64,000 nucleotides of DNA, taken from positions 69,936,001-70,000,000 of the forward strand of contig OZ024741.1 in the NCBI GenBank assembly GCA_964016885.1, given 5' to 3'. How positions within the stretch are numbered: the stretch's first letter is position 1; every line of letters starts with the position of its first letter. The position numbers and the translations under genes are program-made. Of the stretch, positions 1 through 64,000 are shown in pieces. The notes under the pieces are model-generated. The model made no database searches and had not been told where the DNA came from. It saw only the letters and a program-made list of their open reading frames with translations. The stretch comes from Eledone cirrhosa. Taxonomy: Eukaryota.

Positions 1-625
1 AAACATGACACTCTGGTATCTCTGGTTGTCGTACCATGAGGTGGCTTTCCCTATCTTATGTCTAGCCCTATCTAAGCTATTCCATGATTTGCTCCTGTAT
101 AATGGGCAAATTCCTTTCATGTCCAGTTCTATGAGGGTCTTATACTTCTCCATGGCTCCTTCGTATACTCTGACCCTGTCTCTTTGGTTGTAGCCAGAGA
201 ACTGCATGCGGTTGATGAAGTGTTGGATGTGTTTTTCCATTTCTGTTGGGTCGCACATGCGGGACACATTCTTCATCACTCGTACTAAATCTGCGATCAG
301 AATATTAAACTTAGCACTACTGGACATTGCTGAGTTTTTGAGTATCAGGTATTTAGAGGCCATGGGTTTAGCATAGTGTGAGTGGAGAATATGGGCTCTC
401 TCGTCTATAGTGCTAATCCAGAGTTCTGTGTCTAATACAGGTAGTTTATTGTTAGGGTGTTTGGAGAGGAAGTCGATAGTTAGAGTTATACTCTGGTGTA
501 TGGAATTAGCTATCTGCTGGATGCTTTCCATCGTGCTATGTTCTAAATCAAACTTGTTAGTGCTCTCTAGTGGGGGTGTTCTTATAACTATATTGATATC
601 GTCTACATAACGAGAGTACATGATG
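1..625 (-). mobile_element. Penelope-like element family A, inverted left arm (RT palm/thumb), continues beyond window start
   Basis: Reverse complement of 625-1100 and near-identical to 27020-27644; contains the RYVDD-coding sequence near 600-612. Confidence 0.9.
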
Positions 626-2159
626 TAACTATCGACTTCCCCTCCAAACACCCTAACAATAAACTACCTGTATTAGACACAGCACTCTGGATTAACACTA
701 TAGACGAGAGAGCCCATATTCTCCACTCACACTATGCTAAACCCATGGCCTCCAATTACCTGATACTCAAAAACTCAGCAATGTCCAGTAGTGCTAAGTT
801 TAATATTCTGATCGCAGATTTGGTACGAGTGATGAAGAATGTGTCCCGCATGTGCGACCCAACAGAAATGGAAAAACACATCCAACACTTCATCAACCGC
901 ATGCAGTTCTCTGGCTACAACCAAAGAGACAGAGTCAGAGTATACGAAGGAGCCATGGAAAAGTATAAGACCCTCATAGAACTGGACATGAAAGGAATTT
1001 GCCCACTATACAGGAGCAAATCATGGAATAGCTTAGATAGGGCTAGACATAAGATAGGGAAAGCCACCTCATGGTACGACAACCAGAGATACCAGAGTGT
1101 CATGTTTGTGGACGCTACCCCTGGAGGGAAATTAGCTAACCAGTGTAGAAAGGCCCTGAGAAAGACCCACTTAAAAATTAAGGTGGTAGAAAAGCCAGGA
1201 ACCACCATAAAATCCCTGATCAGCAAAACCTACCCTTTTAAGAAAACCCACTGCACCAATAGGAAATGTATCATATGTAAGGTAAACCCCCGGATAAACT
1301 GTAAAACTAGAAACGTAGTCTATAGCATAAGATGTACAGAGGGTACTTGCAGAAACATGACAACAACATACATAGGTGAGACAGCTCGTAGCATAAGTGA
1401 AAGGATAGACCAACACTGGGGGGAACTAAAAGGACGAAAAAACGGGTCAGTACTATACGAACATGCTAGACAACAACATGACGGTAACATAGACAACATA
1501 GAAATTAGAATAATATCTAAACATAGAAATGACCCAGCAGATAGGCAAATCAGAGAGGCCAGTGAAGTAGAAATTAGAAGACCAAGACTAAACAGAAAGA
1601 ATGAATGGAATAACAACAACACCCAAACAAACAACACTGACCTAAGAGAAGTATAAATAAGTAAATAAAATAAAATAAATAAATAAATAAATACATACAC
1701 AAGCACAATAACAACAAGCACATAAACACACACTAGTCACCCATCACACAGCAAACAAAACACTATACACACACGCAAACGCATGCGCAAAGAAGACAAA
1801 ATAAAATAAACAAACAAGCAAAGAAATAAATAAATATATAGACAGACTGAATAAAAATGGCGTAGACATACAATACAACAGGAGGAAAAGATAGCATAAA
1901 CTATATATATGTGTTTGTGTCTATATTGTATCTGTATTATTTTTGACCGTCGGTCAGTCAATGGCAACATTGAGGACCGAGTAAGTTAGATTACCGATAT
2001 AAAAGACACAGAAGCGAGAAGCGAAAACCAACCAAACAGTGAGTGTGTTCTGTTATTAATTCTGGCAATATTACACAAATATGACCTCCCCAAGTATAAC
2101 AATATTTGTTTCGACACACGATTTCATATAAAAAACCTCGCAAAACTAATTCATCGCCG

Positions 2160-2160
<1 letters not shown>
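625..2160 (+). mobile_element. Penelope-like element family A, 5'-truncated right arm: RT thumb, Cys linker, GIY-YIG endonuclease (open 625-1656) and 3' non-coding end
   Basis: CTNRKCIICK..C linker, VVYSIRC...YIGETARS..ER..QH and IREA.E...P.LNRK GIY-YIG motifs; ends AATTCATCGCCGC directly before (TA)n. Confidence 0.92.
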
Positions 2161-2222
<62 letters not shown>

Positions 2223-2226
2223 TATG

Positions 2227-2300
<74 letters not shown>

Positions 2301-2772
2301 CACACACACACACATATATATATATATAAACACCCACACAAATATATATATGTATATATATTTAGGACCGTGTGCACACGAGTGTATGTGTGTGTGTTTG
2401 AGCGCGGTGCAGAAAGTGGGTGAAGATATGAGAAAGTATTATGGCAAGAAAGGAAGGAAGGAAGACAGAAAGAAAGAAGGAAGGAAGGAAGGAAGGAAAG
2501 AAAGGAAGAAAAAGGAAAGCTAATAGCTGAAAAAAGAAAGACGTCGGTGTAAAATTCTTATGACAGACATGTATGAAATAATCTTCAACGTTGCAAGAGT
2601 CAACGACATCTCTGTAATAAATAGTAATTTTCAGGAACGTCGCGCAGCTCAGTAAACGCCCTTCTGATGATGGTTTCATTGAGAAAAATTACAAGTAGAA
2701 GTATCACAAGGATGAACGGTTGTTATGGTCATACTGGTGTGTGATTTATCGCCAACATTTTAGCATTTCTAC

Positions 2773-2828
<56 letters not shown>

Positions 2829-2866
2829 CCACCCCAATTCACGTTTAACCCTCCCCTCTCTCTCTC

Positions 2867-2898
<32 letters not shown>

Positions 2899-3404
2899 CG
2901 GTATATGTATAGAACGAGAGAGAAAGAGATGCAAAATCCCGACTGCGGTGCCAAGCGGTTTCAGTCTCAGCACCACTGTCTCTCGCTCTCTCTCTGTATC
3001 TATATGAGAGTCAGGACCCCGACGGCTGAGCTCTTACCGTTTCAGCAGCTAGTTCCAGACCTCAATCATATAACCATACTCTACTACTCCAAGTATCGAG
3101 TACTTTGGTGATTAATGGTCTAACCAGTTTCTAACTGAATCCATCCTGATTTATATATATATATATAGTGGCAGTGATGCTAAAATTTTGGTGATAAATC
3201 ACACACACACACGCACACACACTCATACACACGCATACACATGCACGCGCACGCACATACACACACACATATATATATATACCACGCACCACACACATAC
3301 ATTCAAATGAACTTCTGACATGGTGACCTTAGTAACCTAGAAAAAGAACTGTATATTTATATTACAGTAATTTTATTGGTTAATTTATTCATTTTCTTAC
3401 AAGT

Positions 3405-3840
3405 GGCCGAAATAGGATTCCTCTGAAGGGTCTTTGGAGTAACGTTACTTTATAGTGTGCGTAGCTCTGAGATCAGGGATTCGCTCCTGGTAGAATCGCT
3501 ACCTCTCCGAATTAAGGTATCACAGCTCTACTACAGGCATGTAGCTAGAATATCTCAGGAGAGAATCGCTGGACAGATTTTACGGGCAAAGCCAACTGGC
3601 AGGAGACCCGGAGGTAACTACAAGCAAGATGGTTGGATAACATACATAATTTCGGTTTGTCTCATTTGGGGACCCAGCCGGATCTTGTGGAGACAGTAGC
3701 TGCTGATAGGTCCCTCTGGAAGACGTGTCTGAGGACTTTACCCCTATGAGCCTCCCAAGAATAAGTGAACAACGAAGAAGAAGAAGAAGAAGAAGAAGAA
3801 GAAGAAGAAGAAGAAGAAGAAGAAGAAGAAGAAGAAGAAC
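3405..3840 (+). mobile_element. RTE-clade LINE 3' fragment with (GAA)n tail
   Basis: R.SEIRD.L.VE.L..RI...QL.Y..HVAR...ERIA.QIL.A.P.GRRP.G motif of the RTE C-terminus. Confidence 0.7.
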
Positions 3841-4793
3841 TGATTAAGCATCTCTAACCGGTCCGCGGCAGCGCGGTATTCACACTGAGTGTTATTAAGT
3901 ATTTTATTTAATCGGATAAACTGCTAATGCGTTAGTTATTTATTAATTGAATTAACTACCAATAATGCATTATTTAAACAAATCGTTGTATTTGATTTAA
4001 TAAGCTGTCAAGAATAGGTTTTATTCATAAAATGTCATCGCGGATAGAGACAGATAATCGTTTACTGATGAAATACCAATAACAAATGAAACCAGCACAA
4101 CTGATCCTATTTTTCTGTTCACCGCGATACAGCAGAAAAAGACCACAGTTTAAGACTTTTCAGTCTATTGAATTATGTGTAATTTACACATACAATGCTG
4201 TCTGAAATCTACAGGGTTTTTCTGTAGTGACCTGTAGATATATCTTGTTAATTTGTCCTAACTCCCTTATGGTTGAGTAAACATTAAGCGGGTATTAACT
4301 GTTTCTCCTAGCAGGTATATTAGTCGCCAAGCATCGAGCTTTTACCACCCTTCTGTGATAGGTATACCACGTGATAATTCTCCCCCACCCCACCTACCCC
4401 AGAAATTTTCAGAAATTCGTCCTTTCATTGAGGGGTCTATTGATAAGTCGACAACATCACGGCCCCAGTACATTTTAGTTGTACTCTGGCTGCACACCAA
4501 TCGGTGAAACTGTACTCTACTACGAAGATAAAGGTTAGCTATATATCTTTTCTATTTGCTCTCTTCACATTTATAATTGTTATATAGCGCTGATTAATGG
4601 ATTATTTATTTAGTTCTCTCAGTTATTGAGCAAAACTGGTAAAGGAGGGACACCATATATATATGTGTGTGTTTACACTTATGTATCTATATGTAGGTAT
4701 ATCTTATATATCTGTCCATACACACACACATATATATGTGTGTTTACACTTATGTATCTACATCTATGTATATCTTATATATCTGTCCATATC

Positions 4794-4889
<96 letters not shown>

Positions 4890-5714
4890 AATAACCTTGG
4901 CAGGATTTGAAATCAGAACGTAAAGGACCGTAATTCTATGTCGCGAAGCATGTTGTCCGACGCTCTACTGACACTAATAATAATATTAATGATGATGCTG
5001 ATGATGATGTTAATAAGGGTCGGACACTATGCTTTGCAGCAAAAGAGTTACGGCCCTTTATGGTCTGAGTTCAAATCCATCCGCGGTTAACTTTGCCTTT
5101 CATCTTTACGGAGTCGATAAAATAAAGTACCAGTAATACACTGCGATAATTGCTGGCCTTGTGCCAAAAGTAGAAACAATTATTATGGCAGTATCGGTAG
5201 AGCGCCAGACAACAATGCTTCGCAGCATAGCGTTACGTACGGGCCTTTAGGTTCTGAGTTCAAAACCCACCGAAGTTAGCTTTGCTTTTCATCTTTACGG
5301 GAGCAATATAAAATGAAGCACCAGCGATACACTGGAGTCGAATTAATCGACTTTCCCCTCCCCAAAATTGTTGACCTTGTGCCTATATAAGACACCATTA
5401 TTATATCTAGAAATATCGGTGAATTGGCAGTATCGGTAGAGGGTCGGAAGCCATGCTTTGACGTATAGAGTTACGGCCCTTGAAATTCTGAGTTCAAATC
5501 CCGCCAAGGTTAACTTTGCCTTTCATCCTTACGGGGTCGATAAAATAAAGTACCAGTAATTGCTGGCCTTGTGCCAAAAGTAGAAACAATTGTTATATCT
5601 AGAAATGAAATGAAATACATAAGCTTCCTCACCACCTACACCACCACCACCACCACCTCTACCACCACAACTACCACCACCACCACCACCACCACCACCG
5701 CCGCCGCCACCGCC

Positions 5715-5761
<47 letters not shown>

Positions 5762-5961
5762 NNNNNNNNNNNNNNNNNNNNNNNNNNNNNNNNNNNNNNN
5801 NNNNNNNNNNNNNNNNNNNNNNNNNNNNNNNNNNNNNNNNNNNNNNNNNNNNNNNNNNNNNNNNNNNNNNNNNNNNNNNNNNNNNNNNNNNNNNNNNNNN
5901 NNNNNNNNNNNNNNNNNNNNNNNNNNNNNNNNNNNNNNNNNNNNNNNNNNNNNNNNNNNNN
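5762..5961. other. Assembly gap (200 N)
   Basis: Run of n. Confidence 1.
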
Positions 5962-6183
5962 CAAGCAGCATTTATACACCTGATATTTGTACTGCTGAAG
6001 CCCTGGAAATACTTTACGCCAACGAATGTATTTTAAACAAAAAATCTGAGGCAATTTCCTCTTGTAAACATAAACTAAAACATTCTTATTTTACAGCTTA
6101 ACATTGAATCCTAAAGGATATTACGGACAATATGCAGATGATAAGTCATGATGTAGTAGCTAAGAACAATTAAATTTATACTA

Positions 6184-6186
<3 letters not shown>
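5962..6186 (+). mobile_element. 3' end fragment of a second PLE family
   Basis: ICTAEALEIL...LNKKSEAISSCKH resembles the C-terminal C..EK..I...LNKRSE..S.CRH motif of some PLE GIY-YIG domains; followed by (TA)n and truncated on the left by the assembly gap. Confidence 0.5.
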
Positions 6187-6218
<32 letters not shown>

Positions 6219-7137
6219 AGAGTCAAGACCCCGACGGCTGAGCTGCAGCCGTTTCGATAGCTGCTCGGATCTAACGGCCGGAGCTCATCAGTCGGGTCCT
6301 TACTTTTTTCCTATTACTCACTCTACTACCGTAAGTATTGAGTACTCTGGTGCGTTATGGTCCACCTGGTCTGGTATCTTACCAAACCCTCTTTGTTTTA
6401 TATATATATATATATATATATGTTGGCTGCCAACTCGTTTTCGAGTACGGCCACTACTGTATATCCATGTAGGAGAACCCCTACCGATGCGCTGAACGAG
6501 TGTGACTTTTTAGTCCAGCCAGCGACTTGAAAACTCTGGTACAAACACTACACTTGTGACCATTATTGACACATAGTGCTGGGCCCATGGTACCATGTGA
6601 CGACAAGTGCAGGGAGATCTCCAGATATAAAGAAATGCCTGTGCCGTGAAGCTTTTATAGTGAGCAAAGGCACTGCACAAAGCCAGTCCCACTCTCTTAA
6701 CCAAGATATTTACCAAAAAGAAGAATAAGTCAACATCATTGGATACCATCAGGGTTGCAGGTGTTATATCAGAGCTTTCCTTCTCCTAGAATTCTGCCTT
6801 GACAAAGGCTAAGGGGTCATCTCTCCCGGTGATTTTGGATGGCCATTGACTCTTAAGAGCTCCTTTGCCCTTTGACAGGTTTTGTTTTTAGTCCTGCAGG
6901 ATGTCCAAAGTCACCCTCTTCACCAAGAAACCTTGGTGGGGTTGCCAGTTTAGTCGCCCACGACCCGACCATGTATATATATATGTATGTGTGTGCATGT
7001 ATATATTTCATACACTATATTTTTGTTAACGCATGCATCCACACCTGTAAGCGCAGACTAATGTAGGACAACGATTAGCCCACCTTTAATCCTTCCTGTC
7101 TCTCTTTTACCTTATTATTATTAGCCTATTGTTATCA

Positions 7138-7430
7138 GACCTGCCAACCCCTAAAAAGCCAAACGGGGAGTACCATAAAAATGTGCCCCAGAATGTGGCG
7201 AGATGAGGCAAAATAGGGAGATTTTACATAATTAATTGTTTCTACTTTAGGCACAAGGCCAGCAATTATCCCAGTGTATTACTGGTACTTTATTTTATCG
7301 ACCCCGTAAGGATGAAAGGGAGATTTTACATAATGAAAGCTATACCCATTTTCATAAGAAAAGATATCTCTCAACCACTCTAAAGTGGGTGTGAGATCTC
7401 CCCGTCCGACGAGGAGAGTTGACATGTCTG
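7138..7430. mobile_element. MITE interrupted by a SINE fragment with a 17-bp target-site duplication
   Basis: TIR-like CAGACCTGCCAAC / GTTGACATGTCTG; GGGAGATTTTACATAAT duplicated at ~7216 and ~7318 around the SINE. Confidence 0.6.
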
Positions 7431-8205
7431 TGTTATTATATATTATAATTACTATTATTATTATTATTATCACTATTATATATATATATGAGAATCCATT
7501 CTTAATCTTTTGAAATTATCCCCTCTTTCATACATCATTGCTAAAAATTACTGCTTTTTTTTTCTATTAATCTTCCCCGTCCATGAGGGAGATTTTCATA
7601 AATTGATCGTATATGACATCCAGTACACCGCTATCGATATTCTAGTATGTCTAGCGACGATGTAGAAATTCCATCGTTGGCTGGGGTGTACATAGGATAT
7701 AAAAGTTATCTAGCTACATACAGATGCTAAATCGATAAGAAAGCACAGAAAAGGCCGAAAGCAAATAATCTAAACATAAGTCAAATATCGACAGCAAAAA
7801 TAGTCTGGGAAATTTCTGAGTAATGTCACTGCAACCTTTCCTCTTGAATACAATAACTTTATTCAAAGAGGTTAAAGCAGATGTAAGACATGTTCAGCTT
7901 AAGGACTGCATGTTGTATTTGTACAGGGTGGACCATGACTTGCAATATATTTGTGAATAAAATACGTTGAACTGAAATTTCAATCTCTTTCTTAATATTC
8001 ACATACACATCTCTCTCTCCCGATTACTTAAATACATGTGTGTCCCCCCCCCCTCTATCTGTATGTTAACTGTCTTATTTTTTCCCTTCTGTTTAATTTT
8101 CTCTCTCTCCTTTTTTCCTTCACCAATAAGTTTATCCCGGGTTCAATCGGGTGTAACCACAGTAAGGTACTCAATACATAGCAGAGTATAAATATTTAAT
8201 ATATA

Positions 8206-8261
<56 letters not shown>

Positions 8262-8458
8262 GCGGTGGAAGCATTTCTGAATTGGTGGCAAATTTGGACA
8301 TAAATTGGGGGTGGGGTGGCAAATTCCCACCCCTTTCCACCGCCACTGTGTATGTATAATATAAAAAAATTATGCTATGTGCTCTTTCCTAAGAGGTTAA
8401 TAAATCGAGCATTTTCGTATTTGGTAAGAAACTGGTATAATACCCAATTTATTCGTCT

Positions 8459-8520
<62 letters not shown>

Positions 8521-9029
8521 TACACATTCATTTATTATGGCTATTGGTGAGCTTTGTTACTCTAAAGTTTCACCTGCTCACTCACAGGATCACCTGTCGT
8601 GTCTGGTGAGTACACAGTTGAGACTCCAGAGTAACAAGGCTTAGCCATAATAAATGAATATTTAAACTCTACTTCGCTATTGAGTTTTCATTCTTACGTC
8701 CGTCAATAATTCACGCACTCTGAGGTCTTGAATAATCGTCCCCACCCCCCGTTTATTAATTTGTCAGAATTTTTCCACCCCCGCAACCACTTATTAAATT
8801 GTGCTAATCTATCTCCGGCGAAATGTTATTGTAAGTGATTCATATTGAAACAACAGCTGGAGAATCTAATAATAATTTTATTTTACATTAAAAAACATTA
8901 TATATGACAAAAGAAGAACATTACAAGAAATCCCATATTTAAGAACGTACACTATACAATTACTGATTTCCTAAGCCCCTCCCCCCATTGTTGCCACCCC
9001 TCCTATTATTTGGGACCCGAGAGTGCCAC

Positions 9030-9835
9030 CAAGCTCTCCTCCTCTCTATGTCTATCACACAAAACTCTCTTTTAATCCCCCTCTCTGTATCTACTAAAAC
9101 CAAACTCTACCACTCTCTATATCTACCACGACATCGCCTCTCTATATTTAAGACTAATACACTTTCTCACTCTCTATAAATATCTACACCTCTGTATATC
9201 AATCACCCCAAATCTCACCCTCTCTATATCTACTACTCGGCATTCTCCCATTATCCCTCTCTGATATGTAAAACCACCAAATTCTTCTGCTTTCTATATC
9301 TACTACACAGAACTCTCTTCCAATCACCCTACTAAACTATACCCCTCTCTATATCTAGCATACAACACTCTCTCTCATTTCGTCTCACTCTATCTATCAC
9401 TACCAAACTTTCCCCTCTCTATCTCTATCAATCCTCTCGCTTTATTCATTACCAACAAACTCTCCCCTCCCTACATCAACCAAACAACATAATTTCCCAA
9501 TCTATATCAATTAACACCAAACTCGCCCCTCTTTATATCTACTACACGGAACTCTCTTCTAATACCCCTCTCTAAATTAATTAACCCCAAACTCTCTCTT
9601 TCTATATCAACTAATCCCAAACTCTCTCCCTTCTCTATATCTACTATATGGAACTCTTTTCCAATCCTCCTCTCTATATCAATTAACACCAAACTATTCC
9701 CCTCTCTATATCTACTACCCGGAACTCTCTTTAAATTCCTCTCTCTATATCAATAAACCTAAATCTCTCCCCCTCCCTATATCTAATATACAACACACTC
9801 TCCCAATCTTCCTCTCTATATCTATATCTATCTCT
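9030..9835 (+). repeat. Degenerate pyrimidine-rich tandem repeat
   Basis: Recurrent CTCTCTATATCTACTAC / AACTCTCT motifs. Confidence 0.7.
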
Positions 9836-10149
9836 CCATCTGTCTCTACGTAACATGTACATAAATTGCAGCACATTTACAAATAGATGCGTGTTTTGGT
9901 AGTTTTGGTAGAAAAATATAATTATAAATATATAAATATATAATATTAATATAATTATAAATATATAAATATATAAAACTTGGTAATAAACAGCAGCCTA
10001 TCAACTGTATTGCAGAATAGCTTTATAACTGGTGGAAATTATATCATTCCCATTTCACTTTTGACCCGCTGTGCCATTTCTTTTAGATCCTGTACTATAC
10101 CAGGGTGCTACCCCAGAACGCAAAAATATATCATGTAAATACAATTTAA

Positions 10150-10560
10150 TAAAAAAAGAAAACAAATTAGATTCAGAAGAAAAAATGGAATGTAAAATAA
10201 GAAAATATAAAAAAAAAACAGAAAAGGAAAGGAATGACAAGGGCTATAGTGTCACATAAGAATGGGGAAGGGGAGGAGAGGTTGATTGGGTCTGGGCCTA
10301 GAACGCAGCGGTAATGGAGCTGCGCCCCACAGACAAGACTGCAAAAACCTTCCCGCGGACAATGGCCAGCGTCACCCGCTGCAACAGCCACCCCCACCTC
10401 ACGAGGCTCCTTCTCCAGACGGACCGTCGACGTTCCGATCTTCTGGAGGAGCTCAGCAGTACGGGGTCCAAGTACGCCTGAGGTCTCGACGGCAACCGGT
10501 GCGAAGAGAACATTCTGTCAGCAGGGAGCCTGAGGCGGTAAATTAGTAGGTAGTGAAGGA
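10150..10560 (-). mobile_element. CRE-type LINE 3' fragment (relatives at ~38960-39360 and ~54270-54570)
   Basis: PVAVETSGVLGP and EPREV.WLLQRV.L.IVRG(N/K) resemble the C-terminal P.AVET.G...QR.S.AI.RGNA motifs of CRE-clade elements. Confidence 0.65.
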
Positions 10561-11191
10561 TACTCTTTTGGACGTCTCTTTCACACATCTATCCTATATA
10601 ATAAGAGCGTTGTTACTAATTAGAAGGACATCTTCATACGAATTTCGACTCATTCTGATCAAAAGCAAATCTCTTCACTCCATCTCCACCATTAAGCAGC
10701 AGATGCACGAATATATATAATAGACGTGACACACCGATGACATAGAAATACTGAACAAGACACTAACAGAAAGCTGGAAATACCGGGGAATAATTATGGG
10801 TTTTGATTTAACCCTTGTCATACTATACCACATGTAAACGGCCCTGATTCTATGATAAAATACTGTTTGTTTTAAAGTGTTATATCTATATTATAATTCT
10901 GCTTGTTCGTTCGTTCGAGCGTTACGCTTTAGATAGTTAGAGATAGGGGGTGGGTGAAGTAAGTGAGTAGGAAGGTGGGGAAAGAGAAAGAGCGAAATGT
11001 AGTGAGAAAGAGAGAGAGAGGGGTGAAAGAGTGAGGAGTGGTGAGTGAGAGAGAGGAACAGGTAGAGACAGAGATGCGTTCGATAAAATTGAGAGAAAGA
11101 GAGAGAGGTGTAGAAGCAAAACAGTGGGAATGAGAGGGTAAACTGAAGAGGGCAAATGTCTTCTTTACACACTCTTTAACTGTCCATTTTC

Positions 11192-11286
<95 letters not shown>

Positions 11287-11320
11287 AAATAAGACGCTTA
11301 CATTAGTCCATCCCTATTTA

Positions 11321-11390
11321 TTTTATTATACGTATTTCGAAGATATATGGCTTTTGTATAACATCAGTCAACAATTCTCTTCAGATCAAA
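11321..11390 (-). ncRNA. Minimal type I hammerhead ribozyme in a ~155-bp TA-flanked insert
   Basis: UUUGAU-CUGAAGA-GAA..UUC-GAAA-U(ACGU)A-UA^AUAAAA. Confidence 0.75.
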
Positions 11391-11460
11391 TCCACAAGAG
11401 ATGTAAATATCAGTTGATATGCAAGCGGTCACACGTTTATATATATATATATATATATAA

Positions 11461-12200
11461 ACTACCCGTCCTTTGGACGGTTCAAGTAGCTTTCGATGTA
11501 GCTCATTAAACTAAACAAAGTAACTTTGAATACATAGAAGAAAAACGTACTTTATGTAAACATGAAAACCTTAGGCACTATTCCAGCGAAATAATTAATA
11601 TGTGAGCTCGGTGTCATCCGTTATACCATGTAACAACAGAAATCCAGTCTAGGTATAAATTTTTTTGACAACAGTAAAAGCGCATCATGAAATAGAGAAG
11701 TGAAGTGAATAATAGACACTATTATGTACAAAGCATAATATTGTAAAAGTTATGACATCACTTAATGTATGAACATCAAGCTTGAAACGATAAATTATAC
11801 AATGTCAAATCTATAACTTAACTTAGTAATCTGTTAGAAATTGCTCGTTGTGAAATATACAAAATGATATTGTTAGTCTCAAGGAAGCGTACCTTTGTTT
11901 CAAGTACAAAGAATAAATTAAAATCCGAATGAGCCGAATTACGTAAGATAACTCTTGTCTTACTTAAAGTCTTACTAATAACGAAAATTGACACAAATAA
12001 CCGAAACTTTTTTAATGTCTCCAAAGGCCCCAATATCGATTTTTGAAAGCCTTTGTAGATCATGTACAGGTTTTGTGCAAGGAGAAGCTCTGTAAAAAAT
12101 TTCAAAGAAATCGCATGAATGGTTTACAATATATGAGCCCTCATTAAAAATTGTCCACACATACACACAAACATACAGAAAACTTCGTCTTTATATATAT
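11461..12200 (-). mobile_element. Non-autonomous Helitron-like element
   Basis: 5' TATATAAAG..GTGTGTATG start and 3' hairpin CCGTCC-AAA-GGACGG followed by GTAG. Confidence 0.55.
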
Positions 12201-12206
12201 ACAGAT

Positions 12207-12348
<142 letters not shown>

Positions 12349-13059
12349 CATTTAGTACAGCATCATCGAACCTCTGGTTGCAGCCAAGCTAACGAATGCA
12401 GTCGGGGTGTGCAGCTAAGCACTCAATAAGGTATATTACATTAGAGTTATAACATTACGTTTAGACAGCTTTGCAAGTTGAAGACAGCGACCGATAGACG
12501 AGCCGTAGTGACCAAAGCGACGAAAAAAACTGAACTCAGGATAAAATATGACAAACCTGGACCATCGCGTCGATACCATACATAACACATAATATATAAT
12601 ATATATCACATATAATATATAATATCTCCGCTAGGTTTCTGTAAATCCGAAATCAACAAAATCCACTTGCAGGGGCCTGCAAGTTATTGGTTTTTGGAAG
12701 GTAGAACAGTGGAATTTACTTCGTCAACAAGTTTTCGTTCTAATCCGCCCGGTTGTGAATAATAGCAGTAAACATTGGTAGTAGGCACATGGTTTTCCCG
12801 AAGGGACCTAACCCCCGGTATGAACAAATTGGAGAGTTAAAGAGTGAGTAAAATCTGTGCTGCTCACACACACACAGAGAGAGGACTATTTGCATCAAGG
12901 GATAGATGGCCATCAAGCTGAAAATATGGCACTTGGTTACATTAATATATTGATTGAAAATAGTATCAACTGCACAAGACTGGGCGGTCCTAGCTCAACC
13001 CATTGAGATACTTGAGCCTGAGCTCCAAGTTGACATCAACCACCCTGATACTGATTCTC

Positions 13060-14802
13060 TTACTGAAGAGCAATGAGTGATTGCTGATACTGTAATTGAT
13101 GTCGTTTAACAAAGGTGAAAACCTGAAAGACCTGCACATACCTGCTTCTACGCAGATGCAGCTGGATGTTATGGCAAAACATACTTTTTCAATACATTGA
13201 TTTCTCATCTCCAGATGAATAACTATCATGTGTGTTGCGGTACTTGGACCGACGTTGTGTCTACAGTGCTGCTGGGACGTAGAACTATGCACAGTTTATT
13301 TAAACTACCTGTTCGACTAACAGAGACCAGTGTGTGTAATGTGTCTGACCCATCTGAATTACGAAACCTGGATCTCATAATACTTGACCAAGCTTCTATG
13401 ATTCCTTTTTATACAATTCATGCCATTGGCAAGTGTCAAGGAAATGTTTAGAAGAAAGGTTTTACTTTTGGGAGGTTTTGACTACATGTAAGTACTGCCA
13501 ATATTACCAAGAAGTACTCGTGAAGCCACCTTAGAAATATACCTTAAAAACTTCCATCTGCAGCATATCTTTCAACATTTTATATTAAACAGTAATATCA
13601 GAGTAAGAGAAGATCAGAGAGAGTTTGCGAAGTGGCTACTATATCTTGGCAATGGAACAACACCTCCAACTGAAGAACTGAATATGAATGAAGATGATGA
13701 TGAAATGACTCCATTTTCGTCTGTAAGTGACTCTTTAGTGAAACAAACGTTCAGCAATGCAACGCAACAAGAGAAAAGAACGCAAGTAATTTTATCTCCC
13801 TAAAATGCTGGTTGCCTATTAATCAATGAAGAGATTCTCCGACAACTACTCGGTAATAGCCATATCTATTACAGTACAGATAGAGTGATCGCTGATGACC
13901 CTACGGATTATGCAATGGCACAAGATTATACGTAGTGGGATTGCCTCAACATTCCATCGAAGCTTCTCATAAAATTGGTCCTTTGATAGGTAGCGTGTTT
14001 TGATCCCAAGGCTGAAGTTAGCCTCCAGTGATCCCAACATCCTTTTTACTTTGTAAAGAGCCCAGTTTCCAGTAAGGCACTCGTATGCGCTGACATACAA
14101 CAATATCCAGGGTTAAACATACGATAAAGTATGTCTGTTCCTTCCTGAGCAAGTATTTAGCCATGTCACTTTTTCGAATATGCATACAGTCAGATGTAAA
14201 AATTAAAGTATTGAACACTGATAAGCAAAGGCGGCGAGGTAATAAAACTGCGACAAAGAACATCCTATACAAAAAGATATTAAGATAAATCTGAGCCCAG
14301 TTAAAGAGTTGCAAGCTGCAATAGAACTGAAACTAATCACGTACATATAAATATTGTGTATATTCTCTATATCGTTTTGTGTAAATTAATTGTGTATAAT
14401 GTAAAATAATTATGATAAAATATTGTGTAATAAGACATATGCAATTATTGGGTCGTTAAGTATGAAATTTTTAGAAAAAAAGAAATTTCTACAAATTTCA
14501 TACTTGACGACCCAATATATATTTATCATGCAGCTTCAATAAAAATAAATGCTAACGAATGATATATATATTAAGTATTGTAATAATAATAAATTTGAAG
14601 ACTAAAATCCAAAGCAGCGATTCTTTGCTTAAACTTTAATCTGTTATTTTAATAAATATTAAGTATTGTATATATTTTGTATCATTTATTGCACAGGCAA
14701 CAATAAGATTTATATGCAATAAAAATACAAATCATTCTTTCTTTCTTAAATAGTTCCTCTTATTTTTTTTCGCTCCGTGGAATTTCGACGGGTTCCGTTA
14801 GT
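13060..14802 (+). pseudogene. Degenerate Helitron PIF1 helicase and Helitron 3' end
   Basis: AAGCYGKTYFFNTL, TVLLGRRTMHSLFKLP, LIILDQASM, LLLGGFD, FAKWLLYLGNG, RAQFPVR..ALT motifs with stops and frameshifts; terminal hairpin CCGT..ACGG then TTAG at 14775-14802. Confidence 0.75.
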
Positions 14803-14969
14803 ATATATATATATAATATATAGATTCCCGAGTCGTGCCGGCGAGTAACCACAGTTAAATAGGTACTCAATATATTGGTAGCGTATAGACATATTTGTTA
14901 TATATAGAAATGATTTTTAAATTTCTGATGATTTCATACGAGTGAAACAATTCTAGTCCAGTAGATGTT

Positions 14970-15058
<89 letters not shown>

Positions 15059-15279
15059 CTACCCAAAGTGCATGTTTGTGTGTTTGAGAGAGTGTGATAA
15101 ATATAAAGGGGAGACAAAGAGACGGCGAGTTTCTCTTCTCTCCCCCCTCTCTCATTCACCCTATGTCCCTTTCTCCCCCTCTCTCTATGTATATATATAT
15201 ATAGAGTGAGAGGGAAGAGAGAGAGGGGGAGAGAGGGAGAGAGAGAGGGGGAAGAGAGAGACGGAAGAGAGAGAGAGAT

Positions 15280-15321
<42 letters not shown>

Positions 15322-15810
15322 CTTCAACATTGGCATGAATAGTCAAAACATATCCGTAAATTTGCTCATGTGTTTCCTTCGTAACTAATCTAACTGTTAT
15401 TAAAACCATGTCTCACTACGTACGTGGGCATCAGTCTGAAACAAAATCAAGATATTTAGCATTAGTCGTTTAGGCAGCATATTTAGTGGTCTGTAAAAAG
15501 AAACAGAAAAGGGAGGGAATAGAGGCGTATCCTTTTGCTCGATTGGATTGAAAGAACGGCATAAACGTGAGAAATAGTTTCCTTCTTTTTTTCTTTCCTT
15601 TTAGTAAAGTGGGGTGAGCAACGCGTTCAGGAGATCTGATCTTTCCAGCGAAGATGTTTTCAAGAGATCGAAAAGGCGTGCCGCTAAATTGCTTAAAATT
15701 CATGGTCCGTTCATTGGTCTAAGCGGCAAGTCATCCAACAGATGCTTTACATCGGCCGGCTTATGTCAACAACACCTCTACACATATACACACATGCACA
15801 CATGCACGCA

Positions 15811-15891
<81 letters not shown>

Positions 15892-16201
15892 ACACACATA
15901 CAAACACACACAGACACACACAAACATACAGACACACACAAACATACAGACACACACACACACACACACAGACGCACATACAAGCACCCACACTCACACC
16001 ACACGCACATACAAGCACACAGTCATACACTCACATAGAGAGATAGTGAGCTAGATGTACGTATGTATATATGTTTATGTATATAAATCCTTTTATTTTT
16101 CTACCGGTTTCAGTTATTAGACTGTGGCCATGCTGGAGCACTGCCTCGATATATTTCTATATACATATATATATATATACATATACATATACATACACAC
16201 G

Positions 16202-16235
<34 letters not shown>

Positions 16236-16847
16236 CGCAAATATACACACACACACATATAGAAATATGTGTGTTCAAATATGCACACATATATATATAA
16301 GCATCTCTCTCTCTCTTTCTTTCTCTTTCTATATATCTATATCTATATATATATATATATATCCACATACATACCGACACACACACACACATACAAACAC
16401 ACACACGAACACACAAACGGAAATACACCTTGAAATGATATCGGTTTCACAATTAAAAACAAAAATCAACAACAACCACATACACAGAAAAAAAAGAAGA
16501 AAAAAAAAACAAAAAAAAGACCGCTAACCTCTAAGAAGCCATTCCTCGTTCCTGATATACTTATCCGCTTGAAGCACTTGCAACCAAGTGGAAACTTCAG
16601 CTCAGCGGAAACTCATTCACACCGACCAAGTCCACGACTTTCTACAGTAATCACCGCTACCATCTGTCAGAAAAGCTATATTCAGATCTTTCTCCTCACT
16701 GGAATACAGCTACACCGAACAAACCCTGTGTTTTTACCATATACACTGACTCCATGAGAAACACCTTTAAAAAGCATTTGTAGTTAGTTAGTGTGTATAC
16801 CAACCGCATTTACAACCACCATAGCATGAGTTCCATTAAAATCGGTT

Positions 16848-16879
<32 letters not shown>

Positions 16880-16941
16880 TGTATATGTGTGTGTGTGTGT
16901 GAATATTACATATATATATATATATAAATATATATATAAAT

Positions 16942-17010
<69 letters not shown>

Positions 17011-17061
17011 TATATATATATACATAAATATATATATATATATATATATAAATATATATAC

Positions 17062-17100
<39 letters not shown>

Positions 17101-17121
17101 TATATATATAAATATATATAC

Positions 17122-17156
<35 letters not shown>

Positions 17157-17209
17157 TATATACATAAATATATATATATACATATATATATATAAATATA
17201 TATATAAAT

Positions 17210-17247
<38 letters not shown>

Positions 17248-17375
17248 AAATATATATATATAAATATATATATACATAAATATATATATATAAATATATA
17301 TATACATAAATATATATATATATATACATAAATATATATATATAAATATATATATACATAAATATATATATATAA

Positions 17376-17408
<33 letters not shown>

Positions 17409-17510
17409 CATAAATATATATATATATATATACATAAATATATATATATATATATATAAATATATATATATAAATATATATACATAAATATATATATGTA
17501 TATATAAATG

Positions 17511-17562
<52 letters not shown>

Positions 17563-17617
17563 AATATATATATATAAATGTATATTTATATATATATATA
17601 TATATATATACATACAT

Positions 17618-17663
<46 letters not shown>

Positions 17664-17685
17664 ATATATATATATATATATACAT

Positions 17686-17747
<62 letters not shown>

Positions 17748-17769
17748 GTATATTTATATATATATATAT

Positions 17770-17826
<57 letters not shown>

Positions 17827-18119
17827 GATATATAAATATACACTATGAAAACAAGAGTTGCATTTTTGTACCCAAGAAAAGCCTCTTCACCGCAATGACC
17901 GGAGATGTCACCGTAGTTCGGAGGGCATCAGCATTATTAAGGGCCACATCAACACATGTAAGCAAAACCATTATTGCCACCAGCCTCCCCGTCACCACTA
18001 CCATCATTATCAACATGATCACCATCAGCAACATCAACATCCTTATCACTACAATCATCACCAACATTACAACCAATATCATCATTTTCACTACCACCTC
18101 GTAAACACAATCGTCACCA

Positions 18120-19070
18120 CAACCACTATCACCAACATTACCATGATCCTCACCACTACCACCTCACCACCACCACCACCACCACCACCACCACCACCAC
18201 AACCACTATCACCAACATTACCATGATCCTCACCACTACCACCTCACCGACACCACCACCACCACCACCACCACCACCACCACCACCACAACCACTATCA
18301 CCAACATTACCATGATCCTCACCACTACCACCTCACCGACACCACCACCACCACCACCACCACCACCACAACCACTATCACCAACATTACCATGATCCTC
18401 ACCACTACCACCTCACCGACACCACCACCACCACCACCACCACCACCACCACCACCACCACAGCCACTATCACCAACATTACCATGATCCTCACCACTAC
18501 CACCTCACCGACACCACCACCACCACCACCACCACCAACATTACCATGATCCTCACCACTACCACCTCACCACCACCACCACCACCACCACCACCACCAC
18601 CACCACTATCACCAACATTACCATGATCCTCACCACCACCACCACCACCACCACCACCACCACCACCACCACAACCATTATCACCAACATTACCATGATC
18701 CTCACCACCACCACCACCACCACCACCACCACAACCATTATCACCAACATTACCATGATCCTCACCACTACCACCTCACCGACACCACCACCACCACCAC
18801 CACCACCACCACAACCACTATCACCAACATTACCATGATCCTCACCACTACCACCTCACCGACACCACCACCACCACCACCACCACCACCACCACAGCCA
18901 CTATCACCAACATTACCATGATCCTCACCACTACCACCTCACCGACACCACCACCACCACCACCACAACCACCACCACCACCACCACCACCGCCGCCACC
19001 ATCACCACAACCACTATCACCAACATTACCATGATCCTCACCACTACCACCTCACCGACACCACCACCAA
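18120..19070 (+). repeat. Compound minisatellite with variable (ACC)n
   Basis: Unit ACCACTATCACCAACATTACCATGATCCTCACCACTACCACCTCACC plus (ACC)n, roughly 13 units. Confidence 0.9.
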
Positions 19071-20031
19071 ATCTCCGCTATCAACATTACAACCAATATC
19101 ATCATCACCATTACCACCACCACCACCACCACCACTATAACGAACAATATCATCATCAACATCACTGTCACTTCATCGATACCATCGCCCCCCCCCCCAC
19201 TACCACCACCACCACTATAACTAACAATACCATCATCACCATCACTGCCACATCACTTTCTGTGTGTGTATGTATATATTTCTATTGGCAGTAAGTCCAA
19301 CACGGCGTATTTTCATAATTGTTTCTACTTTAGGCACAAGGCCAGCAAATACCCAGTACATTACTGGTACTTTATTTTATCAACCCCATAAGAACGAAAG
19401 GCAAAGTTAACCTCGGTGGGATTTGAACTCAGACTGTAAAGGGACGTAACTATATAATAGGAGTGTATATGAAAGCATATACAAGACATTTATGTATAAT
19501 AACCATATATAAATCTGGCCATGGGTGTTTAAAACTGTGATCATGTCACAGCTACACCAGCTTTCGTGTGAAGAGCAGGCACCAGTGTCTCGGGATATTT
19601 TGTTCATCATATTCCTATTTCTAGCTTAAGACCGTAATTGTTAAAAAAAGAAATCTAGAATTCGTCACTAAGTGGATAAAATTTAGAATTAAAAAATCAG
19701 AAATAGACTAACAGTTTCTACATGCTTTTCTATGAATCAAGCGACGATCTGGTAACTTAAAACCCTAGCCAGTTCACAAGCAGCAACGCCAATTGGAATA
19801 ACTACCTCCCGCACGTATAAGAACTGCTACTTGAGAAATTCCGACATATGCTTACTGGTCGGTGAATTAAATAACACGTATGGCCAGGAATATATCAATG
19901 GAACTTTACATCTCTTTTGGATATTTGTCTGAAGAGAACACATAGGGCAGTTGTTATACAACTACCTTACGTCTTTGAAATACGTATAACATAATAAATA
20001 GGGATGTACGAACGTAACCTTCTTTCTTGTT

Positions 20032-20082
<51 letters not shown>

Positions 20083-20084
<2 letters not shown>

Positions 20085-20927
20085 TATAACTGAATATAAA
20101 AGAAAAACGAAGACAGACATATACATATATGTGTTCAAATCGTAAGGGACCTGATTCGCTAAGGTGAAAAGAATACTAACTATAGACATTGGGATTGCTT
20201 GTCTCAATTTAAGAAAAAATTAAGAAAATAAATACAAACCGGAATTGTGGTAACTACCAATCACCCAGACAACTTGGTGTTGTTTCGCAATATTAATTGT
20301 GAATAGAAATACCAATTCAAGCTCATCAGTGGGTGATGAATTAGTATCCTAGACACTTCTAAGTATATTAAGAAACTAAATAGTGTGCTATATAAAACAG
20401 CGCACATGGCAACCTAGCGCGTCTCACAAGCTTACACCACTAAAAATAGCAGCCAGGTTTATTCGACATTTGAAATAGCTCAACAAATTAACGGAGCCGA
20501 ATATATCAAAGGTATATATTGAGTTAGGAACTCAAAATAGTCTCTTACAACAAAATAGCTCTAAGAAGGAGATATTTCCGAGCCGTATATTATAATAGAA
20601 TATAAAAGAAAAACGAACACAGATATATACATTTGGTAATTCTATTCACAATTAATATTGCGAAACAACACCAAGTTGTCTGGGTGATTGGTAGTTACCA
20701 CAATTCCGGTTTGTATTTATTTTCTTAATTTTTTCTTAAATTGAGACAAGCAAACCCAATGTCTATAGTTAGTATTCTTTTCACCTTAGCGAATCAGGTC
20801 CCTTACGATTTGAACACATATATGTATATGTCTGTCTTCGTTTTTCTTTTATATTCTATTATAATATACGGCTCGGAAATATCTCTTTCTTAGAGCTATT
20901 TTGAGTTCCTAACTCAATATATACCTT

Positions 20928-20932
<5 letters not shown>
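20083..20932. mobile_element. Palindromic HHR element, family D
   Basis: 20093-20316 is inverted at 20633-20856; the tail 20857-20930 is also present inverted at 20500-20598; TA flanks. Confidence 0.85.
20260..20337 (-). ncRNA. Type I hammerhead ribozyme (family D)
   Basis: AUCACCCA-CUGAUGA-GC..stem II..GC-GAAA-CAAC(ACCAA)GUUG-UC^UGGGUGAU: 8-bp helix I, canonical core, GUC site. Confidence 0.9.
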
Positions 20933-20974
<42 letters not shown>

Positions 20975-21191
20975 AAAGGTAAACAAAAATAACAACACAA
21001 TCGGTACAGTATGTGGAAGGAATATATCAGGTTAACGATTGAAATAGCCACTCCATCATCAGAAGAAAGAATGAGAAATTAGAAAGATTGAACTGACGGG
21101 TGGGGCGGAAGCGGAATCGGAAAAAAATGTTTTTAGAGAAAAATAACAGGTCCATTCATATTGCCATCTCTTATATATATTACACACACAG

Positions 21192-21275
<84 letters not shown>

Positions 21276-21606
21276 TGGCGGCTGCAAACTCTACTAAGAG
21301 TATTGCAATAGCTTGCCAGATTATAGAAAATGGTGCACCTTTAGTCTACGGCCAGCCACTCGAATCTGTAACATGTCCTGAACAAGCAATGCCTGTGCTT
21401 TGAAGGTTTTTTTTAGTGGGTAAAGGCCTTGCACTCGACCAATCCCACTCTCTGAGCATCAAAAACACTACCCGAAAAGGAGAACTGGTCAACATTATCG
21501 GATGCTTCTGAAGCCGCAGGTTTCTTTTTTCAGAGGTTCCATCTCCTAGAAAGGTGTTGTGACAACAACTAGGGGCCTTTCACTCCCTGGAGAAAAAAAC
21601 AAAAAC

Positions 21607-21647
<41 letters not shown>

Positions 21648-21650
<3 letters not shown>

Positions 21651-22180
21651 TATATAGTTGTTATATAGTAAGGTGTATTATTGGTTGTGTCATACGGTCC
21701 AATAAACTTTTGTTAGCAATATTAAGTTCTCCACGCTTTTGTATATCTCCAATTCCATTTATGGGAACAGCTAGATGATGTAAAACGGAGTATTTGTATC
21801 AAAAGGAAGATCCGAAGGCATGGTATAAATTTCCAATCATTTTAATCACGACACATGTTTCAATAAGAGATAGATCGATTGTGTAGCCATGATCGATTAT
21901 CACTGATCTCGTCAGGTGAAAATGAATTATCTTCAAATCCTTGATATGAGGGAGAAAATTTAACGATGTTCACTCACTAGAGTTTTGTCCCCCATACTCT
22001 AGTGAGTGAACATCGTTAAATTTTCTCCCTCATATCAAGGATTTGAAGACAATTCATTTTCACCTGACGAGATCAGTGATAATCGATCATGGCCGCACGA
22101 TCGATCTATCTCTTATTGAAACATGTGTCGTGATTAAAATGATTGGAAATTTATACCATGCCTTCGGATCTTTTTGATAT
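21648..22180. mobile_element. Palindromic HHR element, family E
   Basis: Arms ~21797-21983 and ~21996-22180; extra tail on the left; TA flanks. Confidence 0.85.
22060..22133 (+). ncRNA. Hammerhead ribozyme (family E), mirror copy at 21846-21919 (-)
   Basis: UCAC-CUGACGA-long stem II-GAAA-C(AUGU)G-UC^GUGA. Confidence 0.8.
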
Positions 22181-22243
22181 ATGAATATATATATATATGT
22201 GTATATACATATATGTATATACATATATGTATATACATATATG

Positions 22244-22280
<37 letters not shown>

Positions 22281-22614
22281 ATTTAATATAGAAATGGCTT
22301 CTACGGAACTAGAACTGTTTCATTCATGTATTAAGTTCTTTACTTACTGTGGTTACCTCCATTGAACCCGGGATACACACACACACACACACACACATAT
22401 ATATGTATATATATATATATGTATAAACATATACATATGAGTATATATATATGTGTATGTATGTATATGTATATGTATAAACATATACATATGAGTACAT
22501 ATATATATATACATACATATATATATATGTACTCATATGAATATGTTTATACATATACATATACATACATACACATATATATATAGATATATACTCATAT
22601 GTATATGTTTAAAC

Positions 22615-22673
<59 letters not shown>

Positions 22674-22711
22674 CATATATATAGTGTGTGTGTGTATATC
22701 TGTGTATAAAC

Positions 22712-22744
<33 letters not shown>

Positions 22745-23396
22745 TATATATATGTATGTATGTATGTATATATATATATGTATACATATGTCAGGTCACC
22801 AGTTGGTGCTACTGGTAACATGTATCCCAGTACAACCTGTCTCATGGTCGGGTCCTTGGCGACTAAACTGGCAACTCCACCAAGGTTTCTTGGTGAGGAA
22901 GGTGACTTTGGACATCCTGCAGGACTAAAACCAAAACCTGTCAAAGGGAAAAGGAGCTCTTAAGAGTCAATGGCCATCCAAAATCACCGGGAGAGATGAC
23001 CCCTTAGCCTTTGTCAAGGCAGAATTCTAGGAGAAGGAACACTCTGATATAACACCTGCAACTCTGATGGTATCCAATGATGTTGACTTGTTCTTCTTTT
23101 TGGTAAATATCATCTTGGTTAAGAGAGTGGGACTGGCTTTGTGCAGTGCCTTTGCTCACTATAAAAGCTTCACGGCACAGGCATTGCTTTATAACTGGAG
23201 ATCTCTGCACTTGTCGTCACATGGTACCATGGGCCCAGCACTATGTGTCAATAATTGTCACAAGTGTAGTGTTTGTACCAGAGTTTTCAAGTCGCTGGCT
23301 GGACTAAAAAGTCACACTTGTTTAGCGCATCGGTAGAAGTTCTCCTACATGGATATACAGTAGTGGCCGTACTCGAAAACGAGTTGGCAGCCACCA

Positions 23397-25286
<1,890 letters not shown>

Positions 25287-25679
25287 AAAGGATTCTCTCT
25301 CTGTCACAGAGTAAAAGAGGGAAAAAAGCGAGAAGGGGGGAGAGAATGTGTCCTTTTATCTTTACTGTTGGGACATAGGGAGTGTGGAGTGAAGGAGTGA
25401 AGGAGTTGGAAAGTAAAGGAAGTAATACACCTAGAGTTGAGATGAAGGTAATTTTGTTGATAATCTAAACGATATTAGATTATCAAAGGCTGAACCGTTT
25501 TGATAAGATTCTTTGCTTCAATTCTATTTTTATTACTTCTTTTAATATATAAATGTGAGTGGTTGTATGTTTATTCGTGCGCGTGTGTATTCACGTGTGT
25601 GTTTGTGTGATTGAATATGTATGTCTGTATGCACACACACACACACACACACACACGCACGCACGCACGCACGCACACG

Positions 25680-25715
<36 letters not shown>

Positions 25716-25894
25716 GATGAGATTCTACAGGACTAGAACTGTTTCATTCTTTAGAAATCATCAGGAATGATGATTTCTAAAGAATGAAACAGTTCTAGTC
25801 CTGTAGAATCTCATCTATATTAAAACTTTTATACTCTGCTATGTATTGAGTACCTTATATACTGTGGTTACCTCCTATTCAACCCGGAATAACT

Positions 25895-25900
<6 letters not shown>
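25716..25900. mobile_element. Palindromic HHR element, family C (relatives at ~8135-8200, 14825-14968, 22283-22374, 43910-44038, 60805-60990)
   Basis: Shared GAATGAAACAGTTCTAGTCCTGTAGAA core and ACTGTGGTTACCTCC..AACCCGG tail. Confidence 0.8.
25722..25768 (-). ncRNA. Hammerhead ribozyme (family C)
   Basis: AUUC-CUGAUGA-UUUC(UAAA)GAAU-GAAA-CAG(UUCUAGUC)CUG-UA^GAAU. The plus-strand mirror copy starting at 25768 lacks C3. Confidence 0.75.
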
Positions 25901-25949
<49 letters not shown>

Positions 25950-25954
<5 letters not shown>

Positions 25955-28583
25955 ATATTTGGGGAGGGTCATATTTGCGTAATATTGCCAGAATTAATAA
26001 CAGAACACACTCACTGTTTGGTTGGTTTTCGCTTCTCGCTGTCTTTTATATATATATATCTGCGATCTAACTTACTCGGTCCTCAATGTTGCCATTGACT
26101 GACCGGCGGTCAAAAATAATGCAGATACAATATAGACAAACACATATATATATAGTTTACATAAATCTTTCGTTGCACATCTGCAACATCGTCAGTGGTG
26201 TTATATTCATTGTTCCTCCTGTTGTGTTGTATGTCTACGCCATTTTTTTTTTTGTTCAGTCTGTCTATATATTTATTTATTTATTTGCTTGTCTGTTTAT
26301 CTTATTTTATTTTGTCTTCTTTGCGCATGCGTTTGCGTGTGTGTATAGTGTTATGTGTGATGTGTGACTAGTGTGTATAGTGTTGTGTCTGCTGGGTGAC
26401 TAGTGTGTGTTTATGTGCTTGTGTATGTATTTATTTATCTTATTTTATTTAATTTAATTTACTTATTTATTTATACTTCTCTTAGGTCAGTGTTGTTTGT
26501 TTGGGTGTTGTTGTTGTTCCACTCATTCTTTCTGTTTAGCTTTGGTCTTCTAATTTCTATTTCACTGGCCTCTCTGATTTGCCTATCTGCTGGGTCATTC
26601 CTATGTTTAGATATTATTCTAATTTCTATGTTGTCTATGTTACCGTCATGATGTTGTCTAGCATGTTCGTATAGTACTGACCCGTTTTTTCGTCCTTTTA
26701 GTTCCCCCCAGTGTTGGTCTATCCTTTCACCTATGCTACGAGCTGTCTCACCTATGTATGTTGTTGTCGTGTTTCTGCAAGTACCCTCTGTACATCTTAT
26801 GCTATAGACTACGTTTCTAGTTTTACAGTTTATCCGGGGGTTCACCTTACATATGATACATTTCCTATTGGTACAGTGGGTTTTCTTAAAAGGGTAGGTT
26901 TTGCTGATCAGGGATTTTATGGTGGTTCCTGGCTTTTCTACCACCTTTATTTTTAAGTGGGTCTTTCTCAGGGCCTTTCTACACTGGTTAGCTAATTTCC
27001 CTCCAGGGGTGGCGTCCACAAACATGACACTCTGATATCTCTGGTTGTCGTACCATGATGTGGCCTTCCCTATCTTATGTCTAGCCCTATCTAAGCTATT
27101 CCATGATTTGCTCCTGTATAGTGGGCAAATTCCTTTCATGTCCAGTTCTATGAGGGTCTTATACTTTTCCATGGCTCCTTCGTATACTCTGACTCTGTCT
27201 CTTTGGTTGTAGCCAGAGAACTGCATGCGGTTGATGAAGTGTTGGATGTGTCCTTCCATTTCTGTTGGGTCGCACATGCTGGACACATTCTTCATCACTC
27301 GTACCAAATCTGCGATCAGAATATTAAACTTAGCACTACTGGACATTGCTGAGTTTTTGAGTATCAGGTATTTGGAGGCCATGGGTTTAGCATAGTGTGA
27401 GTGGAGAATTTGGGCTCTCTCGTCTATAGTGTTAATCCAGAGTTCTGTGTCTAATACAGGTAGTCTATTGTTAGGGTGTTTGGAAGGGAAGTCTATAGTT
27501 ACAGTTATACTCTGGTGTATGGAATTAGCTATCTGCTGGATGCTTTCCATCGTGCTACGTTCTAAATCAAACTTGTTAGTGCTCTCTAGTGGGGGTGTTC
27601 TTATAACTATATTGATATCGTCTACATAACGAGAGTACATGATGAGGTCTATGGAGCTTTCATTAAGGAGATCTTTAAGTCTCCTTTCCCACCATACCAT
27701 GAAAAGGTTGGCAACATCGCCAGCTATGCTGACGCCGATGGCTGCTCCCTCATTTTGGGTGTAGATTTTCTCATTGAACTTAAATATGTGGCCCTTTAGG
27801 GTAGTTTTGATACTAGCCCCTATTGCATGTGCGACCATTTTTCTTACCTGATCAGTGTTTTGGGGGGTCCGTATAGCTTTGGTCCACCCAATCCACCTTC
27901 CTATGGGAGTCTTTTTAGCCATTGAGGTTATGGTGGGAGGTCTACCTCTTATAGGTCTACTAGGGCAGAAACATCTAAGGTCATGGCTGTCTAGGTAGTC
28001 AGTGTCGTAGGTAAGTCTAAGTAGGAGGCCCAGTTCGTCTGTGTCGACGTCGCAGAACTCCACCTCACTCTCAATGATCATCTCCACACATCTTTTCACA
28101 GCAAAATCAATGTTAATGGATGGGTACAGTGACACCACATCCATACTGCCTATTATGCAGTTGGATAGGTTCCTGTTTTTGTTGCACTCACTGATTCTGC
28201 TGAGGAGGTCCTCTGTACTGTCACATACATCTGGGGACATCTTGATTATGGGGCGTATAACCATTGAGAGGAAGTAGGAGATCCTGTAGTTGCTAGCTAT
28301 ATTAGCTCCGCATACAGGTCTTGTTGGTGGTCCTGTTGTCGGGTCGTCGACTGTCTTGTGGTCTTTGCGGAGCCCATACAAGGGTGGTATGCCATTGTTA
28401 GACGCCTGGAAGTTGTTGGCAGTGCGTCTGCTTGGCTTTAGGATGTCAGTCCACATCATCATGTGAGCGTTGAGGATTTTTTCTCTCCCATCGTGTGTTA
28501 GTTGTGCAACTTCGCTCGTGTTGGTGATGTGGGGTTGCATTGCCTCGATGTAGTTCGGCATGCTATGTACTAATTCATCGCCG

Positions 28584-28584
<1 letters not shown>
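25950..28584 (-). mobile_element. Penelope-like element family A, 5'-truncated copy with inverted 16-nt 3' tip at its 5' junction
   Basis: Same sequence family as 625-2160, flanked by (TA)n on both sides; 28569-28584 equals 2145-2160 in the opposite orientation to the ORF. Confidence 0.93.
26471..28568 (-). CDS. PLE reverse transcriptase plus GIY-YIG endonuclease, uninterrupted but lacking its N-terminus
   Basis: LYGLRKDHK, RPVCG, SMDVVSLYPSI, Q..GAAIG, RYVDD, LPVLD, then the GIY-YIG domain. The first ~30 aa of the track ORF are flank, TA repeat and the inverted tip. Confidence 0.9.
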
Positions 28585-28627
<43 letters not shown>

Positions 28628-28798
28628 GTGGTTGACGGCTGAGAAAAAGAAGTACACAATCCTGAAGTAAAGTTTTAATATTCATTCTAAGTCTTTTTAC
28701 TCTGAAGTTTTGTCTGTTTATCACACGGCACTGTGATAAACAGATGAAGCTCCAGAGTAACGAGACTCACTATTTAGCCTTAATAAGATGAATATCTA

Positions 28799-28836
<38 letters not shown>

Positions 28837-28978
28837 TATATGGAAAAAATGAAATTTCATTTCTCACTCTTAGTACGGCTGATACTTAAATATAAGTATG
28901 TATTCGTACATACATATATGTATGTATATACATACTACTGTACGTCTGTATACATATATGTATGTACGTATACATACT

Positions 28979-29054
<76 letters not shown>

Positions 29055-29113
29055 ATGTTGATTTAAAACTGCACTATCCACAAGTGTTTTTTAACCTTCA
29101 TAGCATGTCTTCC

Positions 29114-29184
29114 TATTTTATCTGATGAAAACACAAATATTATTGCATGATGATATTTGTTTTTGAAATGCGCATAATAAAATA
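29114..29184 (+). ncRNA. Minimal type I hammerhead ribozyme (family I)
   Basis: UAUUUUAU-CUGAUGA-stem II-GAAA-U(GCGC)A-UA^AUAAAAUA: 8-bp helix I and palindromic loop III. Confidence 0.85.
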
Positions 29185-29249
29185 CATGGAACTCTTTTAA
29201 CCATCTTTTGTTCTTATATATTATATATATATATGTATATGTATATGTA

Positions 29250-29647
29250 TATATTGAAAGGATAACAAGGACGATTGGTTACTCCTTCATTACATTTATT
29301 GGTAGGTGACGCGCGTTTCGCCACTGATCAGCTCAAGGTTCGATCTGTATCGATCTTGCCCGACTAAATAATCGGCAGCTCGACGGACCCTTTAAAATGG
29401 TATAAAGGGTCCGTCGAGCTGCCGATTATTGAGTCGAGTAAGATCGATACAGATCGAACCTTGAGCTGATCAGTGGCGAAACGCGCGTCACCTACCAATA
29501 AATGTAATGAAGGAGTAACCAATCGTCCTTGTTATCCTTTCAATATATTACACTCTGTATAGCTCTACACCTCAACACAGAAGTGAACCTAAACATCGAG
29601 TGCTCACCCGGGTGAACCTGCAGTAACTCCAAGTTACACTCCCTACA
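29250..29647. mobile_element. Palindromic element, family F, with HHR 3' half (GAAACGCGCGTC)
   Basis: Arms ~29250-29394 and ~29403-29548, AATAAA after the predicted cleavage site, tail on the right; no intact CUGANGA found. Confidence 0.75.
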
Positions 29648-30606
29648 TATATATATATATGTATATATATATAGTAATTGTTTCTACTTTAGGCACAAGG
29701 CCAGCAATTACCCAGTGCATTACTGGTACTTTATTTTATCGACCCCGTATGTATATATATATAGTAATAATAATCAATTTGAAGACTAAAATCCAAGGAG
29801 AGCTCGATAAGGATAAATATATATCAAATATATAAGAACCGTAAATATATATCAAATATATAAGAACCGTAGAGCAAATATTTATTAAAATAACATTAAA
29901 GTTTAAGCAAAGAATCGCTAGTTCTTTGATTAAACTTTAATCTGCTATTTTAATAAATATATATATATTTGAAACAAAGGAATAAATGACTTCACTTGTA
30001 ATTCTAAACAATTTGATTTAATTTTATAATATTATGATTTGGTAGAAAGTTCTCCAGGAAAGTTAACCAGGAATCTTTAAAAATCTTCCCACCGAAGTTA
30101 ACAAAGAACTCACTTGATCTACAAAACCAAATTGTAAAATTATGATATTATAAAATTAAATTCCGCCGCGGTTGACTTTGCCTTTCATCCTTACGGGGTC
30201 GATAAAATAAAGTACCAGTAATGCACTGTGTAATTGCTGGCCTTGTGCCTAACGTAGAAATAATTATAAAATTAAATCAAATTGTTTAGAACTACAAGTG
30301 AAGTAATTCTTTTCCTTTTTTCAAATATACCTAAGTGTACCAAGGATCTCACACATATAGCTAAGCATATTTTACTTCCATTTTTCCAATTTACTTCAAT
30401 ATTTCAGTAAGCGACACATTAACATCTGTGTTGAAACGTTAAAACGGAATAGATCCCTGACTGAAAAACGTATATGTGTTTATATATATATATATATATA
30501 TATAGGAACGAGTAGGAACCCGACGGCTGAGCTCAAGCCGTTTCGACGGCTAATTCTGGACTTTGGTGCGTTATGGTCCACCTGGTTCCTTACCACATTT
30601 CCTTCG

Positions 30607-30884
<278 letters not shown>

Positions 30885-30948
30885 ATATATATGTATATAT
30901 ATATATATATATGTGCATATATATATATATATACCTATATATATATAC

Positions 30949-30995
<47 letters not shown>

Positions 30996-31165
30996 CATAT
31001 ATATATATGTATATATATGTATATGTATATGTATATGTATGTGTGTATATATATATGTATATATATGTATATGTATATATGTATATATATATATATATGT
31101 ATATGTGTATATATATGTATATATGTATATATGTATATATATATGTATATATGTATATATGTATA

Positions 31166-31214
<49 letters not shown>

Positions 31215-31393
31215 GTATATATATGTATATATATATGTATATATATGTATATATATATGTATATATATATGTATATATATGTATATATGTATGTATATAT
31301 ATATGTATATATATGTATATATATGTATATGTATATATATATATATGTATATATATGTATATATATATATATGTATATATATGTATATATATG

Positions 31394-31448
<55 letters not shown>

Positions 31449-31519
31449 GTATATATATATGTATATATATATATATATGTATATATATATGTATATATAT
31501 GTATATATATATATATATA

Positions 31520-31570
<51 letters not shown>

Positions 31571-31575
31571 GTATA

Positions 31576-31620
<45 letters not shown>

Positions 31621-31641
31621 ATATATATGTATATATATGTG

Positions 31642-31674
<33 letters not shown>

Positions 31675-31795
31675 GTATATGTATGTATATATGTATGTAT
31701 ATGTGTATATATATGTATATATGTGTATATATATATGTATATATATGTATATATACATGTATATATATGTATATATGTATATGTGTATATATATG

Positions 31796-31831
<36 letters not shown>

Positions 31832-31859
31832 TGTATATATATGTATATATATATATATA

Positions 31860-32469
31860 TGTCAGGTCACCAGTTGGTGCTACTGGTAACATGTATTCCA
31901 GTACAACCTGTCCCATGGTCGGGTCGTTGGCGACTAAACTGGCAACCCCACCAAGGTTTCTTGGTGAGGAGGGTGACTTTGGACATCCTGCAGGACTAAA
32001 AACAAAACCTGTCAAAAGGCAAAGGAGCTCTTAAGAGTCAATGGCCATCCAAAATCACCGGGAGAGATGACCCCTTAGCCTTTGTCAAGGCAGAATTCTA
32101 GGAGAAGGAAAACTCTGATATAACACCTGCAACCCTGATGGTATCCAATGATGTTGACTTGTTCTTCTTTTTGGTAAATATCATCTTGGTTAAGAGAGTG
32201 GGACTGGCTTTGTGCAGTGCCTTTGCTCACTATAAAAGCTTCACGGCACAGGCATTGCTTTATATCTGGAGATCTCTCTGCATTTCTCGTCACATGGTAC
32301 CATGGGCCCAGCACTATGTGTCAATAATTGTCACAAGTGTAGTGTTTGTACCAGAGCTTTCAAGTCGCTGGCTGGACTAAAAAGTCACACTCGTTCAGCG
32401 CATCAGTAGGGGTTCTCCTACATGGATATAAAGTAGTGGCCGTACTCGAAAACGAGTTGGCAGCCACCA
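31860..32469 (+). mobile_element. ~610-bp RTE-derived non-autonomous element (copies 22789-23396 +, 46721-47330 +, 6421-6972 -, diverged ~21275-21590 -)
   Basis: Near-identical copies; RTE-like 5' UTR motif CTAGGAGAAGGAAAACTCTG joined to a C-terminal C2H2 remnant ([15 protein letters not shown]) and a terminal CTCG-AAAA-CGAG hairpin. Confidence 0.75.
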
Positions 32470-32511
32470 TATATGTATGTATATATATGTATATATATAT
32501 ATCTCTCTATA

Positions 32512-32571
<60 letters not shown>

Positions 32572-32589
32572 TATTCATATTCATTTATA

Positions 32590-32671
<82 letters not shown>

Positions 32672-32800
32672 TATTCATATTCATTTATATACATGCATAC
32701 CTATATATCCATGTATATATATATATATACACACACGTATATATATACATTAATATATATATAAATATATATATACACACACGCATATATATATACATTA

Positions 32801-32833
<33 letters not shown>

Positions 32834-33108
32834 TATATATATATATAATATATAAGAACAAAAGATGGTTAAAGATGGTTAAAAGATGGTTAAAGGTGTG
32901 TTTTCATCAGATAAAACAGGAGGACATGATATGAAGGCTAAAAAACACTTGTGGATAGTTCAGTTTTAATTATGTATACTCCAGTCCTACAAACTGTAGA
33001 GTGCTTCTTATCCGATATCTGCATTGCTTTATTGTACTACAATAAAACTCACCTCATACATATATATATATATACATATGTGTATATATATATACATATG
33101 TGTATATA

Positions 33109-33185
<77 letters not shown>

Positions 33186-33276
33186 ATATATGTATATATG
33201 TATGTATATATATGTATATATGTGTATATATATGTATATATGTATATATATATGTATATATGTATGTATATATATG

Positions 33277-33311
<35 letters not shown>

Positions 33312-33434
33312 GTATATATGTATGTATATATATGTATATATGTATGTATATATATGTATATATGTATGTATATATATGTATATATGTATGTATATATATG
33401 TATATATGTATGTATATATATGTATATATATATC

Positions 33435-33528
<94 letters not shown>

Positions 33529-33846
33529 CACACACGCATATATATATACATTAAAGATTTGTATATATATATATGTTATACCCCTGCCTTTGACAAGGAA
33601 TGTACCAACCAACCTCTGGAGTGAAGTTTAATCAGAGCACAGCCAAAAAATTAAATGTCAAACTGTCAAAAAGAAAAAAAAAAGAAAGAACAACAACAAA
33701 CAGCAACAACCCATATAAAAAAATAAAATAAAATAAAAAAACGAATATCTTGAAAAATAAAGATAAATATAAATAATAAAAACATTATACCACCTCTAGG
33801 ATCATCACAAGAAACCAGCAGAATAATAACAAAAATATAAAAAACA

Positions 33847-33903
<57 letters not shown>

Positions 33904-34516
33904 TAACATGGCCACAATAAAAATATAGAAATAAAAATAATATATAAGTGAAAAGAAGAAAATTAATCCCAACATCAACAACAATGATAACAAATATAAA
34001 AAAAACTGATTTCACCAGGCGGTAAAACATGAGACGAAGACGCCGTGGAGGAATAGGAAGACACGGTAGAATATTTGGCCAAATAACACCAACAAACGGT
34101 ATAATGATGATGATGATGATGAAGAAGGAGGGAGAGGAGAAAAAGAAGCGTAAGAAGAAGAAGAAAAGAAGAGCAAGAAGAAGAAAAAGAAGAAAAGAAG
34201 AAGAAAAGAAAAAGAAGAAGAAAAATGCAGAATAGTAGGAAAAAGAAGAAAAAGAAGAGTAAGAAGAAGAGTAAGAAGAAGAAGAAGAAGAAAGAAAGAA
34301 AGAAATCAAAGTGTATCCATATCCTGATAACAAAGTAATCACCGCATGATGTTATTTTCCTTTCTATTTTAGTATATTATAAGTACGGTATATATATACA
34401 TATATAAGCGCGTATGTGTAGGTATTATGTATATATACAAATGCATGTATGTATACATATATATGTACATGTATATGTGTAGGTATTATGTATGTATACA
34501 TGTATGTCCACACACA

Positions 34517-34567
<51 letters not shown>

Positions 34568-34577
34568 GTATATACAT

Positions 34578-34610
<33 letters not shown>

Positions 34611-35639
34611 TAGCTTTTTTTTCTTCTCTTAGCTGAGCTGATACCGTACAAAATGACAAAAGGGATTAATCAAACTTCAAAAAGCTTGTTTTATTCTATA
34701 CCCCCTTCTCGCCCTCACCTTCCTTCCTAAGGTCGCTGAACTTCTTCGAGACACTTTTACCCCCAAACAGCCCTACCTCCATTTCTTTTACACTCAATGT
34801 TAATAAGCCATGCGCGAAAAAACTTGAAGTTGTTTTTTTTTGCTATCAGATAACGGTAATTTTTTTTTACTATTATCAGTAATTGTCACTGACTTGTGAC
34901 TTTGGCATTTCTTTCCATCTTTTTTTTCCTTTGTTTCGCCCCCACCCCTCCTTTTAATACTATTTTTATTATCAAATCTCCTACAATGCTATGTGAGTAG
35001 ATGAATGAGCCAGCGGTAGGGATGTATGTAGAAGTAATTTCATTTTCACCGAACGCCATTTTTTGTCTTTATTTCGTTTTAAAATATCTTATTTTATTAC
35101 AATATGGTAGTCATTTCGTTGTTTTTATATTGTTAATGATGTTGTTGTTGCTGTTGTTTTATATACACACCACACGAATCGGTGTGTGTGTGTGTGTGCG
35201 TGCGTGTGCGTGTCTAATAGACGTCTTGGGCAAGAATACCATAGGTTCGGGTTGACAGAAATCATGTGGGTGAAGTTATGTTGACAGAAATTGTGCGAAA
35301 AGCCCATTGGATGAATTGTGCCTGCTATTATGATTTCTACTATAGGCACAGGGCCAGCAATTTGGAGAGAGGGCTAAAGCAGATTAAATCGACCCCAGTG
35401 CGTTACTGGTACATAATTTTATCGACTTCGTAAGGATGAAAGTCAAAGGTAACCGGGACGGGATATGAACTCAGAACGTAAAGGGTCATAACTCTATACC
35501 GTTAAGCATGATGTCCGACGCTCTACCGATACTGTTATAATGACAAGATACATTGTATCACACTGATGATTAATGTTAAGGGCATGAAATATTCAGCCAT
35601 TTAATTCAATATAATTCAACGAGTAGGCAATAGTTCAGT

Positions 35640-36000
35640 GCTCTTTTATTTGGCAGGTGTGAAAGAAGGGACAGTGCCCATAGCTTTTACAGATCCTGCA
35701 CGACCTGTGAGATTGATACCATTAATGCTCCGCTTTAAGTTTTTGAGAGATAAGAACAGGAAAGTATTTTCAGAGGGATGGCGTTCGGAACAGTAATGTT
35801 TGGGTGTAGTGGTTAGTGTGGTGTTTAGGATTTTGGACAAGAAGAATGATGAGAAACAAGTGAGGTAGGAGTGCTTGTATAAGGATGACAGGAGGCCTTT
35901 ATAGTAGCTGTAGAAGAAATAGGAGACAGCATGCCTGTGTGCCAGAAACTGAAGTGTATCTGTTGATCAGTTTTCATCAAAGAATTTCTTCACGCTCTAA
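35640..36000 (-). mobile_element. Degraded CR1/Jockey-like LINE 3' fragment
   Basis: LQFLAHRHAVSYFFYSYYKG resembles the L..L.HRR.V....FY.YY.G motif. Confidence 0.4.
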
Positions 36001-36562
36001 GTTCAAATTACAACCGGGTTGACTGCATTTTTCATTGTTTTAAGCATCAATGATATAAGTACTATTTCTGACTAGTATCAAGCTTGTTATCTATATCTCC
36101 GCCTCACACATTTGTGGACTTGTGAAATTTCAGTCAAGATATACTTATCGTTAGACAGTTGAAAACCAGCATAGTTACGTCCCTTTACGATCTGAGTTCA
36201 AATCCCGCCGAGGTTGACTTTGCCTTTCATCCTTACGGGGTCGATAAAATAAAGTACCAGTAATGCACTGGAATACTTGCTGGCCTCGTGTCAAAAGTAA
36301 AAACAATTATATCATATATATATATATATATATATATTTGTATATATATATATATATATATGGACTGCATTTAACTATTATTTGTTAATCCGTATATATA
36401 TATATATATATACGGATTTGTAAAACCTCATAAATCCATCGGATTTATGAGGTTTTACAAAGCGAAACTGATCAGTAAGGGCCACTAGAAGAGGTAAATA
36501 TTTATATTATATTTTTTAATGTATTTTGAAAAATTGATTGAATTTTACTTGTTCTGCTTATC

Positions 36563-36617
<55 letters not shown>

Positions 36618-36638
36618 ATATATATATATATATATATT

Positions 36639-36725
<87 letters not shown>

Positions 36726-36831
36726 ATGTATGTTGTGTGTATAGTTATATATATATATGTATATATATATATTTGTATGTATGTTGTGTGTATATATATA
36801 TATATATATATGTGTGTATGTATGTTGTGTG

Positions 36832-36878
<47 letters not shown>

Positions 36879-36892
36879 ATGCATACACACAC

Positions 36893-38764
36893 ATGTCCGG
36901 TTTGTTCATTTGTATGAATTCACTAAAATGAACAAACAAGCTTTCATCCATCCTTTTAATAACTCGACACGGGCTTACACATTTCTGCCCAGAAACAACC
37001 ATTCTAAATCACTTACATGTAATAGGGAAGGTGCCAAAGCTGGAAAAACGGGTGCAGCACAATCTGACTCACTTACATGCAATAGGGAAGGTGCCAAAGC
37101 TGGAAAAACGGGTGCAGCACAATCTGACTCACTTACATGCAATAGGGAAGGTGCCAAAGCTGGAAAAACGGGTGCAGCACAATCTGACTCACTTACATGC
37201 AATAGGGAAGGTGCCAAAGCTGGAAAAACGGGTGCAGCACAATCTGACTCACTTACATGCAATAGGGAAGGTGCCAAAGCTGGAAAAACGGGTGCAGCAC
37301 AATCTGACTCACTTACATGCAATAGGGAAGGTGCCAAAGCTGGAAAAACGGGTGCAGCACAATCTGACTCACTTACATGCAATAGGGAAGGTGCCAAAGC
37401 TGGAAAAACGGGTGCAGCACAATCTGACTCACTTACATGCAATAGGGAAGGTGCCAAAGCTGGAAAAACGGGTGCAGCACAATCTGACTCACTTACATGC
37501 AATAGGGAAGGTGCCAAAGCTGGAAAAACAGGTGCAGCACAATCTGACTCACTTACATGCAATAGGGAAGGTGCCAAAGCTGGAAAAACGGGTGCAGCAC
37601 AATCTGACTCACTTACATGCAATAGGGAAGGTGCCAAAGCTGGAAAAACGGGTGCAGCACAATCTGACTCACTTACATGCAATAGGGAAGGTGCCAAAGC
37701 TGGAAAAACGGGTGCAGCACAATCTGACTCACTTACATGCAATAGGGAAGGTGCCAAAGCTGGAAAAACGGGTGCAGCACAATCTGACTCACTTACATGC
37801 AATAGGGAAGGTGCCAAAGCTGGAAAAACGGGTGCAGCACAATCTGACTCACTTACATGCAATAGGGAAGGTGCCAAAGCTGGAAAAACGGGTGCAGCAC
37901 AATCTGACTCACTTACATGCAATAGGGAAGGTGCCAAAGCTGGAAAAACGGGTGCAGCACAATCTGACTCACTTACATGCAATAGGGAAGGTGCCAAAGC
38001 TGGAAAAACGGGTGCAGCACAATCTGACTCACTTACATGCAATAGGGAAGGTGCCAAAGCTGGAAAAACGGGTGCAGCACAATCTGACTCACTTACATGC
38101 AATAGGGAAGGTGCCAAAGCTGGAAAAACGGGTGCAGCACAATCTGACTGACTGTAATTGGGAATGTCGAGCGACAATTGCCACTTCTCTGCTCTCCTAC
38201 GATTGCACAAGCAGCTGGTGATGAAAAATGGAGCTTACACATTAACGTTAAGTGGATTGATAAAGAGAATGCAACACAACGGCAAGCAAAGGCGCACCCC
38301 CACCCCCCGCAAGGCCCTACGTAGCGTCTGGTGGGACTGGAAAGGTTTCATCCACTACGAGCTGCCCTCACCGAACACCAGCATAACTTCTGATATCTAT
38401 TGCCAATAACTGGAAAGATCAGCAGCGAAAGTCACACAGATGCGCCCACCCCATGGTCTTGATCCATTCTTTCATGATAAGGATCGGCCGCATACATCAA
38501 AGATGACCCTTTGAAAAGCTGGTGGAACTAGTTTGGGAGATCCTGCCCCACCCACCCTAATCACCAGACGACCTCACACCTACAGACTATCACCTTTTTA
38601 TCTCAATGAGCAATGTAATGCAAACAAAGACCTTTGCCAATGAATAGCAGTTAAATCAGTGGCTGACGGAATTCTTTGCATCGAAGAGATGGAATCATGT
38701 GCCTACCTAAACGATGGCAGACGGTAATCGCAAAGTCAATAAGAAATTTCTGCCCAACCTAATA
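36893..38764 (+). pseudogene. Mariner (DD34D) transposase relic with 3' TIR
   Basis: HLH.IGKV.KL.KRVQHNLT (WVPHEL linker equivalent), GDEKW, VWWDWKG..YE, HD..RPH, HPP*SPD..PTDYHLF; TIR-like end TTTCTGCCCAACCTAATA. Confidence 0.85.
37009..38149 (+). repeat. 19 x 60-bp tandem repeat inside the mariner relic
   Basis: Units identical except at 37020 and 37530. Confidence 0.97.
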
Positions 38765-39402
38765 TATTCACAACCCATCAGCATAATCGTGATATACACC
38801 CTTAAATAAGTATCGCTGTAAAATATTAAAAATATGGATTATTCGTGTAATGATGGCATTTGTGCCTTATATAGGTCATGCAAGATAACCAACGCATTTA
38901 AAGTGTCTAAATCAATCGTTGAAAATCACTTACAGAATTTGTTTTTATATATATATAGAAATGTTTTTATTCACAGTGGTATAAATAACATTACAAATAT
39001 TGATGAAAATATGAAAAAAAAAGATAAAAACAAAAGTAAGTAATGAACAGAGGTGGTGGGAAAGAAGGGCAGATCTGGCCGTATAGGAAAGTAAAGGAAA
39101 GAAAGAGCAACAGCTATTAGGCCACGGAAGAAAGGGAGAGGGGAGGGGAGAGGGTGACAGGCTCTACGCCAAGGTCGGGGCAGTGTTTCGGTTGTACCCC
39201 GCGGAAAAAATTCCAAAGGCATTTCCGCGGACAATGACCAGTGACACACGCTGCAACAGCCACTCCACCTCGCGAGGCTCCTTCCCCAGACAGGCTGTTG
39301 ACGTTCCGAAACCCCTTCTCCATTCTGTCCGCCGGGGCCGTGGGGAGGCCACCAATATGATTGACTACTGACTTGTCATTTTATCAGTCAGATGTTCTAA
39401 TG

Positions 39403-39439
<37 letters not shown>

Positions 39440-39519
39440 CAAATGAATTGTGGTAAGGAACCAGATGGACCATAACGCACCAGAGTACTCAATACTTAGG
39501 GTAGTAGAGTGGGAAATAG

Positions 39520-40003
39520 GAAAAATAAATAAATAAATATATACACAAGCACAATAACAACAAACACATAAAAACACACACTAATAAACTAAGATAGAAT
39601 ACAATAACGAAAACACAGTAACCCAAACGCGAACACACACCAAACACTATACACACACGCAAATGCATGCGCAGAGAAGAAGACAAAAATAAATAAATAA
39701 ATAAATAGATAAAATAAAAATGGCGTAGATATACATACAATACAACAGGAGGAACATAATAGTACCACTAATGATGTTGCAGATGTGCAACAAAAGAACT
39801 TTGTTAGACTATATATATATGTGTTTATATCTATATTATATCTGTATTTTTGACCGTCGGTCAGTCAATGGTAAACATTGAGGACCAAATGAATTAACTG
39901 TGGAGATATAAAAGATACAGAAGCGAAAACTAACCAAACAGTGAGTGTGTTCTGTTATTATTTCTGGCAATATTATTACAACAATATGACCCTCCCCAAG
40001 TAT

Positions 40004-40010
<7 letters not shown>
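39520..40010 (+). mobile_element. PLE family A 3' non-coding end only
   Basis: Aligns by eye with 1680-2104 and ends at the same point as the copy ending at 25950. Confidence 0.85.
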
Positions 40011-40067
<57 letters not shown>

Positions 40068-40124
40068 GTATACATATACATATATGTTTATATGCATATA
40101 TACATATCTGCATCTCTCTCATGC

Positions 40125-40159
<35 letters not shown>

Positions 40160-40589
40160 TTGTTTGTGTGTGTGTCTATAATGATGTATGTCCGTGCACA
40201 TACACACACACATACACACATAAACATATATGTTCTTTTTCATTTTCTCTCTTCTCATTTTTTAACTGTCGAAAACCGAAATTTACTGCAGCTGGAAATT
40301 GCACTTTTCTACCAGCCTCCACTGATAAGAGAACTGATGGCGTACTCTTATCTTAAAGATCTCTGTCTAAAATGAGGTTCATATCTTATATATGCATGGA
40401 ATTGGATAACAATAAATTGTTCAATGTGGACATATAATTTCTTCTGATTTTATAATATTAAGAGCAATATATATTTGTCGTTGCTAAGTTGCCAATCCTG
40501 GAGCTGGTTTTTCCCTCATTTCGGCTTTGATTCTACCGCTGGTCTTATTGAGCGGGGTGTCAGCAGTCGGTCATTATCTGCCAGTTTGA

Positions 40590-40804
40590 GGGCGGTGGAT
40601 TGGCAGTATCGGTAGAGGATCGGACGCCATGCCTTGCAGCATAGAGTTACGGCCCTTTATGATCTGAGTTCAAAACCCTAACCCTAACTTTGTCTTTCAT
40701 CTTTACGGGGTCGATAAAATAAAGTACCAGTCGCGCACTGGGGTCGATTTAATCGACTTTCCCCTCCCCCAAAATTGCTGGCTTTGTGCCTATATAAGAC
40801 ACCA
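40590..40804 (+). mobile_element. tRNA-derived SINE, full-length representative
   Basis: A box TGGCAGTATCGG, B box GAGTTCAAA, central CTTTCATC.TTACGGGGTCGATAAAATAAAGTACCAGT domain resembling the Meta-SINE domain. Other copies at ~5017-5590 (three in tandem), 19318-19455, 35335-35535, 36170-36310, 41665-41831, 42382-42572, 43052-43240, 50637-50842, 55670-55875, 56853-57020, 58411-58593. Confidence 0.85.
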
Positions 40805-41009
40805 AATATCTGCCAGCGTTAGTTTCTTGAAATCTTTTTCAAGCAGATAGGATGCTATTCTTTGCACATACCCTGACCCCATCCGCACTGTGTTTAATAA
40901 TGGGCACGAGACTCTTTTATTTACCATCTCGTTCTGATAGATCATTTTTTCTCTCTATCGAAACCACAACGACTTGCTACAGCAGAATTCAATCATTTGC
41001 TGAAATTTG

Positions 41010-41135
41010 TTGCCATTCGCCCTACCAGTATCAATTAGTCTGGTCTTCATCCCTTCATAAGGTCTCTAAAAAAACTCCAGGTAACTTGCGAATATATGGT
41101 GACTATTGGATGCTTTACACCCATACTAAACCTTG
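41010..41135 (+). mobile_element. Gypsy-type RT relic
   Basis: IRP...WSSSLHKVSKKTPGNLRIYGDY.ML resembles WASPLH.V.KK..G.WR..GDYR.LN. Confidence 0.45.
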
Positions 41136-42149
41136 CACCTCATTTGTAATTTTTTTTTTCACTTCATGGTGCTGAAATAGTGTTTACTATCAGAGACCTA
41201 GTGAGCTGGATGATATTTTTAAAATCGTAAGTTCTCCCAGGCATTTTAAACCCATGTCTGTTAAGAAGTTCACGACCTCGATTCCATATCGCAATACGCG
41301 ATAGATATTCGCTACATCAATGGCTTGAACAATTATACAGCTGACGCACTATGAATTTGGTTTCACGATATTGAATATAAAAATCAAAATGGACAATTAT
41401 AAATTAAAATAAAAGACATAGTGAGTTTGGAGTTTAAAATTAAACAAAATTATCAATAAATATTATACAAGAGTTGGCGGAAAAGCTTATAGGCTTACCA
41501 AGATGCTCTCATGGAATGACTATATAAGGTTTATTTTACAACATAGTCCCTCGAAAGAAACAATACAGTTATTAATAAGTGTTGAAATGAATGCATGCAA
41601 TATTTCATAGTCAGTCTATGAACCTTTGAGTCCATTCTCAAATGCAGCAAATTATAGGATTAATAATTGTTTCTACTTTGGGCACAAGGCCAGCAAATAC
41701 CCAGTGTATAACTGGTACTTTATTTTATCAACCCATAAGGATGAAAGGCAAAGTTAACTTCGGCGGGATTTGAACTATATGCGTCAAAGCATGGCGTCTG
41801 ACCCTCTACCGATACTGCCAATCCACCGCCCTTATTATAGGATTAATAAGATAAGATTGAATAATATAGGATTAAATACACTGATTAATATGTAATTTCA
41901 AACGATATTTATTTTCAAATTATTTGCAGTGTACTATTTAAAATAATCAGTTATTTTTTTTCAATGATAATTGAAGTAGAAACAAATAAAGTTGATAATG
42001 AAGAAAAGTCAGAAGTAGGATATGTTTTCTGTGCAACATTTACAACAATATTTTAATAAAAAAAATTAAAAAAAAATTACGTGAATTGTTAGAGTTAAGT
42101 AGATCATCCAAAAGCTGCGGAGCGGTTTATCCGAACCACACACACGCAC

Positions 42150-42219
<70 letters not shown>

Positions 42220-42242
42220 GTATATATATATTAAAATCCTTA

Positions 42243-42286
<44 letters not shown>

Positions 42287-44037
42287 AAAATGTGAGATCC
42301 TTAGTACAGTTAGGTATATTTGAAAAAAAAGGGAAAAGAATGATTTCACTTGTAGTTCTAAATAATTTGATTTAATTTTATAATTGTTTCTACTTTTTGG
42401 CACAAGGCCAGCAATTATCCCAGTGTATTACTGGTACTTTATTTTATAGACCCCGTAAGGATGAAAGGCAAAGTTAACCTCGGCGGGATTTGAACTCAGA
42501 TCATAAAGGGCTGTAACTCTTTGCTGTAAAGCATGGCGTCCGACCCTCTACCGATACTGCCAATCCACCGCCCTTTTTTTTTCATTATATCAGTGAAGTC
42601 ATTTTTTTTCCAATATATATATATATATATATATAAGCAGTCCGAAGCTTTAAGTCTCCCCGCTGGATATGAAGCCAGTCAACTGCATTCATACATAGAC
42701 AGATACATGCATACATACATACATGCATTCATATATACATTCATACATTCATACATGCATGAATACATACATACATACATACATACATACATACATACAT
42801 ACATACATACATACATACATACATACATACATACATACATACATACATACATACATTCATACATACATACATACATACATACATACATTCATACATACAT
42901 TGGACTGCTATTTCTAGCATATAAAGCGAATTCAAAACGGTTCCGACGTAGCATACTACTTGATCATGTAAATAATTATAATATTGCTTTAATTATTACA
43001 ATTTAAATTCTACGTCAAAATATTTAGTACCTCTACTTTAGATAGTTAAATAATTGTTTCTACTTTTGGCACAAGGCCAGCAATTATCCAGTGTATTACT
43101 GGTACTTTATTTTATCGACCCCATAAGGATGAAAGGCAAAGTTAACCTCGGCGAGATTTGAACTCAGAATGGCAAGGGCCGTAACTCTATGCGTCAAAGC
43201 ATGGCGTCCGACCCTCTACCGATACTGCCAATCCACCGCCATAATATAGCAAAATAGAAGTCACTAATGGACATCTTTAAATAATGTACCGTATTTTTTG
43301 GCCTAATGAACGTCCCATCGTATAAGATGCCTCATGGTTTTCCATGGAAATTTTGAGAAAAAAAGAATTTTAGTACATTTCTTCATAAATCTATTAAGAA
43401 TAATTTCATTGTTTTTACAGAAACTCTTATATAAGTTCAACATCATTTTGCTTATATAAATTGTATTGTATTACTGTATTAGTAATATTAATAGTAATAC
43501 AAACTAAATCTTTTAAAACCATTATTGCCTTCACTCTTCTTTCGGCCTTCCATTGGTGATATGGGCGTATTGGACGCAGCGAAGATTTACAGGAAGAAAG
43601 TGCGCCCAATAGGCCGATATATACAGTAATTGAATTTGAACCATGTATTCTAGTAGGTTTGTTGCAAATGCTGTCCCTTTCTATGTTCGCTTTTTTGTCT
43701 ATATATGTACACACACATACACACACGCGCACACACGCACTCGCTCGCATACATACTCGTATACACACATGTATATAATACATTCTGTATAAGCTATCAA
43801 AGTAGTGGGTAGTTTTGAAAGTTTTAGAAAATGTAGGAATCCCAAACGCAGAAAATAACTGTAAACACTATAAATAATAGCTTAGGAAAATCGGGTAAAA
43901 TATGTCAGATATGATTTCCTTCGAATGAAACAGTTCGAATGAAATAGTCCTGTAGAAGCCATTTCTATATTAAAAATTTATACTCTGCTATGTATTGAGT
44001 ACCTAACTGTGGTTTCCCCCGATTGAACTCGGGATAC

Positions 44038-44135
<98 letters not shown>

Positions 44136-44137
44136 AG

Positions 44138-44170
<33 letters not shown>

Positions 44171-44195
44171 TATATATCCTTGTATGTATGTATGG

Positions 44196-44229
<34 letters not shown>

Positions 44230-44707
44230 AGATGTGTTTGTGTGTATGTGTATACACTCATACTTAATCACCTCCGGTCCAATATACTTTGGTATTTGAG
44301 CACCAACTTAAAAAGAAAAGTAAACTCTTTGGAACTAAATGCCAGGGAGATGACAGAGTGAAAGCTGAGCAAATATTATCATCGCGTGTTTCCGGTAAAG
44401 TCAGATTAATACAACAATGGCTGCAAACACTGACTTCTATCTGTATTTAAAGGCGGATAAATCCCTCACTGGTTGTTCTAAAGTCACAGAAACAATATCG
44501 AGAAGAAAGGGAAAATTTTGGTGATCTTTACAAAAGACAAACTGATTGTAGATTTTGCTAAAGTACAAAGGAAAAATAAAATGAGAAGAAAACATTGGAA
44601 CATTCGAAAGAATAAACACACATCTAAAAAGAGAAATGGATTCAACCTCTATTTTTTTTTTTTGCAGTGGTGGTGAGGCAATTGTATGTTTTCAACAACT
44701 GTGTGGT

Positions 44708-44784
<77 letters not shown>

Positions 44785-45691
44785 GAAATAGAATTTCACC
44801 ACAAAGACTCAATCAATCTATTTATTTATCTATCTATGTCCCTTTTAACTGTATAATCAAAGAGGGGAGGGCATGTCGCATGACCTTTTTGAGGGATTCA
44901 GAGATTAATGGGAGGAAAGAAAGTAATCTCAAACTGGAGATCTGGTCAGTACATTTGCAACAGGGTGGGCTCATCTAAAGGCACTGAAGGACCAGGTGAT
45001 TGGGATATTAAAGCATGTGACAGATTATATCTACCACCTAAGTGGACCACGATAGAATTTGAACTCAAAACGCAAAGAAAGGGGGAAAATGTTACAAATG
45101 CATCGCTAACCCTCCACTTTGGACTGGTTCTTTATCCTGCAATTCTTAAATAAAAATTCTTTATACAATGCATAAAAAAGTGGAATTTTACGTCAGTCTT
45201 CACTAATTTAATAATTCCCATCAGTTTCGTTTCTAATCCAAACAAATTGCTAAAACGGCAAAGATGGCGTCGGGTAGTACAGGAAAATACGAAAATACGA
45301 AGGAAGTCTTAACAACGAATACCATTTAAGAACAGAGTAAACGTTAAGTTAGAGGTTCGTAGACAACGTAGATTTATGGGTGGCACCAAGCGCCTTGACA
45401 GTATCAACCATTTAAGAGATTATTTTAAGCACATGTCGTGAATTGTCTTAAATATAAATAGATGTGGAGTGAATTCCAAATGACAGAGAGACGAGAGTAA
45501 ATAATTCCAAGCGAAGAACCGTCAAAGAGAGAGATAAGGATGACTGAGTAAATAGATGTTTAATATGAAATGGGACTATAATATTAACACGATTTGTGTT
45601 TAACTATTACGGCATGTATGTATGCATGTATGTATGTGTGTATGTATCTATGTATGTATGTATGGTTGTATATATGTATGTGTGTATATAG

Positions 45692-45722
<31 letters not shown>

Positions 45723-45987
45723 TGTATGTATGTATGTATGTATGTATGTATGTATGTATGTGTGTGTGTATGTATGTGTTTGAAAGTGTGGTTACACCTT
45801 TACATTTATTTCAAATTTACCTTGTAATATATATATATATATATACACACACATACACATATATATATATATACACATACACACAAACACACACATACAT
45901 ATTATGTATATATATGTATATGTGTGTATATATATATATATGTATATATAAGTATATATATGTATATGTATATATATGTATATGTAT

Positions 45988-46019
<32 letters not shown>

Positions 46020-46455
46020 GTGTGTATATATATATATACACACATATACATGTATGTATATGTATATATATATATATATATATGCGAAAAGTAGACGGAA
46101 AAAAAACAAAGCAAAAATTAGAGCGCAATGAAGATATATATTAATTTAAAACTTGGTGTATTCGGAAGATATATATATAGTTTTACTTCATATTCATATA
46201 TGTATATGTGTGTATATATATGTGTATATATATATATTTATATATATATATATAATGTATATATGTTTATATATGTATATATATAAATATGAAGTAAAAC
46301 TATCACGCACGAACATATATAACTTGTGAATATATACACATATATTAGATAATAAATATTTAACAACACAACACACCATGTATTAGAAAATCATGGCTCA
46401 AAAACTGTATCTAATATCTAGATATAATGTATTTTACATACACTTTTATATATAC

Positions 46456-46539
<84 letters not shown>

Positions 46540-47328
46540 GGAAAAAATGAAACGAAATTAATTCGGGATGTTTGTTTACAAACACACCGAGCATTATAAT
46601 AAATGTTCTGTAAATCCATACGTTCATATATATATGTGTGCATGTATGTATATATACACATACTACTGTACGTCTCTATACATATATGTATGTACGTATA
46701 CATACTTATATATATATATTATGTCAGGTCACCAGTTGGTGCTACTGGTAACATGTATTCCAGTACAACCTGTCCCATGGTCGGGTCGTTGGCGACTAAA
46801 CTGGCAACCCCACCAAGGTTTCTTGGTGAGGAGGGTGACTTTGGACATCCTGCAGGACTAAAAACAAAACCTGTCAAAAGGCAAAGGAGCTCTTAAGAGT
46901 CAATGGCCATCCAAAATCACCGGGAGAGATGACCCCTTAGCCTTTGTCAAGGCAGAATTCTAGGAGAAGGAAAACTCTGATATAACACCTGCAACCCTGA
47001 TGGTATCCAATGATGTTGGCTTGTTCTTCTTTTTGGTAAATATCATCTTGGTTAAGAGAGTGGGACTGGCTTTGTGCAGTGCCTTTGCTCACTATAAAAG
47101 CTTCACGGCACAGGCATTGCTTTGTATCTGGAGATCTCTCTGCATTTGTCGTCACATGGTACCATGGGCCCAGCACTATGTGTCAATAATTGTCACAAGT
47201 GTAGTGTTTGTACCAGAGCTTTCAAGTCGCTGGCTGGACTAAAAAGTCACACTCTTTCAGCGCATCAGTAGGGGTTCTCCTACATGGATATAAAGTAGTG
47301 GCCGTACTCGAAAACGAGTTGGCAGCCA

Positions 47329-47359
<31 letters not shown>

Positions 47360-47491
47360 CGGGTAACAAATAATAGTTAAATGCAATATATACGGGGTAA
47401 CAAATAATAGTTAAATGCAGTCCACCTAGTTCATATAGTAGCCTGTATATTCTATTCTTTTCTTGCCTGTGTATTTTCTCCATTCTCGCAT

Positions 47492-47598
47492 GCTCCGAAG
47501 ATCTGACTGGTTATAATTTTGTATTGGCGATCGAGTAACGCGAAAATAAGCGAATAGCGATCTCTAGACCTGCCAGCTCAGTGAAACAAAATGTAAGC
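47492..47598 (+). ncRNA. Degenerate hammerhead-like fold with long stem II
   Basis: GCU-CCGAAGA-UCUGACUGG...CCAGCUCAGU-GAAA-CA(AAA)UG-UA^AGC; U4 replaced by C. Confidence 0.45.
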
Positions 47599-47649
47599 TA
47601 TGTGATTAAACCTTTTTTGTATAGCAAACCATATCAACCTTCTTTCCTG

Positions 47650-47746
<97 letters not shown>

Positions 47747-47952
47747 AATATGAAGTAAAACTATCACGCACTAACATATATAACTTGTGAATATATACAC
47801 ATATATTAGATAATAAATATTTAACAACACAACACACCATGTATTAGAAAATCATGGCTCAAAAACTGTATATAATATCTAGATATAATTTATTTTACAT
47901 ACACTTTTATATATACATATATAAACATGTATATATATATAAATATATAAAC

Positions 47953-47987
<35 letters not shown>

Positions 47988-48243
47988 ATTTAAATTCATA
48001 GAAATTTGGGACTTGACTCCTTCTTCCTCACTTTTCGTTGGTTCACCATTTTGTTTGTTTACATTCGTGTCCCCTTCATTTACGTGTCCCAACGACTTTT
48101 TTTAGCCGTTGCTCGCACCAACCGGAGGTATATGGTCTTTAAAGCGATGAAATACCAATGATGGTTGGAAGATCACTGATGAAGGACTAACTTTATTCAT
48201 ATGTAACCCATTAGCAACCCCGCAGCACATTTATTCTCATATT

Positions 48244-48422
<179 letters not shown>

Positions 48423-48469
48423 TTATATAACTATATATATATGTATGCATGCATATACATATACATGTT

Positions 48470-48520
<51 letters not shown>

Positions 48521-48825
48521 TATATACAGATATATATATATACATATAAATACATAACAATGTAGGTGTTTATTAGATTATGACTCAATGAATTTATACC
48601 CTCTCAAGAAATCAGTACATCGTTAATAAGATAGTTTGAGTTAATTTAATAATATCAAAGAAATGGAAGAAGGTAGGATTACATGATGATAAAGTTAGTA
48701 TTTATATTTCATAAGAGAACATCAAATATATTTGTTGATGTTGTTGGTGCAATGCTGGAATGACTGATACTACAGCAGTCAGAAACAATTTTACTTCAAC
48801 GGAAAAGTAACTGTAGGAACATACA

Positions 48826-48889
<64 letters not shown>

Positions 48890-48937
48890 AAATATGCTCG
48901 TGTGTATGTGTGTGATTGTATATATATATATATATAT

Positions 48938-49197
48938 AACGAAGGAGGTGTGGTAAGGAGCCAGATGGACCATAACGCACTCAATACTTAGGGCAGTAGA
49001 GTGGGTAATAGGAAAATGTTTAACCCCGACGGCAGAACTCAAGCCGTTTTGACGGCTATTTCTGGACGCCAGAAATAGCCGTCGAATAACTTTAGCTCTG
49101 CCGTCAGGGTTAACATTTTCCTATTACCCACTCTACTGCTCTAAGTATTGAGTGCGTTATGGTCCATCTGGCTCCTTACCACACCTCCTTCGTTAAT
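48938..49197. mobile_element. Palindromic element, family B (relatives at ~3005-3150, 6215-6400, 30503-30609, 39437-39520)
   Basis: Inverted arms centred ~49068; the family carries GAAACGGC..GCCGTC (HHR stem III plus GUC) and the tail TAAGTATTGAGT..GCGTTATGGTCCA.CTGG. Confidence 0.8.
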
Positions 49198-49222
49198 TAT
49201 ATATAATGTATATATAAGTATA

Positions 49223-49270
<48 letters not shown>

Positions 49271-49271
<1 letters not shown>

Positions 49272-50577
49272 TTTGAGTCTCAGTCATTGATATTAGTTAA
49301 TTGGAAAGTTTGTTGAAATGAATATCAAGCCACTACCTGCAGTCTCAGATATTCAGGACGTATCGGAGTGTTCTTGCTGTTCCCAGCAAGCATGCCTTTT
49401 GAAGTGTTCCAAAAAACGGGGCGGGGCCAATTTTCTTTAACCAACCCTGGAAACTCCTTGAGATAGTACCTAGTGCGCCTATGACAATCGGGACCACTTT
49501 GACCTCATAGCAGTTCCAAATCCTTTTTACCTCCCACTTTAAGTCCTGGTATCGGTTAATTTTCTCCCTCTCCTTCTCTTGCACTCTCGTGTCGAATGGG
49601 CAGGCCACATCCACAATCAGGCACGATGTTTTTTCCTTGTCCAAAACCACCAGGTCAGGTCTATTGTGTTCCAGTTTCTTGTCCGTCTGTATCCTAAAAT
49701 CCCACAGCACCTTCACCGGATCGTTTTCTATCACCGACTCTGGCTTATGCTCATACCACTTCTCAGAATGTGGTAAATTGTTTACTTTGCATAGGTGCCA
49801 GTGGATCACACTGCCCATCACATCATGTCTCCAGCCTTTATAGTGAGTCTGGGCTAGGTGTTTACACTCGGATACAATGTGAGCCACAGTCTCCTCCCTC
49901 CACAGATCCTGCACAGTGGGCTAGCCTCCTCCTTGTAATATGGTGTTTCAGCCACTTCGTTTTGAGGGCATGCTCTTGCGCAGCCTTAGCATTCCTTCTG
50001 TAGCCTTTTTAAGGTCTCCTCTTTTCAACCAGTTCCATGTCTGTGGATCTCTGAATTCCGTTTTCTCAAAGAATGTACTATGAAGGGATTTTTCATGAAG
50101 GCTGCTCTTTCTCCTTGTTGTTATTTCCTCCTTGGACATCCCCTGGTCTATTGTCCTTTCCTTCAGTACAATTCTGGGCATTGGCTCCTTACTATCGGTC
50201 ACGTATTTGTGTAGGTTGTTTTTCTCCATCTGAACACAGTCCTCTATGCTGGTAAAACCTCTTCCACCTTCAGATCTCCTTAAGTAGAGTCTATCGACAT
50301 CACTCCTCTTGTGGAACATGTTATAGATAGCTTCCTAGTCTTCCTAACCGTTTCTTTTTGTTCAGCAACATTCCATCTCAGAATTTCCGCACTGTACCTT
50401 ATAATAGATACAGCTCGGGAATTTACTGCACTTATGGCATTCCTACTGTTCAGATGTGACTTTAATACGCTCCTTACTGTCCGAATGTATTCAGATCTTA
50501 TCAATTCCTTCATTTTTTTGTTCTTGATGTCATCAGCCTCCAGAACACCCAAATACTTGTATCCTTCTTCAGTGTCA

Positions 50578-50578
<1 letters not shown>
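49271..50578 (-). mobile_element. R4/Dong-type LINE, 5'-truncated, frameshifted, with RLE endonuclease
   Basis: YLGV, R.YL.R..GGRG, ETV.HI.S.C, RHD, WDF.IQTD, RPD, DVA.P.D, EK..RY, VPIVIGALG; flanked by (TAA)n on both sides. Confidence 0.85.
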
Positions 50579-50608
<30 letters not shown>

Positions 50609-50840
50609 GTAGTAGTAGTAGTACTAGTAGTATTACGGAGTCGATAAAATAAAGTACCAGTAATGCACTGTGTAATTGCTGGCCTTATGCCTAAAGTAGA
50701 AACAATTATTATTATTATTATTATATTCTGAGTTCAAATCCCGCCGAGGTTAACTTTGCCTTTCATCCTTATGGGGTCGATAAAATAAAGTACCAGTAAT
50801 GCACCGGATAATTGCTGGCCTTGTGCCAAAAGTAGAAACA

Positions 50841-50880
<40 letters not shown>

Positions 50881-50881
<1 letters not shown>

Positions 50882-51412
50882 AGCTGCATTTATCTTGCTT
50901 TATGTTCATACGAGTTATCACCAAGTCACAACCAGTGACCTCAAGAGACAACAAGGTCCGCCATGTTCAAGAAAGAACATACATACTCACACATGCATCT
51001 TTAGTGTTTAGACTTGTGATGTACTTATATTGACAGAATCTTCCTTAGTATATGGGCAGTTCCCATTAGTACTATCTTTTGTATTTCTCCTATACATAGG
51101 AGTTTCTGGGTTTCCTGGGTTTCCGGGTTTCCTGGGATTTGCGATAAGTAATCATTAGACCCCTTAGGTATCATTCCTAGAGCGCCTACAACCACTGGTA
51201 TTGTTTTAGTTCTCAATTTCCACATTTTTCCAATTTCTATCTCCAGGTCCTTATACTTGCTCAATTTTTCAAATGTTTTTATAGATACATTCTTGTCTAT
51301 TGGAACGGACATATCAATTAGCAGGCATACCCTCTTTTTAAAGTCCTTCAATATTATATCAGGTCTATTTGCATCTATTTTTCGGTCTGTTTGGATGCTA
51401 AAGTTCCACAAG

Positions 51413-51413
<1 letters not shown>
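50881..51413 (-). mobile_element. Second R4/Dong-type LINE 3' fragment
   Basis: WNFSIQTD....NRPDI...LIDMSVP.D.N...EKLSKYKDL..E..KMW...PVVVGALG; (TAA)n flanks. Confidence 0.8.
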
Positions 51414-51448
<35 letters not shown>

Positions 51449-51449
51449 T

Positions 51450-51897
51450 GTAGAGGTTATATTTAATTTGTTGGGATACAACAAGCAAAATATTTTTATA
51501 ACTGATATAAAGCACTCAACAAATTATTGGAGTAAATATACAATATATTAACAAATGGAAACTATATTTATAAAACCATATTTATTTCATTATACATATT
51601 TCAAGGGCCACCAAAGCAGATTATGGTGCGCTTTCATCAGCTAAAATATAATATAGATTAGTTTTATAAATAAATATTGACATACCCTGAAAAAATGCAA
51701 CTTTCACGGTTGGTGTCTCCTGGAGACTCCAACCGTGAAAGTTGCATTTTTTCAGGGTATGTCAATATTTATTTATAAAACTAATCTATATTATATTTTA
51801 TCTGATGAAAGCGCACCATAATCTGCTTTGGTGGCCCTTGAAATATGTATAATGAAATAAATATGGTTTTATAAATATAGTTTCCATTTGTTAATAT

Positions 51898-51905
<8 letters not shown>
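51450..51905. mobile_element. Palindromic HHR element, family G
   Basis: Near-perfect ~185-bp arms centred at ~51720; tail on the left. Confidence 0.88.
51795..51858 (+). ncRNA. Hammerhead ribozyme (family G), mirror copy at 51584-51647 (-)
   Basis: AUUUUAU-CUGAUGA-AAG..CUU-GAAA-U(AUGU)A-UA^AUGAAAU. Confidence 0.8.
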
Positions 51906-51932
<27 letters not shown>

Positions 51933-51938
<6 letters not shown>

Positions 51939-52498
51939 TAAAATAACAGATTAAAGTTTAAGCAAAGAATCGCTCCTTTCACCCTTAACGGGATCTTCTG
52001 AAACTAAAAAAGTCAGTCTGTGAACGCAGAAGCAAATATTTCAAATACCGTTGCAACCGGAGGAAGACAGGAAGACGATACTTTGGTTTGTGGAAACGTT
52101 CTCTGGCAAAGAACGGAAAAAACCCGAATATAATACGTCATTATTTGGAGCGGTGAAAACAATTACACGTAAAGACAAAACCACGTTTATGGTATAAAAG
52201 AAGCAGTAGACTAATATTCTGGCAATTGCCAGAGAACGTCTTCATGAACCACCTAATAGAATATTAGGTTGATGTTTTTTAGTTGCAGAAGATCCCGTCA
52301 AGGGTGAACGCAGCGATTCTTTGCTCAAACTTTAATCTGTTATTTTAATAAATAAATAAAGTATCGTTTTCCTGTTTTCCTTCGGTTGCAACGTTTTTCA
52401 AAATATTTACTTCTGCGCTCACAGATGGATTTTTTTAGTTTCAGAAGATCCCGTTAAGGGTGAAAGCAGCGATTGTTTGCTTAAACTTTAAACTGTTA

Positions 52499-52506
<8 letters not shown>
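51933..52506. mobile_element. Inverted/tandem element, family K (short relatives at ~14580-14662 and 29764-29960)
   Basis: Terminal TTAAAATAACAGATTAAAGTTTAAGCAAAGAATCGCT present inverted at both ends and once internally. Confidence 0.8.
52437..52487 (+). ncRNA. Hammerhead-like fold with variant core CAGAAGA (family K); other copies at 52281-52331 (+) and 51955-52005 (-)
   Basis: AGUUU-CAGAAGA-UCCC(GUUAA)GGGU-GAAA-GCA(...)UGC-UU^AAACU. Confidence 0.6.
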
Positions 52507-52573
<67 letters not shown>

Positions 52574-52914
52574 GCATATACATATACATATAGAAATATA
52601 GAAATATATATATATATACATAGTATATATCAAAATTTCATGCACTAAATCCTCCATGACCCTATTTTTTCTGTCACCTCTACACGCACAAAAATACACA
52701 CATTACATATCCCCAAGCATATACACACTAGATATACACCACACAAATTTTCAATCCTGAACACTCAAAAAATACGAGGGTTATTTTTTGAGTGTTCAAG
52801 ATTAAATATTTTTTTTTTAGGAAATTGTTAGAAAAAGGTTTAAGGCTTAGAAAGTTAAATTACACATGCACTTCGAATTTTTTGTGTATATATATAGGTG
52901 TAATGTATGGTTGA

Positions 52915-53310
52915 GTATGAGCGGAGAACACAAAATGAATTAGGTGAATCGGAGGAAATATTTTCATTTTTTCAAAGAAAATCGATTGTCAATGATGTAT
53001 ATATGGACTCTATAAATCCTGGTGCAGTTACAATGCGCCGTCATGGGTATTTTAAACCTGGTGGCATCCATTCTTCTCCAGGTCGTTGGTTCACATGCGT
53101 GCGTGTATGGGTGTGTATGAGCGGAGAACACAAATGAATCTGGTGAATCGGAGGAAATATTTTCATTTTTTCAAAGGAAATCAATTGTCAATGATGTATA
53201 TATAGACTCCTTCTAACTTCTGGTACAGCTACAAGGCGCCGTCGTGGGTATTTTAAACCTGGTGGCATCCATTTTTATCCAGGTCTGAAAACAGCCGATT
53301 TCTTCCAGAA
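52915..53310 (+). repeat. ~190-bp tandem duplication, third copy at ~55225-55455
   Basis: GTATGAGCGGAGAACACAAAATGAAT...TTTAAACCTGGTGGCATCCATT repeated. Confidence 0.8.
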
Positions 53311-56300
53311 AAGTTATAAAAAGATAGAGTTATAAAAAGGAAGTGATAAAGAGATATAGATGAATAATCGACCTTCTGACGAGGCTGGTACTTTTTTATC
53401 GACTCCGAAAGGATGTAAAACAAAAGTTGACTTCTACGGATAGGAACTCAGAGTATTCTATGTATATAGTGTATATATATTTAGGGTAGTTATCGATGGT
53501 GAATAGATTGGTTGGGGCAATACCGGTCTTCTTTACGTATGCAGTAATCCCGCGCTATATCGCCGATCACTTTTCACGGTCTCGTTACATCGTGGATCTT
53601 TCTTTGGAACGTATCTAATTTCCTATCGCGGTAATACTTGCTACATCGCGGATTTTTCGCTAGAACATATTTTCTTATCGCGGTATGTACGTCTGAATAT
53701 ATATATTAATACAAAATGGTGGGCGAAGAAATGACATATACATAACAAGAAATATGTGTGAGTGTGAGTGTGTGTGTGCACGATCGCCGTAAGATATAGG
53801 TTTTGGGATATTTGACTGCTATTTCTAGCATATAAATTGAATGCCAAAAGGTTCCAATGTAGCATGCTACTTCATCATATAAGTAATTACAATATTACCT
53901 GAGTTATTACAATTTAAATTCTACGACAAATTATTCACTACCTCCACTTTATATATTTAAATAATTGTTATTACTTCTGGCACAAGGCCAGCAATTATCC
54001 AGTACATTACTGTCTGGAAGTATCCATCAAAATATGACAAAGAAAAAAACGGTGACTAGTAAAACTTTTTTAAAAATGTAATTGACTTCGATCGGAGCTA
54101 GTGTAATATCTCGTCTCTATCAAGTTTGGAGAATGTCGGGGAATTTGTGGTAAACTTCAGTAAAATATCGTTTGTGAAATGGATTCATATCAGTGGTTGT
54201 GATCTACTATTTCGTTTTTATTCCATGTTGTAAAATAAAATTACAGACAATAAATCAATTTACAGTTGTATGAATATTATTACAAATATTGATGGAAATA
54301 TGAAATAAAAAAGAAAAAAAGGATTAAAACAAAACCAAGCAACAAACTGAGATGGGAAGGGGGTAAAGAAGAACAGATCCGACTCTATAGCAAAGTAGGA
54401 GAAAGGGTTATAAATGCCATAAATGAGAGGAAAATGATGAGAAAAGCAAGGAATATGAGGCGGTGGAAGAAAGGGAGGATGAAGGGGAGAGGGTGATTGG
54501 ATCTATGCAAAGGCATTTCTGCAGACAATGGCCAGCGACACTCGTTAAAACAGCCACCCCAGACGGGCTGCTGATTTTTCACTTATAGATTATGTCTTTG
54601 GTAACAACTTCAACTTTCCTCCCAACACATTTACACACACACACATACATAACCCATATACAGTCACAGTTCCCACAATTCCCGAGGGAGTCGAAGGAGC
54701 GTTGTGGTGACATAAAGTCCGTTTTGGGCATTTTAAGCCAAGCGGCACCCAACCTTCTCCATGTTTGAACACAGCCGATTTCTTTAAGAGAAAGAGCGAG
54801 AATGAAAGATAGAGAGAAAGAGGGGGATGCAGAACGAGAGAGAACATTAGTGAGAAAGGGAAAGAATAATAGTACTCGACTTTAAAGCAATATCGAAGAA
54901 TATTTTACGACTAGGTCGGGATATATTCGTTAAATGAGAAATCTGTTTACCGACCAATTTGCTTTACGACCTGAACCTAGTCGTTAAGTGAGGAATTGTT
55001 ATACTTGTAAACATTTAATTTCACACTACTGATACGACCCTAAAGAAATTTTAGTTTACTCTAGGTTTATTGTTGCTTTTGTGTTAAAGGGGTATCATTG
55101 ACAATAGCCTTCCTTTGAAGAAAATGAAAATAAATATCTCGTCAGATTCCCGGATTCATTGTGTATAAACATGTGTAGGTTAAGATTAGTGTTAGGATTC
55201 GTAAGTGTTACGGTTAAGGTCACCTCGTTGGTTCACATGCGTGCGTGTATGGGTGTGTATGAGCGGAGAACACAAAATGAATCTGGTGAATCGGAGGAAA
55301 TATTTTCATTTTTTCAAAGGAAATCAATTGTCAATGATGTATATATGGACTCCTTCTAACTTCTGGTACAGTTACAAGGCGCCGTCGTGGGTATTTTAAA
55401 CCTGGTGGTATCCATTCTTCTCCAGGTCTGAAAACAGCCGAAATCTTCCAGAGAAGAGGAATGATAGAGTAATAGAAAGGAAGTGAACAATCAACTTCCT
55501 GACGGAGCTGGTACCTTTTTTATCGACCTCGAAAGGAAGAAAAACAAAAGTTGACTCCACGGATTTGACCTCAGAGCGCAGATAACTTGAACAAATACGA
55601 CAATGTATTCTATCCTACTTTCTAACTATTCGCCGTCCATATTATTAATGACACCATATTGGTTTTTGATTTAGGTACAATATCAACAATGTTTGGGGAG
55701 GGGCAAGTCGATTAAACTGACCCCAGTACATTACTGGTACTTTATTTTATCGACCTCGTTAGGGTGAATGGCAAAGCTAACTTCGACAGGATTTGAACTC
55801 AGATCGTAAAGGGGCGTAACCCTATCCCATAAAGCATGTTGTCCGAGACTCTACGGATACTGCCAATTCACCGGCCTTGTTAATGACACCATATTAAAAT
55901 CAATAATTTCCATTCAGTATGACAAGGTTTTGAATCTTGGAATCTGTTCAGTTGTTTAGATTTGTCTGATAATATAGTTAATTTTTTAACAATAGAAGCT
56001 CAATTCTCTCTACACAAATGACCAATGAAATTTCACATTGAAGTAAAAGCTTGATCTTACAACGACACACCAAACACCAACGCGCCTCGTGTGTGAGGTG
56101 TCTGAAATATCGTTGTTTAGTCTATAGCGATAAAGAGATTAGAGTTAGTGAAGTTTAGGAGGGAACTTCCTCAGATCTGTCAGATAACCTTGATTGTTCA
56201 GATTAGAGTCAAGCCGACAATCCCCGACGGACGCTTATTGTTTGGCTTAACTAAGCAAGTTACTCTAGTCGAATTTGTATGAAATCCATTGTGTGTGCGA

Positions 56301-56624
56301 GCGTGTGTATGCGAACGTATGTATGTGTGTATCCACATGGGAGAATCAGGATATCAGAATAGCAAGCAAAACGACATGTATATATATGTTTTGAATGAAG
56401 TATGCCAGAAACATAACAGGCATGTTCAGGATGGTGCTAAGAATACATAAACCCACAATTTATAACAGACGCGCACACACTTGTACGCACACGCACACAC
56501 ACACACATACACATACGCGCGCGCGCACACACACGTATATATATATAATTTAAGACTGTTTTAGGTCTAAAACAGTTCAAACATTCTACAATGCTTCATA
56601 TAAATTAATATATATATATATATG

Positions 56625-56728
<104 letters not shown>

Positions 56729-58633
56729 CATATGTATATACATTCATTAACATGCACACACACATATATATATTTTAGTGTGTGTGTATGCTGGTTAAAA
56801 CTTTACAATCACTACTTTAACAACATCTAATAACAACATAAAACCACATATTAATTGTTTCTATTTTTGGCACAAGGCCACCAATTACCCAGTGCATTAC
56901 TGGTACTTTATTTTATCGACCCGGTAAGGATGAAAGGCAAAGTTAACCTCGGCGGGATTTGAACTCAGAATGGCAAGGGCCGTAACTCTATGCGTCAAAA
57001 CATGGGGTCCGACCCTCTACTGAAATGAAGTTAAGATATGCAGGACTTGGCAATGTGGTTTTATTGTCGGCGTATATGCACGGGTTTTTTGCCGCCCCAA
57101 ATAAAATTAAGGGAGCCAAACGAATATTAGGTCTGAGTATTATTTAAGAACGGTGGATTAAGAAATACATACGGGGTGGCCCATAAATGGCTTTACCATT
57201 TAAGAATGTAATAACTTTTTTTCACCAATAATTTATTCTTAATTAATTTTAGAAATCTGAAATAAAAATTATTATTAAAAAAAAAAAGTTTTCATTTCGT
57301 AGGGATGTTGCATCACATCCATAACCAATCCCACCCATCGTCACGAACATCATCAACACCACTGTCACCAGAGTCACCGCCACCTTTAACAGTGTATTAA
57401 GTTACACATATAACTAATAGATATCATTAAGATAAGCCGTAAACATGAAAATCAGCAATAGAATACAATAATGATATATTATTTTAAAGTTTATATGAAT
57501 TTTTTTTTAAAAAGAGTCGTATAGTTTCGGATGCTAGACTCGTATCAAACCGTTGATACAGAGAGTAAAGGAGATGTTTGGGAGAACGAAGAAAGACTGA
57601 CAAAAGAGAAAAACGAAAATGTATGATAGTATTGGCAAATTGACAGAGTTGTAAGGGCGTCGGATTGAGTGGTGTCCAGTATTCTTTCCGGTCTTCAAAT
57701 CTTACGAATGCGAATTTTATTTTCATCCTTTCTGAATTGATAAGGTACCAGTCACGCATTGGGGGTAGATTTCTCTGAACCAGATATGAGACGAAGCTAA
57801 GAAAGAGGTATGCACATAGTGGCCACAACAAAAATATTAGTAATATCCCACTCGAATTTAGAGGCTATATTAAGTATGAAGCAACTAAGAGTAAAGGTGC
57901 CGGTCCATTACACGGTTATTTGCCTTTAATCCTTTCGCAGTCGATAAATATAATACCAGTCATGCACTGGAGGTAGATTTCTCTGAATCAGATATATGAC
58001 GAAGCTAAGAAAGCTGTATTCGCATCGCAGCCCCAACAATCCGTTCACCACAACATTGATTATAGCACATCTATTTTAAAATAACGGCTTATGACAGCTG
58101 AAAACTGTTAGAACGATAACCCCACATAGACAACATTAAATAAAAGTAAAACGAAAGTTAACATACGCAATGAGTAGGTGATATAGTGAGGGGGGGGGGG
58201 CATTAAATTACATGAAAGGAATCGAATATAGTTAGTTCCACCTTTTACGTAGTTTATGCGACTACGAGCTTGTACAAGGGTAAACCGAACTGAAGCAAGG
58301 AGGGGTACACACACAAACAAACACACGTTTCTACAGTGTCCCACGTATTTTAAAAAGGTAAATTTTATGTTTTATATATATATATATATATAATGTATAT
58401 AATATATATAATTGTTTCTACTTTTGGCACAAGGCCAGCAATTACCCAGTACATTACTGGTACTTTATTTTATCGACCCCGTAAGGATGAAAGGCAAAGT
58501 TAACCTCGGCGGGATTTGAACTCAGACCGTAAAGGGACGTAACTATGCTGGAAAGCATGGCGTCCGACCCTCTACCCATACTGCCAATCCACCGTATATA
58601 TAATATATATAATATATATACATATATGTGTGT

Positions 58634-58695
<62 letters not shown>

Positions 58696-58839
58696 CATCG
58701 TCATTACCATCCTTATTACTTGACGTATGTTTTTCCATGTTGGCATGGGTTGGATTGGTCGTTGTAGTCCAAGTCAGTACTTAATTGGAGCTACTAATCT
58801 AGACGAGTCGGGAGCCACGTCTCGCACACACACATACAC

Positions 58840-58881
<42 letters not shown>

Positions 58882-58893
58882 AGATAAATCTAC

Positions 58894-58969
<76 letters not shown>

Positions 58970-59277
58970 AGATAAATCTACCAAAATATACGGTAGGGTC
59001 CAATCCGTATGAAGAACTCAATGTAATCCAAATATCATGAAAAGAGAAGATGTATTCAAAAATGTTTTCGATGAAAATCACGGGAAAACAGAGTCAAGAT
59101 AAATTAATAAAAACAATGAATAAAAACAAAGAAACAGTTCCTTATATTAAAAAATTCATCATTTTACGATCGTTTCTAGGATATATATGGTATGTATATC
59201 ATATGTAAAAATGTAAAAATTTTACAAACTATCAGAGGGAATATACATACCTACACATATATATGCTGTCTTCAGAA

Positions 59278-59412
<135 letters not shown>

Positions 59413-59578
59413 CCTCTGATAGTTTGTAAAATCTTTACATAGATCTATATGATATACATACCAACACACACATATATATCCTAGAAACGATCGTAAAATG
59501 ATTAATTTTTTAATATAAGGAACTGTTTCTTTGTTTTTATTCATTGTTTTTATTAATTTATATATATATATATATATA

Positions 59579-60791
<1,213 letters not shown>

Positions 60792-61191
60792 ATATATATA
60801 ATGTAAGTCCCGGGTTCAGTCGGAGGTAACCACAGTAACTAAGGTACTTAATACATTAGTAAAGTGTAAACATCATGTTTAATATAGAACTGTTTATTCA
60901 AAAGAAATCATCAGGAAAGAAAAGCTCTGATGTTTTCTTTAGAATGAAACAGTTCTAGTCCTGTAGAAGCCATTTCTATATTAAACATTATAAATATATA
61001 TATATATAGTGAACAACACAATATATAACTACTCCATAATATCCTGAAACCTTGGGTAATGGAGTAGTTATATATTGTGTTGTTAACTATCTAATTAAAT
61101 AGCTCTGTTCTACACATAGAGCACTCTTTTTACCCTTGCTTTTTCTTCGGAATTACCTAACACACACACCGACACTCACACACATATATAC

Positions 61192-61230
<39 letters not shown>

Positions 61231-62300
61231 AATTCGTCATTGCTACTGATCTACAATATGTATAAACATATTGTAGACAATGATTTGTGGAAATGTTTGT
61301 AGATAGATCACCACCCCCGTAAAAATAAAAGATTAAAAAAAACACAAACAAAGAGGGCAAAACAAAAACGTAAATAAACAATCGCTAAAAGACTGGCAAA
61401 ATGAAGTCGTTCAAAAACTATGTGTTGTTTTTGACGGGAATAAACTGTTGGAATCATTAGTATTTAATTGACGAAAGTCGAGAAATGTTAGTAACACCTC
61501 CCTCGAGTATAGAGGCTCATTAAGTATAAAGCAATTGAGAGTAAAAGACGCCAGTCGATCATAGGGTTAACCAATAGCTGCTGGATGCTATCCTTACACA
61601 TTCCTTTTCCAGCTGAATGAACTGGAGCAACGTGAAAGGAAGCATCTTACTTGAGGACACAGTGTGTTGTTCCATCTGAGAATCGAACCTACGACCTTGC
61701 AATCGAGAGCACCACTCATTAACCACTAAGCCGCGCGTTTTTACCATTAGTAAAATAAAGGAGAAAAATACGTTAAGTATTCCAAAAAGAACCATAAGTA
61801 GAGGCCTTACTAGGCTGGTATGTTGGGGTGCAGACCACACCGTTTAGCATTATCAGCGATGGTGACACACAAATCCTTATTAAGGATTTTGTATTCTGTT
61901 ACAGGATGTGGCCCGTGGAGTAGGGGTGTTGATATTGCACTGGGTGACACCAACCCTAGTAACACCATTGATCATACCTGAAATATAATATAATATATAG
62001 AACATTTTCTATAAAGTTTAGAATTCTTTGGGATTTGTATAGTTTTCTTTGTTACGAGAGAACCATTCCGTTGGCGAGCCACCAGATGTCTTTTGGATTG
62101 AAAGAGCTGATCCGTGGCTGGTTGCGGTTGGGACGCATGTCGGGGCCTGGTAAATCCTAGTTGGGTCGCCTGGACAGGGATATATGATGTTTAAAGACCC
62201 GAAACACCAATCACCCCAGGTGAGATCAATGATGATGCGTCGCAGCTCAACTATGAGAATGTATCTTGCACCTATCAAAGATAAATTATTACTAACTTAC

Positions 62301-62578
62301 CTTTCGTCCAGCTTGGTTATTGTGAAGATTCATCAAACTTCGACCGTTTATTTTTCTTCGTCTTTCTTTGGCATCAACGAAAGTCTGAGAGAAAGCTGAT
62401 CCAAACGCTATATTATCAGAACATCCCGACCAAATAAACGTGCTTTCTACGGTGGCGTTTTTATGTACGATCCGATCACAGCCACATTGTTCCATTTTTC
62501 CGCTACTGCAGGCTCTGGTAACAGTATGAGCAACTGCAGCCGATGATATAGCGTAAACAAACGCAGACTCACGAGTTG
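62301..62578 (-). CDS. Wnt4: Internal coding exon of a Wnt ligand, most similar to Wnt4
   Basis: Translates as [35 protein letters not shown]...[46 protein letters not shown]. Acceptor ttctttcag at 62579-62587 and donor GTAAGT at 62295-62300; 278 nt, phase 1 to phase 0. [17 protein letters not shown] is Wnt4-like. Family call is very secure, subfamily call less so. Confidence 0.9.
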
Positions 62579-63418
62579 CTGAAAGAAGTTAGATAAATAA
62601 CTGGATAAAGAAATACATAAACATAAATAAATTAATAGATAGCAAAATAAGAAGTGTGTCAAGTGAGCAAAATATTTAATGTTTTGTTAATAACATCAAA
62701 CTGAATATAAATGGAATTGAGCTCCGTCGGTTCCGACGATGAGTATTCTTGTCGCTAGGTCAAAGAAATAGCCCGCTCAGGAAATTAACGTGCAGGTGAA
62801 TGAACAATCCACAGATATGTGTATGTATGGTCCTGTAACTCCTGATTGTGTCTCAGGGGTGCCGTATTGACATACGGCGTTTCTAGGGCATTTTAAAACC
62901 TGGCGGAGCCCATACCTCTCTAGGTCTGAATATAGCAGATTTCTTCCAGAGAAGGATACAGAATGAGTGAAAGAATGGAAGTAAGAAAGAGATAAAGAAG
63001 AAGAATCGACCCCGATATTAGACTGGTATTTTTTTTTATCAACCTCGAATGAATGAAACGTAAAGTTTTCCTCGCTGGGATTTGAAATCAGAGAGCAGAG
63101 AGCCGAAACAAATACTGCAAAGTATTTTATCCGACCTTCTAACGGCTCTGCCAATTCACCCTCTACAGATATGTGTACCCTTAACATCATTTCCAGTGAG
63201 ATTCATCACTATAAAATTACTGGCCTATTTGAATTACAGTTAAAGTCCATCGTATAGGCTTTCCAACAGTTTTCATCTATCAACTTTCACGCTTGTCCAT
63301 AACGGTAGGTAGTAACATCGAACCCGAGACCTTATGATTGCCGACTTCTTAATAAAGCGTCCACGCAAAGTCGTTTCCTCTTTGAATATTCTGTAACTGA
63401 GTTTAAAATGGAATTATG

Positions 63419-63701
63419 CAGGGTGTCCCCCCAAAAATGTATACACACTTTGGTTACCTGTACAGGCATTATTTATTAGAATGTACAGACTTTCCCAAAA
63501 ATTAAATGTTCTACAGACATGTTTACATAATTTAAATAATTGTTTCTACTTTTGGCACAAGGCCAGCAATTATCCAGTACATTACTGGTTCTTTATTTTA
63601 TTTTATCGACCCCGTAAGGATGAAAGGCATATAAAACAGAATTTATTTAAATGCATTTTTTTTTCCTGTTGAAGTGTGTATACATTTTTGGGGACACCCT
63701 G
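63419..63701. mobile_element. Tc1/mariner-type MITE containing a SINE fragment
   Basis: TIRs CAGGGTGTCCCC..AAAAATGTATACACACTT and its reverse complement. Confidence 0.7.
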
Positions 63702-64000
63702 TTTATTCATTGATCTATCATAGTTGAGTTATTAATATTTTGCTCTATTGCTAATAAATCCTAAGTTAATTTACATAAGGCTCATTATTTCATAGTAGGA
63801 TTAAAATCTGAAATTTAATATTTCGTTTATTTAATCTAGCTTATTACGATTCGGACAAATAGAATTCCAGATGCCTTCAGGCTGATTGAGTTAATAAACA
63901 GTTTGGGAAGTAAATTAGATGGTGGAAAATTAGCCAGTTCGAGTTTGTCATTCGATTTCACGGTTTCCTTCCGGAGCTTGCACTTCATTTAATATACTAA

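Follow-up and report, generated by a model that had tools for sequence, protein, structure and literature searches.

A 506-nt hammerhead repeat copied into TA microsatellites in a Penelope-like pattern, most likely a new retrozyme family in Eledone cirrhosa

The window analyzed is a stretch of 64,000 nt of the Eledone cirrhosa genome (assembly GCA_964016885.1, contig OZ024741.1, positions 69,936,001 to 70,000,000, forward strand). The element under study is a head-to-head insertion at 20080-20935 inside a (TA)n run, and its parts are as follows.

20035..20082: left target, (CA)n then (TA)n.
20080..20632, minus strand: left arm, 553 nt or 1.09 units; its 3′ end is the short start site in (TA)n and its 5′ end the inversion junction.
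20080..20126, minus strand: repeated 47-bp segment, first pass, with minority letters at 20112 and 20118 in common with the right arm.
20127..20632, minus strand: one 506-nt period, 33.6% GC, no ORF.
20253..20345, minus strand: type I hammerhead, cut after 20268 (GUC).
Stem I of the hammerhead: 8 bp, 20337-20330 with 20267-20260, and a further 4-bp extension beyond an internal loop.
Core and stem II: core 20329-20323; stem II 20322-20321 with 20287-20288; GAAA 20286-20283.
Stem III: 5 bp, 20283-20279 with 20269-20273.
20330..20500, minus strand: spacer from the long start site to the hammerhead, the position of the ORF in a coding Penelope-like element (PLE).
20501..20585, minus strand: 85-nt "tail" between the short and long start sites.
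20586..20632, minus strand: repeated 47-bp segment, second pass, with family-majority letters at 20618 and 20624.
20633..20935, plus strand: right (inverted) arm, 303 nt, from hammerhead stem II past the cut site to the long start site in (TA)n.
20633..20688, plus strand: within the right arm, the hammerhead's 3′ half, which lacks the CUGAUGA core and cannot fold alone.
20930..20971: right target, (TA)21.

The first-pass annotation had reported a 20-mer recurring with a period of about 505 bp and a minus-strand hammerhead between its copies. The recurrence on the plus strand (20092 and 20598) and the placement of the hammerhead were both confirmed, with the period corrected to 506; the annotated stretch, 20083..20632, proved to be only the left arm of the larger inverted insertion. 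A third copy of the 20-mer lies on the minus strand at 20837. The 20-mer sits in a 47-bp repeat (20080-20126 and 20586-20632; 91.5% identity, E 1e-12), past which the right arm runs 67 nt further, equal to 85 nt on the unit owing to an 18-nt deletion between 8-nt direct repeats. The inversion junction is clean (20632/20633), and the outward-facing 3′ ends of both arms grade into (TA)n. These two ends lie 85 nt apart on the unit, the short one at ~20080 (equivalent to 20586) and the long one at 20935 (equivalent to 20501). Having a single whole hammerhead, this locus is unable to release a monomer.

Misassembly or a one-off local duplication could account for the 47-bp repeat and the mirror arm, since the window is a gapped, microsatellite-rich scaffold (N run at 5762-5961) and the inversion joint of the locus itself (20632/20315) was absent among the joints listed from the sequencing runs described below. 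Mismatches between the two arms occur at 4 of 236 and 3 of 114 letters, besides the 18-nt deletion, indicating that they are not mirror copies made by the assembly, and the same adjacencies were found in other copies and runs. We consider such a local artefact highly improbable.

The non-coding nature of the unit, as first annotated, was upheld: read as a circle in six frames, its longest stop-free stretch was 54 codons, or 48 from an ATG. All core letters of the hammerhead are present in the locus copy. When the window was block-shuffled 100 times, a strict descriptor (stem I of at least 8 bp, stem III of at least 5 bp) found no match in any shuffle and a loose descriptor matched in 2. The predicted ribozyme fold (-17.4 kcal/mol) lies 4.9 kcal/mol above the minimum-energy fold (-22.3). 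Rfam gave no match over the whole window at the gathering score, and the 17 weak matches obtained for 19900-21100 at a weak threshold included no hammerhead. The 506-nt unit folded as a circle had a predicted energy of -115.1 kcal/mol with 66% of letters paired (z -3.55), and none of 60 shuffles was as stable. Read variants were tried as support for this circle fold outside the ribozyme and rejected (38 variants: 14 kept pairing, 11 broke it, 13 were unpaired), because the predicted circle fold misplaces the hammerhead.

Four (X1, X4, X5 and X7) of nine available sequencing runs, none of which is recorded as RNA, were aligned to the element at 85% likeness. Because the records do not give the library kind of X1 or X4, neither was used to judge expression; X7 is a DNA (RAD) run. 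Matching pieces amounted to 3133 contigs in X1, 64 in X4, 8 in X5 and 2643 of 12,467,656 reads in X7, mostly 90-99% alike. The X7 read share gave a rough copy number of ~1,100-3,500 under an assumed genome of 2-3 Gb and with the biased sampling of RAD, suggesting a family of roughly a thousand copies or more. Of the 103 changes in X4, 37 were A>G or T>C, against 41 of the 138 in the DNA run X7, giving no sign of editing. The eight X5 pieces (records 17-24) carry another organism label, are of low depth and 90-99% alike, and include one across 20501; they may come from a related species or from carry-over. Three long X4 contigs, records 9, 10 and 13, had depths of 537, 177 and 345 and represent diverged subfamilies, and the long pieces of X1 had depths of only 6-13. 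Outside these runs, a metagenome scan returned no match to the long-end pattern and two to the hammerhead pattern, both in a bacterial-looking coding region with the likeness ending by 22 letters, and all 10 matches of a viral scan were the bare 17 letters.

Loose (TA)n letters preceded position 20501 in 34 X1 contigs, 3 X4 contigs and 250 X7 reads, indicating that the long site is the main 3′ end of the family. The short end was seen outside the locus in only 2 X4 contigs, which end in TA-rich letters at 20591. The 20-mer marks this minor end. Summed X1 depth, which was not taken as copy number, fell from ~205,000 near 20501 to 7,000-14,000 over the hammerhead, a decay toward the 5′ side as predicted for 5′ truncation. 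A strand change occurred at 9 of the 15 joints listed. Joints that go back 505-511 nt were rejected as proof of tandem copies, because a single 3′-end fragment such as the right arm already holds that joint. Among the 24 pieces listed, none crossed the whole stretch or carried two hammerheads; beyond these lists lay a further 3245 pieces, 332 loose ends, 132 variants and 10 joints. The annotation of a retrozyme-like, non-coding hammerhead unit is supported, and the unit fits non-LTR retrozymes in hammerhead type, size, GC and lack of an ORF.

Variation among copies was then read at the hammerhead. The locus copy had been called perfect, which does not hold for stem II: it has 2 bp here versus 4 bp in the family majority, whose letters at 20319-20320 account for ~4040 of 6583 of the depth in X1 and 48 of 53 in X4. 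None of the 40 variants listed fell on a core position. In stem III, positions 20272 and 20280 changed jointly from A-U to G-C, both letters being carried, as judged from depth sums, by an X4 contig of depth 48, and copies with other loop III sequences (loose ends at 20275 and 20260) retained the stem. This covariation argues that the ribozyme is under selection, and by these sequence comparisons the hammerhead appears conserved in the family. One X4 contig (record 9) had an apparent GUU cut triplet and a longer loop III, as read from a loose end.

The order of parts was followed through diverged copies. Record 11 of X4 covers 20200-20529, and thus the whole spacer, gap-free with 34 differences (10% divergence). 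Records 13 and 15 bridge 20501 with at least 31 letters to either side, another four do so with 26-28, and record 9 (486 nt) joins 20629 to 20125 with the same parts. Logan contigs may be mosaics of copies. The 506-bp order of parts is common to these diverged copies.

These data bear on a reading in which the abundant ends derive from a coding PLE, with the 506-nt period left behind when a deletion removed the ORF between 20500 and 20330; it would then be a gutted pseudo-LTR and not a self-propagating family. The ends exceed the spacer 10- to 20-fold in summed X1 depth, which dips to 1,300 at 20387-20405; X1 record 7 has 250 unaligned letters past 20405; and retrozymes resemble PLE pseudo-LTRs according to bioRxiv 10.64898/2026.07.22.740005. 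An excess of ends is, however, expected from 5′ truncation, and the 10%-diverged copy covers the entire spacer without a gap, while records 8, 9 and 12 cross the dip. Raw-read depth was 114-176 at the dip and 86-288 over 20330-20500, the variants at the dip came from 11-13 read starts, and the loose ends there look, by eye, like this same sequence in its majority-letter form with a few letters added; those at 20411 and 20421 run on as the same sequence. The hammerhead also differs from the minimal PLE type, as detailed below. The first-pass annotation had itself named a unit that is merely the pseudo-LTR of a longer coding PLE as the outcome that would overturn it, and the part order kept in diverged copies speaks against this. 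We regard the gutted pseudo-LTR, and with it a coding parent that has the same ends, as quite unlikely.

The template was examined from the two passes of the left arm. The first pass and the right arm have G at 20112 and C at 20118, whereas at the matching sites of the second pass stand C and T, the letters of the family majority (98% and 58% of X1 depth). If a single circle had been copied 1.09 times, the passes would be expected to agree, so their differences disfavor a single monomer circle. A template of more than one unit is supported; the suggestion that it might have been one circular monomer fares less well, the passes differing at two sites. The simplest reading is a template of non-identical units, be it a tandem transcript left uncut, a multi-unit circle, or two RNAs with a jump from one to the other at the long site. 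The allele pattern could also have come about afterward, if conversion took place between the palindrome arms.

A 506-nt circular RNA, cut and ligated by the hammerhead and copied for 1.09 turns, would require that the passes came to differ only afterward, through mutation and through conversion between the palindrome arms. In its favor, each arm runs across the cut site, the predicted circular fold is stable (z -3.55), a stem III of 5 bp is fitting for a monomer-competent ribozyme, in contrast to the PLE minimal hammerheads of PMC4209133, and circle templates have been proposed in PMC7229834 and PMC4209133. Three records seemingly start at 20504-20506, beside the long site, with an ambiguous direction for two of the joints; such starts are expected if a cDNA stalls at the other primer on a circle, but AT microhomology with the target also yields them. 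Nor is a circle required to cross the cut site: for PAc, an anole PLE, uncut RNA was the main substrate in vitro (PMC11167929), so that crossing is no proof of circularity. Against a monomer circle stands the family-majority letter at both differing sites of the second pass; a rough estimate by hand puts the probability of chance back-mutation at both at ~1 in 10,000, and conversion would therefore be needed. We hold this reading to be unlikely. Junction reads and divergent-primer products would not, we infer, be diagnostic of a circle, because ligation at GUC restores the genomic sequence and uncut tandem transcripts give the same products.

A wider role for circles is entertained as a tentative and rather doubtful idea, in which the family would replicate via circular RNAs, both monomers and multi-unit forms, with PLE protein priming at two internal sites. 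A cDNA would stall where the other began, leaving unit-length copies with 5′ ends piled at the long site, and occasional run-through would leave copies like that at 20080-20935. If true, the dispersed copies would be the genomic footprint, in thousands of insertions, of circle-templated target-primed reverse transcription, an untested step of the retrozyme life cycle.

Penelope-like machinery is present in the same window. A coding PLE ORF at 26471-28585, with a second copy at 1-2160, gave a weak reverse transcriptase (RT) match and has a GIY-YIG-like end. A CX4CxxC linker before this end, read by eye as in Neptune/Nematis, suggests a Neptune-type element. Among named proteins, its closest relative comes from Octopus vulgaris (68%), and tblastn of its protein over the window matched only at 1-1653 and 26474-28681. 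The element has short and long ends in (TA)n, like the hammerhead unit. Comparison of the unit with this PLE by blastn gave nothing beyond chance-level words, the PLE copies in the window being all truncated. Both copies (26471-28620, minus strand, and 1-2160) are 5′-truncated with ~700 open codons, and the element is a candidate mobilizer; in one copy a short piece of the long end is repeated in inverted orientation, and the other copy has a head-to-head arrangement centered on 625/626. A word of 11 letters immediately 5′ of the hammerhead (20335-20345, minus strand) recurs at the end of the Neptune-type tail (~2144-2154, plus strand), by eye, and may be a chance match.

Among the other palindromes of the window, five of six have one end flush with (TA)n and the other extended by 80-161 nt, extensions that were only partly checked as element sequence. 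Five head-to-head palindromes of different families, each with one flush end and one extension of 80-161 nt that exceeds the published tail of 30-40 bp, lie at 21807-22172, 25711-25820, 29246-29552, 51555-51905 and 59579-60581, at (TA)n and most with hammerhead-like cores. A second hammerhead family (6215-6400, 30500-30610, 48919-49216 and 39438-39524) has a long stem III, a whole core at 6291 (minus strand), and two ends that lie ~20 nt (short) and ~120 nt (long) beyond the cut site. At 39438-40011, an inverted tail of this second family is fused head-to-head to a diverged Neptune-type PLE 3′ region, with both ends in (TA)n. This chimera suggests that two different RNAs were integrated in one event.

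The marks of PLE insertion described in PMC8557442 are an inverted 5′-truncated copy, a partial tandem, a tail and a (TA)n bias, and such marks are also described in PMC3846280. In PMC11167929, the tail corresponds to the gap that separates a pair of internal start sites, and extension takes place on both strands of the target. On this basis, the half-kilobase repeat copied into TA microsatellites in the PLE pattern is most likely a new "retrozyme" family, and we favor as the likely explanation a non-autonomous 506-nt hammerhead retroelement family, non-LTR retrozyme-like and moved in trans by PLE RT/GIY-YIG endonuclease. A source with more than one unit would be transcribed, and a PLE-type endonuclease would cut both strands of a (TA)n run, the target in which the insertion is seen. 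Reverse transcription would be primed by each end at an internal position of the RNA, the long site (20501) in one case and the short site 85 nt upstream in the other; both ends are observed, and the priming step is modeled on that of PMC11167929. Both cDNAs would then stop to give the head-to-head joint that is observed, one of them having apparently run 1.09 units, past the hammerhead and into a second, slightly different unit. Judging from its conservation, the hammerhead probably serves to split tandem transcripts into monomers that may circularize.

Animal non-LTR retrozymes have units of 51-972 bp according to Li, Clavereau and Pollet 2026 (bioRxiv 10.64898/2026.07.22.740005) and of 170-400 nt in invertebrates according to Cervera and de la Pena 2020 (PMC7229834), so that 506 nt lies inside the range of the preprint and above that for invertebrates. 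The family resembles them in being short, AT-rich, non-coding and, by prediction, self-paired, with one canonical type I hammerhead, in occurring as solo and more-than-unit copies, and in coexisting with PLEs. It differs in being seen mainly as dispersed, 5′-truncated, inverted copies in (TA)n. By the rule of the preprint, two consecutive hammerhead units, the locus is a solo, inactive copy.

With insertions of endonuclease-bearing PLEs (Penelope/Poseidon, Neptune and Naiad; PMC8557442, PMC3846280 and PMC11167929) the element shares 5′ truncation, a partial tandem, an adjacent inverted 5′-truncated copy, a tail on one arm, a microsatellite target without a readable target-site duplication, and a hammerhead upstream of the ends. 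It differs in having no ORF and in its tail of 85 nt versus the 30-40 bp described; the combination tested for in an autonomous PLE, an RT plus GIY-YIG ORF between pseudo-LTRs, is absent from the unit. Its ends fall on AT-rich words matching the target, whereas PAc (PMC11167929) starts at sites lacking homology to the cut DNA. The minimal hammerheads of PLE pseudo-LTRs share the type I topology and the core, and most copies are likewise single and tied to truncated elements, but PMC4209133 describes them with a short stem I and a stem III that is absent or a 1-2-bp palindrome, whereas the unit has an 8-bp stem I and a 5-bp, non-palindromic, covarying stem III. MRC1 and other non-autonomous Chlamys PLEs are also non-coding and acquire pseudo-LTRs and head-to-tail insertions via PLE proteins (PMC8557442). 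Canonical hammerheads are, as a rule, missing from Chlamys elements, and the likeness of these elements to their partners lies at the 3′ end; the unit gave no significant blastn match to the truncated PLE copies of the window. No published octopus family of this sort was found, and the supplements of PMC7229834 or of the retrozyme preprint might list one.

Mobilization of animal retrozymes by PLEs has been proposed from co-occurrence, shared hammerhead motifs and trees, and not from insertion anatomy, in the available text of PMC7229834 and bioRxiv 10.64898/2026.07.22.740005. The present family unites a canonical retrozyme-type hammerhead unit with the full PLE insertion signature and provides independent anatomical support. 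Both the retrozyme class and its link to PLEs are already published, so the family extends the proposal and does not overturn it. Its thousand-plus copies permit a cheap computational test of a linear tandem versus a circular template.

Other features were recorded in the window. Adjoining the insertion on the left, a neighbor at 19892-20034 (plus strand) has a minimal hammerhead-like motif with a palindromic stem III and ends in the insertion's own microsatellite; a second copy lies at 11280-11420 (minus strand, 77%). A PIF1-like helicase fragment at 13122-13451 (plus strand; PF05970, E 2e-12) is perhaps a Helitron remnant. A 60-bp minisatellite spans 37009-38153 with 19 copies (99%) and open frames on both strands, and a SINE-like repeat of ~190 bp occurs in many copies, for example at 42380-42572. 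A young dispersed repeat of ~575 bp is present in four copies (95-97%), at 6399-6973, 22843-23418, 31914-32488 and 46776-47353.

Follow-up and report, generated by a model that had tools for sequence, protein, structure and literature searches.

In the 64,000-nt stretch of Eledone cirrhosa DNA analysed here (the window), the 3' ends of two different retroelement families are joined head-to-head between two TA tracts. The locus raises the question of whether two elements can take part in one insertion or whether two separate insertions were fused afterwards. Insertions of endonuclease-bearing Penelope-like elements with inverted arms, one-sided tails and (TA)n targets have been described (PMC8557442; PMC3846280), and Arkhipova et al. 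(2013, PMC3846280) explained the inverted arm by a single template that primes itself. How these elements acquire the inverted arm and a tail on one side only is still debated (PMC8557442, PMC11167929). A self-priming fold-back cannot alone yield a pair from two clades, while priming at both DNA ends can. A preliminary description of the locus had proposed that both sides of a break in (TA)n were extended on separate RNA templates and then joined, with palindromic insertions elsewhere as the special case in which both templates come from one family.

Anatomy of the chimeric locus

The reported arrangement, an inverted tailed end of family B fused directly to the 3' end of family A between TA tracts, was confirmed, with the ends of the halves corrected to 39525 (not 39520) for B and 40008 for A. 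The features of the locus and its comparators are as follows.

39308..39406, plus strand: 3' end of family X, another repeat, 5'-truncated; its natural 3' end adjoins the TA tract
39407..39438: (TA)16 tract, read from the sequence; left priming site in the proposed model
39439..39525, minus strand: 3' end of the putatively Hydra-like Penelope-like family B, subfamily B1; full 82-nt tail and first 7 nt of the arm, 5'-truncated
39523..39525: junction, placed by the overlap of the halves; microhomology AAA (3 nt) between the B arm and the (TAAA)n run just past the ORF stop of A
39523..40008, plus strand: Penelope-like family A, 3' UTR up to the tail-less form of its 3' end, as delimited by copy comparison
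39768..39795, plus strand: degenerate hammerhead-like core in A; 2 core positions differ from the intact-looking motif of other copies
40009..40066: (TA)29 tract, read from the sequence; right priming site in the proposed model
571..2160, plus strand: A copy used as comparator, comprising the ORF end, 3' UTR and a 57-nt tail; its partner is an inverted A fragment at 1-625
48939..49193: B palindrome used as comparator, both arms tailed by arm typing, a rare type (4/239)

The two halves have no TA tract between them and overlap by AAA, and both outer ends of the chimera are natural 3' ends with TA flanks. If a variant copy served as the A donor, the junction microhomology would extend to as much as 6 nt. 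The B half shows no difference from its local majority (0/89); the segment 39437-39520 is 100% identical to 6 other B copies and ∼84–86% identical to the B copies at 48949-49016 and 49116-49183, in keeping with the B comparator originally chosen (49115-49195). The A comparator (1680-2104) fared less well: the window A copy at 1668-2102 has 70.6% identity to the A half, with indels, and belongs to a different A subfamily. The A half departs from a leave-one-out majority at 10/473 positions (2.1%, the mean of other copies being 2.7%), with 5/326 in its 3' part, and its nearest genomic copies are 95% identical.

A junction search combined with a two-motif pattern found the exact B/A junction once in the 3.0-Gb genome, and the sole other match (L002/L062; L-numbers denote loci) has a different junction. 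Searching sequencing runs with the locus returned one sample under the same organism label and RAD-seq runs of three others, while four other organisms were matched by small repeat shares only; the RAD-seq runs do not reach the flanks. That the chimera is real follows from the assembly together with recurrence of the class described below.

The left flank gives no indication of how the halves came together. At the point where it ends, 19/19 other copies of family X also diverge, 14/19 of them into a TA run. Because the natural 3' end of X abuts the TA tract, the host tract is the tail or the target of X, and a flank that is itself the natural end of another repeat can neither reveal a deletion nor test former adjacency. 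Judging by an ORF end in L340, X is possibly a LINE with a restriction-like endonuclease. An older repeat family (∼73% identity) directly adjoins the X fragment at 39087-39309 and occurs again at 10220-10438 and 54258-54561. A 5' junction of A at the same (TAAA)n run just past the ORF stop was seen in four independent copies (window 39523-39545, L062 at 1547, L292 and L315), three fused to B and one to a TA tract. The run is possibly a hotspot of truncation or joining.

Families A and B carry motifs of different Penelope-like clades

ORFs of family A lie at 26471-28681 on the minus strand and 571-1656 on the plus strand. The former contains a 696-aa reading with YVDD (26474-28561, minus strand) that matches RVT_1 at E 9e-5, below the Pfam cut-off, and atlas neighbours of the A protein at 0.96–0.97 have RVT_1, HTH_animal and GIY-YIG. 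A reverse transcriptase is followed in the one ORF by a C-terminal GIY-YIG endonuclease; the linker reads CX4CxxC, and two cysteines lie within the core. A CX2-5CxxC linker, a CCHH motif and a C-terminal nuclease define the Neptune or Nematis type (PMC8557442), and A is an endonuclease-bearing Penelope-like element that, by its linker and core motifs, appears to be of that type.

The tail of family B was found at 29 other loci, 7/29 extending into long arms. In five of these 7 (L065, L067, L082, L083 and L086) the end of a GIY-YIG ORF, in sense as oriented, lies 5' of the 3' UTR. The Hydra clade is described as having a CxCX5C linker, CxxC and CxH by the conserved E and N, no two-cysteine CCHH in the core, and a (TA)n target (PMC8557442). 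In L083 the CxCX5C linker and the CxxC and CxH motifs are all present, with one cysteine alone inside the core by eye. The linker and nuclease motifs, read from ORF ends, mark B as a probable Hydra-like Penelope element; internal parts of B were seen as inverted fragments. Across 66 aa the nuclease regions of A and B are 29% identical. Since the centre of B insertions varies and long arms run into a GIY-YIG ORF, B is not a MITE or DNA transposon, and that assignment was rejected.

Each family has fixed 3' ends placed just before a TA in its own sequence: a short end and tails of ∼45–57 nt in A, a short end and an 82-nt tail in B. A hammerhead-like core pattern is present in 5/6 other A copies and not in the chimera copy, while B has only the second half of the core by eye. 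Rfam scans gave no hammerhead among the matches listed, only microsatellite-driven miRNA matches below gathering scores, and the folding of the A motif was not significant (z 0.07–0.47).

Among single-arm A copies in flanks, ∼5/25 genuine ones have their 5' end on non-TA DNA (by eye). A separate family common to L078, L102, L119, L140, L150, L152, L178, L253 and L257 matches A in the last 22–27 nt plus the tail only and differs from it upstream of that stretch; it is possibly a non-autonomous partner or a sister family, as far as the shared end indicates.

Same-family palindromes

To define ordinary insertions, an annotator was run over 282 loci and the window. The 614 distinct chains obtained comprised 246 B/B palindromes, 90 A/A palindromes, 171 single A arms, 76 single B arms and 31 mixed chains. 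B/B and A/A pairs both show the Penelope-like hallmark of a 5'-truncated copy in inverted orientation and a tail on one side. Arm typing found one tailed and one short arm in 234/239 B/B pairs, and in 78/81 A/A pairs by one rule or 71/81 by another; the A/A figure is given as a range because re-typing of A ends by regular expression left 28/81 pairs untyped. Both B arms carried the same subfamily tag in 144/150 classifiable pairs, against 18% under an independent draw, a match that could be due in part to staggered subfamily activity. Rare variants present in both arms were uninformative (B 7 against 3.5 expected, with a maximum of 9; A 2 against 0).

The strict rule of one tailed and one short arm, together with the subfamily match, indicates that palindromes are likely to derive from one RNA read from two start sites and not from two independent templates; one RNA serving both DNA ends is the simplest reading. 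Counts argue the same way. Exact-motif pairs within 500 nt numbered 21,649 B/B and 1,220 A/A genome-wide, from which ∼10,000 B/A pairs would be expected under independent templates, and 10 were found among the matches listed. The proposal that palindromes are the same-family case of two independently chosen templates was therefore not upheld.

In the comparator palindrome at 48939-49193 both arms have the same 7-nt gap relative to other B copies, which suggests one template or arm-to-arm copying. The 5' ends of B palindrome arms cluster 45–70 nt upstream of the short end (166/249 tailed arms and 198/243 short arms). The cluster, which immediately precedes the hammerhead-like half core, is a strong stop or fold-back point.

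Census of cross-family pairs

The count of hetero- against homo-family pairs called for in the preliminary description was carried out by pattern search. We examined the best 100 of 118 matches to a B-tail/A-end pattern, the best 71 of 76 to a short-B/A pattern, the best 49 of 50 to a B-tail/A-motif pattern and the best 80 of 294 to a B-tail/C pattern, C being a third TA-targeting family. The search covered A arms up to ∼700 nt, and fusion classes were assigned by hand. Most matches are separate elements with a TA tract in common, 143 of them A-B neighbours. Clean two-piece cross-family fusions numbered at least 17 (at least 10 B/A and at least 7 B/C) against the 21,649 B/B pairs. The B/A set consists of the chimera locus, L104, L108, L115, L120, L126, L234, L254, L264 and L295, and the B/C set of L358, L381, L387, L401, L411, L418 and L420. 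A tailed B is present in at least 8 clean B/A pairs (∼0.04% of the B/B count) and, by extrapolation, in ∼26 clean B/C pairs (∼0.1%).

Fusions that retain pieces of the inner arms outnumber the clean ones 22 to 17, with at least 22 cases (19 B/A and 3 B/C). The matches listed include 9 three-piece B(-)/B(+)/A(+) fusions, and four pieces are present in L118, L172, L232, L272 and L317. L172 and L317 look like two palindromes minus their shared TA tract; in L317 the tract and both inner ends are gone between a B and an A palindrome. Pairs that were doubtful or were short- or masked-TA neighbours were left out of the fusion classes (L122, L158, L109, L213, L216, L219, L255, L276, L289, L302, L322, L370 and L424).

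Junction microhomology was inspected as well: the AAA at 39523-39525 has counterparts in 0–9 nt of shared bases or short insertions at the other clean junctions. Every fusion junction was found only once, so no chimeric master element is being copied, and propagation of such an element was rejected. The chimera locus itself obeys the rule of one tailed and one tail-less end, while the class does not: the combination occurs in 10/17 clean chimeras against 234/239 palindromes (p 1e-6).

Fused halves are matched in age as a class

The age of each half was estimated as its differences from the majority of its 9 or 15 nearest copies, with and without CpG sites. The test is based on local majorities from ∼2 Mb of DNA, on short halves and on hand-assigned classes. 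Of the 39 fusions, 36 passed the filters (16 clean and 20 with relic arms), and 210 TA-separated neighbours served as controls. The pooled fused pairs gave a deviance of 42.0 on 36 df, where 102 was expected from length-matched TA-separated neighbours (p 0.0003; when 15 copies were used or CpG sites dropped, p was 0.001, 0.006 and 0.016). Divergence was correlated between fused halves (rho 0.47–0.52, p 0.001–0.004) and not between neighbours (rho -0.03 to -0.06), and clearly differing halves were seen in 2–3/36 fused pairs against 40–48/210 neighbours.

The subsets point in the same direction. Clean pairs alone, pooled, lend weaker support (p 0.003, 0.03, 0.02 and 0.21 in four settings), and the relic-bearing class was also age-matched (p 0.013–0.046). 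For B/A, deviance was 8.9 in the 10 clean pairs, compared with 30.2 in neighbours of matched length (p 0.017, or 0.05 when 15 copies were used); the corresponding values for 18 of the 19 relic pairs were 30.3 and 56.8 (p 0.067, or 0.028 when 15 copies were used). The B/C set, gathered later and independent, tended the same way, though not significantly for clean pairs alone (p 0.11 and 0.20; with relics 0.037 and 0.11). The left-out pairs as a group are not age-matched (deviance 29 on 10 df for the B/A 'short TA' pairs). Random fusion of neighbours, whether during the second insertion or afterwards, predicts neighbour-like discordance and the fused halves match, so the class as a whole looks concurrent. 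The chimera locus, with a deviance of 2.4, is among the less concordant clean pairs; its halves (B 0/89, A 10/473) are compatible with a single age, though the match is not close.

Origin of the cross-family pairs

The likeliest origin of the chimera, to which we give somewhat better than even credence, is concurrent priming by the B and A enzymes at (TA)n ends followed by end joining. The GIY-YIG nuclease of one element would cut both strands of a TA tract. Normally one enzyme complex would prime both ends on one RNA, using two start sites, and leave a palindrome with one tailed and one short arm. Rarely, the second end would be taken by an unrelated complex, such that the B and A reverse transcriptases worked almost simultaneously, each on its own (TA)n DNA end; alternatively, two concurrent cuts, in one tract or in two, would be cross-joined with loss of the inner part. 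The 3' ends of the cDNAs would anneal at 0–9 shared bases (3 at the chimera locus), and the two truncated cDNAs would likely be joined by microhomology-mediated end joining. The chimera locus is compatible with one break and with two concurrent breaks alike. Under a concurrent origin, the relic arms call either for a cDNA that partly folded back before it was joined or for two concurrent cuts between which the middle was lost. The local mechanism of the preliminary description, extension on two templates and joining, has in this respect become plausible through class-level support: outward-facing 3' ends, microhomology at the junctions, recurrence of the class, and a smaller age difference between fused halves than between neighbours that share a TA tract.

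The main competitor, which we consider less likely but quite possible, is two successive insertions at one TA tract, the second element inserting with one arm and its 5' end being joined into the first after resection, or the inner arms and shared TA tract being lost later by microhomology deletion. A fusion of neighbouring elements by deletion had been named in the preliminary description as what would overturn its reading, and the pattern does occur. At least 22 fusions hold relic inner arms, among them the four-piece cases, and L317 has lost its TA tract and inner ends. When break positions are set out in a 2x2 table (17/7/10/5; odds ratio 1.2, p 1.0), neither side depends on the other and clean pairs are not in excess, as neighbour deletions would predict. 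Further points against a concurrent origin are the frequency of A-B neighbours with a common TA tract and the single-arm A copies whose 5' end is joined to non-TA DNA. Chimeras resemble neighbours in that their ends pair randomly: where B has a tail, its A partner lacks one in 5/8 clean pairs and in 72/106 TA-sharing neighbours. At the chimera locus the B break falls 7 nt inside the base of the would-be B hairpin, and microhomology deletions of Penelope copies are on record (PMC3846280). However, successive insertions predict unequal ages like those of neighbours, and the fused halves match, the relic-bearing ones included; the reading survives only if fusion needs a very young first element, for example a perfect fragile palindrome. 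If it holds, the chimera locus is an ordinary nested-repeat deletion.

We consider improbable a third reading, in which one enzyme made both halves: having begun reverse transcription on A RNA, it would have switched to an antisense or read-through transcript from a genomic B copy, continued into the TA flank of that copy and annealed there with the second DNA end. Such a jump would account for the 9 three-piece fusions and for short junction microhomology, and template switching is documented for LINE-1 (bioRxiv 10.1101/2025.02.02.635956; PMC11702581), but it leaves the four-piece fusions unexplained, each junction is unique, and the B half should bear the older mutations of a genomic copy. 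It has 0/89 here, and B is not older than A in clean B/A pairs (0.017 vs 0.023). Least credible is an assembly error that misjoined two repeats at an A-rich stretch. In its favour, neither a read nor a contig was seen to span the chimera junction, which is known from the assembly; against an error, the class has at least 39 members on many contigs with varied breakpoints, and non-homologous families are joined at 0–9 shared bases with age-matched halves.

Returning to concurrent priming, the age-matched cross-family pairs and the strict tail rule of palindromes lead to the predictions that one complex normally serves both ends from one RNA and that another enzyme now and then gains use of a free end. 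More broadly, and as a tentative proposal that we place a little short of even, a Penelope-like insertion may leave a break with two open ends, and a reverse transcriptase from an unrelated clade could capture the free end and extend it in the manner of telomerase. The cross-family pairs would then be relics of these captures, and some may record a deletion or rearrangement that joined breaks arising simultaneously in a single germ cell. If concurrent capture is true, these elements leave a free DNA break usable by another element, and if some pairs join distant breaks, they are a source of rearrangement in TA-repeat-rich genomes.

Comparison with known systems

The chimeras share with described Penelope-like insertions (Craig et al. 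2021, PMC8557442; PMC3846280) the head-to-head 5'-truncated arms with 3' ends outward, the (TA)n target, the optional tail and the lack of a visible target duplication. They differ in that their arms come from different clades and in that tail pairing is random in chimeras and strict in palindromes. Opposite-orientation insertions of two RNAs are already known for LINE-1; here they would occur between Penelope families. LINE-1 chimeras of opposite orientation have been explained by priming of both ends, each on a different RNA (bioRxiv 10.1101/2025.02.02.635956), and new insertions of two opposite-orientation transcripts with microhomology have been seen in cells (PMC11702581). As in this twin priming, the pairs described here are oppositely oriented, have microhomology or short insertions at the junction and are rare beside ordinary insertions. 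In LINE-1 chimeras, both RNAs are copied by the same enzyme family, and a single event is proved by target duplications, whereas here two different autonomous enzymes are implied, each arm starts from a natural 3' start site, and any duplication would be hidden in the TA target. Equal age of the parts, as expected of LINE-1-type chimeras, was found at the class level, and the chimera locus is compatible with it. Cross-joined concurrent LINE-1 breaks have also been seen in cells (PMC11702581). They too involve ends of independent concurrent reactions joining with cDNA left at the junction; unlike them, the left flank here ends naturally at TA and gives no adjacency test.

In vitro, purified PAc Poseidon protein cuts and extends both strands, and two RNA start sites define the tail (Frangieh et al. 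2024, PMC11167929). The two or three fixed 3' ends before TA in families A, B and C resemble these start sites. The accessible part of that study concerns one family and has nothing on tailed/tail-less pairing or cross-family joins (PMC11167929). Full-text searches, with most subscription papers outside their scope, returned no report of pairs between Penelope families, and the accessible parts of PMC13282606 and bioRxiv 10.64898/2026.07.22.740005 contain nothing on such fusions.

Family C and other repeats of the window

Family C, the third TA-targeting element, is present at 25716-25895, 43911-44036, 60808-60985, 8127-8206 and 22282-22375. Its hammerhead-like core looks complete by eye, and a 12-nt motif in its tail is shared with B. 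It has three fixed 3' ends, which, as in A and B, lie just before a TA in its own sequence. In L296 (∼1500-1980) a C palindrome is joined to an A arm via short iterated duplications, a C/A join that lies outside the test counts. Palindromic insertions of other families were seen at 20084-20864, 21797-22179, 29249-29548, 51541-51901 and 59583-60577. Other LINE-like ORF fragments, including two nuclease-like C-terminal pieces, occupy 49345-51456 on the minus strand, and 19 near-identical 60-nt units (99% matches) form an array at 37009-38153 with open frames on both strands.
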